Assembly: GCA_021848765.1 (NCBI GenBank)
Contig: JAJZTU010000001.1
Span: 1-55,762 of the forward strand
Direction: 5' to 3'
Length of the DNA: 55,762 nt
DNA from: Bacillota bacterium
GTDB lineage: Bacteria > Bacillota > GCA-003054495 > Carboxydocellales > JAJZTU01
Shown here: positions 1 through 55,762 of the stretch, piece by piece
How positions within the stretch are numbered: the stretch's first letter is position 1
Layout of the letters: each line of letters begins with the position of its first letter
Notes under the pieces: model-generated
Databases searched by the model: none
Seen by the model: the letters and a program-made list of their open reading frames with translations, nothing else
What the model was told of the DNA's origin: nothing
Program-made: the position numbers and the translations under genes

Positions 1-9
1 TTCCGATCT
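1..9. other. Probable sequencing-adapter remnant (TTCCGATCT) at contig start
   Basis: The first 9 nt equal the 3' end of the Illumina adapter (..GCTCTTCCGATCT). They are the only left-end bases not matched by the right-end copy of the overlap. Confidence 0.55.
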
Positions 10-135
10 GCCATTGAATACACCCATTTGCTCAAAGGCTTTACAGGCTTCATGTACGTGCCAGACGGTCATGATTTACCTCCCTATTGCGCCAGTTTTA
101 GTCCCCTCCGCAATTCCCCTATGTTGCGCCGCCCT
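10..135. repeat. Terminal overlap, left copy (circular closure or short terminal redundancy)
   Basis: nt 10-135 repeat nt 55636-55762 base for base except one T (TT at 114-115 versus TTT at 55740-55742). Confidence 0.95.
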
Positions 136-356
136 TGAACAGAGCAGAGGTATTCCTCCCAACCGTTGCGAATTGCCCCCAAAGTTGCTCCGTGCGCCTG
201 GGCAATCGTCTTAACCATGTCATAGGCCTCTGCTCGGGAGAGGTTGTCAAATGCACCGGTTTCCTCGATGCCTTTACATAACTCGTATATAACCCATTCG
301 TTGTCGGTTCCGCGGATGATGTTGATGCCCCACTCAATGCTTATCAACCAACCCAC
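84..356 (-). CDS. Hypothetical protein downstream of dnaB
   Basis: 90-codon ORF overlapping the dnaB stop. The likely real start is TTG at 347, 8 nt after AAAGG. The 3' end lies in the terminal overlap, so its reading frame depends on the T indel. Confidence 0.45.
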   Translation of the reverse strand: MGWLISIEWGINIIRGTDNEWVIYELCKGIEETGAFDNLSRAEAYDMVKTIAQAHGATLGAIRNGWEEYLCSVQGRRNIGELRRGLKLAQ

Positions 357-1702
357 CTTTCTAGGTTATGAAATCTGGTGTACTCAGCATAGAATTTCAT
401 CTGCACTTTCCCTATTGGTCCGCTCCGGTTTTTCTTCAGAAGAATGTCCACCAGGTCATTAACATCGGGGTTCGGACGATGCAGCAGTAATACTGCCCAC
501 CCATCCTGCTCTTGGGCCCCGCCGCCCCGGAGGTCAGATATTTCTGGCTGCTTATTTCCCCGCCTTTCGCTCTCCCGGTTTAGCTGTGTCAGACATAGTA
601 CCGGCACCTGTAACTCTTTAGCCAAGTCCACCATTGCCCCGGAAACATGCGCCGTCCACTGGTCCTTATCCATATTTCCGACCGGGTCCTTAAAAAGCTG
701 GAAATAGTCCACAACAACAAGCCCCACTCCGTTTACCCGTTCAATGGCTTCTGCTATCTGGATTTTTCCTCTCTCGCGGAATCCCTTGGCCTTCTCAAGC
801 ATGTCCATCCTGAATTGTCGCACTTTCAGGAAAAGGCTTGATGTGGTCTGCCGCTCGTCATCCGTAGCAATCGGTAGGGTGGAAAGAGTATTTGTGGCAC
901 GGACAATATTACTCCAGTCCGAATCTCTCAAAAATCCATGCTGCAGAAGATGTCCGTCTATCGATGCCTCCATTGACACTTGGCGGTCTGCAATTTGCTC
1001 CCGACTCATTTCCATGGATGCCATATAAACCGGCACCCCAGTTTTAGCCACGTTTCGGACGGTGGTTAAGGCTAATGCTGTCTTCCCTACTCCCGGTCTC
1101 GCACCGCAGTAATACACCCGCCCTGGCATCATCATACCGATAGTGCGGTCCATGTCCCTAAACCCCCAACTAATACCCTTTTTCTCCTGCCTGCGCCTCT
1201 CCAGGTAGTCGATATATTCCAGCATAAGGTCATAGTTTAGGACGTACTTCCTGCCCGTTTTACGGTCCACAACACTGTAAACCTCTCTCTGTGCCGCTAA
1301 CACAATTTCTTCGGTCGAATTTTCGATCTCGTCAAGGGCGGCTAGGTTGCGTTGTAATACGGACCTTAGTTGTCTGCGCTCCGACTTTTCTTTCAGGATG
1401 CGTATGTAGTTGTCAATGTGCGGTTCAAAGGCGGAGTCGCAGAGTTTGGCGATTGCGACAGAACCCCCAACTTTAGGCAAGTTGCCACTGTCTTTTAGCT
1501 CTTGAGTAAGGTATAGCATTTCAATGGGCTTGCCCTGCTTGGTCATCTGAAACATGGTTTGAAAGATGAGGCGGTGGGAATCCCGGTAAAAATCATCCGG
1601 GAAAACTTTGTCCAGTGTATAATTTGCGGCCTTATTGGACATGATCATAGTGCCAAGTATGGCCGTTTCCACATCGATGCAGGTATACAGGTCTGGGTTC
1701 AT
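344..1702 (-). CDS. dnaB: Replicative DNA helicase DnaB
   Basis: 452 aa with a DnaB N-domain and a RecA-like core. Walker A is GARPGVGKT and Walker B is LVVVDYFQL. It overlaps the upstream organizer gene by 4 nt. Confidence 0.92.
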   Translation of the reverse strand: MNPDLYTCIDVETAILGTMIMSNKAANYTLDKVFPDDFYRDSHRLIFQTMFQMTKQGKPIEMLYLTQELKDSGNLPKVGGSVAIAKLCDSAFEPHIDNYIRILKEKSERRQLRSVLQRNLAALDEIENSTEEIVLAAQREVYSVVDRKTGRKYVLNYDLMLEYIDYLERRRQEKKGISWGFRDMDRTIGMMMPGRVYYCGARPGVGKTALALTTVRNVAKTGVPVYMASMEMSREQIADRQVSMEASIDGHLLQHGFLRDSDWSNIVRATNTLSTLPIATDDERQTTSSLFLKVRQFRMDMLEKAKGFRERGKIQIAEAIERVNGVGLVVVDYFQLFKDPVGNMDKDQWTAHVSGAMVDLAKELQVPVLCLTQLNRESERRGNKQPEISDLRGGGAQEQDGWAVLLLHRPNPDVNDLVDILLKKNRSGPIGKVQMKFYAEYTRFHNLERWVG

Positions 1703-2550
1703 ATAGTTTCCCCCTCAGTGAACCATTCTTCATATTTAGCTCCCGCCGGTTCGGTTGGATTCCTGCTTCTCGTGTCGATATCTGTTCGCTGTCCAGCGTT
1801 TATCCATTGTTCCGTTTTCTCGGTGGATCTGAATACATACTCGATTTCGGCATAAAACTTATTTCTGTCATTTTTACCCATGATAAAGTCATCAGCAGCC
1901 AGGTTGACAATGGCTTGCTTTAGCTCATTCGCGCTAAAGTCTGTTAGTCGGGTCTTGATTTTTTGTATTCGACCTTTAGTTAGTCGCCGCCTAATGCCAA
2001 GCGTTTTACAGTAAAACTCGAAGATATCGCTAACAACATCGTCGGTTTCGGCTTGCCCGGGACCGACATATTCTTTTTCTTTTAAAGGTGAAGGTGAAGG
2101 TGAAGGTGAAGGTACAATTTCTGCTGATGGTTGTTCAATATCTGCAATAGTTGCTAATTGTTGCTGATTTTCTTCTGCCCAAGGAGGGTTTAATGGTGCG
2201 GGATATTTTGAAGCCTGCTTTTCTTTTCGTTTAGAATCTATGTAGGTCTGGTATTTATACCAGATAGATGGGTTGACTGCCAGATAAGGTTTATCGTCAA
2301 TTATGTAATGATGGGCTAACTCGAACTGATCATATAATTTTATTGCTTCAGCGACTTCTTTAGCGGTAAACGGGAAGGCTGGGAAAACGGTTAACTTTAC
2401 TTCCATCGGATTAGCCCCCATACGGCCCCAGTCATCCAATGCCGTAACCATCCAGGGCCACATTAAGGCTGCGGTAGGATTCTCCTCTGCTAGTATTGCT
2501 ATTTTTTCGTCTGTGCACATATCACTGGTAATAAACCGTTTCCTCGCCAT
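1699..2550 (-). CDS. Replisome organizer / DnaD-like replication initiator
   Basis: ATG at 2550 follows RBS GGGGAGG. The C-terminal region (..FSANELKQAIVNLAADDFIMGKNDRNKFYAEIEYVFRS..) matches the conserved phage replisome-organizer C-terminus (Phg_2220_C type). The gene sits directly upstream of dnaB. Confidence 0.7.
   Translation of the reverse strand: MARKRFITSDMCTDEKIAILAEENPTAALMWPWMVTALDDWGRMGANPMEVKLTVFPAFPFTAKEVAEAIKLYDQFELAHHYIIDDKPYLAVNPSIWYKYQTYIDSKRKEKQASKYPAPLNPPWAEENQQQLATIADIEQPSAEIVPSPSPSPSPLKEKEYVGPGQAETDDVVSDIFEFYCKTLGIRRRLTKGRIQKIKTRLTDFSANELKQAIVNLAADDFIMGKNDRNKFYAEIEYVFRSTEKTEQWINAGQRTDIDTRSRNPTEPAGAKYEEWFTEGETI
2086..2113. repeat. Hexanucleotide tandem repeat (AGGTGA)x4.5 encoding a (Ser-Pro)n linker
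   Basis: aggtga is repeated 4 times plus a partial copy. On the minus strand it encodes SPSPSPSPSP inside the organizer gene. Confidence 0.9.
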
Positions 2551-2649
2551 CCGCTCTACCTCCCCTGGCATCAATAGTTCCTGCCCCGGCCTAATCACCG
2601 TGCTCCGCAACTTCCCGTTCTTGCCATTCAACTCCCGAATCCCATTCAC
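2551..2649 (-). pseudogene. Duplicated 3' fragment of the LysM gene (in-frame 5' extension of the organizer ORF)
   Basis: It encodes ..IRELNGKNGKLRSTVIRPGQELLMPGEVE, compared with IREINGTDGKLRSTVIHAGEELLLPVEVE at the C-terminus of the 2902-3198 product. The two copies share an exact 22-mer, accgtgctccgcaacttcccgt. Confidence 0.6.
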
Positions 2650-2905
2650 TATCTGCTTGCCGGTAACCAGCCTCTCTCCTTAACTCGCCTATCTCTCCCT
2701 CATGCCAAAAGTCCTCAAAATCCTTGGAATGCTCTCTCAAGTATTTATCGCACTCCTTGCATAGGTATCCAGTGCTAAACTCTCCTTCGACTCTTCCGGC
2801 GAAATACTTTGCCCCGGAACCTGCCGGAATCTTTATCAGACAACCTTTGCATTGGTGTTCTTTCCTCGTTTTCTTAACCTCAGTCCATTTGCCGAATTCG
2901 CTCAT
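2591..2905 (-). CDS. Zn-ribbon-like hypothetical protein
   Basis: 104 aa with RBS GGAGGTGGAAGG upstream of the ATG. It has CxxC (CKGC) and CxxC (CKEC) pairs. It is flanked by the duplicated LysM 3' segments. Confidence 0.6.
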   Translation of the reverse strand: MSEFGKWTEVKKTRKEHQCKGCLIKIPAGSGAKYFAGRVEGEFSTGYLCKECDKYLREHSKDFEDFWHEGEIGELRREAGYRQADSEWDSGVEWQEREVAEHGD

Positions 2906-3198
2906 TTGCCTTCCACCTCCACCGGCAACAACAACTCTTCCCCCGCATGGATAACCGTGCTCCGCAACTTCCCGTCAGTCCCATTAATCTCCCTAATCCG
3001 GTGCACCATTTCCCCCGTGTGCGCCCCTGGATACCGATTACTTGCGATTCCCCAAAGCGTATCCCCTGCCTGCACCACATACACCTCATGCCCCGGCTTG
3101 TCCACTGCGTCAGCCTGCTTGGCGTACAGCAGCAAGGCTACAGCGATAATAATTAGCACCAGATAGGCAATTAAGCCAGCATAATTTCGATTGGTCAT
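2902..3198 (-). CDS. Membrane-anchored LysM protein (YneA-like cell-division-inhibitor architecture)
   Basis: 98 aa with an N-terminal TM helix (LIAYLVLIIIAVALLLY) and a LysM motif (YVVQAGDTLWGIA...INGT..L..G..L.LP). RBS is GGAGG. Confidence 0.75.
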   Translation of the reverse strand: MTNRNYAGLIAYLVLIIIAVALLLYAKQADAVDKPGHEVYVVQAGDTLWGIASNRYPGAHTGEMVHRIREINGTDGKLRSTVIHAGEELLLPVEVEGK

Positions 3199-4112
3199 GG
3201 AGTCACCTCCGGGAATTCACTCCAAACTTTGCCGTCAAGTTCCGGCATCTTTACCAACTTTCCGGCAACATCCATCTGCTTTAGGAAGAACGGCACACCA
3301 GTGGTTTGGCATTGGTCACGTAAAGATATGATCCATTCTGACATGGCAGGCCTCCGTTTTGGGCCTGATTCGGTGCCGCAAATAATCCAGTTCAACCTTT
3401 CACAATAAGGGTCGTTTTCCGCTGCGCCAAATTCGTGTATAGCTTCGCACTCAGGGCAGGCCACGTCAGGGCCTAGCGGATCGTCCTCTGGCGGGTCCCC
3501 TGTTTCCATGCCTTTAGGAAGGTATTGGCTTAAATCAATCGGCCCCAATAGTGGTTCCGCCGAAATGAATCTGACTGCAGCTTGTGCCTGTAGGAGCAGT
3601 GGAATCCGCTCATCTGCGGCCTGTTGATTCTCAACCGAAGTACCAATCCATGCATTGGCGGGAAATTCAAATTCCTGGTATCGCTTTGGGTTTTTGGTCA
3701 GAAACAGAAAAGTATGTTGCAGGCAGAATTCAACCACATTCAGTACATCGCATATCCAGGTACTGGGCACCCAATCCCCGAACAGGTCACCCATACTGCA
3801 AACAAATACCTTCTGTGGTTGCTTTATTTTAGCGGGTTCATCCAGATGGTAACGGTGAAATGTAGGTAAAAATGCCATCGGGTACGGTTGGATTCGTCCA
3901 CTCTTGTAATATGGTTTGTTGAGTTCCAGCATCGTGTCCATGCCCACGGGGCTGTCATATTTGCAACCATCAACCTCATCCAGCCTCGGAGCAAATGCTA
4001 ATCCAAACCTATTAGCAATTTTCTCGGCATAGCAGTATTTGCACTCATGTAAACACCCAGTAACAGGATTAAAGGTATAATCACACCAATCTATTTTTGT
4101 ACGGTTCATCAC
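3195..4112 (-). CDS. Phage Gp37/Gp68 family protein (DUF5131)
   Basis: The N-terminus KIDWCDYTFNPVTGCLHECKYCYA is the family signature (IEWTD.TWNP..GC...C..CYA). Confidence 0.8.
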   Translation of the reverse strand: MMNRTKIDWCDYTFNPVTGCLHECKYCYAEKIANRFGLAFAPRLDEVDGCKYDSPVGMDTMLELNKPYYKSGRIQPYPMAFLPTFHRYHLDEPAKIKQPQKVFVCSMGDLFGDWVPSTWICDVLNVVEFCLQHTFLFLTKNPKRYQEFEFPANAWIGTSVENQQAADERIPLLLQAQAAVRFISAEPLLGPIDLSQYLPKGMETGDPPEDDPLGPDVACPECEAIHEFGAAENDPYCERLNWIICGTESGPKRRPAMSEWIISLRDQCQTTGVPFFLKQMDVAGKLVKMPELDGKVWSEFPEVTP

Positions 4113-4306
4113 CCCACCACCTTTCTCTGTTCTGCCTGCCTCCTCATTGCTGCTACAATCAGCTTGTCCGCCATCAGGCTATAATACAGTGTTATTTTAT
4201 GGGTGGTCCCCCGCACCGCCGCAGATACCTCCATCCGCCGGCGGTAGCGCAGGAACCGTTTCTGCTCGCCCGGGGTCATATGGTCGAAATATGCATCGTG
4301 AATCAT
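4109..4306 (-). CDS. Hypothetical protein
   Basis: 65-aa ORF translationally coupled on both sides by 4-nt overlaps. Confidence 0.5.
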   Translation of the reverse strand: MIHDAYFDHMTPGEQKRFLRYRRRMEVSAAVRGTTHKITLYYSLMADKLIVAAMRRQAEQRKVVG

Positions 4307-6684
4307 GCTGTTTCACCATCCTTGCCTATAAAATCAAAGAGTGTCATGGTATCTGATGCAGTGGCCCTCTCTAGATTATTCCTGGCCTGCTCAAAGTAGC
4401 TTTGCTTAAGCTCTACCCCGATGAATTTCCGCTTCATTTTTAGGGCTTGGTAGCCCTCGCTGCCGATACCGGCGAAAGGCGAAAACGCCAGATCACCTTC
4501 ATTGCTCCAAAGCGTCAGCGCCCGTTCGATAACATCAAGCTGTAAAGGACAGATATGCCTTTCGTCTTTATGCTCCCTGGCTGATTCTCTATTCAATGTG
4601 TTGCTTTGGTTAATGTCCATCCAAACTGGGGAGGCGTATCTTCGCCATACTTGGTGGGAATAAACCGGACCTCCCGTGTATGGTTGATGTTTCGCAAAAG
4701 CTTCCATATCCGGATTCGGTCGCTCTATTTTGGGGGCGTTCGGCTCATCTTCTCCGGCAAAGCATGTTAGCCCATCCGGATGAGTAATAGGGTCTTGGTT
4801 TGTGCCAATTTTACGGACAGTAATTAAATAATCCGGAAGCCCCTGCCGGCACATTGATGAGTCTTTTACTAACTGTTTATGCATAAGCCCTAATGCTTTA
4901 GTGCGGGTAGCCTCGACCAACGGGTCTTTCCAAATTACCGCCTTGGCGTGATAGATAAACCCCGCCGCTTCGAACATACGTAATAAATCACCTGGAAAAT
5001 CCTTTAACCCTATATATCCGTCTCGGTCCTTCATGGCCGGGATATCCATACAGTGGAAAGATAATAACCTACCTGGCATTGTAATTCGGTACAATTCGCT
5101 CACTAAAAACCTAAAGTGAGTAAAAAATTGATCGTTATTTTTACAGTTACCCATATCCCGCTCGCTGTTGGAATAGGTATAAAGCGAACTAAAAGGCGGG
5201 GAGAATATGGTATAATGAATCGAGTTGTCCGGGATCTCTCGGGCTACTTCCACGCAATCGCCAAGGTACAGTGTCCAGCCGTCGCCTTTGGCGGTTGCTG
5301 TTTTATATTGCTCAACTTCCTTTTCTGCTGAATGGATATTCTTCTTCGTTATTTCCTGAGTGTGCTTGACTAGGTTCTCTTGCATCCGCAAAGCATCTGC
5401 CTCCTTTCGTTTAATATTGGCCACTACGGACCCCTCCTGTTCGCCGATAATCACATAGGCATTAACCGGCTTTTTCTGTCCAAATCTCCAACATCTACGC
5501 ACGGCCTGATAAAATGCTTCGTAGCTATCCGACAGTCCCACAAAAGCCATTTTTGCGCAGTGTTGCCAGTTCATTCCGAATCCTGCAATGCTTGGCTTGG
5601 TGACCAGAACACGAATTTTTCCCGCCGTAAAATCTGCCATCGCCTTTTCTTTATGCTCCGGGCCATCACTGCCCTTAACCTCAACCGCTCCAGGAATAGC
5701 TTTGGTTAGTGCGTCACTCTCTGCGTTTAGATCACACCATGTAATCCAAGGATCATCTGATGCATTTACTAATTCTGCGCACCTTTTTACCCTATCCGTT
5801 AGGCTTGTTCTTCTGGACTTCTGTCGATCTTGTAATGTTAGAGCCTCTATTGCGAATAGGCGACCTTCTGTAGGCTTATCCACCCGAACTACTTCCTCGT
5901 GAATATGTAGATCAGGTAACGTGAAATCTCCATCCTCATAGCCCAGGTCAGAGGGTTTCCTCATCACAGCCGCCCAGGATGCTACCCATTCCCAATATTT
6001 ATTTTCAGCATGTCCCTTTAGCCTCCATTTTGAGGTATCGCCGCTGTCATGCACAAAGAATGTTGCTAGCATTTCAGTCCGACTCATTACACCAAGAAAT
6101 TCCGAGTGATTACCTAGCTCCATAAAGTCATTTGGTGCTGGTGTTGCCGTGCAGGCTAGTCGGTATGGGGTATTGGCAAAGGACTCGATTATTGTCGTTC
6201 TGGTTTTTCCATCATACGCCTTGAGTATTGATGATTCGTCCAGGACCGCCACGGCAAAATCTCCGGTTTCAAACTTGTGCAGCATTTCGTAGTTGGTAAT
6301 ATTGACTCCAGGTTTTACATCATCCTGGGACCGGCAGATTGTAACATCAAGCCCAATCTTTTCCCCTTCCAGCGCAGTCTGTCTTGCTACTGCCAAGGGT
6401 GCTAAAATCAGCACATTACCTCCGGTGTGATTATGTACGTGCTTGGCCCACTCTAATTGCATTATTGTCTTTCCAAGTCCGCAATCACAGAACAAAGCAG
6501 CTTTGCCCCGTCTCAATGCCCATTTAACAAGGTCGCGCTGGAAGGGGAATAGTTGTTGATGTATATTTTCAGCTTCAAATCCGGAAGTAGCGACGATAAT
6601 CTTCTTGGTTTCTAGGAATTCTTGATAACTCACTCCAATATCACTCCCTCCAACTTCCTCCTGCCGAATTGCAGAGCAGTCCAC
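4303..6684 (-). CDS. SNF2-family helicase fused to a beta-class N6/N4 DNA methyltransferase
   Basis: The N-terminal half has motif I DCGLGKT, motif II VLDESS and motif VI QAVRRCWRFGQ. The C-terminal half has IFSPPF (motif IV) followed by FSPFAGIGSEG (motif I), the order typical of beta-class methyltransferases. Confidence 0.85.
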   Translation of the reverse strand: MDCSAIRQEEVGGSDIGVSYQEFLETKKIIVATSGFEAENIHQQLFPFQRDLVKWALRRGKAALFCDCGLGKTIMQLEWAKHVHNHTGGNVLILAPLAVARQTALEGEKIGLDVTICRSQDDVKPGVNITNYEMLHKFETGDFAVAVLDESSILKAYDGKTRTTIIESFANTPYRLACTATPAPNDFMELGNHSEFLGVMSRTEMLATFFVHDSGDTSKWRLKGHAENKYWEWVASWAAVMRKPSDLGYEDGDFTLPDLHIHEEVVRVDKPTEGRLFAIEALTLQDRQKSRRTSLTDRVKRCAELVNASDDPWITWCDLNAESDALTKAIPGAVEVKGSDGPEHKEKAMADFTAGKIRVLVTKPSIAGFGMNWQHCAKMAFVGLSDSYEAFYQAVRRCWRFGQKKPVNAYVIIGEQEGSVVANIKRKEADALRMQENLVKHTQEITKKNIHSAEKEVEQYKTATAKGDGWTLYLGDCVEVAREIPDNSIHYTIFSPPFSSLYTYSNSERDMGNCKNNDQFFTHFRFLVSELYRITMPGRLLSFHCMDIPAMKDRDGYIGLKDFPGDLLRMFEAAGFIYHAKAVIWKDPLVEATRTKALGLMHKQLVKDSSMCRQGLPDYLITVRKIGTNQDPITHPDGLTCFAGEDEPNAPKIERPNPDMEAFAKHQPYTGGPVYSHQVWRRYASPVWMDINQSNTLNRESAREHKDERHICPLQLDVIERALTLWSNEGDLAFSPFAGIGSEGYQALKMKRKFIGVELKQSYFEQARNNLERATASDTMTLFDFIGKDGETA

Positions 6685-6703
6685 CTATCACCTACATACA
6701 AAG

Positions 6704-6982
6704 CTAGTTGCGAGTGCGTTCAAATAGTTTGATGAAATCATCAAGAGTCAATATATTTGTCTCATCAGCCGAAAGGCTGCGACTATGACCTTTGCCCATT
6801 CTGTAGGTTTTGACATCATAAATTATTTTTCTAAAATCGCTAGTGATCATAATTATCTGTTTAACACCTAGAATTTCACCTACAACAAACACAATTGACT
6901 CTTCTTCACCATCGGCAGTTTCTACAATAACTTTGTCGCCTTTATCGAACTTGGTTTTTATCGTAATATCCATTTTCACCAT
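6704..6982 (-). CDS. Hypothetical protein
   Basis: 92-aa ORF packed tightly between the UvrD-like gene and the SNF2-MTase gene. Confidence 0.55.
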   Translation of the reverse strand: MVKMDITIKTKFDKGDKVIVETADGEEESIVFVVGEILGVKQIIMITSDFRKIIYDVKTYRMGKGHSRSLSADETNILTLDDFIKLFERTRN

Positions 6983-6984
6983 CC

Positions 6985-8826
6985 TTAACTCACCGACTTT
7001 AGTAACTCTTCCAGGAATTGACTTTCTTCCTGTGCTACCACCTGATTACCCCACGGAATCGTCTCAATTGGCCTGGTAATATGCAAACGCTCTTTAGCCC
7101 TGGTAATAGCGACATAGAACAATCGGCGTTCTTCTTCCAGGTCCTGAGTACGTTTACTTGGGAAGGTTCCCTGATTCATCCCGATCACGAACACTACTGG
7201 GAATTCCAATCCTTTTGAGGCGTGAACGGTCATTAACTTGACAGCGTTTTTCTCTTCTGCTAGCTTCTCTTGTATATCCTTGAGCCGTAACCATCTGAGG
7301 AAGGCCTGAGAGTTTGTAGATTCCCCTAGCTCGGTCTGTCGTTGCATCCACCAGGCTATGTAGTCACAGGCAGATTCAAAGTCTTTTATGCGGTTGGTTA
7401 GGTTTTTATTTTCGTGGTATTGCTTTGCTCCGATGAGTTCATATGTCAAATAAAACATTTGCAGGGCATCGTCACCTTCCCTAATTGATTGCCTGAGTAA
7501 TATCCCGCAATGCACTAGCTGGGATATGCCTAGATGTTTTACCTTTTCCTGTTCAAGCACATCCATGAGGGGAATTTCATTATCCAGTGCCTTAAGCTCG
7601 CATTCTTCAAGAGTAACTTGGGTTATCCTTGGTTGAGGGAATTTCAGCAGCTTCCGCAAACTATAACTATCGCCAGGGTTTATGGCTATCTCCATGGCCG
7701 CTAGAAGCATTTTGATGTCATGTTTTTTCATCACATCATCCCGGTTGTAGATTAGCTGAGTGGGGATGTTGTTCCGGCCCAGATAGTTCTTAATAGTTTC
7801 CAGTTGCCTGTTGGTCCGTGCGAGGATAGCGAAGTTCGACCAATTTCCTTTTGTCTCCAGCTTAATATTGCCGGCGATACTGTTAGCCTCCTGCTCCTCA
7901 TCTTGGACAGCAATGAAGGTAACCGCTACTCCTACAGCTTCTGAGATTAGCTTCTTCTTGGTCTGTTTAGTGTTATGACTAATCAGATTGTTGGCAGCTT
8001 CCACGATCTCTTTGGTGGACCGGTAATTCCGCTCTAGTTTGATTACCTCGCATCCGGGATACATCTGGGGGAAATCTAGGATCAGGTTTACATTAGCTCC
8101 CCGCCACCCATAGATTGCTTGAAAATCATCACCCACAACGAAGAGGTTTTCCGGGTTAAGCAGCTTGATTGTCTCCATTTGAATGTTGTTAGTGTCCTGG
8201 AATTCGTCCACGAAAACATACTTATATCGGTGGTGGAGTTCTGCTCTGGCCCGGTCATCTTCAAGAACATCCCGGGCGGCATATAAGAGTCCATCGAGGT
8301 CAGTAGCATTGTTCTGTCTCAATCGGTAGTCGTATTCTATTGCGGCTTGGTGTGATTCCCTGCTCCAAAAGGAATCTACTTCTCTCTTTCGACCCATTTC
8401 AATATCATGTAGAACATCCTTAACCTTGATTTTTTTGTTGTACCCATGCTCATTGATAATGGCTTGAATAATACTCTCCTGGTCCTCTTGATCATAGATG
8501 GTGAAGTTTTCATGGACGCCTACGAGCTTGCCAAACTCCTTGAGCAGCTTTACACAGAAGGCATGAAAGGTATTGCAAAAAAGCTTTTTACCTTCCTCTT
8601 CGCCAATTAACTTGATTACCCGCTCTTTCATCTCCTGACCGGCTAACCGGGTAAATGTGAGGGCAAGCATATTCACAGTACCCACCCGGTTCTGATTCAA
8701 GTATGCTATCCTGGTGGTCAGGGTTTTGGTTTTCCCACTCCCTGCACCAGCTAGGAGTAGTATGTGGGGGCTGTCACTCACGACAGCCCTTTTCTGTTCA
8801 TTATTTAGTCCCTCAAGCAACTTCAT
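6985..8826 (-). CDS. UvrD/PcrA/Rep-family DNA helicase
   Basis: 613 aa with motif I AGAGSGKT, motif II VDEFQDTN and the C-terminal motif MTVHASKGLEF. Confidence 0.9.
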   Translation of the reverse strand: MKLLEGLNNEQKRAVVSDSPHILLLAGAGSGKTKTLTTRIAYLNQNRVGTVNMLALTFTRLAGQEMKERVIKLIGEEEGKKLFCNTFHAFCVKLLKEFGKLVGVHENFTIYDQEDQESIIQAIINEHGYNKKIKVKDVLHDIEMGRKREVDSFWSRESHQAAIEYDYRLRQNNATDLDGLLYAARDVLEDDRARAELHHRYKYVFVDEFQDTNNIQMETIKLLNPENLFVVGDDFQAIYGWRGANVNLILDFPQMYPGCEVIKLERNYRSTKEIVEAANNLISHNTKQTKKKLISEAVGVAVTFIAVQDEEQEANSIAGNIKLETKGNWSNFAILARTNRQLETIKNYLGRNNIPTQLIYNRDDVMKKHDIKMLLAAMEIAINPGDSYSLRKLLKFPQPRITQVTLEECELKALDNEIPLMDVLEQEKVKHLGISQLVHCGILLRQSIREGDDALQMFYLTYELIGAKQYHENKNLTNRIKDFESACDYIAWWMQRQTELGESTNSQAFLRWLRLKDIQEKLAEEKNAVKLMTVHASKGLEFPVVFVIGMNQGTFPSKRTQDLEEERRLFYVAITRAKERLHITRPIETIPWGNQVVAQEESQFLEELLKSVS

Positions 8827-10978
8827 TGGCCTTCGCCTCCGCTCTCCCCAGGTCCCAAACCTTCCACCCAGGTATTACTTCAGTTCCGATAACTCCAGCC
8901 AGGATGATATTGTCAAGCTTCCCGTCCAGTTTGTTTAAGCCGTCAATAACCTTCCTGAAGTTAGTAGCGTCCAGATTTTCGATGTTATCAATGGCAAGGA
9001 TCTTAACTTTGGGGTTTGCCCGGTCGATTATTGTAGTCATTAGGGCAATTAATAGGAGCATCTGTTGGCCGGTAGAAAGTGCATCGAAGTTATGCTCATC
9101 ACCATGGCCATTCTTCCAGCCGAACTGGAATATTTCTTTACCGGTTTCCGATTCGGCGCGAAAGAAGAATTCCCGGTCAACGCCCATCAGACTGAGGTTC
9201 GCCTGCACATCCTGTCTAATTGGTTCAAGAATCTCCTTAACCAGCTCTCCCTGGACGCCTTTAGGTCCAAGCGCTTCAGCCAGGTATTTAGCAGCATCTG
9301 CATAGTAGCCGGACTTCTTGCTGTCAATCATGGAGGACCGCAGGTTGGATAGGGTAATCTTGGCCCTTTCCTGCTCCTCTATTTTGACCTTGAGGGTTTT
9401 GATTTGTTCCCTTAAACCGTTTACCCTGATCTGCAGCATATCAACAGGCGCTATGGCTTCCACGGGTTCCTGCTGCAGTTTGAGCAGTTCGTCTTGGTAT
9501 AACTTAAGTTTGTCATCACGCTGAGTTTTGGCATTAGCCATAGCAGTTTTTTGCTGCTCAAGTTGATTAATTTGCCTCCGGGTTTGGTCGTTTTTAAGAG
9601 ATTGTTCGGTCATGCTGGCATGGATGGTTTTAATTTTGTTTCGGAGTCCAGTAACTCGCGGGGCAAGCGTTACGTCCAATTCTTCGCTCATTACTTTGTA
9701 ATAATCTCTGAGTTCGGTCAGTTTAGTGTTGGCGCTGTCTTTCTCACTATTGATATAGTTCATTACCTTAGTGAAGTCTTTTTCGCATCCTATCTTCTTG
9801 CCCGGCAACATATCGCTCAGCAAGCACAGCCCGCCTTGGGTATTAATGGTTTCCGCAATCTTTTCCAAAGCTTTAACGTTGGCCTTTATATCAGCCATTT
9901 GCTGGTATAAATCCTCGCGGCACCTGGTTAATTCGCGCTGCCGATTCTCGGTGACAACTATCTGGCTTTCTATCTGCTGAATGGCATCCTTTGAATCAAC
10001 CTCAGTAATCTGCTTTTGCAAGGCCTTAATCTGCTCATCTATCTCAGTGGAATTATCCGGGATAACTTGATTTTTAAGGGCTTCGATGGTTTTCTGAAGA
10101 CCATCTATTTTAGCCAGCCGCTGCTCAACTAGACGCTTCTTTTCTGTATCCTTGGAAATCTGCTTCTCGACCTCAATCAACTGCTGCTGGAGGAATTCAA
10201 GCTCTGTTTTATTGCTGGAGATATTCCGGTCTGTTTCCTCCAGCTGGTTTTTCAGTTCAGATATCTTTCGGACAGCACCCTGGGCATCTTTCTTCTCACT
10301 CTTCCAGTGGCTCTCCTGAGCCTTGGCCCATTCGAGCATAGACTGAAGCCCCTCCTGCAACCCCAGACTTTCCGGCCATTCTCTCATGGCCTTTTGAATC
10401 AGTTCCGCGGCAACTGCATACTGATCAGGATTGTTTACCTCCAGGTCCATGGTCAGTAGTGATTCTCGGAGGTGCTTCTCTACCTTTTCCCGGTCCCAGG
10501 AGGAGGATTTGACCGGGGACAGTCCGTAGATGAATTCCCTGCGTTTGGAATCTGACAGTTTAAGGAACTCCTGAAAGTCCAGCATTACCGGGAAATCTCC
10601 CATTTCAGCAAGCACTCGGGCTTTCTTGGCCGTGGGGTTCTTCTCCCCTCTGCTCGGGGATACAGTGAGGTCCTGAGCCACAGAGACCTTCATGCTGCCG
10701 TCCTTATCGGTGCTTTCCTTCCTGATGAATGACCTGGTGAAGTGGAAGCCATCTGTCCTTAAGCCAACTGTCATCGTGCCGGCCTGATTAGAGCTGAGCT
10801 TGAAGGTTTCGCTTTCCAATTTGCCTTGGCCGGGGACATAACCCGAAAGGGCTATTCCCAGTGCCTGCAGGCGAGTGGTTTTACCGACACCATTGGGGCC
10901 AAGGATGATATCCTTGCCAGTGAGTTGCTGATTTTCATTCACACCCTTGATGTTCTGCATGATAACCTCACGAATCAT
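8813..10978 (-). CDS. SMC/Rad50/SbcC-like coiled-coil ATPase
   Basis: 721 aa. Walker A is GPNGVGKT, followed by a ~450-aa coiled coil, an ALSTGQQ signature and an ILAIDNIENLD Walker B-like motif. Confidence 0.8.
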   Translation of the reverse strand: MIREVIMQNIKGVNENQQLTGKDIILGPNGVGKTTRLQALGIALSGYVPGQGKLESETFKLSSNQAGTMTVGLRTDGFHFTRSFIRKESTDKDGSMKVSVAQDLTVSPSRGEKNPTAKKARVLAEMGDFPVMLDFQEFLKLSDSKRREFIYGLSPVKSSSWDREKVEKHLRESLLTMDLEVNNPDQYAVAAELIQKAMREWPESLGLQEGLQSMLEWAKAQESHWKSEKKDAQGAVRKISELKNQLEETDRNISSNKTELEFLQQQLIEVEKQISKDTEKKRLVEQRLAKIDGLQKTIEALKNQVIPDNSTEIDEQIKALQKQITEVDSKDAIQQIESQIVVTENRQRELTRCREDLYQQMADIKANVKALEKIAETINTQGGLCLLSDMLPGKKIGCEKDFTKVMNYINSEKDSANTKLTELRDYYKVMSEELDVTLAPRVTGLRNKIKTIHASMTEQSLKNDQTRRQINQLEQQKTAMANAKTQRDDKLKLYQDELLKLQQEPVEAIAPVDMLQIRVNGLREQIKTLKVKIEEQERAKITLSNLRSSMIDSKKSGYYADAAKYLAEALGPKGVQGELVKEILEPIRQDVQANLSLMGVDREFFFRAESETGKEIFQFGWKNGHGDEHNFDALSTGQQMLLLIALMTTIIDRANPKVKILAIDNIENLDATNFRKVIDGLNKLDGKLDNIILAGVIGTEVIPGWKVWDLGRAEAKANEVA

Positions 10979-11910
10979 AAAACCTCACCGTCCCCTCCGA
11001 AATTCATCTGACCCTGGGGCGCGAAAGTTCCGGCCTCGGTCGTTGGTTCGTTTTCATCATCTTCGACTACCGTTGCAGTGGTTTCGATGATCTCTGCCTC
11101 CTGACCGTTGTAGTTTACGGTTTCGCCTTTTACGGCCTGTTCGGCTATTGAGCCAAGTTCCTCTTTGCTGAACTTATGGGTGTAACCAACAACCGGAACT
11201 ACTGCAATTCGGTTCCCATCTGCACCTTGCGGAATGACGGTGACAGTAGCCAGGGCCGGGTGTTTTCTTAGGGCGTTTCGCTCACAAATCGTCTGAGCCT
11301 TGCGCTCTGCAAAGAGCTTGTTTTGGATATAGGTGTCCATTGCTTTGAGAAACTCCGGGTGACCAACATCGACCCAGATGCCCAACTCATTCTCCAGAGA
11401 GAAAAACATACCGGTTTGCAGGTCTTTCTCCGAGAGCATCGGGCGCATACAGGCCCGGCCCATCATTTTATCTCTCTGAATTTTTTTATACAGGTCCTGA
11501 ATAAAGTACATCCCGATATCATAGAGCAGTGTTGAACTGGTGATTACCAGGTTTCCGATAGGAGTTAAGCCTACTGCAATTTTTTTAACCCAGACCTTTG
11601 AAATAGACCCTGATGCCCTGTCGATTATTGGGTACGGGTTTGACACCACATTGCCATCAGGGAGTTGCAGGGTACTGGGGGTAATTACAGAAACGCCGGC
11701 TATTTTGTTCAGTTCATTATATCCATCAGCCGTTACCCGGCACTTCCCCTGAACCACATACAGTTGGCTTTTCCTTTCTTCCAACCGGACATTTGCTTTG
11801 ACGGCCTGAATCTCACCAAAGGGTGTTTTCTTGACAAACACTTCACTATCACCAAGCTGGACAACCTTATTGGGTTGGGTTTTTGTTACTTCACTATTTG
11901 GTAGGGCCAT
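10975..11910 (-). CDS. Hypothetical protein (positional candidate recombination partner of the SMC-like ATPase)
   Basis: 311-aa ORF that overlaps the ATPase gene by 4 nt and has an acidic C-terminal tail. I recognised no family motif. Confidence 0.6.
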   Translation of the reverse strand: MALPNSEVTKTQPNKVVQLGDSEVFVKKTPFGEIQAVKANVRLEERKSQLYVVQGKCRVTADGYNELNKIAGVSVITPSTLQLPDGNVVSNPYPIIDRASGSISKVWVKKIAVGLTPIGNLVITSSTLLYDIGMYFIQDLYKKIQRDKMMGRACMRPMLSEKDLQTGMFFSLENELGIWVDVGHPEFLKAMDTYIQNKLFAERKAQTICERNALRKHPALATVTVIPQGADGNRIAVVPVVGYTHKFSKEELGSIAEQAVKGETVNYNGQEAEIIETTATVVEDDENEPTTEAGTFAPQGQMNFGGDGEVL

Positions 11911-11938
11911 AATTTTTTACACCTCACATTTCAATTTT

Positions 11939-12337
11939 TTAAGCAATATCAATCTCAGCGCATCCCTTACCCCGATGCTTGGGTTTAATGCTATAACTAA
12001 CACTTTCTCTGGTAACGACAAACTCTGTCGCTCCATACGCCTTCAGAAGTTCCTCTGCTATGCCTAATCTCTCAGGATTTTTACAGAGGTAGGTTATTTC
12101 TACTCTGGCGTCGGTTACTACCGTCCTTTGCTCTTCGCCGTCAAATAGGTCGTCTAATTTCTGGCAGAACTTCTCGAGCGATAGGTTAGCTATGCTATCT
12201 GCCCAGTTCTCATAAGCGCATTCCGGACAGTAGTTGCGTTCTACCGGGATAACTCCATCACAATTTAGGCAGGTATTCATTCGGCGCAGACTCTCTTGGT
12301 GGAGCGGCCGGGAGAAGTGGTCTAAACATACGCTCAC
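11939..12337 (-). CDS. Zn-ribbon hypothetical protein
   Basis: 132 aa with a GTG start overlapping the upstream stop (GTGA). It has CLNC...CPEC. Confidence 0.55.
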   Translation of the reverse strand: MSVCLDHFSRPLHQESLRRMNTCLNCDGVIPVERNYCPECAYENWADSIANLSLEKFCQKLDDLFDGEEQRTVVTDARVEITYLCKNPERLGIAEELLKAYGATEFVVTRESVSYSIKPKHRGKGCAEIDIA

Positions 12338-12507
12338 CGGTCAAACCTCCCTTCCCTCACCTGCCACAACAGCGGTGTCGGGTCGTACACAACCATGCTC
12401 TCTTCAGTGTTCACCGGGATTATGTCGACAATGATGCGCCATTTCCGCTTCAGGAAGGCTGCCAACATCTGCGCGGCCCGGTGATTCATCGGGTAGGTGC
12501 TGCGCAT
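12334..12507 (-). CDS. Hypothetical small protein (57 aa)
   Basis: Its ATG overlaps the upstream TGA and its TGA overlaps the downstream GTG. It is below the 60-aa cutoff of the ORF track. Confidence 0.4.
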   Translation of the reverse strand: MRSTYPMNHRAAQMLAAFLKRKWRIIVDIIPVNTEESMVVYDPTPLLWQVREGRFDR

Positions 12508-12629
12508 CAGGCACCCCTCCTTGCCATTTCCTCGGCCTTGGCATCAACCGCAGCCTCTTCCTCTCTGCAGTCGGTACAGATTATCCGTTCGGAGAGTTTT
12601 AGCGGCTCCCCGCATTTCGAGCAGTTCAT
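12507..12629 (-). CDS. Zn-ribbon mini-protein (40 aa)
   Basis: The sequence is MNCSKCGEPL...ICTDC. RBS GGAGG lies 11 nt upstream of the ATG. Confidence 0.4.
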   Translation of the reverse strand: MNCSKCGEPLKLSERIICTDCREEEAAVDAKAEEMARRGA

Positions 12630-12712
12630 TTGCTTTTTTGCCTCCAATCTGATAAAATTAACATGAAAAGTTTATACGAGAACTCTTTCGCCTGCCCTTT
12701 GCATAGCGCCAA

Positions 12713-12958
12713 CTAATGCAAGGGGCTTATTCTTTGCCTAACGCTGGTTAAAACCGCCCTTTCTGCATACATGCTATATTTTTGAGCGACACTATCAGCA
12801 TCCGAATTAGTCAAAATAATTAATTCTGCCACAAATTCTGGCGCGGGAAGGAGCTTGGCTTCCTGACGCTGTATAGTGTTTCTGTGGTAGCCGGATATTC
12901 GCGCAAACCCTTCCTGAGATAAACCCTTTTCCTCTCTGATGGATTTCATAAAGCTCAC
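12713..12958 (-). CDS. XRE-family HTH protein
   Basis: HTH motif is IREEKGLSQEGFARISGYHRNTIQRQE. The best start is GTG at 12958, 8 nt after GGGGG, but the ORF is open up to 12985. Confidence 0.6.
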   Translation of the reverse strand: MSFMKSIREEKGLSQEGFARISGYHRNTIQRQEAKLLPAPEFVAELIILTNSDADSVAQKYSMYAERAVLTSVRQRISPLH

Positions 12959-13037
12959 ATTTTTCACCCCCTTGCACCTGATCATGGTGCTGACAGATTA
13001 TGGCCATTTGCTGTACACTACTCTTGAGCGAAACTAC

Positions 13038-13220
13038 TCACCCCTCCTTGACTACCTTCTTGAGCACTTCCCGCCAACAATTTGCGCATGATATGAGTGC
13101 GCAGTCCGACACCGGCAACTCTCCTCCAGGGCAACAATTGCCCCCGAACATCCTCCCTATGATTGATTCAATCATCTTCTCATGGCTGTAGTTTTTCTGC
13201 CAAGCTTCCAACTTCTTCAC
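13038..13220 (-). CDS. Cys-rich small protein (paralog of 13253-13438)
   Basis: GTG start follows GGAAGGAGG. It has the motif NCCP...C....C.NCWREVL. Confidence 0.45.
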   Translation of the reverse strand: MKKLEAWQKNYSHEKMIESIIGRMFGGNCCPGGELPVSDCALISCANCWREVLKKVVKEG

Positions 13221-13252
13221 CCCTCCTTCCTTTCCCGGCCCCGCTTCCGGGC

Positions 13253-13438
13253 TTATCCCGCCTTCTCCACCACCGCCTCCATCGCCCACAACAGGGCCTC
13301 CTTCCAGCAGTCTTTGCAGGCATCCTCCCGTTCACAGTGCCTTCGGTCATACTCCAGACCAAAATCCAGGGGACAGTAGTTATCCAGCATCTGATTGCCT
13401 TCGATTAGGAGGTTTGCCAACTGCTCTTTGGGTAGCAT
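13253..13438 (-). CDS. Cys-rich small protein
   Basis: ATG lies 6 nt after GGAGG. It has the motif NYCP...C.....C.DCWKEAL. Confidence 0.5.
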   Translation of the reverse strand: MLPKEQLANLLIEGNQMLDNYCPLDFGLEYDRRHCEREDACKDCWKEALLWAMEAVVEKAG

Positions 13439-13598
13439 AGGGGGCCTCCTTTCGGTTCAAAACCACCTCACCCGAAACCATTTTTGCTAAACTGGTAAAC
13501 CATCTCTCCCTGAGCTTCTCCAGCTTTTCTGGAGGCACGTTATCTCTGGTGTAGGTAACGCCGGTTTCTTTGTCGTAGAAGTAAGCTGTAACCGCCAT
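13380..13598 (-). CDS. Hypothetical protein (72 aa)
   Basis: The internal ATG at 13598 overlaps the upstream TGA (TGATG). The sequence begins MAVTAYFYDKETGVTY. Confidence 0.45.
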   Translation of the reverse strand: MAVTAYFYDKETGVTYTRDNVPPEKLEKLRERWFTSLAKMVSGEVVLNRKEAPYATQRAVGKPPNRRQSDAG

Positions 13599-13852
13599 CA
13601 GGAATCCCCCTTCTCTCTCAGCATCTTGGCTATTACCGGTATTGAACACTGGCCTTCCTCTGCGTCCCAAATCGCGCAGCGGTCGCGCATGCACTCCTGC
13701 GGAATATGCTCTACCGTGTCCCTTCCGCTTCGCCAGACGAAAGGCGTTAGGAAGGGACACTTCCTGCCCTCTTTGCGGACTCTTATGGCCAGTTCATCTG
13801 AGATTTCCATGAACATTTTGGGGAGAATTTTTCTGCGCCATTTGAAGAACAA
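13598..13852 (-). CDS. Hypothetical Cys-containing protein
   Basis: TTG start at 13852 lies 8 nt after GGAGG. This is the first gene downstream of the cro-like gene. Confidence 0.45.
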   Translation of the reverse strand: MFFKWRRKILPKMFMEISDELAIRVRKEGRKCPFLTPFVWRSGRDTVEHIPQECMRDRCAIWDAEEGQCSIPVIAKMLREKGDS

Positions 13853-13867
13853 TAGAATCACCTCCCT

Positions 13868-14119
13868 CTAGCTAGCCTGGGACTTTGGGTCTTGATGACT
13901 TTTGTCAGCACTGTCAATAAAAAAAATATCATCAAATCCCACTTTGAGCGCCTCGCAAATATCCTTGGCTACTTTTGGGCCTGGGTTTCTTTCGCCATTA
14001 GCTATTTGGTTAGCATACGGCTCGGATATGCCAATAGCTCTTCCAAAACCTCTTTGCGAATAACCGTTTTTTATTAGCAGTTCCTGAAATCTCGGAACAT
14101 CTTTGAGGCGAATTTTCAT
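13868..14119 (-). CDS. Cro-like XRE-family HTH regulator (first early gene)
   Basis: ATG at 14119 follows RBS GAGGTG. The HTH is YSQRGFGRAIGISEPYANQIANGER. It is transcribed divergently from the repressor gene. Confidence 0.8.
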   Translation of the reverse strand: MKIRLKDVPRFQELLIKNGYSQRGFGRAIGISEPYANQIANGERNPGPKVAKDICEALKVGFDDIFFIDSADKSHQDPKSQAS

Positions 14120-14162
14120 CTCTAAACACCTCGCTTTCTTTTGTAATCTGACTACTGTAATC

Positions 14163-14191
14163 ATATTAGCATGTTTATCTGACTTTTGCAA
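14163..14191 (-). promoter_or_regulatory. Early (lytic) promoter: TTGCAA-N17-TAATAT
   Basis: On the minus strand the -35 is TTGCAA (14186-14191) and the -10 is TAATAT (14163-14168), with 17-nt spacing. It lies about 40 nt upstream of the cro-like ATG. Confidence 0.6.
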
Positions 14192-14214
14192 GCGCTTTTT
14201 TAGCAAAATAATAT
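14186..14214 (+). promoter_or_regulatory. Repressor promoter: TTGCAA-N17-TAATAT, sharing its -35 hexamer with the early promoter
   Basis: On the plus strand the -35 is TTGCAA (14186-14191) and the -10 is TAATAT (14209-14214), with 17-nt spacing. It lies about 45 nt upstream of the ATG at 14261. Confidence 0.6.
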
Positions 14215-14260
14215 CTATTTTTTTATCTCTCGGCTATAATGGTTTTAGGGGTGATTACAA

Positions 14261-14659
14261 ATGCAAGCCAGAGAATTTGGCGAATTCCTTCGTGCCCTAC
14301 GAAAAGAAAAGGGATTGACTATACGGCAAATTGAAACATACACAGGTGTATCTAATTCATATCTATCGCTTGTGGAGAATGGCAAGCGGGGTATCCCTTC
14401 GCCAGATATCCTAAAACAGCTTGCCCCTGCCCTAAAAGTAACCTATGAATTTTTAATGGAAAAAGCAGGATATATAGAACAAGAAGACCCGAAACCACCA
14501 ACGACCATGGACCCCAAAGACTTGGAGGGCCTCATCAGGATGCGATTCGCTAACTCAAAAGTACCAAGGAGAATAAAGGAACACCAACTGCAGTCAATAA
14601 TCAACTCCATCAAATCATTGGAGGAAATGGAAAAAGAAGAGTTTGGAGATGAGGATTAA
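14261..14659 (+). CDS. ImmR/CI-like XRE-family repressor
   Basis: 132 aa with the HTH LTIRQIETYTGVSNSYLSLVENGKR. It is followed on the same strand by the ImmA-type protease and the integrase. Confidence 0.8.
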   Translation: MQAREFGEFLRALRKEKGLTIRQIETYTGVSNSYLSLVENGKRGIPSPDILKQLAPALKVTYEFLMEKAGYIEQEDPKPPTTMDPKDLEGLIRMRFANSKVPRRIKEHQLQSIINSIKSLEEMEKEEFGDED

Positions 14660-14663
14660 AAAA

Positions 14664-14690
14664 CTACCTACCCGAAAGGGCGGTAGTTTT
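14664..14690 (+). terminator. Intrinsic terminator/attenuator between the repressor and immA
   Basis: Hairpin CTACC-ta-CCC-GAAA-GGG-c-GGTAG followed by TTTT. Confidence 0.55.
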
Positions 14691-14739
14691 CGACATTTAA
14701 AAGGTTTTTTCGACATCATTCGTGAAGGAGTGACCCAAT

Positions 14740-15402
14740 GTGACAAGCAAAGCGGAGATTCAGAGCAGGGTTTTTCTTCAGGCTAGAAATATAACCAAGT
14801 ACCCCTTGGACTTAGAGGAAGTAGTTAAAACCTTACAAATGTCGAAACATGTCAAAATTATCTACGATTACACTCTTGATGATGAGATTGATGCATATCT
14901 TTATGAGTCAAAAAGACGGCTTTATATTGTCGTCAATGGCCACCGTCCACCCGAACGACAGCGATTTACTATTGCGCACGAAATAGGGCACCTTTATATT
15001 GGACACGAGCCGGTACGCATAAATGGGTGGGACATGCATGAGGATTACCAGGAAGATGAAGCAAATGATTTTGCTGCTGGGCTTCTTATGCCAGCCTCTA
15101 GGGTATACACTTTAGCCGAACATCACCGTAATGTGTTGCAACTCCTGGAGGTTGTAAAAAAATACTTTGATGTATCCCTGGCAGCAGCAGCAAAGCGCAT
15201 CACTAACCTGGATATTTTTCGAGGCGCAATCTTATTAAAGGACAGGGCTGGGCAAAATACATACTTCAATTACCGCACTTCAGATTTTTATGATGATAAT
15301 GAATATCGGTTTTATCATGAGAAAAAATTGCCCGGGAATAAACTGTTGCATGTACTGGTAGCAGAAACCTACAGACATGTAGTCAGGTGGGAGATAGGGT
15401 AG
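14740..15402 (+). CDS. immA: ImmA/IrrE-family zinc metallopeptidase (anti-repressor protease)
   Basis: 220 aa with the HExxH motif in FTIAHEIGHLYIGHE and a downstream E (EDEANDFAAGLLMP). It is adjacent to the XRE repressor. Confidence 0.85.
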   Translation: MTSKAEIQSRVFLQARNITKYPLDLEEVVKTLQMSKHVKIIYDYTLDDEIDAYLYESKRRLYIVVNGHRPPERQRFTIAHEIGHLYIGHEPVRINGWDMHEDYQEDEANDFAAGLLMPASRVYTLAEHHRNVLQLLEVVKKYFDVSLAAAAKRITNLDIFRGAILLKDRAGQNTYFNYRTSDFYDDNEYRFYHEKKLPGNKLLHVLVAETYRHVVRWEIG

Positions 15403-15627
15403 AAACCGGAGGTTCAATTAGACGCAAAAAAAATTAACGAAGAGGTCGGATCCCCTTTACCAGTTTTTTTAGCTCCAAGTGGACTTAAACCCTTTATATC
15501 AAAGGAGTTGCTAGAAGGATCCCTCACCCCTGTTGAATATCAAGATGGAAAGCGAATTACAAAAGGTTTTTTCGCCCACTGTGGCGAATTCTTTTTCATA
15601 TTTTGGACAAGCATAATTAAGAGGTGA
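15403..15627 (+). pseudogene. Start-less gene remnant, possibly a P63C-domain fragment
   Basis: 74 open codons with no start codon. The segment ..LPVFLAPSGLKPFISKELLEGSLTPVEYQDGKRITKGF.. resembles the LP.FL...NLKPFIS core I recall from P63C-domain phage proteins. Confidence 0.3.
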
Positions 15628-15631
15628 TAGC

Positions 15632-17086
15632 ATGAGAGGATTTGGCTACATTCGGGTTTCAACTGAAGAACAGGCGCAAGATGACCGCTATAGCATTTCA
15701 ACCCAAACTAATAAAATTAAATCTCACTTCAAAAAAAACGGCATCGTGCTGGTTGATACATTCATAGATGACGTAAGCGGGAAGGGTACTGCAAAGAGGG
15801 ATGAGTTTCAGGAGATGCTCAAAAGGTTGGATGAGGTGGATTTAGTCGCAGTTACCGAAGTTGACCGCTATGCAAGAAACATGCTTGATAGCCTTAATAC
15901 CGTTGACCAAATCATAAAACGAGGGAAATCTTTTATTGCCATAGAGGATAACCTGGAAATAACAGCGACCTCATCAGAGAATGATGAACTAAATTTTCAT
16001 GTTAAATCTATGTTTGCCCACTATTTCAGCAAACAACTTGCCAGGAAAGTAAAAAATAATATGCTTGAAAAAGCCTCCAAGGGGGGTTATAACACCAAGG
16101 CCCCTTTGGGTTATAACCTGGCAGAGAAAAAACTGGTTGTGAATGAAAATGAAGCAACAATAGTTAAAAAGATATTCGACTATTACCTTCAGAATATGGG
16201 CATACGAGCCATAGCCGAGGAGTTAAACCGATTAGGCTATAGGTCAAAACCTACCAAGAATTTTCCCGCCGGAGCCCCGTTTCAAGCTTTCCCTGTTCGT
16301 AAAATATTAAAAAACCGGGTGTACATCGGCATAACCTCTTGGGGAGGGATAATAAAAAAAGATACTCATGAGCCAATTATTTCCGAAGAACTATTCAATG
16401 AGGTCCAAAAACGAATAGAAAGAAAAGGTGAAATGGGTGGTCGTGCGCAATCCAGCGATTTTCTTCTTTCTGGAATTCTAAAATGTGGCCATTGTGGGCA
16501 ATCTATGGTTGGTAATAAAAACAAGGGCAGGTACTCCAAAACAAAGGATCGGGCGCCTATTTACCGCCGGTATATCTGCAACAACTACCAGAAAAATGGT
16601 GGGTGCAGCTTTGTTTGGGGTCATTGCGCCGATGTAGAAAAAACAGTATTAGATTATATTGAATCGGAAGTACCAAGAGAGGAGGCCTCTAAGTATTTGA
16701 ATCAAACCCCTATGGCCTTCGACCCGGAAAAACTAAAAAAAGAGCGCGACAGCATTAGACACGCTCTTGAAGAAGAAATGCCTACCAGATATGACAGACA
16801 AATTCAGTTATATGAAAAAGGCAGAATCGATGATGAAAAATTAGACATAGCTTTTAGTCGGCTAAAAAAAGAAGAGGAGGATCTGAAGAAAAAACTCCAG
16901 GAGTTGGAGAGTAAATTAACTCTTACCCCTGAAGCATTAGAGGAAATGCGCAAAGCTCGTTTAGCTACTTTTTATTCGGTTTTCGATAAAGACGACATTG
17001 CCCAACGAAAGGCATGGGTTCAAAACAATATCAAGGAAATCCGCTATTTTGATATAGATACTATTGAGGTTATATCGTATATTTAG
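15632..17086 (+). CDS. int: Large serine recombinase (integrase)
   Basis: 484 aa. It has an N-terminal resolvase domain (GYIRVSTEEQ), a recombinase domain, a Zn ribbon (CGHCG...CNNY..GGC) and a C-terminal coiled coil. Confidence 0.92.
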   Translation: MRGFGYIRVSTEEQAQDDRYSISTQTNKIKSHFKKNGIVLVDTFIDDVSGKGTAKRDEFQEMLKRLDEVDLVAVTEVDRYARNMLDSLNTVDQIIKRGKSFIAIEDNLEITATSSENDELNFHVKSMFAHYFSKQLARKVKNNMLEKASKGGYNTKAPLGYNLAEKKLVVNENEATIVKKIFDYYLQNMGIRAIAEELNRLGYRSKPTKNFPAGAPFQAFPVRKILKNRVYIGITSWGGIIKKDTHEPIISEELFNEVQKRIERKGEMGGRAQSSDFLLSGILKCGHCGQSMVGNKNKGRYSKTKDRAPIYRRYICNNYQKNGGCSFVWGHCADVEKTVLDYIESEVPREEASKYLNQTPMAFDPEKLKKERDSIRHALEEEMPTRYDRQIQLYEKGRIDDEKLDIAFSRLKKEEEDLKKKLQELESKLTLTPEALEEMRKARLATFYSVFDKDDIAQRKAWVQNNIKEIRYFDIDTIEVISYI

Positions 17087-17089
17087 GCA

Positions 17090-17135
17090 TTTCTATTGTG
17101 ATATCTTTGGTAGCCCTATGATTCCACAATAGAAA
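17090..17135. repeat. Perfect 11-bp inverted repeat with a 24-nt spacer (int terminator and/or attP candidate)
   Basis: TTTCTATTGTG (17090-17100) and CACAATAGAAA (17125-17135), located 4 nt after the int stop. Confidence 0.7.
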
Positions 17136-17424
17136 CCCATTTTCTAATCACTCCTCACGGGCAATTATAGCGCAATTATTGGCTGTGTGCAATGTTTAGG
17201 AGTTGATTTCGGAGGCGGCCCACTGGTCGTCTTTTAGCATTTCCTGAGTCCTTTTTGATCTGCTTCGCTCCGGCCCCCCATCATCTCCCCTAACCCTTCT
17301 TAATTTTGGTTGAATTTGTTGATAAATTTGCACATGGACAAATTAAATGAGTCGTTTCTAGTTTCTGGAACGTATATATAAACGAATGGATAAGGAGAAG
17401 CCAACGAATGAGCAAGCGAACGGA

Positions 17425-17634
17425 TTAAGGCAGTTTATCAATCCACTTTTCTACCCTAGCTTTCTTCTGTTCTAAATCCTGGATAACCGGACTTAATTCC
17501 TTGGCAATCAAGTTAACTGCCGTTATGGTAGCGAGCAATATCACCAAATAGCCTACCAGTTTCTTGTCAAGCACCAGGCAAATTACATAGATCAGAACAG
17601 CCAAAGTTGCAATAGCCATAAGCTCAGCTAGCAT
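17425..17634 (-). CDS. Small two-TM membrane protein
   Basis: 69 aa with two hydrophobic helices and a charged C-terminal tail. It is the last gene of the FtsK block. Confidence 0.6.
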   Translation of the reverse strand: MLAELMAIATLAVLIYVICLVLDKKLVGYLVILLATITAVNLIAKELSPVIQDLEQKKARVEKWIDKLP

Positions 17635-17635
17635 T

Positions 17636-17869
17636 TTATTTCAACCCCGCAATCCCGGCCACGGCCCCAATTGCTTTAGCGACTTCACTAACAACCAATC
17701 CGATACAGACAAAGATAGTCACAATCCTGATAAAGCCCGCCGCCTTCCCGTTCTTGGCCGCCTGCGCCAGTGTTTCCAGTAGCCAACCTACTACCGCAAT
17801 CAGCATGAGTTGAACCATCACCGCAGCTGGGCCGCCAAAGCCAAAAGTGTGCTTAGCTAATTCTGCCAT
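17636..17869 (-). CDS. Small two-TM membrane protein
   Basis: 77 aa with two hydrophobic helices. It overlaps the end of the Replic_Relax gene. Confidence 0.6.
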   Translation of the reverse strand: MAELAKHTFGFGGPAAVMVQLMLIAVVGWLLETLAQAAKNGKAAGFIRIVTIFVCIGLVVSEVAKAIGAVAGIAGLK

Positions 17870-18513
17870 GACATGGCCTCCTCTCGAATGTCCCTTAACA
17901 ACCGCACGTCAAAGTTAAGACCTTCCGTATTCTCCTCCGCTATGTGCTGGAGTATTTTTTCCTTCCTGGGCACTGATGTTGTCACCGTTAGGATGGTCGG
18001 AAACTTATCCGTCAATTCTACCCACCACCTATCCTCATAACCACCCTGCCGGAACAACTGACAATATTTTGTCACCTTGTCAAATTTGTTCCCAGGACTC
18101 CGGTCCATTTCAATAAAATAGAATCGAAATTGCCCTGTAACCGTATTTTTTACAGCCACAAAAGCGTCGCAGCGTAAAACGCCATAATTCTGCTCATACA
18201 AAAAGCAATGCACCTTTTCCCAAGATCTTTTTGTTTTCTCCAACCACACCCTAACCCAATTAATGCCCTCCAAATGGGCGCTCATTGCGTTTTTATCGCC
18301 CAGTGAATATAATAAATATCCTTCTTCTGCCCTCCAGCGGTTTACAGAGCCTTTTAGGGCCAGTTTTCTGAGCCTTTCCTGGGACTTGCGCTGTGAGGAT
18401 TGAATGTCAAAAAAAAGCATCAACCTAACCTGGTGCGCATCAGTCACTCCCCATTCTTCAATCATCTTTAGAATAGCCTTATCTCGGGAATAACCTTTTT
18501 GTCGTTTGTTCAA
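17857..18513 (-). CDS. Replication-relaxation (Replic_Relax, PF13814-like) protein
   Basis: 218 aa. The N-terminal winged-HTH pattern (SRDKAILKMIEEWGVTDAHQVRLMLF...QERLRKLALKGSVNRW...YSLG) is typical of the family. It overlaps the FtsK-like gene. Confidence 0.6.
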   Translation of the reverse strand: MNKRQKGYSRDKAILKMIEEWGVTDAHQVRLMLFFDIQSSQRKSQERLRKLALKGSVNRWRAEEGYLLYSLGDKNAMSAHLEGINWVRVWLEKTKRSWEKVHCFLYEQNYGVLRCDAFVAVKNTVTGQFRFYFIEMDRSPGNKFDKVTKYCQLFRQGGYEDRWWVELTDKFPTILTVTTSVPRKEKILQHIAEENTEGLNFDVRLLRDIREEAMSWQN

Positions 18514-19594
18514 ATTCCCACCCCCTTTCCGGGAAGGCTATTTTCTTCCGTTGTTCTTTAGATAGGCACATGGTCTGCACTTCTTTGAACTCTCCACCAA
18601 ACCGGAAGATAGCTCTACCCTTAACCGCCGGTAACCAGGCTGCTTTAGAGCATTCTTCCCCCAGGATGACCCGGGAGCTAATTTCACTGCCCACCTTAAA
18701 GCACATCCTAGCCTCAAATAAATCCCTACACTGTCCTGGGATAACTGATACATCCGGCCTTTGGGTAGCGGCTACCAGGTGAATCCCCACCGCCCGGGCT
18801 AATTGGGCAAGCTTTGTCAGCATTTCCATGCTTTCTTTACTGATCTGCGCCACCTCATCGAAGATAGCTACAATGTACGGCAGAGTAGAATCATACTCCT
18901 GGATCTTGGTCACAGAGACATCAGCTTGCTCCAACAGGGCTATTCTGCGGCCGTATTCCTTAAGCAACGCCTTCAGCAGTCCCTGCGCTTCTTCATCGTC
19001 CCTGGCAAGCAGGATATATCTTCCTAGATAGCGGAAGTCTAACCTTTTTGGGTCACTAATACATACCCAGGCTCGGGGAATTAGGGCATTAGCCAAGCAG
19101 TGCAGGAACATGGTTTTCCCCCACCCCGTCTGACCTCCTACCAACAGGTGAGGACTATCGCACAGGTCAAACACTTCTAACCCCTTCTGGCTGCACCCAA
19201 TAGGGATAGGTAGTTCCATGTGCTCATATTTACCAGAATCCCAGGCATACTCTACATAATTAGGCAGTTCGCTAGTTTGAATCTCCATGTGCAGTTGTCC
19301 GTTCCATGTCATATTGACAAAGCCCTTTACTGCATCGGAGAAAAAGTTCTCTTTTGCTTTGCACTGCTTAAAGCTTATCCCGGGTGGTAGGTTAAACACT
19401 AAATACCAACCATAAGGAGTCTTTTGCTTGCTAACCATTACTGGCCTTCGTTTGTCCTTTGTCTCAAATCGCAAGTTGTCAAAGGTGTCCAGGATTAACC
19501 CTGGAATCTCATTTCCTGGCCGGTGCCGCCAGGTGTGCCGGATTAAACTGGTCAACTCTACAAGCACGCCTTCTTCTTTAGGCAATTTATTCAC
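18479..19594 (-). CDS. FtsK/SpoIIIE-family DNA translocase ATPase (TcpA/TraB-like)
   Basis: Walker A is GGQTGWGKT, Walker B is YIVAIFDEVAQ, and HLVAATQRPD is present. There is no N-terminal TM segment. The probable real start is TTG at 19585, 8 nt after GGAGG. Confidence 0.85.
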   Translation of the reverse strand: MNKLPKEEGVLVELTSLIRHTWRHRPGNEIPGLILDTFDNLRFETKDKRRPVMVSKQKTPYGWYLVFNLPPGISFKQCKAKENFFSDAVKGFVNMTWNGQLHMEIQTSELPNYVEYAWDSGKYEHMELPIPIGCSQKGLEVFDLCDSPHLLVGGQTGWGKTMFLHCLANALIPRAWVCISDPKRLDFRYLGRYILLARDDEEAQGLLKALLKEYGRRIALLEQADVSVTKIQEYDSTLPYIVAIFDEVAQISKESMEMLTKLAQLARAVGIHLVAATQRPDVSVIPGQCRDLFEARMCFKVGSEISSRVILGEECSKAAWLPAVKGRAIFRFGGEFKEVQTMCLSKEQRKKIAFPERGWEFEQTTKRLFPR

Positions 19595-19657
19595 CTCCCA
19601 TTCGTCCTTGTAGCGTATATTTATTCCTGGGTGGTGATGATTATGCCTTTCCCGGAT

Positions 19658-19692
19658 AAAAAATAAAACCCTGCGGTTAATCTTCCACAGGG
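19658..19692 (-). terminator. Intrinsic terminator overlapping the 3' end of the XRE gene
   Basis: On the minus strand, CCCTGTG-10 nt-CGCAGGG followed by TTTTATTTTTT. Confidence 0.6.
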
Positions 19693-19889
19693 TCTATTAG
19701 GTCCTCCATATGCAATTCGGGGAAATCGGCTTTCAGTTTCTGGTATATAGCCCACAGCGTTTCAAGAGACGGCTGCTTTTTGTGATGCTCCCATTGATTG
19801 ATCTGCCCTGGCCTCACCCCCAGGTACTCAGCAAACTCAGTCTGGTCCATCTCTTTACGGTGCCGCCAGTGCTTTAGCCGGTTTCGCAT
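19677..19889 (-). CDS. XRE-family HTH regulator
   Basis: ATG at 19889 follows GAGGTGGTGG. The HTH is MDQTEFAEYLGVRPGQINQWEH. Confidence 0.7.
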   Translation of the reverse strand: MRNRLKHWRHRKEMDQTEFAEYLGVRPGQINQWEHHKKQPSLETLWAIYQKLKADFPELHMEDLIDPVED

Positions 19890-20068
19890 GTCCACCACCT
19901 CACAGAGATATTCGCCCCAGCTTGTCCCAATTCCTGCCAGGAAATAGAAAAACCCCGGCATTTAGTCAGGGCTATCTTCTTCAATTTCCCTCCTCCTATT
20001 GACATATGCTATCTAGCCACCTTCCGCGAACGGTCGTTTTTCACCCCCGAATGGCCGAATATTCCCTG

Positions 20069-20097
20069 TTGACACCATGGCACCATTATGCTATACT
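20069..20097 (+). promoter_or_regulatory. Near-consensus sigma-A promoter TTGACA-N17-TATACT
   Basis: TTGACA at 20069-20074 and TATACT at 20092-20097, about 70 nt upstream of the ATG at 20168. Confidence 0.7.
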
Positions 20098-20167
20098 GTA
20101 ATCACAGCAAAGGAAATGGCAGCGCAAATCGGTCAGCCCCACCGACGGGGCGGAAGGAGAATGCAAA

Positions 20168-20680
20168 ATGAAAATCAAAGTATCCGGCTACAGCGCCAAT
20201 GAAGGAACCCGCGAGTTTGAGATTCTGGAGCGCGAAGAACTCCAGACCAAGATTGACAACCTTTCGAACACGGAAGTTTTTCGTCGCACTTTCGAAGAGG
20301 CTAGGGCATATAGACACACCGGCACCGCCTACACCTACATAGATGCCCGGAGCGGTGAAATCAAGACCTGCTGGCTTGGATCGAACACCACGAACCACCC
20401 CTGGGATAGTTTCTATGAAATCTGGCTATGTTCCCTGAAAACCGGAAATGGCGAGCAGAATTTTGGGGTTGAGGACCTGCTCGACACGTCGAGCGCAGAG
20501 TACGAAAAGTATCTGGAGTCGGACCTGAACGCAGAGGACTTCATTAGCACTAAATATGGTGCCGATGACCTTGCTGAACGAATTGAAAACGCCATATCGT
20601 GGCAAGCAGTGGAGTTCTACTTCGATGAGGATGATATAGAACGCCAAATCGAAGAGTTATATTCCGACCCAACGGAGTAG
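20168..20680 (+). CDS. Acidic hypothetical protein (170 aa)
   Basis: RBS is GGAAGGAG. The sequence is strongly D/E-rich, especially at the C-terminus (FDEDDIERQIEELYSDPTE). It is the first gene of the GC-rich operon. Confidence 0.7.
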   Translation: MKIKVSGYSANEGTREFEILEREELQTKIDNLSNTEVFRRTFEEARAYRHTGTAYTYIDARSGEIKTCWLGSNTTNHPWDSFYEIWLCSLKTGNGEQNFGVEDLLDTSSAEYEKYLESDLNAEDFISTKYGADDLAERIENAISWQAVEFYFDEDDIERQIEELYSDPTE

Positions 20681-20738
20681 TGGTTTCAAGGCCAGCCGGG
20701 AGCCTCATCCCGGCACCACAAAGAAAGGAGCTAACACC

Positions 20739-20882
20739 ATGACCATCAACTACACCCGCGTCACCCTCCGCATCCCGGAGGATCTGTATGAAAAACTGCG
20801 CATACTGGCGTTTGAGAGTCGGAAGTCGCAGAATCAGATTATAGTGGAGGCCCTGGCGGCCTACCTAAAAAAGGAGAGTTGA
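20739..20882 (+). CDS. Ribbon-helix-helix (CopG-like) protein, 47 aa
   Basis: The pattern RVTLRIPEDLYEKLRILAFESRKSQNQIIVEALAAYL is a classic RHH. RBS is AAAGGAG. Confidence 0.65.
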   Translation: MTINYTRVTLRIPEDLYEKLRILAFESRKSQNQIIVEALAAYLKKES

Positions 20883-20970
20883 TATATGATAATGTATTTA
20901 GGCACCATGGACTATGAGTAATCCCCAAGGGCCAGCCGGGGCCTAATCCGGCGCAAGGAGGATGAATAGT

Positions 20971-21129
20971 ATGATACATATTAAGGTGTTCTTCGCAAAT
21001 GGCGATTCCCTAGTTACCGGTTTCAATGGTAGTATGTTGCAGGCTTGCAACTACTACGTGGGCCATGTTTTTCAGCTGGGGATATCGGAATCCAGCAAAT
21101 CGAGAGCTGTCAGAATAGAGCAACTCTAG
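20971..21129 (+). CDS. Hypothetical small protein (52 aa)
   Basis: ATG follows the conserved AAGGAGGATGAATA cassette. It is below the ORF-track cutoff. Confidence 0.4.
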   Translation: MIHIKVFFANGDSLVTGFNGSMLQACNYYVGHVFQLGISESSKSRAVRIEQL

Positions 21130-21197
21130 CCCCTCCCCAGGGGCCATAATAAAGGAGGATGAATAACTATGAAAATTTATCAAACAGCAAGAAGTTG

Positions 21198-21225
21198 TTT
21201 ACATGCGCCACATATGTGGTATACT
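21198..21225 (+). promoter_or_regulatory. Candidate internal promoter TTTACA-N16-TGgTATACT (extended -10)
   Basis: TTTACA at 21198-21203, TG at 21217-21218 and TATACT at 21220-21225. Confidence 0.45.
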
Positions 21226-21240
21226 AGTATCAAGAGATGA

Positions 21241-21331
21241 GCCTCAAGTGAGGCGCACTCAAATCACAGCCCCCCGGAAGCTGAGATTCCGGCCCTGGCG
21301 AGTGCCAGGTGTCCCGCCCGAGTGGAGCGGG
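21241..21331 (+). promoter_or_regulatory. Structured 5' leader made of four consecutive hairpins, the last reaching the RBS
   Basis: The hairpins are GCCTC-aagt-GAGGC (21241-54), CCGGAA-6nt-TTCCGG (21275-92), CCTGGC-gagt-GCCAGG (21294-309) and CCCGC-9nt-GCGGG (21313-31). The last overlaps GGGAGGAAGGAG. Confidence 0.35.
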
Positions 21332-21345
21332 AGGAAGGAGTCAAA

Positions 21346-21639
21346 ATGAAAAAGACTACTACTCAACTGTCCGAGCAAGTGCTCAAAGCCGCACAAGAGT
21401 ACCTCAATCGCCGTGACCGCATCAGTCACCCCTCCGGTAGCTTTGATAAAGCCGGGCGGTGGTATCCCAGCGAGTCCGAAACTTGCGACTGCTGCGGCGC
21501 AATCTGCAGTCCCTCCCGAGCATTTCCGTACAGTTATATGGTGCACTGCCGGACAGCCGGCCATGTCGCCAAACTATACGGCGTGGATGTCAAAGAGCTG
21601 CTGAAGGCAGCCCGGCAACTCGAGAAAGCCACAGCCTAA
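21346..21639 (+). CDS. Cys-rich hypothetical protein (97 aa)
   Basis: ATG at 21346 follows GGAGGAAGGAG. The sequence includes ..CDCCGAICS..HC. Confidence 0.6.
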   Translation: MKKTTTQLSEQVLKAAQEYLNRRDRISHPSGSFDKAGRWYPSESETCDCCGAICSPSRAFPYSYMVHCRTAGHVAKLYGVDVKELLKAARQLEKATA

Positions 21640-22064
21640 TTCCCCAATTGGACACCGCATAACGAGATACATTCCTGCCCCCATGGGTGTGCAAGGGCAG
21701 GACGCTACAAGCCAGGCAACGGATCGATTGCCGACCTGGTGCGTTGGAGACATCGATCGACGGCGAAAGGACGGCACCGCATCTGCTAGCGACCGTCTCC
21801 GTTTGGCACAGTAGCAGGCGCCAATAAGCCCGGTAGAGTGGGTCTGTAGCCGGGTGGTGCGAGTTGACTGACCATGATAGCAGCGGGAGTCCCGGCATAG
21901 GCGACGATTAACGCGCCGGAGAGGATGCCAGTGCGCCGGGACGGTCTCAGTCAGGTAGTGGGGACCGAGACAATATATTACACTGCTGGCAGTCAGACGA
22001 TACTGCCCAGTGGCGAGTGCCGCTGTGCCAGCCGGAAGTACCGGCGGCAAGAAAGGAGTCTCCC
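21640..22064 (+). ncRNA. Candidate large structured non-coding element (RNA or ssDNA); function unknown
   Basis: This ~425-nt GC-rich gap has no credible ORF. It carries dense stem-loops (21674-701, 21711-40, 21746-800, 21828-55, 21981-22012, 22019-48). The strand is assumed from the flanking genes. Confidence 0.3.
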
Positions 22065-22916
22065 ATGACAACCCAAAAAGCAACTATCGCCTACTTGCTG
22101 AGCGAGGAGGGCCGCAAGAAGTCCCTGCTCCAGGGCGGGAACGGCAAGGGGGAACAGGTTCTGGATGCCGAAATCACTCCAGAGCTGCTGAAGTTAGCCT
22201 TTGTGGACAGGGACGGCAGCGTTAAGCTGCGAGTTGGCAGTGACAGCGGCTACAGCCCCCTGAACTGCTTGGACTACAGGCTTGAAATTGATACTTATAG
22301 TGGCAAGCCACACATGAAGGAAGTTGGGGAGTTTGTCAGATTCAATGCCCCCCAGACCGCTGAGGCCCTCATCGCCTTTGAGACCGCCCGCCAAGCGAAA
22401 CTGGAGGCCCGGAAAGCCGAACTCCAGCCGGAATATGACCGACTCATGGCAGAGTACGAGTCCCGCATGGCAGAGAAAAAGGCCCGCGAGGAAGAAGAGG
22501 CAGCCCGCGACAGAGCTGCACGGGAAGCCCAGGAAGCTGAGCGCAAGGCCGAACGCGAGCGGCTGGAGGCCGAGAAACTCCAGTGGATTCAGGAGCACGG
22601 CAGCGAGTGCCTCCGGGATGCCGTGGACCTTGGCTACGACTGCCAACGGAAGTATGTCGCCCAGCGGACAGACATGGAGTTTCCCGGCTACATCGTCGAC
22701 TTCGATGATACCGCCGAGTGGAAGTCCCGCTCCTGCCCCAGTCGGGAGGCCCTGGCAGAGGTCAAGGACCTCATCGCCAAGGGGTATGACGCGAAGGTGG
22801 TCTGGCTGACAGTTACTCCGGCGCAATTACCGGAGGAAGAATGGCCATTCCGACCCTGCGAGGCAATTGTGATTCGCAACTACCTTGGTAAGTACGACCT
22901 GGTCAAGGAGGTATGA
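22065..22916 (+). CDS. Hypothetical protein with a central charged coiled coil (283 aa)
   Basis: ATG at 22065 follows AAAGGAG. The central region is an E/R/A-rich helix (EKKAREEEEAARDRAAREAQEAERKAERERLEAEK). Confidence 0.7.
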   Translation: MTTQKATIAYLLSEEGRKKSLLQGGNGKGEQVLDAEITPELLKLAFVDRDGSVKLRVGSDSGYSPLNCLDYRLEIDTYSGKPHMKEVGEFVRFNAPQTAEALIAFETARQAKLEARKAELQPEYDRLMAEYESRMAEKKAREEEEAARDRAAREAQEAERKAERERLEAEKLQWIQEHGSECLRDAVDLGYDCQRKYVAQRTDMEFPGYIVDFDDTAEWKSRSCPSREALAEVKDLIAKGYDAKVVWLTVTPAQLPEEEWPFRPCEAIVIRNYLGKYDLVKEV

Positions 22917-22917
22917 C

Positions 22918-23040
22918 ATGGACGGGTACTGCTGGCAGTGTGGCTTGCCCCTGGTTAACGACGAGGCAACCGGCGAATCCGAAGATGACTGTTATTGCGC
23001 CGAATGTCTAAAAGAGATTATGAACGAACAGCATAACTAG
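22918..23040 (+). CDS. Zn-ribbon mini-protein (40 aa)
   Basis: The sequence is MDGYCWQCG...CYCAEC. It starts 1 nt after the upstream stop. Confidence 0.45.
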   Translation: MDGYCWQCGLPLVNDEATGESEDDCYCAECLKEIMNEQHN

Positions 23041-23079
23041 TCCCCGCCAAGTGGCCGGGGTTGCGGCAAACAAGTGTGA

Positions 23080-23132
23080 GCCGCCTGGGAATCATTGCAG
23101 ACAATTAGCCTGCGTGTCTTAGGCGGCTTTTT
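23080..23132 (+). terminator. Terminator of the GC-rich operon
   Basis: GCCGCCT (23080-86) pairs with AGGCGGC (23121-27) and is followed by TTTTT. The loop is long. Confidence 0.5.
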
Positions 23133-23268
23133 AATTTTGAGAGGAGTTGAAACATGAGAATTCAAATTCCGGCATTTATTCGCATGGGGTATAGTGGAGG
23201 TTAAGATTGATTATAAACCTGACCCAAACAATACCAAACAATAGGATTCTGAAGGTTGGTGATTATCT

Positions 23269-23592
23269 TTGACTGTCGAATGGTTTGAAATAGAAACTGC
23301 TAAAAGAAATATTCTGTCGATCAACTTTGCTAAATCTGCCGTGGGTTTGAGTAAATTTTTAGCTGAAGACTTGAAAGAAAAAAACGCAACACATATCCAA
23401 ATCGGATATGACGATCAGAGAGAAAAACTAATCGTTAAACCGAGCAAAAACGGACTAAAGCTACTAGGAAGCCGCAAAGCCGGAACAGTAACTCTCACTA
23501 AAGTATTAACCGCCTGGCTCGAAGAGAAGAATGTAAAAGGTAAATATGAGTTGGTTTATGACGAAGCGCGAGGCTGGTATGAGTCAAAATGA
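23269..23592 (+). CDS. Hypothetical protein (107 aa)
   Basis: TTG start follows GAAGGTTGGTG. It lies in the AT-rich block. Confidence 0.5.
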   Translation: MTVEWFEIETAKRNILSINFAKSAVGLSKFLAEDLKEKNATHIQIGYDDQREKLIVKPSKNGLKLLGSRKAGTVTLTKVLTAWLEEKNVKGKYELVYDEARGWYESK

Positions 23593-23832
23593 GTGGTTTG
23601 GTTCGCCTCTCTCAAAGGCTGTGCTTCTTGCGGCAAGGAGTTTAAGCCAAACAGTAACGTACAAATCTACTGCAGTACGACATGTGCAGAGCGAGAAAAA
23701 AAGAGGCAAAAGCGCCGGAGGCGCAGAGAAAAAAGTTTATGTATATATTGTGCCAATCCATTGGATATGAATGCGGCCTATTGTCAAAAATGCTCAGATT
23801 ACTTTAGAGACGCAAAGAGGAAAGGGGATTGA
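23593..23832 (+). CDS. Basic Zn-ribbon protein (79 aa)
   Basis: GTG start. It has CASCG...CSTTC, then KKRQKRRRRREK, then CIYC...CQKC. Confidence 0.5.
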   Translation: MVWFASLKGCASCGKEFKPNSNVQIYCSTTCAEREKKRQKRRRRREKSLCIYCANPLDMNAAYCQKCSDYFRDAKRKGD

Positions 23833-23835
23833 TAA

Positions 23836-24060
23836 ATGGGTTTACTGACCCCAACCCAACAGTTGGTTGACTACATTTTGGGTTTGTTGTGCGGGTTATA
23901 CATTATTACACGTAAAAATTATCGTGACCTTTTACCAGATGTTGTCCTTTTGTTCAGCGACAATAAAGCGGTTATTGCTTTGCTCGTAACCTATATTGGA
24001 GGCTATTTTATGATCCCCTGGATTTTTTATCACACATTCCGGGGACGCAAGGAGGATTAA
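23836..24060 (+). CDS. Small membrane protein (74 aa)
   Basis: Two hydrophobic segments. RBS is AGGAAAGGGG. Confidence 0.55.
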   Translation: MGLLTPTQQLVDYILGLLCGLYIITRKNYRDLLPDVVLLFSDNKAVIALLVTYIGGYFMIPWIFYHTFRGRKED

Positions 24061-24062
24061 CT

Positions 24063-24485
24063 ATGTCAGACTACACGAGACCAACTATCCACATCCGCTC
24101 AAACCTGGACGAACAAATCAAGTCCCGTGGCTCCCGCAGTACCGTCATCTCCCGCGACCTGGAGCGGCTGTACACCCTTTACCGCCGGGCACTAGCGGAA
24201 GTCAAGCTCACTATTGACGAGGCCTGCCTCATTGTTGACGCGCTCAACGGCAGCCTGATGGATGCCAACACAGCCCGGCTACTGTGGGCCAATATTGCCG
24301 ATGCCGTCAGCATGGACGGTTTGGACGAAAAGTGGTCAGTCGATGGTCCGGCATTGGTTGAGAAGCTGCGCGGGCTGAGCGATATTCAGGCCTTGGCCGT
24401 GGTTGATGCGGCAGAACGGTTTTGGCAAGGGCCATATCGGGAAACGGATATATACGAAGCCGTCGAAGAGTGTTTTTTGGTTTAG
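24063..24485 (+). CDS. Hypothetical protein (140 aa)
   Basis: ATG follows AAGGAGG. It is followed directly by a terminator. Confidence 0.65.
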   Translation: MSDYTRPTIHIRSNLDEQIKSRGSRSTVISRDLERLYTLYRRALAEVKLTIDEACLIVDALNGSLMDANTARLLWANIADAVSMDGLDEKWSVDGPALVEKLRGLSDIQALAVVDAAERFWQGPYRETDIYEAVEECFLV

Positions 24486-24506
24486 ACCGCCTACGGGCGG
24501 TTTTTC
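24486..24506 (+). terminator. Intrinsic terminator (plus-strand cargo operon)
   Basis: ACCGCC-tacg-GGCGGT followed by TTTTTCT. Confidence 0.8.
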
Positions 24507-24518
24507 TCTGCCCAAAAC

Positions 24519-24546
24519 AAAAAAGCCTATCCTGCTGAGGATAGGC
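24519..24546 (-). terminator. Intrinsic terminator ending the long minus-strand late transcript
   Basis: On the minus strand, GCCTATCCT-cagc-AGGATAGGC followed by TTTTTT. It is convergent with the terminator at 24486-24506. Confidence 0.85.
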
Positions 24547-24553
24547 TTAACAA

Positions 24554-24760
24554 TTAGACGTACAGTCTGAACTCCGGAAATCTTTGAGAAAGCATATTCC
24601 AAGAGTCAGGTTTATTCTTTTTAAGCCAAGTAAGTGTATACTGCCGCATAGCATCACCAGTCAACCTTGCTGTTGTGCGCCCCTCAAATCCTTGGTGGCT
24701 GTACCAGTCTAAATAAGGTAATTCGTGCTCGACAATATACGCCCCAATATCCGCTGTCCG
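24554..24760 (-). pseudogene. Frame-shifted 3' continuation of the Cys-rich gene 24709-25155
   Basis: 68 start-less open codons in the -1 frame (..AYIVEHELPYLDWYSHQGFEGR...RFPEFRLYV). They end 8 nt before the terminator stem. Confidence 0.4.
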
Positions 24761-25155
24761 CTAACGGCAATAGCAAACAGAAACGGTGGTTCGGGCGGGT
24801 TGAGTAGGATATTCCGGAATTCCGACCGGCCAGGGTGCTGTAGTTTATCTTTGGTCGCCAGCAAGGAATAGTTACGCAAGCTCCGCTGTCCCAAGCAGAA
24901 AGCACAGCCCTGACACAACGAACTGCTGGTCATGTTCTTGGCCAGGTCTTGGTCGGTGAAGGTGTCTTTAATGCCTTTTTTTGTGGAGATACCCAGCCCT
25001 TTCGTGTGTCCACCGCACAGCCAGCAGGCATCATCTTCAACAGCTATATAATCTAGGTCAGGGTATTCGATAACCTTTTCCCCAGCCCGGATTGGTCCGC
25101 CTCGGAGGGCCGCTTGGCGGATAAATTGAGTATTGGTTATCAGTTCCATCGCCAT
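24709..25155 (-). CDS. Cys-rich hypothetical protein (CxxC...CxxCxxC), apparently truncated
   Basis: 148-aa ORF containing CWLCGG...CQGCAFC. It overlaps the upstream gene by 16 nt. Confidence 0.6.
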   Translation of the reverse strand: MAMELITNTQFIRQAALRGGPIRAGEKVIEYPDLDYIAVEDDACWLCGGHTKGLGISTKKGIKDTFTDQDLAKNMTSSSLCQGCAFCLGQRSLRNYSLLATKDKLQHPGRSEFRNILLNPPEPPFLFAIAVSGQRILGRILSSTNYLI

Positions 25156-25472
25156 CCGCTCCTTTCACCTTTGCCGGGGTTTATGTTCATGCCCGGCAAT
25201 AGGATCGTAGGCACAGTCGGCCAAGCATCAGTTTTTTCGTTGTCTTGTATGACAGGTATGAGATAGTCCACATTTCGATATTTAGCCCGGAAGACAGGGC
25301 ATAGTTGCTTATTGAACGTCTGTGTCTGCACTATCTGTCGGGTGTTCTGCAGAGCGGCCATGATCAGGGAGCGGATAACCCGTGTTGGTAGATCGGCCAC
25401 TCGCTCCCGGAATCGTTGTACTGCATGGGGTGAGACGTAGTATGGTTGCTTAAACCTTCTTGTCCCGTTCAC
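25140..25472 (-). CDS. Hypothetical protein (possible partner of the RHH protein)
   Basis: GTG at 25472 lies 10 nt after AAAGGAGG. The ORF is open up to 25514. Confidence 0.5.
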   Translation of the reverse strand: MNGTRRFKQPYYVSPHAVQRFRERVADLPTRVIRSLIMAALQNTRQIVQTQTFNKQLCPVFRAKYRNVDYLIPVIQDNEKTDAWPTVPTILLPGMNINPGKGERSGWRWN

Positions 25473-25689
25473 TCTCCATTCGCCTCCTTTCTTTGTCGAT
25501 AAGTTCCCGGACAATCTGACTTTTGGACTTTCTGGTAGTGTACGCCTCCTTTCTCAGCCACTCAGCTTGATGCTTCAGAAGTAAAACCTGTTCCCGCTCC
25601 ACTGTTTTCACCGCCTTTCTGCGCACTCGCTTAATTGTGTATCTTCTGAGCAAAAGAAAAAGAGGCTTGCGCCTCGCTAAAAAACCCAC
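25450..25689 (-). CDS. Ribbon-helix-helix-like protein
   Basis: The C-terminal part ..VLLLKHQAEWLRKEAYTTRKSKSQIVRELID fits an RHH. The start is uncertain. Confidence 0.5.
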   Translation of the reverse strand: MGFLARRKPLFLLLRRYTIKRVRRKAVKTVEREQVLLLKHQAEWLRKEAYTTRKSKSQIVRELIDKERRRMESERDKKV

Positions 25690-25731
25690 CGCCTCATTGG
25701 ACAGTGGGCCTTTAATTCTTGAACTATCGCA

Positions 25732-25998
25732 CTATATAATCCCTTTCGCCTTCCACTCATCAAAGAACCTTGTATACCCTTTCCCGGCATCAGCAGCAAC
25801 CAAAGCAGCGTACTTGTCAACAATAGCGGCATCATTCATAATTGCGCCGAAAAAGGCTTCAAAGCAATATGGTGTCCCATCGTTCATTGCAACTGCTTGG
25901 TATCTGTCGTCAGGGTAACGTTCAAGTATAATGTTGCCCATTTCGTCAACGAGGCCCGCTTGGTTAAGTTTTTGAAGTAATTCGTTCATTTTTATCAT
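25732..25998 (-). CDS. Hypothetical protein (88 aa)
   Basis: A clean ORF with an ATG 8 nt after AGGAGG. Confidence 0.6.
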   Translation of the reverse strand: MIKMNELLQKLNQAGLVDEMGNIILERYPDDRYQAVAMNDGTPYCFEAFFGAIMNDAAIVDKYAALVAADAGKGYTRFFDEWKAKGII

Positions 25999-26004
25999 AT
26001 CCTC

Positions 26005-26538
26005 CTATAAGCCTAATAATTGGGCGCGTACCCGTGCGTAAGTATTAGCTGCAGTAGATGAATTCTTAACATAGAACATTACCCCGTACCCAACCAGAGC
26101 GGCCGCGCCTACACCAAGTGCAGGCCTCCATGCGGTGGTAATTGCTGGCTGGTTAGTTGCCAACACAGTGGCTCCTGAATCTGCATTCAGAGTACTATCC
26201 CGCCTGTTTAGTCCGACATCATATTGTTGGTCGCTTTGGGTTAACGTAACAATATTTCTGACGAATTCTGCATTATCAATCCAACTGCCATACACTATAG
26301 CCCCTGCAGCCATATTCAGCCCCTCAACCACAAGTCCAAGCTCTTGGTATCTGCTTTCTGGTTGTGAACGTAACCGGCCATCCACCACTTCAAGTTCGAT
26401 CACCTGCTCATTGCCATCCCCATCAAGTACAGCTGACCTGTCTGCCAGCACCTTAAGTGCGTACAATTGTACCTTTCCGACTATCTGCTTTCGCAGTGTG
26501 GACAGAAAATCTCCCCGCAATAAAGCCATCAATGCCAC
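26005..26538 (-). CDS. Hypothetical protein with a C-terminal TM segment
   Basis: 177 aa with a hydrophobic stretch ALGVGAAALVGYGVMFYV near the C-terminus. It lies immediately downstream of the holin. Confidence 0.6.
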   Translation of the reverse strand: MALMALLRGDFLSTLRKQIVGKVQLYALKVLADRSAVLDGDGNEQVIELEVVDGRLRSQPESRYQELGLVVEGLNMAAGAIVYGSWIDNAEFVRNIVTLTQSDQQYDVGLNRRDSTLNADSGATVLATNQPAITTAWRPALGVGAAALVGYGVMFYVKNSSTAANTYARVRAQLLGL

Positions 26539-26564
26539 TCTCCTTTCGTGCTAAAACCCGCCGA

Positions 26565-26885
26565 CTACATGCCAGCGGGCTTATCCATATCCTTCGCCTT
26601 CAACGGTGCCTTAATATAGCTATACAACCCGCTCGCCATCAAACCGGTCACAATCCCCGGAGCAATTGCCTTCGTCCAATCAGTGCCGGTTACAAAAGCA
26701 TTAAGCAAACTCAGCACAATTGCCACAGATACAGACAGTGCAGGGGCATATACCTTGTTAAGCCCCTTCTTCTTGGCCAGTTCTACGGCGGCCAGGGTAG
26801 CTGCAGTAATGATGGTCTCCGGGAGGTAGGGCGTTCCCCAAAGGCGCATAAACAGGTCTTGCAGGATTGATACGGTAGTTTCCAT
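26565..26885 (-). CDS. Putative holin
   Basis: 106 aa with three hydrophobic helices and a charged C-terminus. It is adjacent to the endolysin. Confidence 0.6.
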   Translation of the reverse strand: METTVSILQDLFMRLWGTPYLPETIITAATLAAVELAKKKGLNKVYAPALSVSVAIVLSLLNAFVTGTDWTKAIAPGIVTGLMASGLYSYIKAPLKAKDMDKPAGM

Positions 26886-26896
26886 GTTTTCCCCTC

Positions 26897-28129
26897 CTAC
26901 TTCTTCGCCACAGCCTGAATAGCCTCAGCAATCTTCTCGAACATCTTCACCTGAGCCGCAGCCAGCTCCGCCCTGGTAACAGGCTTGTCCGGCTGGAAAG
27001 TTCCGTCAGGATAACCGCTCATCAGTCCCAGTTCTTTTGCTTTCACGATAATGTCATGGGCCCAGTGGCCCTTGATGTCGCTGAATACTTCTTTTTTGTC
27101 AGCCACAGGCTTCTCCTCCTCAAGTTCAATTTTCCGCATCAACGAGGCAATTTTGTCCGCCCACTTTTGGTCAGTGGCATACCGCTTATTCATTCCCCGT
27201 AGCGATGGCCCGTTGCAGTACTTGCCGTCCGGGTTGAGGTAGTTCCGGGCCACGTATTGGGCCACATACTTGATACACTCCTCGAAGCTGGGAAATGCCC
27301 TAGCCGATGCATAAGGACTGCTGTCATAGGCCTGGAAGCCGTACAGGTTGTGCTTGTCCTGTGCAATTTTGCTCCGCCCCCAACCGCTCTCCAGCACCGC
27401 ATGGGCTGTCAAGTAACGGGCCGACACCGCCCACTGCTGCTCAGCCAGTATGAATGCTTTTCCCAGGCCGGCCAGAGGCGTACCGGCCAGAAACTTGTCT
27501 ATTGTCCGGGCGCTCACTCCACTGGGTTTGCGCAAGTCCACATCTGCAAGTGACATGCTATTCCCTCCAATCAGGAAACCAAGAATAAAATCCAAAATAA
27601 CAGGCTCCGGTGGGGGAACTTCATCGAATTCCCACGGCCCGAAGCCCAACAAGTACCTGAAATCCTCTGCAAATACCTCGCCCGGCCTGCGATAATACCA
27701 ATCTTTATCATCGCTGGTCAGCCCGCGAGTAGCCTTGTACTCGGCATATTTCGACTCATCCCAGCCGTCAAATGGGTCTGCATCCAGGAAGCGATAGGCA
27801 AAGACATGCCCCAACTCGTGGACGAAAGTTTGCTCATCGCACCCGGCCCCGACTATCATATGAGTAGCGAATACCTCGGCAATGTAGGACTGCCCCCATA
27901 CTTTGTCCCACTGCCTTAGCGAATACGGCAGGAGGAAGATGGGTATAGACAACCAATTGAGCGGGATTCTGGCGGCCAGTTTGGTCAGGATTTCCTCCGC
28001 TTTGGTCAGGGTCACCGGTGGCTTTGAATCGTCGGTCATGTATCGGACCTGGCCCACATGGTTGAATCGGTATCCGCCATCATGCGGGGTGAGCATTTTT
28101 TTAGCTTGGTCGGCGGTGATTATCTGCAT
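26897..28129 (-). CDS. Multidomain endolysin: HExxH domain + glucosaminidase + SLH
   Basis: It has FVHELGHVF at the N-terminus, a central glucosaminidase domain (ESGWGRSKIAQDKHNLYGF) and a C-terminal SLH motif (FSDIKGHWAHDIIVKAKELGLMSGYPDGTFQPDKPVTRAE). Confidence 0.88.
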   Translation of the reverse strand: MQIITADQAKKMLTPHDGGYRFNHVGQVRYMTDDSKPPVTLTKAEEILTKLAARIPLNWLSIPIFLLPYSLRQWDKVWGQSYIAEVFATHMIVGAGCDEQTFVHELGHVFAYRFLDADPFDGWDESKYAEYKATRGLTSDDKDWYYRRPGEVFAEDFRYLLGFGPWEFDEVPPPEPVILDFILGFLIGGNSMSLADVDLRKPSGVSARTIDKFLAGTPLAGLGKAFILAEQQWAVSARYLTAHAVLESGWGRSKIAQDKHNLYGFQAYDSSPYASARAFPSFEECIKYVAQYVARNYLNPDGKYCNGPSLRGMNKRYATDQKWADKIASLMRKIELEEEKPVADKKEVFSDIKGHWAHDIIVKAKELGLMSGYPDGTFQPDKPVTRAELAAAQVKMFEKIAEAIQAVAKK

Positions 28130-28133
28130 AATA

Positions 28134-28343
28134 TCACCCTTTCTTGAGTAGGAAAAACAGTAACTGCGTCACAAAGCTTATGGCGATACCGCCAGCCGCT
28201 GTCATCATCCAGAACTGTAATTTGTCAACCTTCTCCTCCACCCGGTGGATAGCGCCATTTTGTGATTTCTGCCAACCCTTCAAATCTGTCACTTCTTGAT
28301 CAAGCCTAATTACTGCTTCGCATTTGGTTTCGCATACCGCCAT
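28134..28343 (-). CDS. XhlA-like lysis-associated membrane protein
   Basis: ATG at 28343 follows GGGAGGG. It has a coiled-coil N-terminus and a single C-terminal TM segment (MMTAAGGIAISFVTQLLFFLL). Confidence 0.5.
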   Translation of the reverse strand: MAVCETKCEAVIRLDQEVTDLKGWQKSQNGAIHRVEEKVDKLQFWMMTAAGGIAISFVTQLLFFLLKKG

Positions 28344-28389
28344 CCCCCGCCCTCCCTTGGTAATAAAATTACCCCGCTCGGCACGGGGC

Positions 28390-28899
28390 TTATAATGTTG
28401 TAAATATACTCTCTGCTCTGGCTCGTAGACTATCGGCAGTAACATCTACCACGTCCAAGGCAGTTTCATCAGTGGCTGTGAGTATAGCAGTTTCTGTCTC
28501 ATCCACGGCCGACCTGACGGCTTTCACCCAATTGATAATAGATGTAGTGGTGGCGGCATCATAGATGGCCATGCCTACATTGCGCTGTTTATAATCCGGC
28601 GCGCGTTCGAACGCTACCCCTGGGGCTACCTGGGTCTTGAAAGCGGCCAGTTTCCGCTGCTTAAGCACATCCAGACTCGGCGGTGCTTTTGGTGTAAAAA
28701 CAAGCTGTCCGTTTTGCAGTTCTACATCATTTTGCAAGATTTGTTCAATGATAGCAGGGTCTTTTTCAACCCAGGATACTTCACCGGCTTTGGCTTCGTC
28801 AGAGTTGCCGTCTGGTATAGTGCTGTTACTCATCATACGCAGTTTTTTCCCGGTAACCTCATCAAAAACTATTTGTATACTATTTGACATCGAGTACAC
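28390..28899 (-). CDS. Hypothetical tail-fibre-associated protein
   Basis: 169-aa ORF immediately downstream of the fibre-like gene. Confidence 0.55.
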   Translation of the reverse strand: MYSMSNSIQIVFDEVTGKKLRMMSNSTIPDGNSDEAKAGEVSWVEKDPAIIEQILQNDVELQNGQLVFTPKAPPSLDVLKQRKLAAFKTQVAPGVAFERAPDYKQRNVGMAIYDAATTTSIINWVKAVRSAVDETETAILTATDETALDVVDVTADSLRARAESIFTTL

Positions 28900-28902
28900 C
28901 TC

Positions 28903-30042
28903 CTATACAGCCATCCAATGGAGTTTATCAATACGAAGTGTCTGTGCAGCGCCGGTATCCGTGTTCGAGAACACCATCACCAAGTTTGTTCCGGAAATAT
29001 AGCATTCAGTGCAACGGATAGTTGCTCCAAAACCCTCTGCTACATAGCCAAGTTCAGACCGCAAAGTACTACGCGTAAAGTCGTTGTTTACATCAATTAC
29101 CCAAAATGCAACTGTTTCGAGATTATTTGCAGTACAAACAATTTCACCACCCATATAATCAGATATAGTGGTTACTCCCGCATAGCCATTCCATAATATC
29201 CTAACTTGGCTTTTCGAGGTCCCAATGGGAATATTGAGCGTATACGTTCCAGAAGCAACTATGCTGGTCGTGGTGTCTGAGTATGTGCCGGTGGCAATTA
29301 TGTCGCTTTTATTGCTAGCGTGGTAGACGGTGTTGCCATTGTATTGTAACGTGCCGTCAGGATGAAAAGTAATGTATCCCTGGTCAGTAATATCAGTTCT
29401 CCGCAGAATATCTATTGCCGCAGTAGACCATCCAACACCGTCAGCTGTTCTACGTAACCTTGCAATAAGCCTAACTGAATTTCCGTCAACCCCAGCCGTG
29501 ACTTCATTTAATTCAATTGTGCTGCCCACCGCGGTTCCTAGGTCACCGAGCAATGTTGTTAATTTTCCCGTCATCGTGTCTCCGGCTTTGTTGATTGCCA
29601 CATACGGCATCTGCGAATACGCAAACGGATACAGCACTCTTGCATCCGCGGTGCTGGAAATAGAGCTAGCCCCGGCCACAGCTGTACAGATTTTCACACT
29701 GTCCGCCGGTGCTACCCCGGTAGTGTTTACCTCGAACACCGCCCCAGTGACATTCTGGCTGGCATCTTTGGTCAGCTTAAGATAGATGTGGTTAGTCGCA
29801 TTGGCCGTGCAGGTCACGGTGGTAGCAGTGTCGATGTCGACCCGGCGGCCATCTATGCAGGCTTGGCCGAGCGCTATGCTCAAAGTGAGGTCTACGCTAG
29901 ATGCGGGAACGGTGAAGCCGGAGACGACGAAGTTTTGGGCAATGAGCGCTTTTAGCCAGGCGATGAGGTTGGCTTCTGTTATGGTTTTGCCGGAGCCGGC
30001 GCTCCCGACGTCGTTAACAGTTGGGAAAACTTTTGTAGCCAT
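28903..30042 (-). CDS. Putative tail fibre / receptor-binding protein
   Basis: 379 aa, rich in T/S/G/N and beta-type sequence. It occupies the distal position of the tail module. Confidence 0.55.
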   Translation of the reverse strand: MATKVFPTVNDVGSAGSGKTITEANLIAWLKALIAQNFVVSGFTVPASSVDLTLSIALGQACIDGRRVDIDTATTVTCTANATNHIYLKLTKDASQNVTGAVFEVNTTGVAPADSVKICTAVAGASSISSTADARVLYPFAYSQMPYVAINKAGDTMTGKLTTLLGDLGTAVGSTIELNEVTAGVDGNSVRLIARLRRTADGVGWSTAAIDILRRTDITDQGYITFHPDGTLQYNGNTVYHASNKSDIIATGTYSDTTTSIVASGTYTLNIPIGTSKSQVRILWNGYAGVTTISDYMGGEIVCTANNLETVAFWVIDVNNDFTRSTLRSELGYVAEGFGATIRCTECYISGTNLVMVFSNTDTGAAQTLRIDKLHWMAV

Positions 30043-30055
30043 CTAATGCACCTCC

Positions 30056-30538
30056 TTAACCGGCCACGGCATTGACATTGATATCCCATGTAAATGTCGC
30101 CGTGATGCTCGTTGTCTTAATAATCGGCTGAAATATCACTCTGGCCGCAAGTGTACCGCCCGACCCAGCATTCCACAGGCCCGCTTCCTGCAGGGTATTG
30201 CCATTTGCGGATGTTGAACCTAGATAATACTGGATTGTCAGTTTGCCAGAATCTGGGGTGCGCTTTGTGACTACATCCCGGAACGCTTCTGCTCCCAAGG
30301 CAGTATCGTTGGCCGTTGGCGCCGTATTGCTAGTACCAACCGCAAAGTGACTAATCGTTCCGGTGGCAGGCGTGCCGTTCATGATATCTCTTATAAGATT
30401 CCTATAAACCAGGGTGATAAGGTTATGTCGTTTCTCCTGTCGTAACAACTTTCCGGTTTCGGCATCATGAATTTCAATAGTCACGTTTACGGGCAGTTCA
30501 ACAGTATCGGCACTTTGCTGTTTTTTATGTTTCTTCAT
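30056..30538 (-). CDS. Hypothetical tail-tip protein
   Basis: 160-aa ORF whose start abuts the stop of the upstream tail gene. Confidence 0.55.
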   Translation of the reverse strand: MKKHKKQQSADTVELPVNVTIEIHDAETGKLLRQEKRHNLITLVYRNLIRDIMNGTPATGTISHFAVGTSNTAPTANDTALGAEAFRDVVTKRTPDSGKLTIQYYLGSTSANGNTLQEAGLWNAGSGGTLAARVIFQPIIKTTSITATFTWDINVNAVAG

Positions 30539-31954
30539 CTATGACACCTCCGAAAAACCTACGATAGCTGTTCCGACTTCAGCTGCAGCATAGGCGCTGG
30601 TTGTTACCGTGAGCGTGTCAGATACGACTATTGTATCCGTAGACCTGCGCAACAGGATAAGTACCTCGTTCTCTCGGATGACAAACTTCCTGCCAGCTTC
30701 TGCCAGCTTTTTGAAGAAGTCGACCCAGGATCCAAGGCTCTCGCCGTCCAATGCTCTCACTCTGTACCGCAAGAACTTGCCTTCAACGTCCCAGGCCGTC
30801 ACGCTGTCGATCAAGAATTGAGCATTAAGGTTGTGCTTGGTTACGTTGATGGTGATTAGCTGACCTGCTGCAAGCCCCGCCGTATCGGTTTCAAATTCCA
30901 CTATCCGGGGTATCCGTCCGAATCTCCTCAGAAGGCCGTCTGCTTTTTGGGTGGCCAAGTTTTCGCTGTCTATGCTCTGGTCATCTTCGATGGACTCATA
31001 GACACCGGTGCCACCCTCTACGGCTTGCCTACTGCTTATTTCTGAATCACTTTGCGAAACCAGGATAATGGGGAATAAACCCTGGTAAGTGACATCCAGG
31101 ATGTCAGTACTAGCTAAGGGAGTTGCAGCATCATCTTGGGTGATTTCCTTCTCTCCCTTTGACCAGTAGAAGTCCTTTCCTGTTTCAAGGCCTCGGATGC
31201 CCACGGTTTTGGTAACGGCGTTAACCTTCACCGTAGGGACTTTGGCTACCTCAAAGTTAAGTACAAAGGCCTTATCCTTGTCATTGCCTTTGAAACTATC
31301 CGTCCTGGGGTCGGTTATGTCCTGTCCTGCCCGGATGTATTGCTTATTCCGGTACTGCCCCCTGGTGGTCTTTACTGACATGTTCCGGAAGTTCTTGCTG
31401 GTGTCGGTCAAGGAGAACGGGGCCAGGTTAGTCTCCCTTGTGAAAAAGGCTAAATCCTTGCTGTAGTCGATATTCCAGGCATATCCTGTTAGCTCGGCCA
31501 GGTCGTTGAATGCCTCTGTCGCCGTCCGGTAGTTGAATACTGCCTTGGTAATCGTCGGCCCATCCTGGACTTTAGTTGTAGTTATACCCTCACCGGCTAA
31601 ATCCTGAGTGACAATATCCCGGACGATATTGCCAAGAGTTTGGTTTTCGTACACCCTGGCTACTAAATGCCGGTCCGGGATCTGGTTGTAATCTACGCAA
31701 GAACAATCGAAACGCAGGGCGTTATTCCCTGGTATGGCTTCTTCATCTGGTTCATCGATGGTTCCTGCAAATCTGCGGGTGCCTCCATCTGTGATTATGA
31801 CTTCCTGCCCTACTTCAGGGCGGTAGGTGCCTGCTTTGTCCAGCAATATAAACGAACAGGTGTCCCGGCTATTGAGGGTGTCTGTCAGTTGTAGGCTGTC
31901 CACCCTCAAGAGTGAGGTTTTGTCCACTCCGCCAATTGTCAGCACGATAGCCAT
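30539..31954 (-). CDS. Tail component (distal-tail/baseplate-like, assigned by position)
   Basis: 471-aa ORF abutting the tape-measure stop. Confidence 0.6.
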   Translation of the reverse strand: MAIVLTIGGVDKTSLLRVDSLQLTDTLNSRDTCSFILLDKAGTYRPEVGQEVIITDGGTRRFAGTIDEPDEEAIPGNNALRFDCSCVDYNQIPDRHLVARVYENQTLGNIVRDIVTQDLAGEGITTTKVQDGPTITKAVFNYRTATEAFNDLAELTGYAWNIDYSKDLAFFTRETNLAPFSLTDTSKNFRNMSVKTTRGQYRNKQYIRAGQDITDPRTDSFKGNDKDKAFVLNFEVAKVPTVKVNAVTKTVGIRGLETGKDFYWSKGEKEITQDDAATPLASTDILDVTYQGLFPIILVSQSDSEISSRQAVEGGTGVYESIEDDQSIDSENLATQKADGLLRRFGRIPRIVEFETDTAGLAAGQLITINVTKHNLNAQFLIDSVTAWDVEGKFLRYRVRALDGESLGSWVDFFKKLAEAGRKFVIRENEVLILLRRSTDTIVVSDTLTVTTSAYAAAEVGTAIVGFSEVS

Positions 31955-34522
31955 CTATATTTTCACCCCCGACAGCCGCAGGATACCAGGCATGTGCTGT
32001 ACAGTTTGTTTGGCAATGATTCGCCCGTCAAGCTGAATGATGATGGTTTGTTCTCCGCCGCCCATGTCGCCAAGTCTGCTCAATGGTAAAACTGCCTCAC
32101 TCTCCCCACCTTCGCCGACCATGGCTAGAGTGGGCCGGGTGACGATGCCGCCAGAGGCTAGGGCTGTGACTTTGCCCCCACCTAACCAATCCGGCATGTC
32201 CGGATTAGCTGCCCGATACTCGTCGGAGCCTATGGCAGGGCCACCACCATTAATAGCTGTGTTCATGTAATCGCTGGCCAACCGAGTGTTACCGGAATCC
32301 CAAGCCTTTTGTGCCGCGTCGAACAGGTAGTCCGCTGCGGTCCAGGATGTGCGTTTTTCTGCCTGGGTCTTATTGGTGGCTGCTATCTCAGCCCGGAGGT
32401 CTGATTGAGCCTTCTGCTCTTGCAACAGTTGCAAGTATAGCTTCTGGCTCTCGCTTGCGGCCTGGCCTTTGACCTTCACCATCTTATCGTAGGCCCTCTG
32501 CACCAGGGTCACGGTGTCATTTTGAGCCGCTAGTTGGGTGTTGAGCATATCAAGCTTAGTCTTGTATTTCTCGCTTTCAGTAGCAGTTTCGCCCATTTTG
32601 GCCATGAATAGGTCAAATTTGGCCTTGGCTATATCGCCGGTTAGGTTGAGTTTGCTTTGGATAGTATCCAGCGCACCAGCGATAGCCTCGGCCAGGAGTT
32701 TACTTTTGTCAGCCACTTTGCCCTTATTTTCTTCGATCCCTTGAGCTAAGCCCTCGGCTACATATTTACCGAACTCAGCCATGACTTTGGAGGGGGATTG
32801 AATACCAAGGAGGTTTTTGACCGGTTGGACTATGTTTTCGCTGACAAAGGTCTTGATTTTACCGACCAGCCAACCGCCTTTTTCGCTGATGCCTTGCCAG
32901 AGGCCTTCAACGATGTTGCGGCCTTTGTCAATGAACTTGGAAATGGTGCCAGAAAGAAAAGAGTCTACATTTGCAATTATATCCCTGACTTTCTGAACTA
33001 CCTGCTTTGGTCCGGCATTGGCTAATCCGGCCCCTAACCGTTCCATAAAGTACATGCCTTTAAGATACAGGGTCTCGCCGAAGTCCTTTATTCCGTTGAC
33101 CGCGCCAGTAATAACCTCCAGGAGCTTTGGCAGTAGTTTCCCACCTGATAAGCCGATTGATTTTGTAAAACCGTCCATCATAGCCCCAGCGAAATCTTTG
33201 AGTAATTGCCCTACCGGAGCAAGTGCCTCTTTCCCGAATTTGCTGACCTGTGTAACCATCCATGAGAGGAATTTTCCAGCTAGAGGAATTTTCGCAAGTC
33301 CTGCAGCTATTTTCGCCACGATACCCTCGGGAAGAAGGACGATGCCTAGAATTACTTCGAGAATTACATCCCAATGCTCCTTTAGGATTTGCCACCATAC
33401 AGCAGGGTCGAGTAGCCCGGCTGCAAAACCAAGAGCAAAACCAGCGGCGACCTTCACTGAATTTCTCCCAACTGCAGCCCAGTCTATCTGTTCCATTTCT
33501 TGTCCAAGTTTGTCTATAAGTGACTTCCCAAAGCCAGTCATGCTTTGAACCATTTTTTTCAATGCTTCACCAATGGCTTTCCCAACAGACTCCCAGTCCT
33601 GGCTTTGGATTTTAGTTTTCAGCTCTGCGATAAAGTCAGAGACATCCTTTAGGTTATCAGATAGCCCTGGCGGTACTAAAATCTTCAACGCCCCAGCCAA
33701 ACCGCCGCCAGAATCGAAGTTCTGTTGCAATTCAGCTACTGTATCCTTGACCACCGGAAGCACCTTTCCTTTCAAAATGTTAAAGATCGGCGCAAAAGCC
33801 GACCCTACAAGAAAAGTTGCCCCGTCTTTTATGTTGGACACCATGCCGTTCCAGGTGTTTTCCATGTTCTTCATCATGCCGCCATATCGCTTATTCATGC
33901 CCTCAGTTAGGATTTGAATAGCTTTGTCAGCAGGTATTACGCCTTTGGAAAGCATGTCCATCACATTTTTTTCGGTGGTATTAAATGCTTCTGCCAGCAT
34001 AGACAGGGCAGGTATGCCGTTTTCCCCCATCTGCTTTATTTCTTGCCAGGTTGCCCGGCCAGTGGCTTTAATCTGACCCATCGAGAGTAAAACCCTATCA
34101 ATTACTTCTTGCCCACCACCAACGGCGGCTACGGCATCGCCGACAGCCGTTAGAGTTGGGATGACTTGCTTTGACTCAAAACCAAAGGCAATCATCTTTT
34201 TGGCCGCATCACGGAGACCCGGGAAATCAAAGGGTGTGTTTTTTGCAAAATCAGCTAGTTCTTTCAGGAAAGCATCGGCCTTTTCAGCGCTGCCCAGCAT
34301 GGTTGTGAATCCCATTTGGGCCTGCTCCATGGAAGCGTTGAACCCAATGCCAAGTTGGGTGAGTGCACCAGTGGCGATACCTCCAATTACTGTGCCGATA
34401 GTTACAGCGTTGGAGGTGATAGAGTCAACAAACGAACTAAAACCTTTATTCGCGCCCTTTAGCCCTCTGTAGAAGTCTTTATCGCTAAGTCTTAGCTGTG
34501 CGAACAATTCTCCGACTTTCAT
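31955..34522 (-). CDS. Tape measure protein
   Basis: At 855 aa it is the largest tail ORF. It follows the G/GT chaperone and has long helical and Gly/Ala-rich segments. Confidence 0.9.
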   Translation of the reverse strand: MKVGELFAQLRLSDKDFYRGLKGANKGFSSFVDSITSNAVTIGTVIGGIATGALTQLGIGFNASMEQAQMGFTTMLGSAEKADAFLKELADFAKNTPFDFPGLRDAAKKMIAFGFESKQVIPTLTAVGDAVAAVGGGQEVIDRVLLSMGQIKATGRATWQEIKQMGENGIPALSMLAEAFNTTEKNVMDMLSKGVIPADKAIQILTEGMNKRYGGMMKNMENTWNGMVSNIKDGATFLVGSAFAPIFNILKGKVLPVVKDTVAELQQNFDSGGGLAGALKILVPPGLSDNLKDVSDFIAELKTKIQSQDWESVGKAIGEALKKMVQSMTGFGKSLIDKLGQEMEQIDWAAVGRNSVKVAAGFALGFAAGLLDPAVWWQILKEHWDVILEVILGIVLLPEGIVAKIAAGLAKIPLAGKFLSWMVTQVSKFGKEALAPVGQLLKDFAGAMMDGFTKSIGLSGGKLLPKLLEVITGAVNGIKDFGETLYLKGMYFMERLGAGLANAGPKQVVQKVRDIIANVDSFLSGTISKFIDKGRNIVEGLWQGISEKGGWLVGKIKTFVSENIVQPVKNLLGIQSPSKVMAEFGKYVAEGLAQGIEENKGKVADKSKLLAEAIAGALDTIQSKLNLTGDIAKAKFDLFMAKMGETATESEKYKTKLDMLNTQLAAQNDTVTLVQRAYDKMVKVKGQAASESQKLYLQLLQEQKAQSDLRAEIAATNKTQAEKRTSWTAADYLFDAAQKAWDSGNTRLASDYMNTAINGGGPAIGSDEYRAANPDMPDWLGGGKVTALASGGIVTRPTLAMVGEGGESEAVLPLSRLGDMGGGEQTIIIQLDGRIIAKQTVQHMPGILRLSGVKI

Positions 34523-34593
34523 TAAATATCACCTCTCGCCCTTTAGCTTTGGGAATTCTTGTTATATAATGGGAAGAAAAGGAGTGTGATCGC

Positions 34594-35073
34594 ATGATTA
34601 ATTGTCCTCACTGCACGTACGAAATTACACCAATCGCTAAGCCAAAGAAGAATGCTATCTATTTTTTAACCCTTCCGACATGGGCGCTTTCTGGATTAGC
34701 TCTAAATCAATGGCTACCCCATACCGGCCAAGGAATTACTAGCGCCATCATCGCAGGTGTCGTCTACCAAATGCTGAAAAAGGTCTTGGTGAAACGTTAT
34801 TGTCCCCTGTGCGAAAAAGAGATTGCTACGGCGAAATCGACTGGAACAAGCAAAGAAGAACAACTGAACAAAAGGTTATCGGAGTTTGAGAACTTTTGGT
34901 TTGAGAATCATCATTGTGAACTTCCGGATGTTGCAAAACAAATAATTCTCGAGGGCGGCAGTAAAATAGCCGCCATAAAAGCGGCTAAAAGAGCAATAGG
35001 CGAGCCGGATACCTGGCTTGGTTCCTTCAAGGCGGGCTTGCAAGAGGGATCGACCAAGGAGAAAAGCAACTAA
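34594..35073 (+). CDS. Opposite-strand moron: Zn-ribbon / 2-TM / L7-L12-C-like protein
   Basis: 159 aa with RBS AAAGGAG. CPHC...CPLC bracket two TM helices. The C-terminal GGSKIAAIKAAKRAIG resembles the L7/L12 C-domain motif (G.KI.AIK..R..TG). Confidence 0.65.
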   Translation: MINCPHCTYEITPIAKPKKNAIYFLTLPTWALSGLALNQWLPHTGQGITSAIIAGVVYQMLKKVLVKRYCPLCEKEIATAKSTGTSKEEQLNKRLSEFENFWFENHHCELPDVAKQIILEGGSKIAAIKAAKRAIGEPDTWLGSFKAGLQEGSTKEKSN

Positions 35074-35704
35074 CTTCCCGGAACCCACAAGCCTTTAGCT
35101 TTCGCTAACTTAATAAGAGATGCCAAGTCGTCTTTAGGCTTGGCATCTTTCTTGTTTCTTTCCGGCAATTTACCTACAAAGTCCTCTGCTTTGATGGCTT
35201 TCTTTTTCTTTCCTCGTTGCATGTTAGCCGTTACTGCGGCCAGAAAGGCAAACCGGTAGGATTCCTGATAATCCGCATATTTCAGCTGGAATTTCAGCTC
35301 TTGGGCTATTTCGCTCACTTCGGAGGGTGTTAACTTCTTGGTGTCGTCTACCGTCCACCCGAACTCACGGGCGAAAAGAACTATGACTTCCGGGCTAATC
35401 CAGCGAGAGCAAGATTGATTAACGGTCCAGCCACTCGCTTCAGGCCGAAAAAATTTACATCAATAAACGCCTCCACCGCTTCCTCGATTTCACTGGGGTA
35501 GGCGTTTCTTAAATCTTCGTCAGTTATGCTTATCCCTAGAATCTGTTTAACATCGGTGTAGATAGTGGTTATTAGCTCGTTAAAGTTATTTAGAGACAGG
35601 AATTTCTCGACTTTAACATTCTTGAACAGTTCCTCAAGTTCGGAGATTCTTTTTTCGGTTATCTCAAAGGATTTCCCATTGATTGTTATTGCTTTAGTCC
35701 TCAT
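35070..35704 (-). CDS. Tail assembly chaperone G-T fusion (via -1 programmed frameshift)
   Basis: The -1 frame is open from the slippery site to 35070. The T part carries AREFGWTVDDTKKLTPSEV. Confidence 0.7.
35381..35704 (-). CDS. Tail assembly chaperone (gpG-like)
   Basis: 107-aa ORF between the tail-tube genes and the tape measure. Confidence 0.8.
   Translation of the reverse strand: MRTKAITINGKSFEITEKRISELEELFKNVKVEKFLSLNNFNELITTIYTDVKQILGISITDEDLRNAYPSEIEEAVEAFIDVNFFGLKRVAGPLINLALAGLARKS
35447..35453 (-). promoter_or_regulatory. Slippery heptamer U UUU UUC for the -1 frameshift
   Basis: On the minus strand the sequence reads AAT TTT TTC GGC, which fits X XXY YYZ in the zero frame. Confidence 0.65.
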
Positions 35705-35717
35705 AGATTAGCCCCCT

Positions 35718-36329
35718 TTAGCCTTCATGATAGTACAACGGCCCCACGCCTTGGAAATCAATGCCCTCCTGAACCACATCGTCCACATTGGCCTCTATCC
35801 CGTCCCCAGTGATGATTGCAAATCCCTCAAACCGATATTTGGCCGCTCCGGAATCTGCATAAAGAACTACGACCACCTCAGTACCTAGTTTATCAAAGAA
35901 AGATGAGTCGCCCCAGTAGGCTTCAGCACTACCCGACCATTCTTTAAGCGCGGACTGGAATTCCTTCCACCCGCTAGACATAAAGGTGGTAATATCGGAC
36001 ATATCCGCTCCCATGTCGGCAGACCAGTTAAAGAACCCACCGGATTGAGCAACCGTGAGCGAAGAGCCTGAAACCGTGATTACTTCGGTAGTTAAGGCGG
36101 TATCAAATACCACCACTCCACCTGCGTACTCGATGGTAAAGCCAGTAGTCTGGACAACTGCATCTTTCTTCACCGTGACAGCTGTATTCTTATCCCAATA
36201 CCTTTTTGCGGTATTGGTTATGGTATAACGCTTTTTCGCTGCATCAGCGGTAGTAGCTTCGTCCACGAATGCTACCGGGGCAGCGCTAGTCTGGACGTAT
36301 ACGGCCCCTAGCTTTCCTTGAAGCGCCAA
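35718..36329 (-). CDS. Second major-tail-like protein (paralog with an insertion)
   Basis: 203 aa with a TTG start 9 nt after GGAGG. It shares GWKEF...LKEWSGSAE.YW with the gene at 36486-36881. Confidence 0.65.
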   Translation of the reverse strand: MALQGKLGAVYVQTSAAPVAFVDEATTADAAKKRYTITNTAKRYWDKNTAVTVKKDAVVQTTGFTIEYAGGVVVFDTALTTEVITVSGSSLTVAQSGGFFNWSADMGADMSDITTFMSSGWKEFQSALKEWSGSAEAYWGDSSFFDKLGTEVVVVLYADSGAAKYRFEGFAIITGDGIEANVDDVVQEGIDFQGVGPLYYHEG

Positions 36330-36468
36330 CTTCAGTCACCTCCCACAGGTTGTTCTCCTTCTCTAGTTTCTCTTGAGCTATTGCGTCCTTAAATTCCACC
36401 AAATCCCCTGGTCGGGCAACAAAGTTAGGGCCAAGGTAGTCCTCGGCCCCCACGTATTTCAAAATCAT
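36286..36468 (-). CDS. Hypothetical small protein
   Basis: 60-aa ORF with RBS GGTGGGGTG. It overlaps the next gene by 44 nt. Confidence 0.4.
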   Translation of the reverse strand: MILKYVGAEDYLGPNFVARPGDLVEFKDAIAQEKLEKENNLWEVTEVGASRKARGRIRPD

Positions 36469-36485
36469 ATTAATTCACCCCACCA

Positions 36486-36881
36486 TTAAACCGTATAGGT
36501 CAGTGCGCCAGAGCCTTGAAAATCAAAGGTTACGGTTATCTTGTCGTCCACCGGGTCCTCTATGCCAACAGAGGATACAAATATAGCCCCACTAAATTTC
36601 GGACTAGTTGTGCCAAGGCGAAATTCTGCGGACAACGAAGTTCCCGCAGCCCAAGCATCATAAATCGCTTTCTGCCCGGTGGTGTCAGTAAACTTGAAGT
36701 TGCCCTCTGCGCTGCCGCTCCATTCTTTCAAACCGGCCAGATATTCTTTCCATCCGTTGGAGTCAAAATTGGTAGTGTCAATATTGTCGCCACCTAAATC
36801 CAGGGACCAACCGCTAATTTCGGCCACCTTCGCCGGGGTAGCGCCCACGTATAACGAGCCGCTTTTGCCTGCAATTGCCAC
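36486..36881 (-). CDS. Major tail (tube) protein
   Basis: 131 aa with a pattern like the phi13/TP901-type major tail protein (SGWSLDLGGDNIDTTNFDSNGWKEYLAGLKEWSGSAEGNF). Confidence 0.75.
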   Translation of the reverse strand: MAIAGKSGSLYVGATPAKVAEISGWSLDLGGDNIDTTNFDSNGWKEYLAGLKEWSGSAEGNFKFTDTTGQKAIYDAWAAGTSLSAEFRLGTTSPKFSGAIFVSSVGIEDPVDDKITVTFDFQGSGALTYTV

Positions 36882-36897
36882 TTATATCACTCTCCTT

Positions 36898-37317
36898 CTA
36901 CTCTTGGTGCCAGATAATAAAATCAACCGGGATATGGTATAGCCCGGTTTTCCCTTCGGTTTCCTCTTCGTATAGGTCGAATTCATTTTCAAAAAGAACC
37001 GCATCCACTTGCACTCCGCCAGCACCGCCCATGATTCCGCTAAAATCCTGCAAAGCCGCTTGCACCTGCTTGACTACGGCTTTGGCCTTGCTATAGGTTT
37101 GTGCCCAACACGAGATTTGAAATCGCGGATGAGCCGTTCCTGGGTCCGTCTGAAGCGCATGTAATCGCGGTCCGCTAACTTTCTGGTATGTTATTGCTGG
37201 GTAACTACCTTTTTGCGGCAGGACCAGCGGGTAGATTCTGTTGCCCACCAGGGCAGTGAGATTAGCGTAGGTGTTTAAGTGGGCATATAAGGCTTCTTCG
37301 ATAATCATGCTATACAC
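36898..37317 (-). CDS. Tail completion / tail terminator-like protein
   Basis: 139-aa ORF located between the gp10-like gene and the major tail gene. Confidence 0.6.
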   Translation of the reverse strand: MYSMIIEEALYAHLNTYANLTALVGNRIYPLVLPQKGSYPAITYQKVSGPRLHALQTDPGTAHPRFQISCWAQTYSKAKAVVKQVQAALQDFSGIMGGAGGVQVDAVLFENEFDLYEEETEGKTGLYHIPVDFIIWHQE

Positions 37318-37690
37318 CCCGCTCCACTGCTTCTTTTAGCACTCTTCGTATTTCCTTTCGGGCCTCTTGGACGTTTTCATCGAAAGCTGGCCTAAGGAAG
37401 GGTTTGGCGGCCATCTTTTTGGTGCCCAGCTCTACAAAAGTACCATAAAAACCTTCATCATTAGGGCCAATCGTGGCAATGGCGTTATAAGGTGTTCTTT
37501 CTTTGAGTTTAACGCCAATAGATCTTTTAAGCTTCCCAGTTTTCACTGGAGCCTTATCTTTCGATGCTTTTTCTATAACCTTTGCTCCTGCCATGACCGC
37601 TTCCACAAGCACTTCCTCGACGTTCTGTCCCACTTTTTCAAGCGCCTGTTTTAACTCTTTTAGGCCCTTGACCTGCATCTTGGTACGCAT
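37310..37690 (-). CDS. HK97 gp10-family head-tail protein
   Basis: 126 aa. The motif KAPVKTGKLKRSI is typical of the family. Confidence 0.75.
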   Translation of the reverse strand: MRTKMQVKGLKELKQALEKVGQNVEEVLVEAVMAGAKVIEKASKDKAPVKTGKLKRSIGVKLKERTPYNAIATIGPNDEGFYGTFVELGTKKMAAKPFLRPAFDENVQEARKEIRRVLKEAVERGV

Positions 37691-38008
37691 TTAGACCACC
37701 TCTTTGCACATCAATTGCAATTCCCGGTTTCGCTCATCCAGATTAATGACGCTCTGAATGTCATAAACCCGGCTTCCGTACAGTGCTCTCATGGTTGGGA
37801 CAACTCCAGAGCGGTATCTTATACGAATCCTGGTTGTGACTTCGGCATTAACCTGCTGAGCGCCGAAAAACTCCCGTCCTCGCAGAGGCTCAACGACGGC
37901 CCAAACCGTTGCAACGTCGCTCCAGGTAACGGATTCCGCCCCAAAGGAGTCCCTGGTTACGCTTTTCTGTTGGATTTTTACTCTGTGCCTTAATTCGCCT
38001 GCGTTCAA
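37691..38008 (-). CDS. Head-tail adaptor (head closure, Phage_H_T_join type)
   Basis: 105 aa with LRHRVKIQQ...D.FG......W..V..VWA.VEPLRGRE. Confidence 0.8.
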   Translation of the reverse strand: MNAGELRHRVKIQQKSVTRDSFGAESVTWSDVATVWAVVEPLRGREFFGAQQVNAEVTTRIRIRYRSGVVPTMRALYGSRVYDIQSVINLDERNRELQLMCKEVV

Positions 38009-38020
38009 AGATCATCCCCC

Positions 38021-38593
38021 CTACACCGGGACAACCCGATCCATCGTGAGCAGCGCATGAACCGCAAACTCAATCTCTCTGCTGATGGCCCCACTTATTG
38101 CCGCTTCCCGGTTTTCGTTCCAATGTCCTATAAGCAGTAACATCGCTTGTTTGACTTGCTGTGGGACGCTCGCCACCGCTCCATAGCCCGCTACAAACGT
38201 TACCACAATCCCATTTGCCGGTCGGAGGGTGGTCGAGGGCCAGCTTTTGCCATAGGCCAGGACAGCTCTCCCAGGTTCACTGACACTGTCAACGAAATAG
38301 TCAGCCGGGGCCAGAGTATACTCAGCATTGTCGGTGCCGTAGTATTTGATTGAGGTTATAGACTGTAGTGGAGGCCGGGGAATCTGGATATATTCCGGCC
38401 AGGCATCAAGCCATAGCTCGTAGGTTTGCGTGACAAAAGCGCGATTCTGAAAGCCCTGGGCATACTCCCTGGCAGCGATAATGAGCGATGTAATCAGGCT
38501 GTCATCATCGATGGTATCCACGCGGAGATGTGACTTCGCGGTTGTCAGGTCGATAGGCTCAGATACTGGGGCGGTTATGAGCTTGAGGGCCAT
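38021..38593 (-). CDS. Head-tail connector (gp6-like)
   Basis: The N-terminal pattern is DLTTAKSHLRVDTIDDDSLITSLIIAAREYAQ. Confidence 0.8.
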   Translation of the reverse strand: MALKLITAPVSEPIDLTTAKSHLRVDTIDDDSLITSLIIAAREYAQGFQNRAFVTQTYELWLDAWPEYIQIPRPPLQSITSIKYYGTDNAEYTLAPADYFVDSVSEPGRAVLAYGKSWPSTTLRPANGIVVTFVAGYGAVASVPQQVKQAMLLLIGHWNENREAAISGAISREIEFAVHALLTMDRVVPV

Positions 38594-38594
38594 T

Positions 38595-38810
38595 CTACTT
38601 CACCGCCTTCCTCCGCTTTACGGGGTGTGGCTCAGCTTTTTCCAGTGGTTCAATGATCACGACTTCCGGCTTTGGCAATTCCTCTGCGATTCCGGCATTA
38701 ACCCAGCGTTCGGCCTCCGCAACATCTATTTCGGCAATATCACCTGGAGCATAACTCCATGTAACCGAAGCGATACTGACCAGTACTTTAACTTTTTTCA
38801 TAGTTCTCAC
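38595..38810 (-). CDS. Hypothetical protein
   Basis: 71-aa ORF inside the head module. Confidence 0.5.
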   Translation of the reverse strand: MRTMKKVKVLVSIASVTWSYAPGDIAEIDVAEAERWVNAGIAEELPKPEVVIIEPLEKAEPHPVKRRKAVK

Positions 38811-38851
38811 CCCAAAAGGGGCGGGAGGGAGACCTCCCGCTCAATTATCGA

Positions 38852-39259
38852 TTAGCTGGCTGGTTTGCTCCGGGCATGTCCGCGCACTACTACTGCTGAC
38901 ATTGGCAGACTCGGGCCAGTGCCGGTAACCGCAGTCACAGCTACACGGAGATACCTTTTAGTACCGATATATCCCCGCTCATAAAGTGCGACGTCGTTGG
39001 TAGTATCGATGGTTGTCGGCAGGGCTCCACCGATCAAATCGGCAGCCGCAACAGCAGTAAAGGTGCTGTTGTCATCGCTTTCTTGAATTTGGATGGTTGC
39101 GGTGGGGGTAGTTCCTGCGAAGGTCCCCAGGTCAATAAGCACATCCGCGCTCTCGAAGCCTTGCAAGTCAACCCCTGTTCCGTTAGCCGCCGCAGTTACG
39201 GCTTGCGCAACAATGGACGAAGCCGGGGATACGCTGTTATATAAGTCTCTACTTGCCAT
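38852..39259 (-). CDS. Hypothetical virion protein downstream of the capsid gene
   Basis: 135 aa, rich in T/A/G. RBS is GGAGGGATAATAATG. Confidence 0.6.
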   Translation of the reverse strand: MASRDLYNSVSPASSIVAQAVTAAANGTGVDLQGFESADVLIDLGTFAGTTPTATIQIQESDDNSTFTAVAAADLIGGALPTTIDTTNDVALYERGYIGTKRYLRVAVTAVTGTGPSLPMSAVVVRGHARSKPAS

Positions 39260-39314
39260 TATTATCCCTCCTCAATTTGGAGGGAGGGGATTGGCCCCTC
39301 CCTAATCACTCAGA

Positions 39315-40520
39315 TTACGCCTGTTTCAGGGCCTTCACAGCTTCGGCCAAGGTCAGTAGGCCGTCGACCCGCTGCCAGGCCCGGAAGCCAACTTGTCCGT
39401 TTGCGGCATACAGTTCGCCTAACCGTTGAAACACACGTCCAGCTCTGTCGGAAATCCAGTAGTAACTGAAGTCGCCGAACAGGATGGACTTGTTGCCAGT
39501 GGCTATAGCAGGCATATCGGCAGAGGCTACAATGGCCTGACCCAAGAGACGGTCAGGTTCACCGGCTTGCAGGCCAGGCTGCCAAATGTACTGACTGTCA
39601 GCATCCTTCAGTTTGCGGATAGCCTTGATAGTAGCATCTTGAGCCATGAAAGTTCCTTTGCGCCGGTAAGGACGTTTGACGCTGTGGTACAGGTCAACAA
39701 TCTCATCGGTAGTGATGGCAGTCGCAGAGGCTGCGGTTACGCCAACCTGTGCATCGACAACAATTCCCTTGGGCTTGTTGATGCCGTCTCCATTCACAAA
39801 GGCAGACTCTTCCTTGGCACCAATCCGGCGAACAAATTCATTCTGGATGTACCCCTCAAGGTCGAACACAGAATCCTGCAGCAGTTCTTCAGAAACCTTG
39901 ATCAGGCAGGTCAGTTTATGTGCCCGCAGGGTCTTTTGCCCAAAAGTTTCATCAGATTCAGTGAATGGATCATTTTCACCGGTCCAATATGCAATGCCGT
40001 GGCTATCAACTACAGGGATGTTGCGGTCATTGCTGCTACGGATTACGGCGGCCAGGGTCCTCATGACATTTTCTTCTTCCAGAGCCTGAATCAGTTGGGT
40101 CTCGTAAGATTCCCCGACCAAGAAGCCGCCGGCGGTGTCAGTGCCGACAAAGAGGCTGTTGCGGACCTCCTGGAGTAACCGGTACTGCTGCGGCTCCAGG
40201 GCATTGTGACCATGCCGGATAGCGTTCCAGAATGCATCTTGATACTCTTGAGATGCTCTGGGATTAGTTTCCCGACTTGCGCTTGGGGTCGGATGGTTGG
40301 TAGGTCCGGGGCTATTCCGCATTTCGGCTTCGAGTTGCTTGACCCGCTCTTCCCGCCTGATTTCATCGGCCATTCTGTCCACGTCAGCCATAATCCTGTC
40401 GTACTTCTGCTGCTCTTCAGCAGTCAGTCCCCGGTTCTCCTTGCCGGCCAGGTCGAGGATTTCCCTTGCTTCGACTACAAGCGAAGCTCTTTTACCCTTC
40501 ATTTCATTAATGTCTCTCAC
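39315..40520 (-). CDS. Major capsid protein, HK97 family
   Basis: 401 aa with an N-terminal coiled-coil delta domain and an HK97-fold core. It follows the ClpP-type protease. Confidence 0.9.
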   Translation of the reverse strand: MRDINEMKGKRASLVVEAREILDLAGKENRGLTAEEQQKYDRIMADVDRMADEIRREERVKQLEAEMRNSPGPTNHPTPSASRETNPRASQEYQDAFWNAIRHGHNALEPQQYRLLQEVRNSLFVGTDTAGGFLVGESYETQLIQALEEENVMRTLAAVIRSSNDRNIPVVDSHGIAYWTGENDPFTESDETFGQKTLRAHKLTCLIKVSEELLQDSVFDLEGYIQNEFVRRIGAKEESAFVNGDGINKPKGIVVDAQVGVTAASATAITTDEIVDLYHSVKRPYRRKGTFMAQDATIKAIRKLKDADSQYIWQPGLQAGEPDRLLGQAIVASADMPAIATGNKSILFGDFSYYWISDRAGRVFQRLGELYAANGQVGFRAWQRVDGLLTLAEAVKALKQA

Positions 40521-40538
40521 AAAAGAGCCCTCCCTTTG

Positions 40539-41345
40539 TTAAATAATTTCTTTTTCCTTTATTTCAAGCTGCCTGCGCTTCAAGGCTAACAGCTCAGCAT
40601 TTGGATTGTGTTCTCCCGTTGATTCATCCGGTGCCGGCGGTGCCGGTGGTTCGTTTTGCTGATTTTTGGGCTTTTCAGGCGGCAAAATGACTAGTTTTGG
40701 TGCGTTTTTATACTTTTTTAGATCTATTTGCTGCCCGTTTATAGTGAGAATTCCGGCTTTCAGAGACGCTGCAACCGCTTTTTCTGGTTCAATCTCATCC
40801 ACAAAGCCATAAGAAACCGCTTCCTCGGCCGTCATCCATGTCTCAGCTTTCATTAGCTCAACAATTTTTTCTTTGCTCAAACCTGTCTTGCTCTCGTATG
40901 CGGCAATTATTGACTCCTCGATTTTCTCCAAATCGTCAGCGAGTTTTCGGAAATCATCAGAGTTTCCTGCGGCCCAAGTCCATGCCTTATGTACCATCAT
41001 CATTGCGTTTTTGGGCATGTAGACTGTGTCCCCGGCCATTGCTATAACTGATGCTATGGAGGCGGCCAAACCGTCAACGTAGACGCTGATTTTGGCGTTA
41101 TGCCGCTTCAATATGCTGTGAATGGCTTGTCCCGCAAACACATCACCGCCCGGGCTATTAATAAAGACCTTGATTTCGCTGACATTTCCCAGTGCATCAA
41201 GGTCTTCTTTGAATTGCTTTGGCGTTACCTCATCTCCCCACCAGGAGGAGCTGCTGATTTCGCCATATAGGAGCAGTTCCGCGCTTTCTGAGTTCGCTTC
41301 CGCTCGGAAGTTCCAAAACTTTTTATTATTTTTCAAACCCTTCAC
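40539..41345 (-). CDS. Head maturation protease, ClpP family
   Basis: INSPGGDVFAGQAI and ASIASVIAMAGD. The likely real start is TTG at 41336. Confidence 0.9.
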   Translation of the reverse strand: MKGLKNNKKFWNFRAEANSESAELLLYGEISSSSWWGDEVTPKQFKEDLDALGNVSEIKVFINSPGGDVFAGQAIHSILKRHNAKISVYVDGLAASIASVIAMAGDTVYMPKNAMMMVHKAWTWAAGNSDDFRKLADDLEKIEESIIAAYESKTGLSKEKIVELMKAETWMTAEEAVSYGFVDEIEPEKAVAASLKAGILTINGQQIDLKKYKNAPKLVILPPEKPKNQQNEPPAPPAPDESTGEHNPNAELLALKRRQLEIKEKEII

Positions 41346-41351
41346 CTCCCT

Positions 41352-41465
41352 TCAAAAAAATAAAAAACACCATTTAGGTGCATTATGACTTTTATTCCTG
41401 CCCACTAACTCAATCACTACAAGCCTACCGAATCGCCTGTTTGTTAAATCCAAAAATTTAGGCAT
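41352..41465 (-). pseudogene. Truncated N-terminal stub of a homing-endonuclease-like gene
   Basis: The 37-aa ORF reads MPKFLDLTNRRFGRLVVIELVGRNKSHNAPKWCFLFF*. The L.L.G.RFGRL.V opening is typical of phage endonuclease-type ORFs that normally continue with W.C.CdCG. Confidence 0.3.
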
Positions 41466-41559
41466 AATAAAAACACCCTCCATTGTGTTTCTCTCCAGTT
41501 CTTAAGTGAGAACGGCGGCTGGAGGACCGCCTTTCGCCCCGTCGAGCTATCTCACAAAA

Positions 41560-42777
41560 TTATTGGTTTCTTGTTTGCTCAGTTGGTTCTTTACCAGCTT
41601 CGATATAATTTAGAGGTTGAAGGTAAATATCACCGTTAGGAATCGGGTTCATATCCTCCAACTCCCGGATGTCATTAGCACTGAGCCATCCGTTTTGACG
41701 GCCAAAAGAATAACCTTCCATTCGGGTCCGGAAGTCACCCCGTAGAAGGCCATCAACGGTAAACTTGGCGAAGTATTTTTTGCGTTCTGTAGGGTTTAGT
41801 AGGTCTTTCGATATGGCTTGTTCAATCTTCACGAACCACGGGCGCATTGTGTACACCACAAATCCTATCGCTTGTTGTTCAATGTTAGAAAATGTGGCTC
41901 GCTCAAGATCCATTATCATGTGCGGCGGGACATTAAAAAACCTTGCAACTTCAATTACTTGAAACTTTCTGCTCTCTATAAATTGACTACTATCCGGGGG
42001 CGTGTCAATCTTATGGAACTTGAGTCCTTGCTCCAAAAAAATAATCCGGTTGCTGTTGGTCAGTCCGGAATGAGCCTCGTTGAATGTTTTTTTGTATCGC
42101 TCAAATGCCTCATCGCTTAACTGGCCAGGGTACTCTGCTATGCCACCGGCATTGGTACCCTGACTAAAGAACCGCGCCCCAAATTCTTCGGTGGCTATGG
42201 CTAAGCCGAATGCCTCCCTGGCCAAAACAACCGGCTCAAAACTGTTCACCCCATCCAAGTTCATGCCCTTAAGGTGCAGGACTTGACTGGCTTTAAGGAT
42301 ATACCCTTTACCGTCAGGGGCATGGATGAAGTATAACAACTCCTTTGTTTTTGGGTCTCTTTTTACGTCAACGCTGCCGCTTGGTATCGGCCATAATTCT
42401 GCAATTTGCCCGGCTCCATTCCTCACTATTTCAGCAAAACCACCCTTAGTTAGGAGCATGTTCACCATTAGCGTCTGCCGAAACTCAAAGCTGGTCATTT
42501 CCGGGTTTGCGATATCATGCAGGACTGGATACAGTGGATGCGCATAGGCTTTTTCTTTGCCCCGCTCAAGCCTTCGATACAGTGGGAGAGGTAAGCTGGC
42601 AATGGTTTCGCTTAACAGCTTAACGCAAGCGTAAACAGCCATTACCTGCAATGCCCGGTCAATGTTGACCTGGACTCCAGACTTTGATTTAGCGCCACCC
42701 AGAAGGTCGATAAGCCATTTTTCCGGGTTACTGAGGGCGCTGTTTTTAGTTTTAAACAAACTTGATACGATACCCAA
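41560..42777 (-). CDS. Portal protein, HK97 family
   Basis: 405 aa located between terL and the protease. It shows the family pattern (..VYACVKLLSETIASLPLPLYRR..HPLYPVLHD.ANPEMTS.EF). Confidence 0.9.
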   Translation of the reverse strand: MGIVSSLFKTKNSALSNPEKWLIDLLGGAKSKSGVQVNIDRALQVMAVYACVKLLSETIASLPLPLYRRLERGKEKAYAHPLYPVLHDIANPEMTSFEFRQTLMVNMLLTKGGFAEIVRNGAGQIAELWPIPSGSVDVKRDPKTKELLYFIHAPDGKGYILKASQVLHLKGMNLDGVNSFEPVVLAREAFGLAIATEEFGARFFSQGTNAGGIAEYPGQLSDEAFERYKKTFNEAHSGLTNSNRIIFLEQGLKFHKIDTPPDSSQFIESRKFQVIEVARFFNVPPHMIMDLERATFSNIEQQAIGFVVYTMRPWFVKIEQAISKDLLNPTERKKYFAKFTVDGLLRGDFRTRMEGYSFGRQNGWLSANDIRELEDMNPIPNGDIYLQPLNYIEAGKEPTEQTRNQ

Positions 42778-42787
42778 TATCCTTCAC

Positions 42788-42973
42788 CTACTTCCCGGAC
42801 TTGAATAGATTAGCCAGATATGGTGCCAAAGCCAGCAATAGCAGTAGACTACCTACAACAATCAATGAAGCTGGTCGGCTGATTAACCATGTGCCTGCCC
42901 CGATTAGCCCAATGCCCATAAAAACAAAAACGTCAGTTGGATCTGGTCTATAATTTTTCTTTTCTTCACGCAT
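42788..42973 (-). CDS. Small membrane protein
   Basis: 61 aa with two TM helices, located between terL and the portal gene. Confidence 0.5.
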   Translation of the reverse strand: MREEKKNYRPDPTDVFVFMGIGLIGAGTWLISRPASLIVVGSLLLLLALAPYLANLFKSGK

Positions 42974-42990
42974 ACGGTTGCTTTCACCAC

Positions 42991-44550
42991 CTAAAAAGTT
43001 CTCACGCCGCGCTCTTCATACACCGAAGGTCCAGTTGTTTCCATCCTCACAGCAATAGCCATGGCGTTTATCCAAGCTACCGTCAGGTCAATCCGGTCTT
43101 TGGACTTATTTTTCATTGGCTTAATATTTTCATTACCATCTACAGCAGTGACAACATTACCGAAGCACCACCTCGCCAGCGGGTTTTCCTCGTGGGTAAA
43201 CTGGCCAGACCGCAAAAGACGTTCAATCTCCTTCATGGCTGGTGACATGTTGGCCATATTCTGGCTAACTTCCAGAAATTCCACGTTCTCTTTTTGCAGT
43301 CTCTGGGTTAGCATCCGGCTATTCCATGGGTCCGTACCCCCATGTAGGAACTTGTATTGTTTGCTGAGGGTCAGGATTCTGGCTTCAACAAATTCATAGT
43401 CAACGACATTTCCCGGAGTGGCATGGAGAAAACTTTGTTTAACCCATCGGTCATAGGGAACGCCGTCACGTTGGATTCTTTCTTTCATGTTGTCCTCAGG
43501 AATCCAGCCCTCAATCAACACCCGCCAGTCCTCCAGGCCTTCCTGGGGTGGGAAAACTAAAGCAAGCCCGGTTAAGTCAACAGTGCTGGACAAATCCAGT
43601 CCTGGATAGCATTTTTTACCGACAAGGTCTGCTTTTGACCATTTCCCGACTGTAGAGTCCCACAGCGTTAGTGGTAGCCAACCAATGCGTTTGACCGATA
43701 TCCACTGGTTAAGTCTGAGCCAACGGAAAAGCCGCTCCTCGGCCTCATTATTTCTGGCTCCAATTGCGGCTTGTCGTACTTTTTCGATTGGAATTGTATG
43801 TCCCAAGGATGGGTTTGCTTTATGCCAATTTTCTTCATCCCACGGGTCCGCATCTTCGGGTAGTCCGTAAATCCGGCAGTACCAGCGCGGGTCGACAATC
43901 TCCCCAGAAACAATCTTCTGGGCCTTCTCATGTATCTCCCAACCAATTGAATTACGGTCCGGATCGTCGCCGGCTGTGGTTATTACCCACCAAATAGGCT
44001 GACGTCTTGCATCGCCCGCGCCAAAGGTCATTATGTCCCACAACTGACGATTGGGCTGAGCGTGAAGTTCATCGAATATGACCGCAGAAGGCTTATAACC
44101 ATGTTTCGAGTATGCCTCAGCCGAAAGCACCTGATAGAATGTCTTTGTTTTGGTATCCTCAAGGCGTTTTTTGCTAGCCGTATATTTGCAGCGCTTTTTA
44201 AGCGGTGGGCATTGTTCAATCATTTCAACTGCAACGTCAAAGGCAATCGATGCCTGCGATCGCTCGGCTGCACAGCCGTAAACCTCTCCGCGAATCTCGC
44301 CATCGCAGAACGTATGATATACCCCTGCGGCTGCGGCTAGCTCAGTTTTCCCGTTCTTTTTGGGAACCTCCAGGTAGACGAATTGATACTGCCTGCTTCT
44401 TTCGTTCGTTAGGGTTCCGTAGACATCGGAGATTATTCCATGCTGCCACGGCAAAAGGTTAAATGGTTTGCCGTACCACTCGCCATCGGTATGTTTTAGG
44501 CACTCGATGAAGCTCGTTGCCAGTAGAGCGCTTTCATTATCAAAAGGCAT
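42991..44550 (-). CDS. terL: Terminase large subunit
   Basis: 519 aa, Terminase_1 type, with Walker A-like EVPKKNGKT. Confidence 0.92.
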   Translation of the reverse strand: MPFDNESALLATSFIECLKHTDGEWYGKPFNLLPWQHGIISDVYGTLTNERSRQYQFVYLEVPKKNGKTELAAAAGVYHTFCDGEIRGEVYGCAAERSQASIAFDVAVEMIEQCPPLKKRCKYTASKKRLEDTKTKTFYQVLSAEAYSKHGYKPSAVIFDELHAQPNRQLWDIMTFGAGDARRQPIWWVITTAGDDPDRNSIGWEIHEKAQKIVSGEIVDPRWYCRIYGLPEDADPWDEENWHKANPSLGHTIPIEKVRQAAIGARNNEAEERLFRWLRLNQWISVKRIGWLPLTLWDSTVGKWSKADLVGKKCYPGLDLSSTVDLTGLALVFPPQEGLEDWRVLIEGWIPEDNMKERIQRDGVPYDRWVKQSFLHATPGNVVDYEFVEARILTLSKQYKFLHGGTDPWNSRMLTQRLQKENVEFLEVSQNMANMSPAMKEIERLLRSGQFTHEENPLARWCFGNVVTAVDGNENIKPMKNKSKDRIDLTVAWINAMAIAVRMETTGPSVYEERGVRTF

Positions 44551-45110
44551 CAGGGACCACCGCCCCTCCTGCTAAGAAGTGCGGACATTGGGTCTCCATC
44601 CTCTTCTTCAGGAGGTTTCTTTGGAATGGATCTTAGAGCTGACTGGATGGTCATGATGTTCTCTTTCTCGATGTCCAGCATCATCTTCCGCTTATCCATG
44701 ATCTTTTTATCCAGAGCCAAAAACCGGTTATGGATGCGGTCCTTTTTATCCAGATAAGTCATGAAGTCCATCTCGCCATTCCGGTGGGCTTCGTACAGTT
44801 CCTGCAGTTCATCGTTGCAGTTACTTTTCAGGGCTTCAAACTTCTTGCATTCACTGTGTAGCAAGCAATACCTGTTGATAACTCCTTCATGGAGCGCATC
44901 ATCCTTATTGATAGCTTTTAGAACTTTCTTTATCCGGACAAACTCTTTATGCGCAATCTCGTCAGCTTTAACGTCCGGCCACTCCTTCAGTGAGATGCCG
45001 GTCAGTAGACTATTCTCAGCTTTTTCCCTTTGTTTGATTTCAGCTTTGGTTAGATGGCGTTTGTTGCCTTCCAACATAATTAAAGATATCGGTTTAGGTC
45101 TTGCAGGCAA
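44550..45110 (-). CDS. terS: Terminase small subunit (P27 family)
   Basis: 186 aa beginning PARPKP...LEGNKRHLTKAEIKQRE. It overlaps the terL start by 1 nt. Confidence 0.8.
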   Translation of the reverse strand: MPARPKPISLIMLEGNKRHLTKAEIKQREKAENSLLTGISLKEWPDVKADEIAHKEFVRIKKVLKAINKDDALHEGVINRYCLLHSECKKFEALKSNCNDELQELYEAHRNGEMDFMTYLDKKDRIHNRFLALDKKIMDKRKMMLDIEKENIMTIQSALRSIPKKPPEEEDGDPMSALLSRRGGGP

Positions 45111-45281
45111 TCAAATCACCACCTTCCTTGAATTCTTCGTATTGGTTTTTAGTGTTATCGCCATAACCGTATGCATTATGGAATCTGGAAAGTTGATGCA
45201 CGAATAAAATTAGCGCGAAGGTTGCTGTTGGTCTCGGTAGGAAAGGTTGGAAGGAATTGGATGCCCCCCTCCCCCACCTTT

Positions 45282-45301
45282 CGACATTTTCCGACATTTT
45301 C
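45282..45301. repeat. Exact tandem decamer CGACATTTTC x2 in the terS upstream region
   Basis: The two copies are at 45282-45291 and 45292-45301, next to a C-rich tract gcccccctccccc. Confidence 0.9.
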
Positions 45302-45375
45302 CATCTATGCACCTACTGCCGCACTTCATTACCGTTATCGATTGTGTATCGCTTCATCTTTCATAACCTCCACTG

Positions 45376-45939
45376 CTAGGCGATATGTTTCCATGTATTT
45401 CCTAACTTCAAATCGCTAATACACTTGGGACTGACACCATACTTTCTTGCTATTTCGGTTTGTTTGACTCCCTCTGCCAAAAGAGCTTTGATAGTCTTTA
45501 CTTTCGTCTCGTTGAGTAATGCTTTGGGCGAATGCTCGCCCTTTAGGTTTAACCCCAATGCCACGCTGTGATCTATGTTTCCTTGCCTATCACACCATTC
45601 TAAATTAGATGCGGCATTGTCGTATTTATCAGCGTTTATATGATTGACCTCTTTGTGGTTCTCGGGGTTGGGTATGAAATGGTGAGCTACAAGTCGATGA
45701 ATATAAAATCTTTTTCCTCTGCCTAATTGAACAGAAAGATAGCCTTTCCCGTTATCGTTCGGGCTTAAAATTCTGCCCTTTTTTATCCTGGAAACAAAAT
45801 GACCGCCTTGCTTATGTTTGCAAGTTCGGTCACGACTTTTTACCCTACCTAAATTACTTACTTGATAATGTGGATGACCAACGATATCTACCCACACCTC
45901 TTCGATATGCTTATTTTTTAGCAACGCCAAAACCTCCAT
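45376..45939 (-). CDS. HNH homing endonuclease (NUMOD4 + HNH_3 + C-terminal HTH)
   Basis: NUMOD4 motif is W..IVGHPHYQVSNLGRVKS and the HNH_3 core is RLVAHHFIPNP...VNHINADKYDNAASNLEW. Confidence 0.85.
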   Translation of the reverse strand: MEVLALLKNKHIEEVWVDIVGHPHYQVSNLGRVKSRDRTCKHKQGGHFVSRIKKGRILSPNDNGKGYLSVQLGRGKRFYIHRLVAHHFIPNPENHKEVNHINADKYDNAASNLEWCDRQGNIDHSVALGLNLKGEHSPKALLNETKVKTIKALLAEGVKQTEIARKYGVSPKCISDLKLGNTWKHIA

Positions 45940-46279
45940 CTTCTCTCACGGTCTTTCTGCTATGGCAGCTTTTGCATAAACTTTGATGGTTGTTCGGGTC
46001 CCAAAATAATTTATGGTCACCTTTGTGGGAAATTTTATGATCTACCTCTGTAGCCGGTACAACCTTGTCCACCTTCAGGCACTCCGCACACAGTGGATGC
46101 TGCCTCAAATAGTGTTCTCTGTAACGCCTCCAACGCGAACCATAACCCCTTTCATGGGCCGTCCCTCTCTCTTGCTCATACCTCCTGGCTTCTTGCTTAG
46201 CGTGCTGTTCGCAATATCGACTTTGCGTGAGGTTGGGGCACCCCGGTTTGTTACAAGGCCTTAACGGCTTTTGGGGCAA
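45911..46279 (-). CDS. Terminase-associated HNH endonuclease
   Basis: C..PGC....YC..H, then EVDHKISHKG......NHQSLCKSCHSRKT. Confidence 0.85.
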   Translation of the reverse strand: MPQKPLRPCNKPGCPNLTQSRYCEQHAKQEARRYEQERGTAHERGYGSRWRRYREHYLRQHPLCAECLKVDKVVPATEVDHKISHKGDHKLFWDPNNHQSLCKSCHSRKTVREDGGFGVAKK

Positions 46280-47225
46280 TTACATCAACTCCATAATGTA
46301 CACCATTCCACCATGAGTGTTTTCTTCTATTTTCTGTTGCCCATAGTGGCTGTAGGTTTGTGTAATGGAAGCACTCTCTTTGTTGTCGCGGATCGGTTAA
46401 ATCAAATGATGCACACGGCCTAATATGATCTACCTGCCATCCGTTAGACTTGCCGTAATTTTCCCAAGTCATCCCATCTGTAAATAGTGCCTCGAGGTGC
46501 GTTCTCAGTTCGGCTCTAGTGCAACCTATTAACTTAAGCGTTGGTGCGCTTTTCTTGCGACCCAGTAAAATGTGTATAATTCTCGAACGAATGTTTCTGA
46601 TTATTTTTCTATTTGTCGTATCTTTACTTCTTTGCGCTTCTATAGCACATTTTGGGCATCTACTTCCTTGAACAAACACATTCGGCTTTGTCATGTATTC
46701 ATTCCCGCATCTATTATGCTTGATAAGTATTTTCTTGTTAGCATTTATATACTCACCTAAAACAGTGTACTCTCCACCAGTAGTATCATTGACATGCTTC
46801 ATAAATTCCTCTGTTGTCTTAGCAAATTTTGCCCTCAATCTTGCGGGTTGGCAAAACCTGCATCCTCCATTTTGGAGTAGCGATGAAGCCGTAATTTCAT
46901 ACTCTGCGCCACATAAATTATGCCTTACTTTTATTTTGTTACGATCGAGAGTGTACCTACTTAATAGCGAAAACTCGTTGCCGTATTTATTAAATATTTG
47001 CTCATTGAATTGTTCGTGTGATTTAGTCCTTCCCTTGCCGAAACATCCCTTGCATGCCCCGTTAAAAAGCAATTTAACCGGCAATCTTTTTGATGTTAGG
47101 CCGCATTCATTGCACTTTACTAAAACATTATATTTAGCACCTACATACTCACTTAATAAGCTATATTTAGCTCCATATTTTTCTTTAAGAATTTTTTCAA
47201 ACTCTGCATGAGTATATTTAGTCAC
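46251..47225 (-). CDS. Endonuclease with three Zn-ribbon repeats and a C-terminal His-Me finger
   Basis: Three modules fit (Y.LLSEY....v.vKC..CG...C..C). The C-terminus is WQVDHIRPCASF......HYTNLQPLWATENRRK. Confidence 0.7.
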   Translation of the reverse strand: MTKYTHAEFEKILKEKYGAKYSLLSEYVGAKYNVLVKCNECGLTSKRLPVKLLFNGACKGCFGKGRTKSHEQFNEQIFNKYGNEFSLLSRYTLDRNKIKVRHNLCGAEYEITASSLLQNGGCRFCQPARLRAKFAKTTEEFMKHVNDTTGGEYTVLGEYINANKKILIKHNRCGNEYMTKPNVFVQGSRCPKCAIEAQRSKDTTNRKIIRNIRSRIIHILLGRKKSAPTLKLIGCTRAELRTHLEALFTDGMTWENYGKSNGWQVDHIRPCASFDLTDPRQQRECFHYTNLQPLWATENRRKHSWWNGVHYGVDVIAPKAVKAL

Positions 47226-47359
47226 GGTACAACCACCCTCTTATTAGGAATCGGACTTAGCAGCTTTGCTTGACACTCCCCACACTCTTCCTCATCCTCA
47301 TCGAAGTCCGTCTGAAAGAACTCTTTCCCGCATCGAATACACTTTCGTATCCATCCCAC
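47222..47359 (-). CDS. Zn-ribbon mini-protein (45 aa)
   Basis: GTG start. It has CIRCG...CGEC, and its TGA overlaps the downstream GTG. Confidence 0.35.
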   Translation of the reverse strand: MGWIRKCIRCGKEFFQTDFDEDEEECGECQAKLLSPIPNKRVVVP

Positions 47360-47363
47360 AGCC

Positions 47364-47513
47364 TCACCCCTGGTTCAGCTTCTCCGCCAACTCCTGCACC
47401 GCCTCAGCTATGTTCAATGCTATTACCCCAGGAGGCAGTCCAATACAAGCTCGCGCGACAACCTCGGGTATCTCCAGCATACACTCCGACACTTCCTTTG
47501 GGTCAACGTTCAT
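47364..47513 (-). CDS. Hypothetical mini-protein (49 aa)
   Basis: Its ATG overlaps the upstream TGA (ATGA). Confidence 0.35.
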   Translation of the reverse strand: MNVDPKEVSECMLEIPEVVARACIGLPPGVIALNIAEAVQELAEKLNQG

Positions 47514-47752
47514 GCCGTATTCACCCTCCCCATCACGCTCTCACTGGCCACTATCGTCAATCCCCGCTCCCCTGCCGCAATATACTGCGCATCAGTACAG
47601 GGCTGCACCAGCAACACGCCCTTGACTGCTCCCCAGCTAAAGGCTATATTCCTTGCCGCAACAGCATCCGGCGCCATCAGGTAGCGGCGTTCTTCTCTCG
47701 ACTTCCCCCGGCCCATATGACCGAGTGCTATAAGAACTTCCCACGCTTGCAT
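47510..47752 (-). CDS. Hypothetical protein (80 aa)
   Basis: An ORF with an ATG 8 nt after GGGTGAGGTG. Confidence 0.5.
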   Translation of the reverse strand: MQAWEVLIALGHMGRGKSREERRYLMAPDAVAARNIAFSWGAVKGVLLVQPCTDAQYIAAGERGLTIVASESVMGRVNTA

Positions 47753-47817
47753 TCACCTCACCCTTTCGGATTCTGGGCAAATAAAGAAGGCAGCCGATTG
47801 ACTACCTTCCTAATGCT

Positions 47818-47985
47818 TTATCCCAACTTCTTCTCTAACCAATCTACTAATTTATCGAGTCGCAATTCTTTTACAATCAGGAGGATAAGCTCATTAACTT
47901 TCTGGCCACTTTCCTGCCGTAATCCCCAGTAAGTTTTGCTTTCCGCCTTTGCCAGCTCCTCATCGGTCAATAGGTTATCTTCCAT
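47818..47985 (-). CDS. Hypothetical mini-protein (55 aa)
   Basis: ATG follows GCGGAGGAAAGC. Below the ORF-track cutoff. Confidence 0.45.
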   Translation of the reverse strand: MEDNLLTDEELAKAESKTYWGLRQESGQKVNELILLIVKELRLDKLVDWLEKKLG

Positions 47986-48076
47986 ATGCTTTCCTCCGCA
48001 TTAACGGCAATCCATGTGCCTTGCGCCAGTTGTTATTAGTTACAACCTGCATCAGTATTTTTCTGCCTTCTGGTGT

Positions 48077-48235
48077 TTAGAGTAATCCCAACTTTATTTC
48101 ATGCCATTGTTTTTCCATAGCCATTTTCACCCTATTAAAGGCTCTAGCGTACTTTGCCATTACTTTTTTCACTGTTTCAATTGCCTTCTTATGAGCTTCA
48201 ATAGTTTCAGGTGTTAGACTAATTATATTTTCCAC
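48077..48235 (-). CDS. Hypothetical mini-protein (52 aa)
   Basis: GTG lies 7 nt after GAGGTG. Confidence 0.4.
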   Translation of the reverse strand: MENIISLTPETIEAHKKAIETVKKVMAKYARAFNRVKMAMEKQWHEIKLGLL

Positions 48236-48307
48236 TGTTTTCACCTCGAGTCACTCAAATAATGACCACTGGAGGAATCCCTCTCGCACGTACCCACTAT
48301 TTATATT

Positions 48308-48841
48308 TTACTTCATCTTTTCCTGCTCGTGGTGCAATTTTACTGCAATTTTACTGCAATTTTTGAAATAACCCAAAGTTTTCGCCATTTCTATGAGTGC
48401 CTGCTTCTTCCAATAGTTCAGCGTCCTCTCGGATATGTACAAAGGCTGTTTGTGCCGGTTCCTGAAATTCCTCGGCAGAAATATGTCCGTGATATGCCAA
48501 TCACTGGCTCCGTCAATGAATTTCTTCTCCGCTACTGCCCGGAGCAGAGGCGGTAACGCATGAATGGCCGCATCTAGCAACCTGATTTCCCATCTATACT
48601 CTTGCAGCTCATATTCCATGGCTTCAGGCAGGTTCCCGGCCCCACTTCCCGAAATCAACCTGTCACCATAGGACGCTATTAGCCTCGGGCTTGGTGATGT
48701 GCTTTTTTCGATAGCTACTTCGATAGTGATGATGTTAGCCTGTAGTTCCCGGTATCGACCCAAACGCTTGATTAGATCCTTGCACCAAGGTTCATCGTAG
48801 ATACTCCGCTTTTTTGCTACATACTCCGCCCTCTGCTCCAC
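48308..48841 (-). CDS. ArpU/sigma-like late transcriptional regulator
   Basis: 177 aa upstream of the packaging genes. The C-terminal region-4-like HTH is LPPLLRAVAEKKFIDG....YISERTLNYWKKQALIEMAKTLG. Confidence 0.45.
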   Translation of the reverse strand: MEQRAEYVAKKRSIYDEPWCKDLIKRLGRYRELQANIITIEVAIEKSTSPSPRLIASYGDRLISGSGAGNLPEAMEYELQEYRWEIRLLDAAIHALPPLLRAVAEKKFIDGASDWHITDIFLPRNFRNRHKQPLYISERTLNYWKKQALIEMAKTLGYFKNCSKIAVKLHHEQEKMK

Positions 48842-49061
48842 CTGCTCACCTCCTAGATTTATTTTATCCAGGTTGTTTTCCCGCTTTCCACCTCTTTGTC
48901 ATAGTCATACAGCGACATTTTTATTACCGCCACAGCAAACCACAACCAACCCACCCGCCACATTATGCGACTATTAAACTTCCATGGCTTTTTCTGAGCA
49001 GGTTTCCCAAATTCAAGCACAAGGCAAAAATCCTTCACGCCAACCCCGCCTTTCTACTCCT

Positions 49062-49232
49062 TTATAGCACTTCTCGCACCTTAATGTACTCCCTCAGCGC
49101 AATACACCTCTCACAGTCGCTCTGCCGCCCGCTCATCGCCATAACTGCCATGATCGCTGCCCCAAGCGCAAAGCTGCAAAACGCTACTGCCCAGAGCATC
49201 AGAAACAGGTTGTTCGCGATAAACTCAGCCAC
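49062..49232 (-). CDS. Small membrane protein (56 aa)
   Basis: GTG at 49232 lies 7 nt after GGAGG. The hydrophobic core is NNLFLMLWAVAFCSFALGAAIMAVMAM. Confidence 0.4.
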   Translation of the reverse strand: MAEFIANNLFLMLWAVAFCSFALGAAIMAVMAMSGRQSDCERCIALREYIKVREVL

Positions 49233-49234
49233 AC

Positions 49235-49522
49235 TTAGCCCTCCTTCCCCCTGTTCGCAATCTGCCGGCAGCCAACATGCACCTCCCGAAGTATCCTGTA
49301 TATAGCCCACATTCTGTCCTTAAGTGCGGCCGCATCAGATTTACTTAAGGCTTTATCCTTCCGGACCTCAAAATGGATTTCCGAAAAGCGTTCGGCAAGT
49401 GCTAAAGACCTCTGCATCAGGTCAAATGCTACCGCCTGGTCTACGTCAGTCAAGGTTTCATATGTTCCAAGGATGGTTAAATACTGATCGACTTCAGTCT
49501 GGTAGTTTTGGTAGTCTGCCAT
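49235..49522 (-). CDS. Hypothetical protein (95 aa)
   Basis: ATG follows AGAGGTGATGGAGA. Confidence 0.55.
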   Translation of the reverse strand: MADYQNYQTEVDQYLTILGTYETLTDVDQAVAFDLMQRSLALAERFSEIHFEVRKDKALSKSDAAALKDRMWAIYRILREVHVGCRQIANRGKEG

Positions 49523-49543
49523 TCTCCATCACCTCTTTCGGTG

Positions 49544-50065
49544 TTACGTATATTTCCACTCGTATCCTTTGTGTGTCTTGGTTCTTCCTGTTAGGCAGTT
49601 TCTAATGGCAGAGGAATTAAACCCATTCTTCCCAGCATCTACTGACGACTTAAACCGAATTGTTATGCCCCCACTCTGTCCTATAATTGGTTTACAACAT
49701 TTCTCTGCTGTCCTCAAATGCGCTCCGTTATGTGTGCAATTTTCTTGCGGAGTTGTCCAGTATAGGTTTTCTACTGTGTTATTTAGTCTATTGTCATCCC
49801 AATGCCCTACGAACGGCAGATTATCGGGGTTTGGAATAAACGCCAATGCAACCAATCTGTTAATCCTGAATTGTTTCACCGCTCCATCTTTGGATAAGCC
49901 AACAAACAGGTACCCTCCCCTTGTTTGGTTTTGCTTTAAGATTCCACCCTTTAGTTTTGCCATAGATCTTCCGTTCCATCTTTTACCATCTAACCTTCTC
50001 ACGCGGCCTATCGAGCATACTTCGTATAATCCCTCATATCCGGGAACATCTTTCCATATCTCCAT
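49544..50065 (-). CDS. HNH homing endonuclease (NUMOD4 + HNH_3)
   Basis: WKDVPGYEGLYEVCSIGRVR, then NRLVALAFIPNP...VGHWDDNRLNNTVENLYW. Confidence 0.85.
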   Translation of the reverse strand: MEIWKDVPGYEGLYEVCSIGRVRRLDGKRWNGRSMAKLKGGILKQNQTRGGYLFVGLSKDGAVKQFRINRLVALAFIPNPDNLPFVGHWDDNRLNNTVENLYWTTPQENCTHNGAHLRTAEKCCKPIIGQSGGITIRFKSSVDAGKNGFNSSAIRNCLTGRTKTHKGYEWKYT

Positions 50066-50147
50066 TATTTCGGTTCTCCTTTTGTTGTCTTTTCGCCCAC
50101 TCTTCCCAGTGTTTGCGCCACTTCCTATGGCTGTGTGCGTTGAGGTG

Positions 50148-50309
50148 TCAGTTCATGCACAAGAGGACCAGATTATCTTCATCGTGTTTCCCACCTTGCG
50201 AGCGAAATATAATATGGTGCAGCTCTGTTCCCGGCTTTGCGCATCCCTGGCAGCATTGGTCGCGGTCAAATACTCTTTGTCTGGTTTTCTTCGGTATTTG
50301 TGATGCCAT
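50148..50309 (-). CDS. HNH endonuclease interrupted by an in-frame TGA (truncated form; readthrough form would end at 50034)
   Basis: The sequence reads CCQGC...ELHHIIFRSQGG....NLVLLCMN-TGA-HLNAHSH. The stop sits where the second Cys of the CxxCH motif is expected. Confidence 0.6.
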   Translation of the reverse strand: MASQIPKKTRQRVFDRDQCCQGCAKPGTELHHIIFRSQGGKHDEDNLVLLCMN

Positions 50310-50506
50310 CACCGCACCACCCTAACTTGCCGCACTCCCTTGTAAACGATACGCCCCTGCTGGGCCAGCTCGGCAAGATGGTACTGTACTGTGCTTGTGC
50401 TAAGCAACCCTACTGCTCTGCCGATTTCCCGGACTGACGGGGCCCACTGGTGCTCATCGTGATAATCCCGGATAAACTGTAGTATCCTATCTTTTGTGGT
50501 CATCAT
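50309..50506 (-). CDS. LexA-N-terminal-like winged-helix DNA-binding protein
   Basis: 65 aa. PSVREIGRAVGLLSTSTVQYHLAELAQQGRI matches the LexA DNA-binding domain pattern. Confidence 0.55.
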   Translation of the reverse strand: MMTTKDRILQFIRDYHDEHQWAPSVREIGRAVGLLSTSTVQYHLAELAQQGRIVYKGVRQVRVVR

Positions 50507-50518
50507 TGCAGCACCTCC

Positions 50519-50695
50519 CTAATCCACTCTCTGCCACCCAATATCTATATAGTTGCTTGCCCATTCTTTGGTATGTTCGCAAAGCACTTTCTCGATTTCA
50601 TCCTCTGACTTGCCTTCTATTTCCTCGTCAGGTATTTCGATAATGTCCTCATGATCATTTCCGCATCCAATACTTAAGTACACTTTGATTTTCAT
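50519..50695 (-). CDS. Acidic mini-protein (58 aa)
   Basis: ATG follows GGTGGAGGTG and overlaps the upstream TGA. Confidence 0.45.
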   Translation of the reverse strand: MKIKVYLSIGCGNDHEDIIEIPDEEIEGKSEDEIEKVLCEHTKEWASNYIDIGWQRVD

Positions 50696-50856
50696 TCCAG
50701 CACCTCCACCGTTATGCGGACGCGTTTGCCACTCAGACCGACTTCCTCCAAAAACTCACACGCAGGAATCTTTCTGACTTCATCCTCAACCCCAAAGCAA
50801 TTGCTTTCAGGATATTCCTTGTTCCACACTACACCTTCCCAAACGTGCTTTCCCAT
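50692..50856 (-). CDS. Hypothetical mini-protein (54 aa)
   Basis: ATG lies 9 nt after GGAGG and is coupled by ATGA to the next gene. Confidence 0.45.
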   Translation of the reverse strand: MGKHVWEGVVWNKEYPESNCFGVEDEVRKIPACEFLEEVGLSGKRVRITVEVLE

Positions 50857-50857
50857 C

Positions 50858-51079
50858 CTATCCTGCCTCCTTGTAATGACTGCACACGACCGGCACTATG
50901 GTATTAGGTGTGATCACCGCTCTTATGCCCTTTCCGCTGCACCACGGGCAGTCAGATACGTCGCACCCGCCTTTGTGATTCACACAGGTCAGACAAATGC
51001 ACCCAGGGTTGCATTCAACGGCTATTTCCCACATGATTCCTTCTCCTGCTTCCTCACTATCTGCGGAACCTGCTTCCAA
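50858..51079 (-). CDS. Cys-rich small protein
   Basis: It contains C..GCICLTC....GGC..SDCPWC. The start may be the internal MWEI. Confidence 0.45.
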   Translation of the reverse strand: MEAGSADSEEAGEGIMWEIAVECNPGCICLTCVNHKGGCDVSDCPWCSGKGIRAVITPNTIVPVVCSHYKEAG

Positions 51080-51138
51080 GCGTTCCGGTCGGCCAACACT
51101 TTCAGCATTTTGCGTTTGTTTGGTTTTCTTTTAGACAC

Positions 51139-51456
51139 CTAACCTTCCTCCCTTTTTCGCTCCATGCATTTCTTGCAGACCATCGTTCCGCTGGCCGACG
51201 AAATAATCAGTGCTCCTGTCGTGCTTTTTGTCTGACCGCAGTCATTGCAGGTAAATTTCTTCGCTGCGTACTCGCATTTAATCCCTCTAGGCTTTCTAAT
51301 TTCGGCGCTGTACCTTTCCCAATTAATCCCGCTAAATCCGCAATAGCAGGTCGGTCTAGTTGGGCCGGTAACTCCAGTTGCTTTTTGCAGGCCAATACTT
51401 ATTCCTGCCCGATATGTAAAATGCTCGCATGTTTGGCATTTGCTCATTTTAATCAC
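51139..51456 (-). CDS. Cys-rich hypothetical protein
   Basis: 105 aa with CQTC, CYC, CNDC and CKKC pairs. Confidence 0.55.
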   Translation of the reverse strand: MIKMSKCQTCEHFTYRAGISIGLQKATGVTGPTRPTCYCGFSGINWERYSAEIRKPRGIKCEYAAKKFTCNDCGQTKSTTGALIISSASGTMVCKKCMERKREEG

Positions 51457-51474
51457 TCCAATCTACTCCCGGAA

Positions 51475-51771
51475 TCAACCCACTTCCCGCATTACATCAT
51501 CCACGCTTCTGGCAACAATATACCTTCCCCCATGATGTTCTAAGTCCGTCCTAAATTGTTCCTGGTGCTCAGATACCCTGCCTTTGGGTGTCTTAACCTC
51601 TATCCATATCACTTGGCCGTTTTTGATAGCGGTCAGGTCTGCCAGTCCCCGGTGGCTTCCCAGGGACTGGTGATTCTTGTAGACGAAATAGCCTTTCAGT
51701 TGGAGGTACTGTTTGATTTCGGCCTGAATTTGGCTCTCAGGCACCTTTGGTTCTATCCTTTTCGCTACCAC
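51475..51771 (-). CDS. VRR-NUC domain nuclease
   Basis: 98 aa. GLADLTAIKNGQVIWIEVKTPKGRVSEHQ carries the D...E.K PD-(D/E)xK core in the VRR-NUC arrangement. GTG start lies 7 nt after GGAGG. Confidence 0.75.
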   Translation of the reverse strand: MVAKRIEPKVPESQIQAEIKQYLQLKGYFVYKNHQSLGSHRGLADLTAIKNGQVIWIEVKTPKGRVSEHQEQFRTDLEHHGGRYIVARSVDDVMREVG

Positions 51772-51919
51772 TTTCCGTCCTCCCCTCCCACTTCACCAGT
51801 TCTTTCCCGCATCTCGGGCAGTATTTCCACGTGCTGCACGGGTGCGTAGCCAAGCTATTATGCGAGTTACGCCTACTTCTGTTTATTCGGCACTTCTTCG
51901 GGCACATCAGGACCGGCAT
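51737..51919 (-). CDS. Zn-ribbon mini-protein (60 aa)
   Basis: The internal ATG at 51919 follows AAGGGGGTG. It has C...C and CPRC. Confidence 0.4.
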   Translation of the reverse strand: MPVLMCPKKCRINRSRRNSHNSLATHPCSTWKYCPRCGKELVKWEGRTESGSEKDRTKGA

Positions 51920-51947
51920 TGGGATCACCCCCTTATTCACGCATCTC

Positions 51948-53234
51948 TTAAGCCACTTCCGGATCAAAGTCATGCGCTTCATCGTCCCAGGTCTCATCTT
52001 CCCACACTAACCTATCAATCCGGTCAAATGCGCACGGTCTAATTTCGAGTAAATCATTCGCGTCATATACATCCATAATTGATATTTGTCCATTTCTTTT
52101 GGCGATCTGGATGTTCTGAATCTCTGCAGCCATTCCCTTGCTCATAAAAGTCATCCACTGTTTCGGATGTGTCCGTCTCAGCATGGCCATGTGATTATTG
52201 GGATAGAGCAGGTCGGTACCACACCCCATACAACCGTTACGCTTGATTTTGTGATAGGCCCCGTCTTTATCCTTAAAGCCCATGTCATATAGGGTTGAAT
52301 ACGGTACATTAAACCTCTTGATATATGCCCAGATGTCATCATCGGTCCATATAGAAAGGGGATTGGAGTGCCAGAATGGGTCTCCATTCTCCCCGCCCAG
52401 GTGCGGACGATGCGACTTAAACAAGTATCCTCTGGTGATGAAATTTGTTTGTCGGGGCCTGCTCTCGGCGGCCATAAGCCCCTTGAAAATCACATCTACA
52501 TCTAGCTCCGCCTGCAGCCGTTCGCTTGGCTCTTTTTTCAGAACATCACAGCAGGCCTGGCTAAATTTACATTGTTTAAGCAACTCATAATAGCTTAACA
52601 ATTTCTTATCTTCGCTCTGGCTTTTAGAGAACCTCAGGAAACAATCAATATTAATCCGTCTGGCCTTAAGCTTTGAAGCCGCTTTTCCTAATAGAGGGAA
52701 ACCATACTGGTCAACACACCACCAATAACTCTTGCGTGTTCCGGCTGGCCATATCAATCCTGCTTCTTCAATTTCTTTGCGCATATGAGGAGGACAAAGG
52801 GCTTCTAGTGCCCTGGTGCTTTTAAGTTTACCGTCCGGTTTAAGAATTTCATGAATCCGGTCTGTCCTGACAAGAAAATCTAATATCTGTCTTTGTGCCG
52901 CGTATTTTAATCCTTCTTCTTCTGTCCGGCAAGGCATGGCTTCGTAGAAATTGCCTCTGCCCCAATCCTTTTTCAACATACGGGCAAACTTTACGCATTC
53001 AGGGTATTCAACGCCAGTGTTTCCGTAGTTAATCACTGTGCGCTTAGCTTCTACCGGAAAATGGGTCATGATTAAGTGCCAGAGTACCGTGCTGTCTTTG
53101 CCGGCAGAAAACGCTATTGCGGCTCGGCGGCGGCATACGTTGTATGCTGATTTTATAGCTGATACTGCGGTGGAAATTTTATAGTCCAAATCACGACCTT
53201 GCTCCTGCCTTAAATCACGATAGCTAATAAACAT
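51948..53234 (-). CDS. PAPS-reductase/DndC/SspD-like PP-loop ATP pyrophosphatase
   Basis: 428 aa. The PP-loop is AFSAGKDS, followed by CCDVLKKEP, GLMAAESRPR, NPLSIWTDDDIWAYI....VPYSTLY and the C-terminal NGCMGCG. Confidence 0.8.
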   Translation of the reverse strand: MFISYRDLRQEQGRDLDYKISTAVSAIKSAYNVCRRRAAIAFSAGKDSTVLWHLIMTHFPVEAKRTVINYGNTGVEYPECVKFARMLKKDWGRGNFYEAMPCRTEEEGLKYAAQRQILDFLVRTDRIHEILKPDGKLKSTRALEALCPPHMRKEIEEAGLIWPAGTRKSYWWCVDQYGFPLLGKAASKLKARRINIDCFLRFSKSQSEDKKLLSYYELLKQCKFSQACCDVLKKEPSERLQAELDVDVIFKGLMAAESRPRQTNFITRGYLFKSHRPHLGGENGDPFWHSNPLSIWTDDDIWAYIKRFNVPYSTLYDMGFKDKDGAYHKIKRNGCMGCGTDLLYPNNHMAMLRRTHPKQWMTFMSKGMAAEIQNIQIAKRNGQISIMDVYDANDLLEIRPCAFDRIDRLVWEDETWDDEAHDFDPEVA

Positions 53235-53560
53235 TCACTCACCTCCGGTGCCATTCTTATCCACACCCTTGTCCTCAGGTTGGCCACAGACCGAATAACT
53301 GCCCCTGCTCCCGCTCTCTTGCCCATGGCGCATATTCTGCAAAGGAACAAACCTTGTATATCCTGCCATTCACCCCGCGTCACCATCCCCTCAGCCTCCC
53401 ACATCTCCCGCAAGCGGTAGGCGTACAATATCCCACTCTTGATGTCCTGGCGCACTATCGGATTGTCAAAACACTTCGCATAGGCTGCGCTAATTTTGCG
53501 GGCCGGGCCAGTTCTACACCGCTTGACCATGCCTGCTGCACTTTCGTTGCTCTCATGCAA
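53210..53560 (-). CDS. Hypothetical protein
   Basis: 116-aa ORF overlapping the PP-loop gene by 25 nt. The TTG start is uncertain. Confidence 0.45.
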   Translation of the reverse strand: MHESNESAAGMVKRCRTGPARKISAAYAKCFDNPIVRQDIKSGILYAYRLREMWEAEGMVTRGEWQDIQGLFLCRICAMGKRAGAGAVIRSVANLRTRVWIRMAPEVSECLLAIVI

Positions 53561-53670
53561 GCACCCCCTTTTTCACATCCACCGTAGCAGTAGGCTCGTC
53601 GAATATCTTTGTCTGTGCCTGCTCTAAAAAATATTTTTGCTGGTATATGGTTGTTTGAACGCTTTGCGCT

Positions 53671-53931
53671 TCATGCCATCACTCCCAATACGCCCCCATC
53701 TCTGGGCTTGATTTTCCCGCGCTCCGCCAAGTCCATGATCAACGCCGCAATTTCAATCTGATGGGCTTTCATAGCTAGAGCTATTCTTTGGACATGGTGC
53801 CCTTCCGACCACATCTGCTTAATCTTGGCTATCTCTGACGGCATCCATTCAAGTTTATAATCTTCCAGGGCTATATAAACCTCCTCCTGGGGCCGGTACA
53901 TTCGTAGTTCTGATGCCCCATGCTTGTCCAT
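53671..53931 (-). CDS. Small HTH-like hypothetical protein
   Basis: 86 aa. W.EGHHVQRIALAMKAHQIEIAALIMDLAERGKI resembles a small HTH module. Confidence 0.5.
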   Translation of the reverse strand: MDKHGASELRMYRPQEEVYIALEDYKLEWMPSEIAKIKQMWSEGHHVQRIALAMKAHQIEIAALIMDLAERGKIKPRDGGVLGVMA

Positions 53932-54297
53932 GTGTCCACCTCGCTTTACGCCGACTTATACCTAGGCCTTTGCACCTGACTTAAGCTTCGCACTTCTCTG
54001 CCCTTCCGACTTGGTTTGGTTTTCCAGAGGTAGTAGAATATCGTGTCAGGATGTGCGCTTATCAACTCTCTTGGGTTCACGCCGCTTCCCCCTCCTTGCT
54101 ACCGGCTTATATGGCGATGTCGTGAGGAACCACCGCCAGAAGGTATTGCTGTCGCTATTGACTATTTCGGTTGGTGTCATGGTATCACCCCGCAATATAT
54201 ACACCCAGGCCGTTGGTCGGCCAGGCCAACGCAAACCTGTCTTGCCGGCACCCCTAGTGGAAGGCCCAGCAGGGCGGACACCCGGGTGGTTGTCACA

Positions 54298-54711
54298 TTA
54301 AAATGGAATATCCTCCTCTGGTGGCAGTTCTCCTCCCCTGAATTGTCCAGGTGGTGGCTCCCAGGCATCGCCCCGGTTGTCCTGCTTTGGTTTGGCATAC
54401 CGGGCCTCGTCCACCACAACCTCTGTGACCCACTTCTTTGCGCCGTCCTGGCCGTCATAAGTGCGTACCCTTATTGACCCTCGCACCGTCACCTGTTGGC
54501 CCTTTTGGAGGTCATTCCCCAGATATTCAGCCAGCTTATAGTTGCCCCGGTCGAAAGCTACGCAGTTAATGAAATCGGCTTCCTTCTCGCCTTGGGCATT
54601 TTTATAAGCTCTATCCACCGCCAGAGTGAAGTTCGCTACACCAACCCCTTGTTGGCTATATCTGAGCTCAGGTGGTTTCGTTAACCGACCGACTAATACG
54701 ACTATATTCAC
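54298..54711 (-). CDS. ssb: Single-stranded DNA-binding protein
   Basis: OB-fold N-terminus MNIVVLVGRLTKPPELRY, a Gly/Pro-rich linker and the acidic tip EEDIPF. Confidence 0.92.
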   Translation of the reverse strand: MNIVVLVGRLTKPPELRYSQQGVGVANFTLAVDRAYKNAQGEKEADFINCVAFDRGNYKLAEYLGNDLQKGQQVTVRGSIRVRTYDGQDGAKKWVTEVVVDEARYAKPKQDNRGDAWEPPPGQFRGGELPPEEDIPF

Positions 54712-54896
54712 GCTTTCCTACTCTCCTTTGCTTCCAGGTTTTCGATGACTTCTTCAATCGTCGGGCGCGGTGCCCACATGCTTTTGTTGCACTTGTCATC
54801 CTTGAGCCGTGCAGTATATCCCATGCAGCGGCCCACTTTTATTGTGTTCGGGATTTTGTATTCTGGCTCCCAAAAGCCGCAGTTTCCACAGTTCAT
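54708..54896 (-). CDS. Cys-containing mini-protein
   Basis: 62 aa (MNCGNCG...C...C), coupled by 4-nt overlaps on both sides. Confidence 0.5.
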   Translation of the reverse strand: MNCGNCGFWEPEYKIPNTIKVGRCMGYTARLKDDKCNKSMWAPRPTIEEVIENLEAKESRKA

Positions 54897-55516
54897 GGCT
54901 CATCTTCTCCCTCCCATAAATGCGGCATAATGCATACATCATGAACATTAATTCCGTCTGCATCGCAGTCGTTGCAGCGGAACTTTTGACAACGCATTTC
55001 GCAGGTATAGCATTTACAGTCATCACACCTCACGCCCTCCTTCGCAATGTGAAACTCCCACAGCCCAAGCCTTCCCTTGGCCGGTATCGGTTTCGGTAGA
55101 GGTCTGACATCCTCCAAAATCCAGGCGTACCGACCGGGGGTGTAATCACCAAATGACCGCTCCGGCTCAGGCGGCAGGGGCCGTGCTTGGCTTTCGTCCA
55201 ATTTGAGCTTGCCTTTTTCGTAATAGGTCCTTACCATGTCAGTTTCTCGGATTAGATAAATATCAACCAGGATGCCCTTAGAGATGATCGCCCCCCGTTC
55301 AAGTATCAGTCCTCCACTCGGAGTTAGAAACTGCTTTAGTGCGGTGAAAAATGGTTCCCCAAATGCCTCATCGCACGCCTTTTTCCCTTTACTCGCATGT
55401 ATTGCCAGTGGTCCCCGGTACTTTACAGACCAAGACCGGGTTTCAATTTTCTTGGCCCCCACGGCTGCCAGAGAGGCCCAAGGCTGAAGTATACTAATCA
55501 CCTTCACTGTTTTCAC
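54893..55516 (-). CDS. ASCH-domain protein with a Cys-rich C-terminal extension
   Basis: ISILQPWASLAAVGAKKIETRSW is the ASCH signature. The tail is CDDCKCYTCEMRCQKFRCNDC. Confidence 0.65.
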   Translation of the reverse strand: MKTVKVISILQPWASLAAVGAKKIETRSWSVKYRGPLAIHASKGKKACDEAFGEPFFTALKQFLTPSGGLILERGAIISKGILVDIYLIRETDMVRTYYEKGKLKLDESQARPLPPEPERSFGDYTPGRYAWILEDVRPLPKPIPAKGRLGLWEFHIAKEGVRCDDCKCYTCEMRCQKFRCNDCDADGINVHDVCIMPHLWEGEDEP

Positions 55517-55635
55517 CCCTCACTACGCGCTCCTCGCCATTAAATACTCCTGCCAGCCTTCAGCGATGACATCCTCACTCAGGCCCATCGCCCTGGCCCA
55601 AGTCCGAGTTAAGGTAAACTGCTCTTTCAGTGATA

Positions 55636-55762
55636 GGCCATTGAATACACCCATTTGCTCAAAGGCTTTACAGGCTTCATGTACGTGCCAGACGGTCATG
55701 ATTTACCTCCCTATTGCGCCAGTTTTAGTCCCCTCCGCAATTCCCCTATGTTGCGCCGCCCT
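55636..55762. repeat. Terminal overlap, right copy
   Basis: It matches nt 10-135 with one extra T at 55740-55742. Confidence 0.95.

Follow-up and report, generated by a model that had tools for sequence, protein, structure and literature searches.

What is a set of genes of the kind used to move DNA between cells doing inside the genome of a tailed phage? The window, by which we mean the whole 55,762-nucleotide stretch of DNA analyzed here, belongs to an uncultured Clostridia phage and carries a compact minus-strand block of five genes beside a serine integrase. The original prediction took this block for the transfer genes of an integrative mobilizable or conjugative element (IME/AICE type) that the phage had gained as cargo, which would make the phage an unusual hybrid able to spread in two ways. 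All five open reading frames are present where they had been placed, and profile searches put both of the key families, PF01580 and PF13814, above their cut-offs. The cassette and the phage genes that bear on its interpretation are the following:

19677 to 19961, minus strand: XRE-family helix-turn-helix (HTH) regulator that opens the cassette, 94 aa as listed (HTH_3, E = 5.9e-9)
19666 to 19695, minus strand: terminator-like hairpin and T-run found by a consensus scan (11-bp stem with 6 G-C pairs)
18479 to 19594, minus strand: soluble FtsK/SpoIIIE-family (TcpA-like) ATPase, 371 aa (PF01580, 50.6 bits, cut-off 24; phrog_1358, 1.7e-56)
17857 to 18513, minus strand: Replic_Relax protein (PF13814, MOBC-type), 218 aa (37.2 bits, cut-off 25.3)
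17636 to 17869, minus strand: orf77, 77-aa two-TM protein (two hydrophobic segments)
17425 to 17634, minus strand: orf69, 69 aa, a two-TM protein whose C-terminal helix is charged, judged from hydrophobicity
15632 to 17086, plus strand: large serine integrase (Resolvase, Recombinase and Zn_ribbon_recom domains), convergent with the cassette
26565 to 26885: holin
26897 to 28129: endolysin
1699 to 2649: DnaD-like initiator
344 to 1702: DnaB

The architecture of the block agrees with the earlier description. The HTH gene has its own terminator, in that the hairpin and T-run are located where it ends, and ~70 nt separate them from the ATPase start downstream. A comparable hairpin with a T-run is found upstream of the ATPase gene in five of nine relatives examined (L013, L009, L016, L017 and L020), and a consensus scan for sigma-70-like promoters found none between the hairpin and the ATPase gene. 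The ATPase contains the Walker A (GQTGWGKT), Walker B (IVAIFDE) and ATQRPD motifs and lacks any hydrophobic segment, and hence a TM anchor. Its gene overlaps that of the winged-helix Replic_Relax protein by 35 nt, and the latter overlaps orf77 by 13 nt. Both small proteins that complete the block have the double-TM organization expected of them.

The rest of the window encodes the small and large terminase, portal, protease, capsid, major tail protein, tape measure, endolysin and holin, which bears out the presence of complete packaging, head, tail and lysis modules. The integrase is accompanied by ImmR and ImmA (Peptidase_M78) as described and is the only SerInt HMM match within the window; this one serine integrase serves the whole phage. 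An integrase occupies the equivalent relative position in L009 and L031 (a serine integrase in both) and in phage WBeta (481 aa). The window also has replicon genes of its own apart from the cassette (the DnaD-like initiator and DnaB), as does WBeta (DnaD and DnaC). The scanned window ORFs, which include part of the small ones, are phage genes for structure, lysis, replication and regulation, with no T4SS genes among them. Comparison of the two ends of the window revealed no overlap that would confirm circularity.

The gene set had been considered untypical of tailed phages, but the deposited genomes say otherwise. FtsK-like genes are found in 391 phage records, and a single Bacillus Replic_Relax query retrieved 105 phage records, including those of phages gamma, WBeta, Fah and Cherry, in nearly all of which the gene abuts an FtsK gene. 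The gene downstream of FtsK encodes a PF13814 protein in 7 of 7 Bacillus and Geobacillus phages belonging to several genera, and the ATPase gene adjoins the Replic_Relax gene at all 18 loci compared. Such pairs are therefore routine in related phages, which is one part of a scenario that had been set against the original prediction; whether they belong to replication modules, and to phages that are non-transmissible, lies outside these counts. The suggestion that the block is variable cargo fares no better, as WBeta and two related Clostridia phage contigs (L009 and L013) share a layout of lysis genes, HTH gene, ATPase gene, nuclease gene, gene(s) for membrane protein(s), integrase and repressor/cro. 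The order of holin/endolysin, cassette and integrase in the window recurs in WBeta, L009, L013 and L028.

Cassettes of this type are not confined to phages. They are found on Bacillus plasmids; on plasmids that MOB-suite types as "mobilizable, MOBC"; in one phage-plasmid, where repA and parABS are close by; in small integrative islands that are not phages and have an integrase; and as a stand-alone copy among host genes in a Desulfitobacterium chromosome. The composition of the cassette in the window is 0.45-0.47, compared with ~0.48 for the genome. We are confident that the block is a conserved accessory cassette, transcribed separately, in the form that it takes in Clostridia phages, and that this cassette is normal in phages of Bacilli and Clostridia. 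With the same confidence, we regard it as a cassette type that plasmids and small integrative islands also carry, and that chromosomes may hold on its own, rather than as an IME/AICE that landed here, and we place its site in temperate siphoviruses between the lysis genes on one side and the integrase on the other.

The phage branch of this cassette type was described by Pathria, Hardies, Serwer et al. in 2012 as a "DNA translocation operon" (PMC3357382), with members that include 0305phi8-36 orf200-207, SPO1 gp27.3/27.4, GBSV1, Bacillus virus 1 and gamma/Cherry/Fah/WBeta (wp19-wp25). Spread independent of virions was already proposed for it there, and the dual virion and conjugative route put forward in the original prediction is thus not a new idea. 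The same study reported that the operon is present in obligately lytic phages and that its deletion from 0305phi8-36 caused no growth defect in the laboratory (PMC3357382). In Fah, the ATPase gene belongs to the "delayed" expression class during lytic infection. As in the window, the operon places a MobC-like winged-helix nuclease beside a coupling-type ATPase and one or more membrane proteins, and in lysogenic phages it adjoins the integration genes. WBeta has the gene order of the window, with lysis genes, XRE HTH gene, membrane protein, FtsK, overlapping Replic_Relax and membrane protein followed by the 481-aa integrase, repressor/cro and separate replication genes. The two lineages nevertheless differ, as the window proteins are <30% identical to the Bacillus ones, the window Replic_Relax protein is undetectable by tblastn, and the membrane partners (the orf77 and orf69 families) are not those of the Bacillus lineage. 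The ATPases of 0305phi8-36 and SPO1 are VirD4/TraG-like, whereas that of the window is FtsK-like. What we add to the published picture is a third core gene, orf77, cassettes that end with an M23 gene, and the plasmid, island and lone chromosomal copies.

What do the individual proteins suggest about function? The AF2 model of the Replic_Relax protein (pLDDT 92.4) predicts an N-terminal winged helix and a C-terminal PD-(D/E)XK nuclease domain. In Foldseek searches, the model gave weak matches to winged-helix (wHTH) regulators and PD-(D/E)XK nucleases in the PDB and strong matches to large Bacillus phage proteins in BFVD (TM 0.66-0.71). The active-site residues D116, E135 and K146 do not vary across 17 phage and plasmid sequences of the family, which has 548 cluster representatives among 1.84 billion proteins. 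The label of putative relaxase is sustained, since PF13814 is the MOBC relaxase family of CONJscan (Coluzzi et al. 2017, PMC5357655), and HHpred has tied phage members to CloDF13 MobC (4.4e-22; PMC3357382). The MOBC members that have been studied are oriT nickases with a matching domain layout. In CloDF13 MobC/MobB and pAD1 TraX, as in the window, a PF13814/MOBC protein joins an N-terminal winged helix to a restriction-endonuclease-like catalytic domain and its gene adjoins that for a hexameric coupling ATPase. In the published cases consulted, however, the partner ATPases are VirD4-type and membrane-anchored, whereas the window ATPase has no TM segment. A helper T4SS and a defined oriT also exist for MOBC systems, the pAD1 oriT having five direct repeats at a distance of 70-120 bp from nic; no T4SS was seen among the scanned window ORFs, and no repeats of this kind were seen near the cassette. 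A search of positions 16900-20300 for oriT-like or clt-like repeat arrays, including the 8-mers that the original prediction had proposed to look for, and for tandem repeats and iterons found none beyond chance; a site may lie elsewhere or be unrecognizable. Direct repeats flanking the block were likewise not seen in 17000-20300 at spacings of ≤400 nt, a distance shorter than the whole block.

The ATPase has its best sequence match in the PDB with a DNA translocase coupling protein (6O1W/6O1X/6O1Z, 8.7e-22), which we take to be pCW3 TcpA, ahead of FtsK (9.5e-19). Identity to TcpA of the pCW3-type plasmid pJFP55F is 31.5%, over the motor domain only. The NCBIfam equivalogs for TraB and FtsK scored far below their cut-offs; as plasmid_TraB gave 52 bits against a cut-off of 800, a TraB identity was rejected, and of the "TcpA/TraB-like" designation only the first half survives. 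The window shares with the pCW3 Tcp locus a motor domain whose closest solved structure is 6O1W, but TcpA is a 538-aa protein with two N-terminal TM segments (residues 51-101) and the 371-aa window protein has none, although some phage relatives' ATPases do carry an N-terminal TM segment. [quoted passage not shown]

Streptomyces TraB/clt/Spd systems and AICEs resemble the window in combining an FtsK-like motor with small membrane proteins. TraB works without a relaxase, whereas in the window cassette type the nuclease is invariably coupled to the motor. TraB also has a C-terminal clt-binding winged helix that acts with 8-mer repeats, and the window ATPase and locus have neither; the ATPase lacks a C-terminal DNA-recognition domain, and since the match to the motor domain extends as far as residue 342 of the 371, there is no room for a clt-binding one. 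The hosts differ as well, being mycelial actinomycetes for TraB and Firmicutes for the window-type cassette. A precedent for transmission by both virions and conjugation is the plasmid-phage pZL12, which is reported to be a single replicon that forms virions and transfers conjugally via a tra gene (Zhong et al. 2010). Streptococcal IMEs likewise bring a coupling protein, a relaxase and an integrase together in a compact arrangement, and those of class 8 combine a PF13814/MOBC relaxase with a serine integrase (PMC5357655), but the window integrase serves a complete phage genome. Among 144 streptococcal IMEs, MOBC is paired only with VirD4 and never with TcpA (Coluzzi et al. 2017, PMC5357655), which argues against the gene set as the IME hallmark it had been held to be.

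Homologues of orf77 directly follow the Replic_Relax gene at 16 of 18 loci and form a family of 49 members, all of them unannotated and without a Pfam domain. By this conservation of sequence and position, orf77 is the third core gene of the cassette, and it is a candidate for the membrane anchor. Comparison with TcpD and TcpE found no relationship, and the lack of a link to these proteins or to any Pfam family counts against a nick-and-pump role for the cassette. The fourth position is variable: orf69 has relatives in L009 (E = 1e-10) and L015, and elsewhere the slot is taken by another two-TM protein or by a Peptidase_M23 anchored in the membrane. The latter, a peptidoglycan hydrolase with which some cassettes end, occurs in 5 of 18 cassettes. 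The likeness of orf69 to the M23 anchors is limited to topology and a short motif, with BLAST not significant.

The most likely function of the cassette is that of a membrane-tethered nick-and-pump DNA module, a reading that we hold tentatively and put slightly short of an even chance. The comparisons show the gene families, the conserved gene order with its overlaps, the conserved active site and the membrane partners; nicking, pumping, assembly into a complex and the destination of the DNA are inferred from them. The winged helix of the Replic_Relax protein would bind a specific site on the element's DNA, and the PD-(D/E)XK domain would nick or cut there, as CloDF13 MobC and pAD1 TraX do at oriT. 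The overlap of the genes suggests that the protein is made in step with the ATPase, to which it would pass the DNA. The ATPase may act as a hexameric DNA pump. Its membrane tether would be the small two-TM proteins or, in those relatives whose ATPase has one, an N-terminal TM segment, and the membrane-anchored M23 hydrolase may assist in some relatives. With such a complex, phage DNA would cross a membrane or septum with no virion involved. As to where the DNA might go, our rough split, which is not derived from any tool, gives the larger though still small share to a resident conjugation pore or a neighboring cell, a lesser one to the forespore, and leaves a slim remainder unassigned. The forespore version is weaker for temperate phages because a prophage passes into the spore anyway, and the presence of the cassette in obligately lytic phages is awkward for conjugative mobilization. 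It is also to be noted that the window ATPase has neither a TM segment nor a DNA-recognition domain, and that no oriT/clt-like repeats and no T4SS were seen, all of which count against a nick-and-pump module.

An ATPase with a PD-(D/E)XK nuclease and a regulator in a moron-like position is a pattern of defense systems too, an observation that likewise counts against nick-and-pump. ATPase-nuclease pairs such as HerA-DUF4297 are known defense systems. An unlikely alternative is that the cassette functions in superinfection exclusion, in anti-plasmid or anti-phage defense, or in degradation of host or competitor DNA, with a HerA/FtsK-type hexameric ATPase activating or feeding DNA to the nuclease at a membrane entry point. 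It is consistent with this function that the cassette is placed between the genes for lysis and those for lysogeny, that it has an XRE regulator and a terminator of its own, and that the operon is not essential for growth of 0305phi8-36. Among the PADLOC models, SspH and mad8 match the ATPase domain (and HerA does so weakly), some relatives' ATPases match DUF87/HerA, and the nuclease fold weakly matches the defense nucleases HamA, Shedu and Can2; no PADLOC model, however, matches the Replic_Relax or membrane proteins. Island copies adjoin Mrr and Z1/HATPase defense genes, and the Desulfitobacterium copy stands alone among host genes. Typical defense morons are patchy, whereas the cassette keeps a fixed position across many phage genera; obligately lytic phages carry it too, and its expression is of the delayed class in lytic Fah infection. 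Those family members whose function is known are oriT relaxases, the winged helix implies action at a single specific site rather than a broad attack on DNA, and a defense function leaves the M23 wall hydrolase unexplained.

Slightly less probable is a role in auxiliary replication or maintenance, in which a nick made by the Replic_Relax protein at a phage origin would let the excised or episomal genome replicate in rolling-circle or plasmid-like fashion, with the ATPase helping to segregate or resolve the copies. Motors of the FtsK type move duplex DNA without unwinding it, which speaks against such a role. PHROG and RefSeq do label the nuclease "replication initiation protein", but these labels are annotation only, and the Pfam name derives in part from a plasmid replication report on pUA140. 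Carriage on Bacillus plasmids, the proximity to repA and parABS in the phage-plasmid and the delayed-early timing in Fah would all fit. Every genome examined, however, has another dedicated replicon: besides the window and WBeta, these include a Prim-Pol in L020 and a separately typed replicon in pBCT77. One copy stands alone in a chromosome, the cassette is dispensable for growth in 0305phi8-36 (PMC3357382), the searched interval holds no iterons or repeats, and the membrane proteins and M23 hydrolase have no role to play.

It is improbable, more so than either of these alternatives, that the cassette is a self-sufficient minimal apparatus of Firmicutes for transfer of double-strand (or nicked) DNA. 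The XRE regulator, FtsK/TcpA-like pump, MOBC-type nuclease and orf77, joined in fuller versions by the M23 hydrolase, would then be a functional analogue of the Streptomyces TraB system carried by phages, plasmids and small islands, and phage genomes could reach neighboring cells or forespores without virions.

The least tenable explanation is that of an IME/AICE gained as cargo: although the domain families are those used for calling mobilizable elements, non-phage islands with an integrase carry this cassette too and a plus-strand island of unknown genes adjoins it here, this reading is contradicted by synteny with other phages (WBeta-like and Geobacillus phages and related Clostridia phage contigs all have the cassette at this position), by a composition that matches the genome, by a block that has no integrase of its own in a window with no second serine integrase, by a TcpA and MOBC combination that is undocumented for IMEs (PMC5357655), and by an ATPase that is not TraB and a lack of clt-like repeats in the interval searched. 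A discrete IME was rejected on the grounds of the shared single integrase, the synteny in other phages and a composition that is not foreign.

Two gene starts in the cassette may differ from those listed. The ATPase probably starts at TTG 19585. HTH genes are found at the position equivalent to that of the window gene in L013, L026 and WBeta (wp19), and the window protein has further matches to phrog_2104 and repressor-type PHROGs. Its true start is probably ATG 19889, giving a protein of 70 aa; this start is preferred because a GAGGTGG ribosome-binding site lies 5' of it and L015 has a near-identical start.

The phage in the window is the carrier of a standard accessory cassette rather than an unusual hybrid of a phage and an integrative mobilizable element (IME), and its minus-strand block at 17425-19961 is a new and divergent representative, from the Clostridia, of a cassette family that is already known. 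The five ORFs of the block lie where the original prediction had placed them, and the two families that it had named, FtsK_SpoIIIE and Replic_Relax, both score above their Pfam cut-offs. The three larger genes are as follows.

19961-19677, minus strand: HTH gene, matching Pfam HTH_3 at 5.9e-9
19594-18479, minus strand: ATPase of 371 aa, matching Pfam FtsK_SpoIIIE with 50.6 bits against a cut-off of 24
18513-17857, minus strand: Replic_Relax nuclease of 218 aa, matching its Pfam family with 37.2 bits against a cut-off of 25.3

Two small genes follow, orf77 and orf69, and their products (77 and 69 aa) have two hydrophobic segments apiece; no such segment was found in the ATPase or in Replic_Relax. 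The genes are tightly packed, with a 35-nt overlap, a 13-nt overlap and then a 1-nt gap, the HTH gene ends at a strong hairpin followed by a T-run, and the G+C of the cassette (0.45-0.47) is in line with that of the genome. The sequence, compared with that of L015 (a locus with a related cassette), points to ATG 19889 as the most likely start of the HTH gene, for a protein of 70 aa, and to TTG 19585 as that of the ATPase gene. The predicted Walker motifs of the ATPase were confirmed. PHROGs assigned the ATPase to phrog_1358 (1.7e-56) and gave Replic_Relax a weak match to phrog_2190, "replication initiation protein", and no PADLOC or NCBIfam model covers Replic_Relax, orf77 or orf69. A SerInt HMM found no second serine integrase in the window, and nothing above chance emerged at 16900-20300 in the search for clt-like, iteron-like, oriT-like and tandem repeats.

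The pair of ATPase and Replic_Relax genes is widespread in tailed phages. With tblastn, 391 phage records matched the ATPase, 275 of them from Bacillus phages. The window Replic_Relax retrieved no phage because the protein is too divergent, and a Bacillus member substituted as the query retrieved 105 phage records, including gamma, Cherry, Fah, WBeta, phBC6A51, Andromeda-like B. pumilus phages and Page-like podophages; an annotated FtsK gene adjoins the hit in nearly all of the records listed. Seven phages from several genera were examined (WBeta-like Hubeivirus, Geobacillus PT9.1, Pagevirus Palmer, Camtrevirus phIS3501, Svunavirus Bacillus phage 1, Pemunavirus PM1 and BhaS-171), and in all seven the FtsK-like gene is directly followed, often with an overlap, by a gene that scores above the gathering threshold of PF13814. 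WBeta resembles the window almost gene for gene: holin/PlyG, an XRE HTH gene, a small membrane protein, FtsK (wp22), an overlapping Replic_Relax (wp23), a membrane protein, a 481-aa integrase and repressor/cro, with the DnaD and DnaC loaders located elsewhere, away from the cassette. Neither the window ATPase nor the integrase retrieved a relative in single-protein scans of IMG/VR. The closer relatives of the window are all metagenomic (Replic_Relax 39-74% identical), and their contigs have the same order of tail genes, amidase endolysin, optional HTH gene, ATPase, Replic_Relax (likewise with a 35-nt overlap) and two small ORFs; in one of these loci, L009, a convergent serine integrase and repressor/cro come after the cassette. 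A functional tie to the integrase, by analogy with FtsK-Xer, was rejected, as the Page-like, PM1-like, SPO1 and 0305phi8-36 cassettes have no adjacent integrase.

The cassette also has a literature of its own. In 2012, Pathria, Hardies, Serwer and colleagues gave the name "DNA translocation operon" to a gene set of Bacillus phage 0305phi8-36 that encodes a CloDF13 MobC-related relaxase, next to it a coupling ATPase that lacks a TM domain, and membrane proteins (PMC3357382). The relation of phage members to CloDF13 MobC rests on the HHpred value published there, 4.4e-22 for the 0305phi8-36 relaxase (PMC3357382). Partial versions of the operon were noted in SPO1, GBSV1, Bacillus virus 1 and gamma/Cherry/Fah/WBeta, with integration genes as neighbors in lysogenic phages, and translocation of DNA from cell to cell was proposed as a propagation route (PMC3357382). 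The FtsK/SpoIIIE gene is often mentioned in genome papers and reviews, with speculation about DNA translocation, injection or sporulation. The cassette is dispensable in one phage, since deletion of the 0305phi8-36 operon left growth unimpaired (PMC3357382), and is expressed during lytic growth in another, the Fah ATPase gene being of the "delayed" class in lytic infection. The original prediction had regarded the gene set as atypical of tailed phages and its possible spread by two routes, as a virion and by conjugation or mobilization, as unusual. Neither view held: the set is routine in related phages, a result that concerns occurrence alone, and virion-free movement of phage DNA by the whole cassette family is a hypothesis that dates from 2012 (PMC3357382).

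How closely does the cassette resemble known transfer systems? The best PDB sequence match of the ATPase is the coupling protein 6O1W/6O1X/6O1Z, which we take to be pCW3 TcpA, at 8.7e-22 versus 9.5e-19 for FtsK. Residues 73-341 are 31.5% identical to pCW3-type TcpA, and by sequence the likeness is confined to the motor domain: TcpA has two TM segments that the window ATPase lacks, and in pCW3-type plasmids it is partnered by TcpM and a full Tcp apparatus. Assignment of the ATPase to TraB was rejected (52 bits against an NCBIfam cut-off of 800). PF13814 is the MOBC family of CONJscan, and among 144 streptococcal IMEs MOBC occurs solely with VirD4, TcpA and MOBC never being found together (Coluzzi et al. 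2017, PMC5357655). The predicted hallmark of IMEs or of AICE-type elements was not borne out, and what remains of the interpretation is the family calls and a resemblance to mobilization genes.

The Replic_Relax nuclease belongs to a subfamily whose profile retrieved 548 cluster representatives from 1.84 billion proteins, nearly all of 200-230 aa, and the family has previously been placed in the PD-(D/E)XK superfamily. A profile search of the PDB gave no significant sequence match. The AlphaFold model is confident (pLDDT 92.4, pTM 0.88), and Foldseek against the PDB gave weak matches, to winged-helix regulators for the N-terminal part and to PD-(D/E)XK nucleases for the C-terminal part, with no close structure; in a viral structure library, proteins of large Bacillus phages matched strongly. 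Since D116, E135 and K146 are invariant in 17 of 17 members from Clostridia and Bacillus phages and plasmids (D137 is present in 15 of the 17), the sequences indicate that the enzyme is probably active. The MOBC relaxase TraX has been described as having a winged helix and a restriction-enzyme-like active site, with no covalent intermediate detected, and as binding five direct repeats 70-120 bp from nic; the fold and active site of the window protein are consistent with this description.

Eighteen loci were gathered by genome scan, IMG/VR and contig look-ups and were scored with HMMs from the collected sequences. Because the loci were found via Replic_Relax or orf77, and some HMMs contain sequences of the loci scored, the adjacency counts are the informative numbers. 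The ATPase gene adjoins Replic_Relax in all 18 loci, and an orf77-family two-TM protein comes next in 16. The orf77 family has 49 members, all unannotated and with no Pfam domain, and hhalign found no relationship to TcpD or TcpE. The fourth gene is variable: an orf69-family gene fills this place in three loci (the window, L009 and L015), a gene of another two-TM family in four, and one for a membrane-anchored Peptidase_M23 in five, two of which are IMG/VR viral contigs. Homology of orf69 to the N-terminal anchor of the M23 proteins was considered and dropped, as BLAST was not significant and only the topology is alike. In the Bacillus lineage, the pair is accompanied by a membrane-protein family different from orf77/orf69, and some of the ATPases have an N-terminal TM segment of their own.

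Beyond prophages, the cassette occurs in three kinds of context. The plasmid pBCT77 of B. toyonensis (cassette at 5509-7895 of locus L025) is typed as "mobilizable, MOBC" by MOB-suite, a call that appears to rest on an FtsK-linked Replic_Relax gene of the phage kind; since phages carry the same gene, MOBC calls of this kind may be unreliable. Three small integrative islands (L020, L027 and L030) have an integrase and a primase and no visible virion genes. The third context is a stand-alone chromosomal copy in Desulfitobacterium dehalogenans ATCC 51507 (CP003348; 7685-10788 of locus L026), where an HTH gene, a small ORF, the FtsK-like ATPase, Replic_Relax, an orf77-like gene and a membrane-anchored Peptidase_M23 lie amid ordinary chromosomal genes, with integrase and phage genes absent within 10 kb.

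Some loci have further peculiarities. L015 deviates in order at 4461-7028 (ATPase, orf77-like, orf69-like, then Replic_Relax last), and the HTH gene upstream of it differs very little in DNA sequence from the one in the window. On one IMG/VR contig (L029, 2266-3273) the cassette is preceded by a gene for a caspase-like Peptidase_C14, an arrangement that echoes the 'FtsK-replication-relaxation-caspase operon' of Bacillus phage RBClin15 (PMC11526630). In a prophage on a 257-kb contig (L028, 6723-7118), prepilin-type (N_methyl) and DUF5658 proteins are encoded between the endolysin and the cassette. Firmicutes-type cassettes in Archaeoglobus and Lentisphaeraceae MAG bins (L016 and L017; Replic_Relax 45-47% identical) are most likely on mis-binned mobile-element contigs.

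For the cassette, the analysis shows the gene families, their synteny with a conserved overlap, an intact active site, membrane partners, occasional wall hydrolases and replication genes that are separate. The best reading, to which we give slightly less than even weight, is that it may be a membrane-tethered nick-and-pump DNA module. The winged-helix nuclease would mark and open a specific DNA site, and the FtsK/TcpA-like hexamer would then pump DNA through the membrane or septum. Candidate destinations are a resident conjugation pore or neighboring cell, or the forespore; the hosts found in the analysis are presumably largely from endospore-forming lineages. That the cassette is a conflict or defence machine seems unlikely: it combines an ATPase with a nuclease, occupies a moron-like position with its own regulator and, in island copies, adjoins defence genes, but its position is fixed and widely conserved and it occurs in lytic phages. 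An auxiliary replication or maintenance module, as annotation labels and the plasmid contexts might imply, is rather improbable given the separate replicons everywhere, the dispensability of the cassette and its membrane and wall components. A reading as IME cargo that only the window phage carries is contradicted by synteny and is very improbable.

The cassette is a "known unknown" of the anthrax diagnostic phage γ, its parent Wβ, more than 100 deposited phages, plasmids and genomic islands. If the cassette does transfer DNA, assumptions about the host range and containment of Firmicutes phages would need revising, as would "mobilizable (MOBC)" calls for plasmids that are based on the cassette gene alone. 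The conserved third membrane gene, the M23 wall-hydrolase variants and the stand-alone Desulfitobacterium copy, accessible to experiment because the strain is cultured, provide new handles, and the function of the cassette is better approached in Bacillus phages than in the uncultured phage of the window.

Apart from the cassette, the window holds a complete genome of the siphovirus type. It encodes both terminase subunits (small and large), the portal, protease, capsid, adaptor, major tail protein and tape measure, and for lysis an endolysin and a holin; its early operon codes for a DnaD-like initiator, DnaB, UvrD, an ATPase of the SbcC/SMC kind and a fusion of SNF2 with a methylase. The window ends show no overlap that would indicate circularity, and the Replic_Relax search found an identical gene in a Clostridia MAG, on a contig of 55,768 bp. 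The lysogeny module (ImmR, ImmA and serine integrase; 14000-17000) has a G+C of only 40-41%, clearly under that of the remaining genome, which suggests that it was exchanged. Between the lysis genes and the cassette, a plus-strand island at 20168-24485 (ORFs of 170, 105, 299, 107 and 140 aa) is probably cargo; its ORFs have no Pfam or PHROGs match, nor an NCBIfam match for the two tried, the 299-aa protein includes a coiled-coil stretch rich in E, A and R, and G+C at 21-23 kb reaches 55-59% against about 48% for the genome. In the early operon, the 721-aa SMC/SbcC-like ATPase (phrog_32642 at 1e-248, PADLOC LmuB at 4e-10) and the 311-aa partner that follows it (phrog_32428 at 3e-120) are a conserved phage pair (8813-11910, minus strand), and a single 793-aa protein (4303-6684, minus strand) fuses an SNF2-type helicase to an N6/N4 DNA methyltransferase domain. 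Three minus-strand HNH endonuclease genes lie by the terminase region (45376-45939, 46251-47225 and 49544-50065), of which the first and the third have their top PHROG families in common and may be paralogues.

What the first reader, a model, noticed from the sequence alone, without database searches (positions are those of the whole stretch)
21640..22064. A ~425-nt GC-rich, ORF-free, densely structured element inside the cargo operon
A 425-nt gap lies between the 97-aa gene and the 283-aa gene. Its only long ORFs are antisense, Arg/Cys/Pro-rich and overlap each other, so they are not credible.

The sequence is packed with stems:
- CCTGCCC/GGGCAGG (21674-21701)
- a bulged CCAGGCAA/TTGCC..TGG hairpin (21711-21740)
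- GGAGAC/GTCTCC closing a 43-nt domain (21746-21800)
- GCCCGG/CCGGGT (21828-21855)
- an 11-bp interrupted stem CACTG-GGCAGT/ACTGCC-CAGTG (21981-22012)
- GCCGC/GCGGC (22019-22048), ending 3 nt before the RBS of the next gene

A GCGCCGG direct repeat occurs at 21913 and 21933.

I recognised no match to riboswitch, RNase P, tmRNA, 6S or group I/II intron cores.

The candidates are a novel large structured RNA, a single-strand origin or Frpo-like ssDNA promoter of a transfer leading region, or an oriT/clt-type site for the adjacent FtsK/Replic_Relax block.
Basis: partly seen in the sequence, partly recalled or inferred. Interest (0 to 1): 0.7.

Follow-up and report, generated by a model that had tools for sequence, protein, structure and literature searches.

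The report
Tetraloop-hairpin mRNA leader plus unconserved spacer
Only the last ~100 bases of this 425-base gap are a real, conserved RNA structure: hairpins with a fixed four-base loop sitting just before the ribosome-binding site of an uncharacterised phage gene family. The other ~330 bases are unconserved spacer that folds no better than chance.

Summary
It is not one large structured element.

**5' part, 21640-21965.** It is absent from every relative. It has no folding excess (z -0.8, the same as coding controls), no Rfam hit and no protein homologue.

**3' part, about 21966-22064.** It folds into three adjacent hairpins (z -4.1) that end at the Shine-Dalgarno sequence of the 283-aa gene. 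This part is conserved, with heavy covariation (92% paired against 61% when shuffled). Its core unit is a hairpin of any stem sequence capped by C(RAGU)G.

**Distribution of the unit.**
- 79 copies lie on the sense strand and 2 on the antisense strand, across 66 loci that encode the 283-aa family.
- The loci come from MAGs labelled Bacillota, Anaerolineae, Thermomicrobiales, Ktedonobacteraceae and Nitrospira.
- Copies usually come as a tandem pair ending about 12-17 and 31-47 nt before the start codon.
- The same motif precedes the 97-aa gene (21294-21332) and recurs beside the operon terminator (23042-23084).
- It stays at background in 24 viral loci that have the 97-aa family but lack the 283-aa family.

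**Best reading.** A new cis-acting mRNA operator, probably bound by a cassette protein (most likely the 283-aa protein). The oriT, ssDNA-origin and giant-ncRNA readings are rejected.

The parts
21198..21225 (+). Sigma-70-like promoter (TTTACA-16-TATACT with TG extension). It probably drives the p97-p283-p40 operon.
   Evidence: 10 of 12 matches. No other + strand promoter-like site before 23285, and no + strand terminator-like site between 20276 and 23108.
21232..21345 (+). 5' leader of the 97-aa gene, a second copy of the motif. It holds hairpin CCUGGC-GAGU-GCCAGG (21294-21309), a hairpin at 21312-21332 with GAGU in its loop, SD GGAG at 21337-21340, a possible anti-SD helix GAUUCC 21285-90 / GGAGUC 21337-42, and an extra AAGU hairpin at 21241-21254.
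   Evidence: CM R1 hit of 56 bits at 21286-21348. Fold z = -3.7. The same leader precedes the p97 homologues in L082, L091, L087, L018, L016 and L119. The 21241-54 hairpin carries a mismatch in L082 and L091.
21346..21639 (+). 97-aa gene (p97): an uncharacterised family with a conserved FDKAGRWYP...PSRAxPYSYMVHCRT core.
   Evidence: AF2 pLDDT 90.5, with no fold match in PDB. No Pfam, PHROG, PADLOC or NCBIfam hit.
21640..21965 (.). Lineage-specific spacer: not conserved, not significantly structured, not coding.
   Evidence: Absent from all relatives, whose gaps are 91-210 nt. Fold z = -0.8 on + and -1.9 on -. blastx against all ORFs of 92 loci found nothing. No similarity to the four genes that fill this interval in L118. 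The antisense ORF is an orphan. No Rfam hit at E <= 10. No tandem repeats.
21966..22064 (+). Conserved structured leader of the 283-aa gene; the hairpins listed next lie inside it.
   Evidence: 91% identical over 58 nt to L082-85 and 76% over 93 nt to L087-89. MFE -41.6 kcal/mol, 51% of the ensemble, z = -4.1. CM R1 hit of 55.9 bits at 22001-22067.
21988..22007 (+). Hairpin C: GGCAGU / ACUGCC, loop CAGACGAU.
   Evidence: Compensatory changes in L087 (GGCGGU/ACCGCC), L037 and L036. Helix 95.8% paired, with 2 pairs changed on both sides; only four sequences.
22008..22025 (+). Hairpin A: CAGUGGC-GAGU-GCCGCUG. A 7-bp stem capped by the conserved C(RAGU)G.
   Evidence: 96.6% of cells paired over 34 distinct sequences. 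6 of 7 pairs covary and the closing C-G never varies.
22027..22048 (+). Hairpin B: GCC(A)GCCGG-AAGUA-CCGGCGGC. Its 3' arm ends 6 nt before GGAG.
   Evidence: The pairs covary (helices 2 and 3, 84-85% paired). In distant clades this proximal hairpin is also capped by C(RAGU)G and directly abuts AAGGAG.
22052..22067 (+). Shine-Dalgarno sequence (AAAGGAG; GGAG at 22055-58) and the ATG (22065) of the 283-aa gene.
22065..22916 (+). 283-aa gene (p283): an N-terminal beta-rich domain, an 80-residue helix (99-178) and a conserved C-terminal alpha/beta domain. It is the candidate trans-acting partner of the hairpins.
   Evidence: AF2 pLDDT 96.5. No fold match in PDB or BFVD. No Pfam family. The C-domain family has 832 representatives of 50%-identity clusters. 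Co-occurrence with the hairpins.
22918..23040 (+). 40-aa Cys-rich ORF (p40), with its start next to the p283 stop codon.
   Evidence: Called in L090; sequence. Not analysed further.
23042..23084 (+). Third site, with no SD after it: CCCCGCC-AAGU-GGC(C)GGGG (23042-23060), then GCGGC-aaacAAGUguga-GCCGC (23063-23084). The 3' arm of the second hairpin overlaps the 5' arm of the terminator stem.
   Evidence: The same arrangement (RAGU hairpins followed by a GCCGCCUGG... terminator) occurs after the p283 homologues of L091, L087 and L092. In L082 the first hairpin is inverted (loop ACUU).
23078..23135 (+). Intrinsic-terminator-like long hairpin followed by UUUUUAAUUUU: the end of the p97-p283-p40 operon.

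Best explanation
The 425-nt gap is two things.

**(1) 21640-21965: non-functional or lineage-specific spacer.** It lies in an interval where relatives carry between zero and four unrelated small genes.

**(2) About 21966-22064: the structured leader of the 283-aa gene inside a p97-p283-p40 mRNA.**
- Its functional unit is an RNA hairpin whose stem sequence is free, but whose apex is C(RAGU)G.
- The usual form is a tandem pair, with the proximal hairpin ending at the Shine-Dalgarno sequence.
- In the window, hairpin A has a GAGU loop and hairpin B an AAGUA loop, preceded by hairpin C.
- The same unit precedes the 97-aa gene and sits against the operon terminator.

**Proposed mechanism (inferred, not shown).** The loops are recognition sites for a sequence-specific RNA-binding protein encoded in the cassette. 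The best candidate is the 283-aa protein, whose 80-residue helix would allow a dimer (inferred) to read two loops. Bound next to the SD, the protein would block or modulate 30S binding, giving autoregulation and co-regulation of the cassette genes. Bound at the 3' site, it would compete with terminator formation or protect the 3' end.

**Shown:** conservation, covariation, strand specificity, position relative to the SD, and co-occurrence with the 283-aa family.
**Inferred:** protein binding, the identity of the binder, and the direction of regulation.
For: **Structure is real and is RNA**
- Hairpin A is 96.6% paired, 6 of 7 pairs covary, and the whole model is 91.6% paired against 61% when shuffled and 30-72% when slid.
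- Among all CRAGTG sites in p283 loci, 79 of 233 on the sense strand have stems of at least 5 bp, against 2 of 81 on the antisense strand.
- Allowing G.U raises the count from 62 to 79. Allowing A.C raises it only to 64.
- The stems are unrelated in sequence, G+C-rich or A+U-rich, while the loop is fixed.

**Position**
- Hairpins end 11-18 nt or 31-47 nt before start codons. The proximal one abuts AAGGAG.
- In L002/38/39, L119, L104 and L016, a TTGACA...TATACT-type promoter lies just upstream, so the motif is a 5' UTR.

**Regulon-like distribution**
- The motif precedes 39 p283-family genes, 6 p97-family genes, 3 genes of a third small family and a few orphans.
- In the window there are exactly two CM hits, 56 and 55.9 bits, before p97 and p283; the next best scores 9.7 bits.
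- On the cassette + strand there are 4 perfect hairpins against 0.24 expected.

**Link to p283**
- Of 25 IMG/VR loci fetched through p97, only L104 also has a p283 C-domain, and only L104 has the tandem hairpins.
- The other 24 loci (175 kb) show 5 (+) and 3 (-), which is background.

**3' site:** the RAGU hairpin overlaps the terminator stem in the window and in L092, L091 and L087.

**Spacer:**
Against: - There is no experimental datum: no transcript map and no binding assay.
- Neither p283 nor p97 has a recognisable RNA-binding domain or fold.
- Ascertainment is uneven. The positive set was fetched through p283, and the negative control is only 24 loci.
- Hairpins at the operon's 3' end have no SD, so a purely translational role is incomplete.
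- Some homologues carry loop variants (GAAU, AAAU, AUGU, GUGU), and a few show no clear hairpin.
- The window's proximal loop is AAGUA, not a clean tetraloop.
- The outer helices that would sequester the SD are not conserved for the p283 leader.
- The origin of the 336-nt spacer is unexplained.
Confidence: 0.55

Rival explanations
1. The hairpins are generic mRNA processing or stability elements read by host enzymes. They would act as 5' stabilisers against RNase J/Y, or as RNase III-type sites that cut the polycistronic mRNA before each cistron and protect the 3' end. Phage T7 and SP82 intercistronic sites work this way. No cassette-encoded reader would be needed.
For: - Stable G+C-rich hairpins sit directly 5' of SDs and at the operon's 3' end.
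- The window's leader is intercistronic, with no promoter of its own.
- AAGU and AGNN tetraloops are known recognition signals for a eukaryotic RNase III, Rnt1p. This rests on paper titles listed and on my own knowledge.
Against: - A generic stabiliser would not need an invariant loop.
- It would not be confined to loci that encode p283. Viral loci with only p97 lack it.
- The motif is absent from the rest of the 55.8-kb phage genome.
- Bacterial RNase III is not known to read tetraloops (my own knowledge).
Confidence: 0.2
2. The hairpins are nut/RAT-like antitermination signals. A protein bound to the RAGU hairpins in the nascent RNA would modify RNA polymerase or prevent terminator folding, allowing read-through into the downstream cassette genes (23269-24485).
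For: - The 3' copy (23063-23084) shares GCCGC with the 5' arm of the terminator stem (23078-23129), and the same layout recurs in L092, L091 and L087.
- Copies lie in a promoter-proximal leader and before a terminator, as lambda nutL and nutR do (my own knowledge).
Against: - The dominant, phylum-wide feature is abutment to the SD at a fixed distance from start codons, with no terminator downstream of the leader copies.
- The loop is a 4-nt RAGU, not a boxB-type pentaloop.
- There is no CAT/PRD or N-like protein.
- There are two to five copies per short operon.
Confidence: 0.1
3. The 5' 336 nt (21640-21965) is the decayed remnant or deletion scar of genes that once lay between p97 and p283. 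It is a sub-claim about the spacer only, and it is compatible with the best explanation.
For: - The p97-p283 interval is variable. It is 91 nt in L119, 110-210 nt in L082, L086, L087 and L091, and holds four genes in L118.
- The spacer's G+C content (0.60) matches the flanking genes.
Against: - There is no detectable similarity to any ORF in 92 loci or to the L118 genes.
- No frame is conserved, and the only long ORF is an antisense orphan.
Confidence: 0.3
4. The whole 425 nt is one large structured non-coding RNA of the GOLLD/ROOL/OLE kind.
For: - The gap is long, G+C-rich and ORF-free.
- Whole-region fold z-scores are -2.1 to -3.2.
Against: - The energy excess comes only from the last ~100 nt; the other 336 nt give z = -0.8.
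- That 336 nt is absent from every relative.
- There is no Rfam hit, even at E <= 10.
- There is no promoter or terminator that would define a separate transcript.
Confidence: 0.03
5. It is a DNA-level site: a single-strand origin, an Frpo-like ssDNA promoter, or an oriT/clt for the neighbouring FtsK/Replic_Relax genes.
For: - FtsK and Replic_Relax genes lie 2-4 kb away, at 17857-19594.
- Folded as ssDNA, z is -2.9 and -2.7.
Against: - The conserved part travels with the p283 gene into loci without any FtsK or relaxase.
- It is repeated before start codons and is sense-strand specific.
- G.U is tolerated but A.C is not.
- The ssDNA folding excess is no greater than the RNA excess and has the same local source.
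Confidence: 0.02

Closest known systems
Start-associated sequences (SAS) and extended SAS of Cluster K mycobacteriophages (PMC3203893)
   Same: - A repeated motif in one orientation, tied to the translation starts of a subset of non-structural phage genes.
- It includes the SD, often with an inverted repeat just upstream.
- Its function is unknown, and a role in translation is suspected.
   Different: - SAS is a conserved 13-bp sequence (GGGATAGGAGCCC), which is absent here.
- The ESAS arms have a conserved sequence. Here the stems are free and only the tetraloop is fixed, with clear RNA-type covariation.
- The hosts are different phyla.
- Here the motif is linked to one protein family.
Protein-bound translational operators: MS2/PP7 coat-protein hairpins, the E. 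coli thrS operator with two hairpins read by a dimeric enzyme, T4 RegA and gp32 sites (my own knowledge; review PMC3014915 was listed but not read)
   Same: - Hairpin(s) at or against the SD or AUG.
- Recognition through loop nucleotides, with the stem sequence free.
- A tandem arrangement that would suit a dimer.
- Autoregulatory placement in front of the candidate binder's own gene.
   Different: - No binding has been shown here.
- The candidate protein has a fold that matches nothing in PDB or BFVD.
- The loop is a C(RAGU)G tetraloop.
- Copies also occur at the operon's 3' end.
Lambda nut (boxA-boxB) sites and BglG/SacY RAT antiterminators (my own knowledge)
   Same: - Small hairpins in a leader and before a terminator.
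- The 3' copy overlaps the terminator stem, as a RAT element does.
   Different: - The loop type and length differ.
- No N-like or CAT/PRD protein is present.
- Most copies abut an SD and have no terminator after them.
C(UUCG)G hairpins in phage T4 intercistronic regions, and AGNN/AAGU tetraloops read by yeast RNase III Rnt1p (my own knowledge; titles listed)
   Same: A specific tetraloop closed by C-G on otherwise variable stems, recurring between phage genes. An AAGU loop is a documented protein-recognition signal.
   Different: - UUCG hairpins are explained by their thermodynamic stability and are not linked to one gene family.
- Rnt1p is eukaryotic.
- Neither is positioned against the SD.

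Membership tests
Any Rfam 15 family (riboswitches, RNase P, 6S, tmRNA, introns, GOLLD, ROOL and others) | Covariance-model score at or above the family's gathering threshold | tested here: not met
   No hits in the whole window. Only two chance-level hits at E 4-10 in 21100-22300, neither inside the gap. No hits in 16 related loci, 108 kb.
Large structured ncRNA (GOLLD/ROOL/OLE kind) | Hundreds of nt conserved among relatives, with covarying helices throughout | tested here: not met
   Only the last ~60-100 nt aligns to relatives. The 5' 336 nt has z = -0.8.
Protein-bound translational operator | Structured element overlapping or abutting the SD or start codon | tested here: met
   The proximal hairpin ends 11-18 nt before the start codon and directly abuts AAGGAG. 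In the window, hairpin B ends at 22048 and GGAG lies at 22055-58.
Protein-bound translational operator | Loop nucleotides conserved while the stem sequence varies with pairing kept | tested here: met
   The C(RAGU)G apex is near-invariant. 6 of 7 stem pairs covary and 96.6% of cells are paired. 79 stems have unrelated sequences.
Protein-bound translational operator | A trans-acting protein binds the element and changes translation | not testable with these tools
   Only co-occurrence is available. Hairpins are present in p283 loci (79:2) and at background in 24 p97-only loci.
SAS/ESAS of Cluster K mycobacteriophages | 13-bp GGGATAGGAGCCC at start codons | tested here: not met
   No matches with up to 2 mismatches.
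SAS/ESAS of Cluster K mycobacteriophages | One orientation, start-codon association, and only a subset of genes | tested here: met
Lambda-type nut site | boxB hairpin with a GNRA-like pentaloop | tested here: not met
   The loop is a 4-nt RAGU.
Lambda-type nut site | boxA element upstream of boxB | not tested
   I did not search for a boxA consensus.
RAT / BglG-type antiterminator | Hairpin mutually exclusive with an intrinsic terminator | tested here: inconclusive
   True for the 3' copy, 23063-23084 against 23078-23129, and for L092, L091 and L087. Not true for the copy inside the finding, which is followed by an SD and not by a terminator.
RAT / BglG-type antiterminator | Associated CAT/PRD antiterminator protein | tested here: not met
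   No such Pfam domain in any cassette protein.
oriT / clt / single-strand origin / Frpo | Genetic linkage to a relaxase, FtsK translocase or rolling-circle Rep | tested here: not met
   The motif occurs in loci without these genes. tblastn found 1 weak FtsK hit and 0 Replic_Relax hits in L001-L081. The cassette lies next to terminase genes in L082, L086, L087 and L091.
oriT / clt / single-strand origin / Frpo | Strand-neutral or DNA-type pairing, and a single site per element | tested here: not met
   Sense strand 79:2. G.U adds 17 hairpins and A.C adds 2. There are 2-5 copies per cassette.
Type III toxin-antitoxin RNA (ToxI-like) | Tandem direct repeats upstream of the toxin gene | tested here: not met
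   No tandem repeat in 21640-22064.
Missed or decayed protein gene | A reading frame with homologues | tested here: not met
   The antisense 169-aa ORF matches only itself. blastx of 21601-22010 against all ORFs of 92 loci found nothing.

The most novel reading that the evidence does not exclude
The C(RAGU)G hairpins and the 283-aa family together form an unrecognised RNA-protein module of phage accessory cassettes. It is found in phages and prophages of several phyla. In this reading, a dimeric protein with no detectable fold relative reads one tetraloop both at the ribosome-binding sites and at the terminator of its own operon, acting as an autonomous post-transcriptional switch. It could gate a prophage-expressed defence or anti-defence cassette.
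Probability: 0.3. Interest if true: 0.7.

Novelty: new member of a known kind. Interest (0 to 1): 0.45.

Why it matters
**What changes**
- The finding shrinks from a '425-nt mystery RNA' to a compact, well-supported RNA motif that is not in Rfam.
- The motif is a hairpin capped by C(RAGU)G, placed against the Shine-Dalgarno sequence.
- It is conserved in MAGs of several phyla and tied to a protein family with no Pfam domain and no fold match (832 representatives of 50%-identity clusters in public data).

**Why that is useful**
- If the protein reads the loop, it would define a new RNA-binding fold and a simple, portable tetraloop-protein pair.
- It would also give a first functional handle on a widespread phage accessory cassette whose proteins are all uncharacterised.

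**Practical consequences for annotation**
- Gene callers place spurious ORFs over these leaders. Examples are the antisense 158-aa protein called on this contig, the N-terminal extension in L086 and the 48-aa ORF in L118.
- A covariance model of the motif would clean up such calls.

Tried and rejected
**RNA and DNA searches**
- Rfam at gathering and at E <= 10: nothing relevant.
- ARAGORN: nothing.
- blastn of the 4.6-kb cassette against 50,697 phage records: no match.
- Single-sequence search of IMG/VR with p283: no relative.

**Function from the proteins**
- Pfam, PHROGs, PADLOC and NCBIfam gave nothing for p170, p97, p283, p107 or p140.
- PDB sequence profiles gave nothing.
- The AF2 models are confident, but Foldseek found no match.

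**The 5' 336 nt**
- blastx against every ORF in the loci, and against the L118 genes, found no similarity.
- The antisense ORF is an orphan.
- Repeats within the cassette are only short chance-level pairs.
- No tandem repeats.

**Other ideas tested**
- A conserved 'CAGACGA' motif linking hairpin C to distant clades is not enriched by strand: 71 against 66. I dropped it.
- SD-sequestering outer helices appear in the window's two leaders, but the one for p283 is not conserved in relatives. I did not rely on it.
- My first shuffle script hung and was rerun.
Full report
**Setting**

The window is essentially one 55.8-kb contig of a Clostridia MAG; P0121 and P0161 lie on a 55,768-nt NCBI contig. 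It reads as a temperate siphophage genome.
- Minus strand: DnaB, helicases, an SbcC-like gene, endolysin, tape measure, major head protein, portal, large terminase and HNH.
- Plus strand: an ImmR/ImmA/serine-integrase block at 14.2-17.1 kb.
- Minus strand, 17.9-20.0 kb: Replic_Relax, FtsK and an HTH gene.
- Plus strand, 20.1-24.5 kb: a cassette with two strong sigma-70-like promoters, at 20069-20097 and 21198-21225.
- Apart from a 47-aa RHH protein and a weak zinc-ribbon match, none of the cassette's ten ORFs matches Pfam, PHROGs, PADLOC or NCBIfam.
- The p97-p283 operon is richer in G+C (0.55-0.59) than its surroundings (0.41-0.50).

**The observation**

The 425-nt gap, the quoted stems, the GCGCCGG repeat and the antisense-only long ORFs are all present as described. 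Rfam and ARAGORN find nothing.

Folding the whole gap gives modest z-scores: -2.1 for RNA +, -3.2 for RNA -, and -2.9 and -2.7 for ssDNA. Splitting the gap resolves this.
- 21640-21975 has z = -0.8 on the coding strand. Neighbouring coding sequence gives -1.2 to -1.5.
- 21976-22064 has z = -3.1.
- 21966-22067 has z = -4.1, and a single structure holds 51% of the ensemble.

**Relatives**

The 283-aa protein has 133 uncharacterised homologues (alignment A1). I collected 92 loci around them from GTDB genomes, IMG/VR, JGI metagenomes and assemblies. L090 is the same contig as the window.
- In the closest relatives the same cassette (p166-p46-p98-gap-p286-p44-p140) lies beside the terminase genes on the opposite strand.
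- There the p98-p286 gap is only 110-210 nt.
- Only the last ~60-100 nt of the window's gap aligns with these relatives: 91% and 76% identity.
- The other ~330 nt is found nowhere else. It matches no ORF of any locus.
- In L118 the same interval holds four unrelated genes. In L119 it is 91 nt.
- The 169-aa antisense ORF, which NCBI's annotation calls as a 158-aa protein, has no homologue among 5.8 billion proteins.

**The conserved element**

Upstream regions of all full-length homologues share two hairpins and then the SD.
- RNAalifold and a covariance model (R1) give a 7-bp hairpin A with an invariant closing C-G and a RAGU loop, followed by a second hairpin B.
- Over 34 distinct sequences, 91.6% of cells pair, against 61% in shuffles and 30-72% when the partner is slid.
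- 11 of 12 pairs show double changes. Hairpin A is 96.6% paired, with 6 of 7 pairs covarying.
- In the window's own clade a third hairpin, C (21988-22007), is also supported, though only by four sequences.
The outer CACTG/CAGTG arm competes with hairpin A. The proposed GCCGC/GCGGC stem does not exist; each half belongs to a different hairpin.

**A repeated unit, not a single site**
- R1 finds exactly two sites in the window, before p97 (21286-21348) and before p283 (22001-22067). They score 56 and 55.9 bits, and the next best scores 9.7.
- In relatives it also hits the leaders of p97 homologues and other cassette genes that were not in the seed.
- Reduced to its core, the unit is a perfect stem of at least 5 bp capped by C-RAGU-G. 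It occurs 79 times on the sense strand and twice on the antisense strand in 66 non-redundant loci, 360 kb in total.
- These include distant homologues that share only the C-terminal domain, in Anaerolineae, Thermomicrobiales, Ktedonobacteraceae and Nitrospira MAGs.
- Anchoring on the loop alone: 79 of 233 sense-strand CRAGTG sites are hairpins, against 2 of 81 antisense sites.
- G.U pairs add 17 hairpins, and A.C 'pairs' add 2. The structure is therefore read as RNA of the coding strand.
- Hairpins end either 11-18 nt or 31-47 nt before a start codon. The proximal one runs straight into AAGGAG.
- In several lineages a consensus promoter lies immediately upstream, so the tandem hairpins make up almost the whole 5' UTR.
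- The genes that follow are 39 p283-family genes, 6 p97-family genes, 3 genes of another small family and a few orphans.
- Loop variants (GAAU, AAAU, AUGU, GUGU) occur in some homologues.

**Linkage to the protein**

As a control, I fetched 25 IMG/VR loci through the p97 family. Only one of them (L104) also encodes a p283 C-domain, and only that one has tandem C(RAGU)G hairpins before its p97 gene. The other 24 loci (175 kb) show 5 and 3 hairpins on the two strands. The motif therefore travels with p283, not with p97.

The p283 model is very confident (pLDDT 96.5). It has a beta-rich N-domain, an 80-residue helix and an alpha/beta C-domain, but no match in PDB or BFVD. The C-domain family has 832 representatives of 50%-identity clusters.

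**A third site**

After the p40 ORF, tandem AAGU hairpins (23042-23084) precede a long terminator. The second hairpin shares GCCGC with the terminator's 5' arm. The same layout follows the p283 homologues of L091, L087 and L092. In L082 the first hairpin is inverted.

**Interpretation**

The evidence fits a cis-acting mRNA operator whose loops are read by a trans-acting factor linked to the cassette. p283 is the best candidate because of the co-occurrence, the placement before its own gene, and a helix that could dimerise to match the tandem sites.
- Binding next to the SD would control translation.
- Binding at the terminator would affect read-through or 3'-end stability.

These mechanistic steps are inferred.

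Rivals that remain open are host-enzyme processing or stabilisation elements and nut/RAT-like antitermination. The giant-ncRNA and DNA-site readings (oriT, sso, Frpo) are contradicted by the distribution, the strand and pairing rules, and the lack of conservation and folding excess in the 5' 336 nt.

The closest described analogue is the SAS/ESAS system of Cluster K mycobacteriophages (PMC3203893). Its defining 13-mer is absent here, and its arms, unlike these stems, are conserved in sequence.

**Verdict**

I class it as a new member of a known kind (a protein-operator-like leader hairpin), of moderate interest.

Noticed in passing
window 24709-25155 (-): A 148-aa protein matches the N-terminal ~100 residues of type IV CRISPR Csf1/Cas8 (PADLOC typeIV_Cas8 at 1.8e-22). 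The TIGR03114 match (1.2e-9) is far below its cut-off. No other cas gene was seen nearby. It could be a Csf1-derived zinc-finger domain or an anti-CRISPR-like decoy in a phage.
   Followed up: no
window 21577-22083 (-): Public annotation of this contig calls a 158-aa 'protein' (P0161) antisense across the whole gap. It has no homologue anywhere and overlaps the conserved leader, so it is almost certainly spurious.
   Followed up: yes
L086 4001-4096; L118 2639-2785: Gene callers translated the structured leader in relatives. P0003 has a 32-aa N-terminal extension, and L118 has a 48-aa ORF lying over the hairpins.
   Followed up: partly
window 14261-19961: An ImmR/ImmA pair, a serine integrase and an FtsK + Replic_Relax + HTH block sit inside an otherwise ordinary siphophage genome. 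This conjugative-element-like translocase/relaxase pair in a phage was not explored.
   Followed up: no
L082 4867-4889 versus L091 3861-3883: The first hairpin after the p283 homologue has loop AAGU in L091 and in the window. In L082 it is the exact reverse complement (loop ACUU), as if the palindromic segment had been inverted at the DNA level.
   Followed up: no
window 21346-21639 and loci L093-L117: The p97 family has a conserved R-x3-HP-x-G-x-FDKAGRWYP...C-x-CC...PSRAxPYSYMVHCRT..H core, a confident AF2 model and no PDB fold match. It is common in IMG/VR viral contigs that lack p283 and the hairpins, so it has a function of its own.
   Followed up: partly
L014 3832-4116, L049 1541-1807, L067 569-859: A third small protein family (motif ILTANTYFW.PS..ASGRRSNE...YSESC.NVYK) lies just upstream of distant p283 homologues. 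It is also preceded by tandem C(RAGU)G hairpins.
   Followed up: no
window 22918-23040 (+): A 40-aa Cys-rich ORF (CWQC...CYCAEC) starts 2 nt after the p283 stop codon. Relatives carry a 44-aa gene at the same place.
   Followed up: no
window 20095-20108 / 21257-21270 and 20152-20174 / 21330-21352: The leaders of p170 and p97 share short direct repeats (ACTnnAATCACAGC, and GGAAGGAG..CAAAATGAAAA). The p170 leader lacks the RAGU hairpins and has no folding excess, z = -0.8.
   Followed up: partly
window 24063-24485 (+): The 140-aa protein is a conserved downstream partner of p283 in at least 14 loci (33-60% identity). It has no known domain.
   Followed up: no
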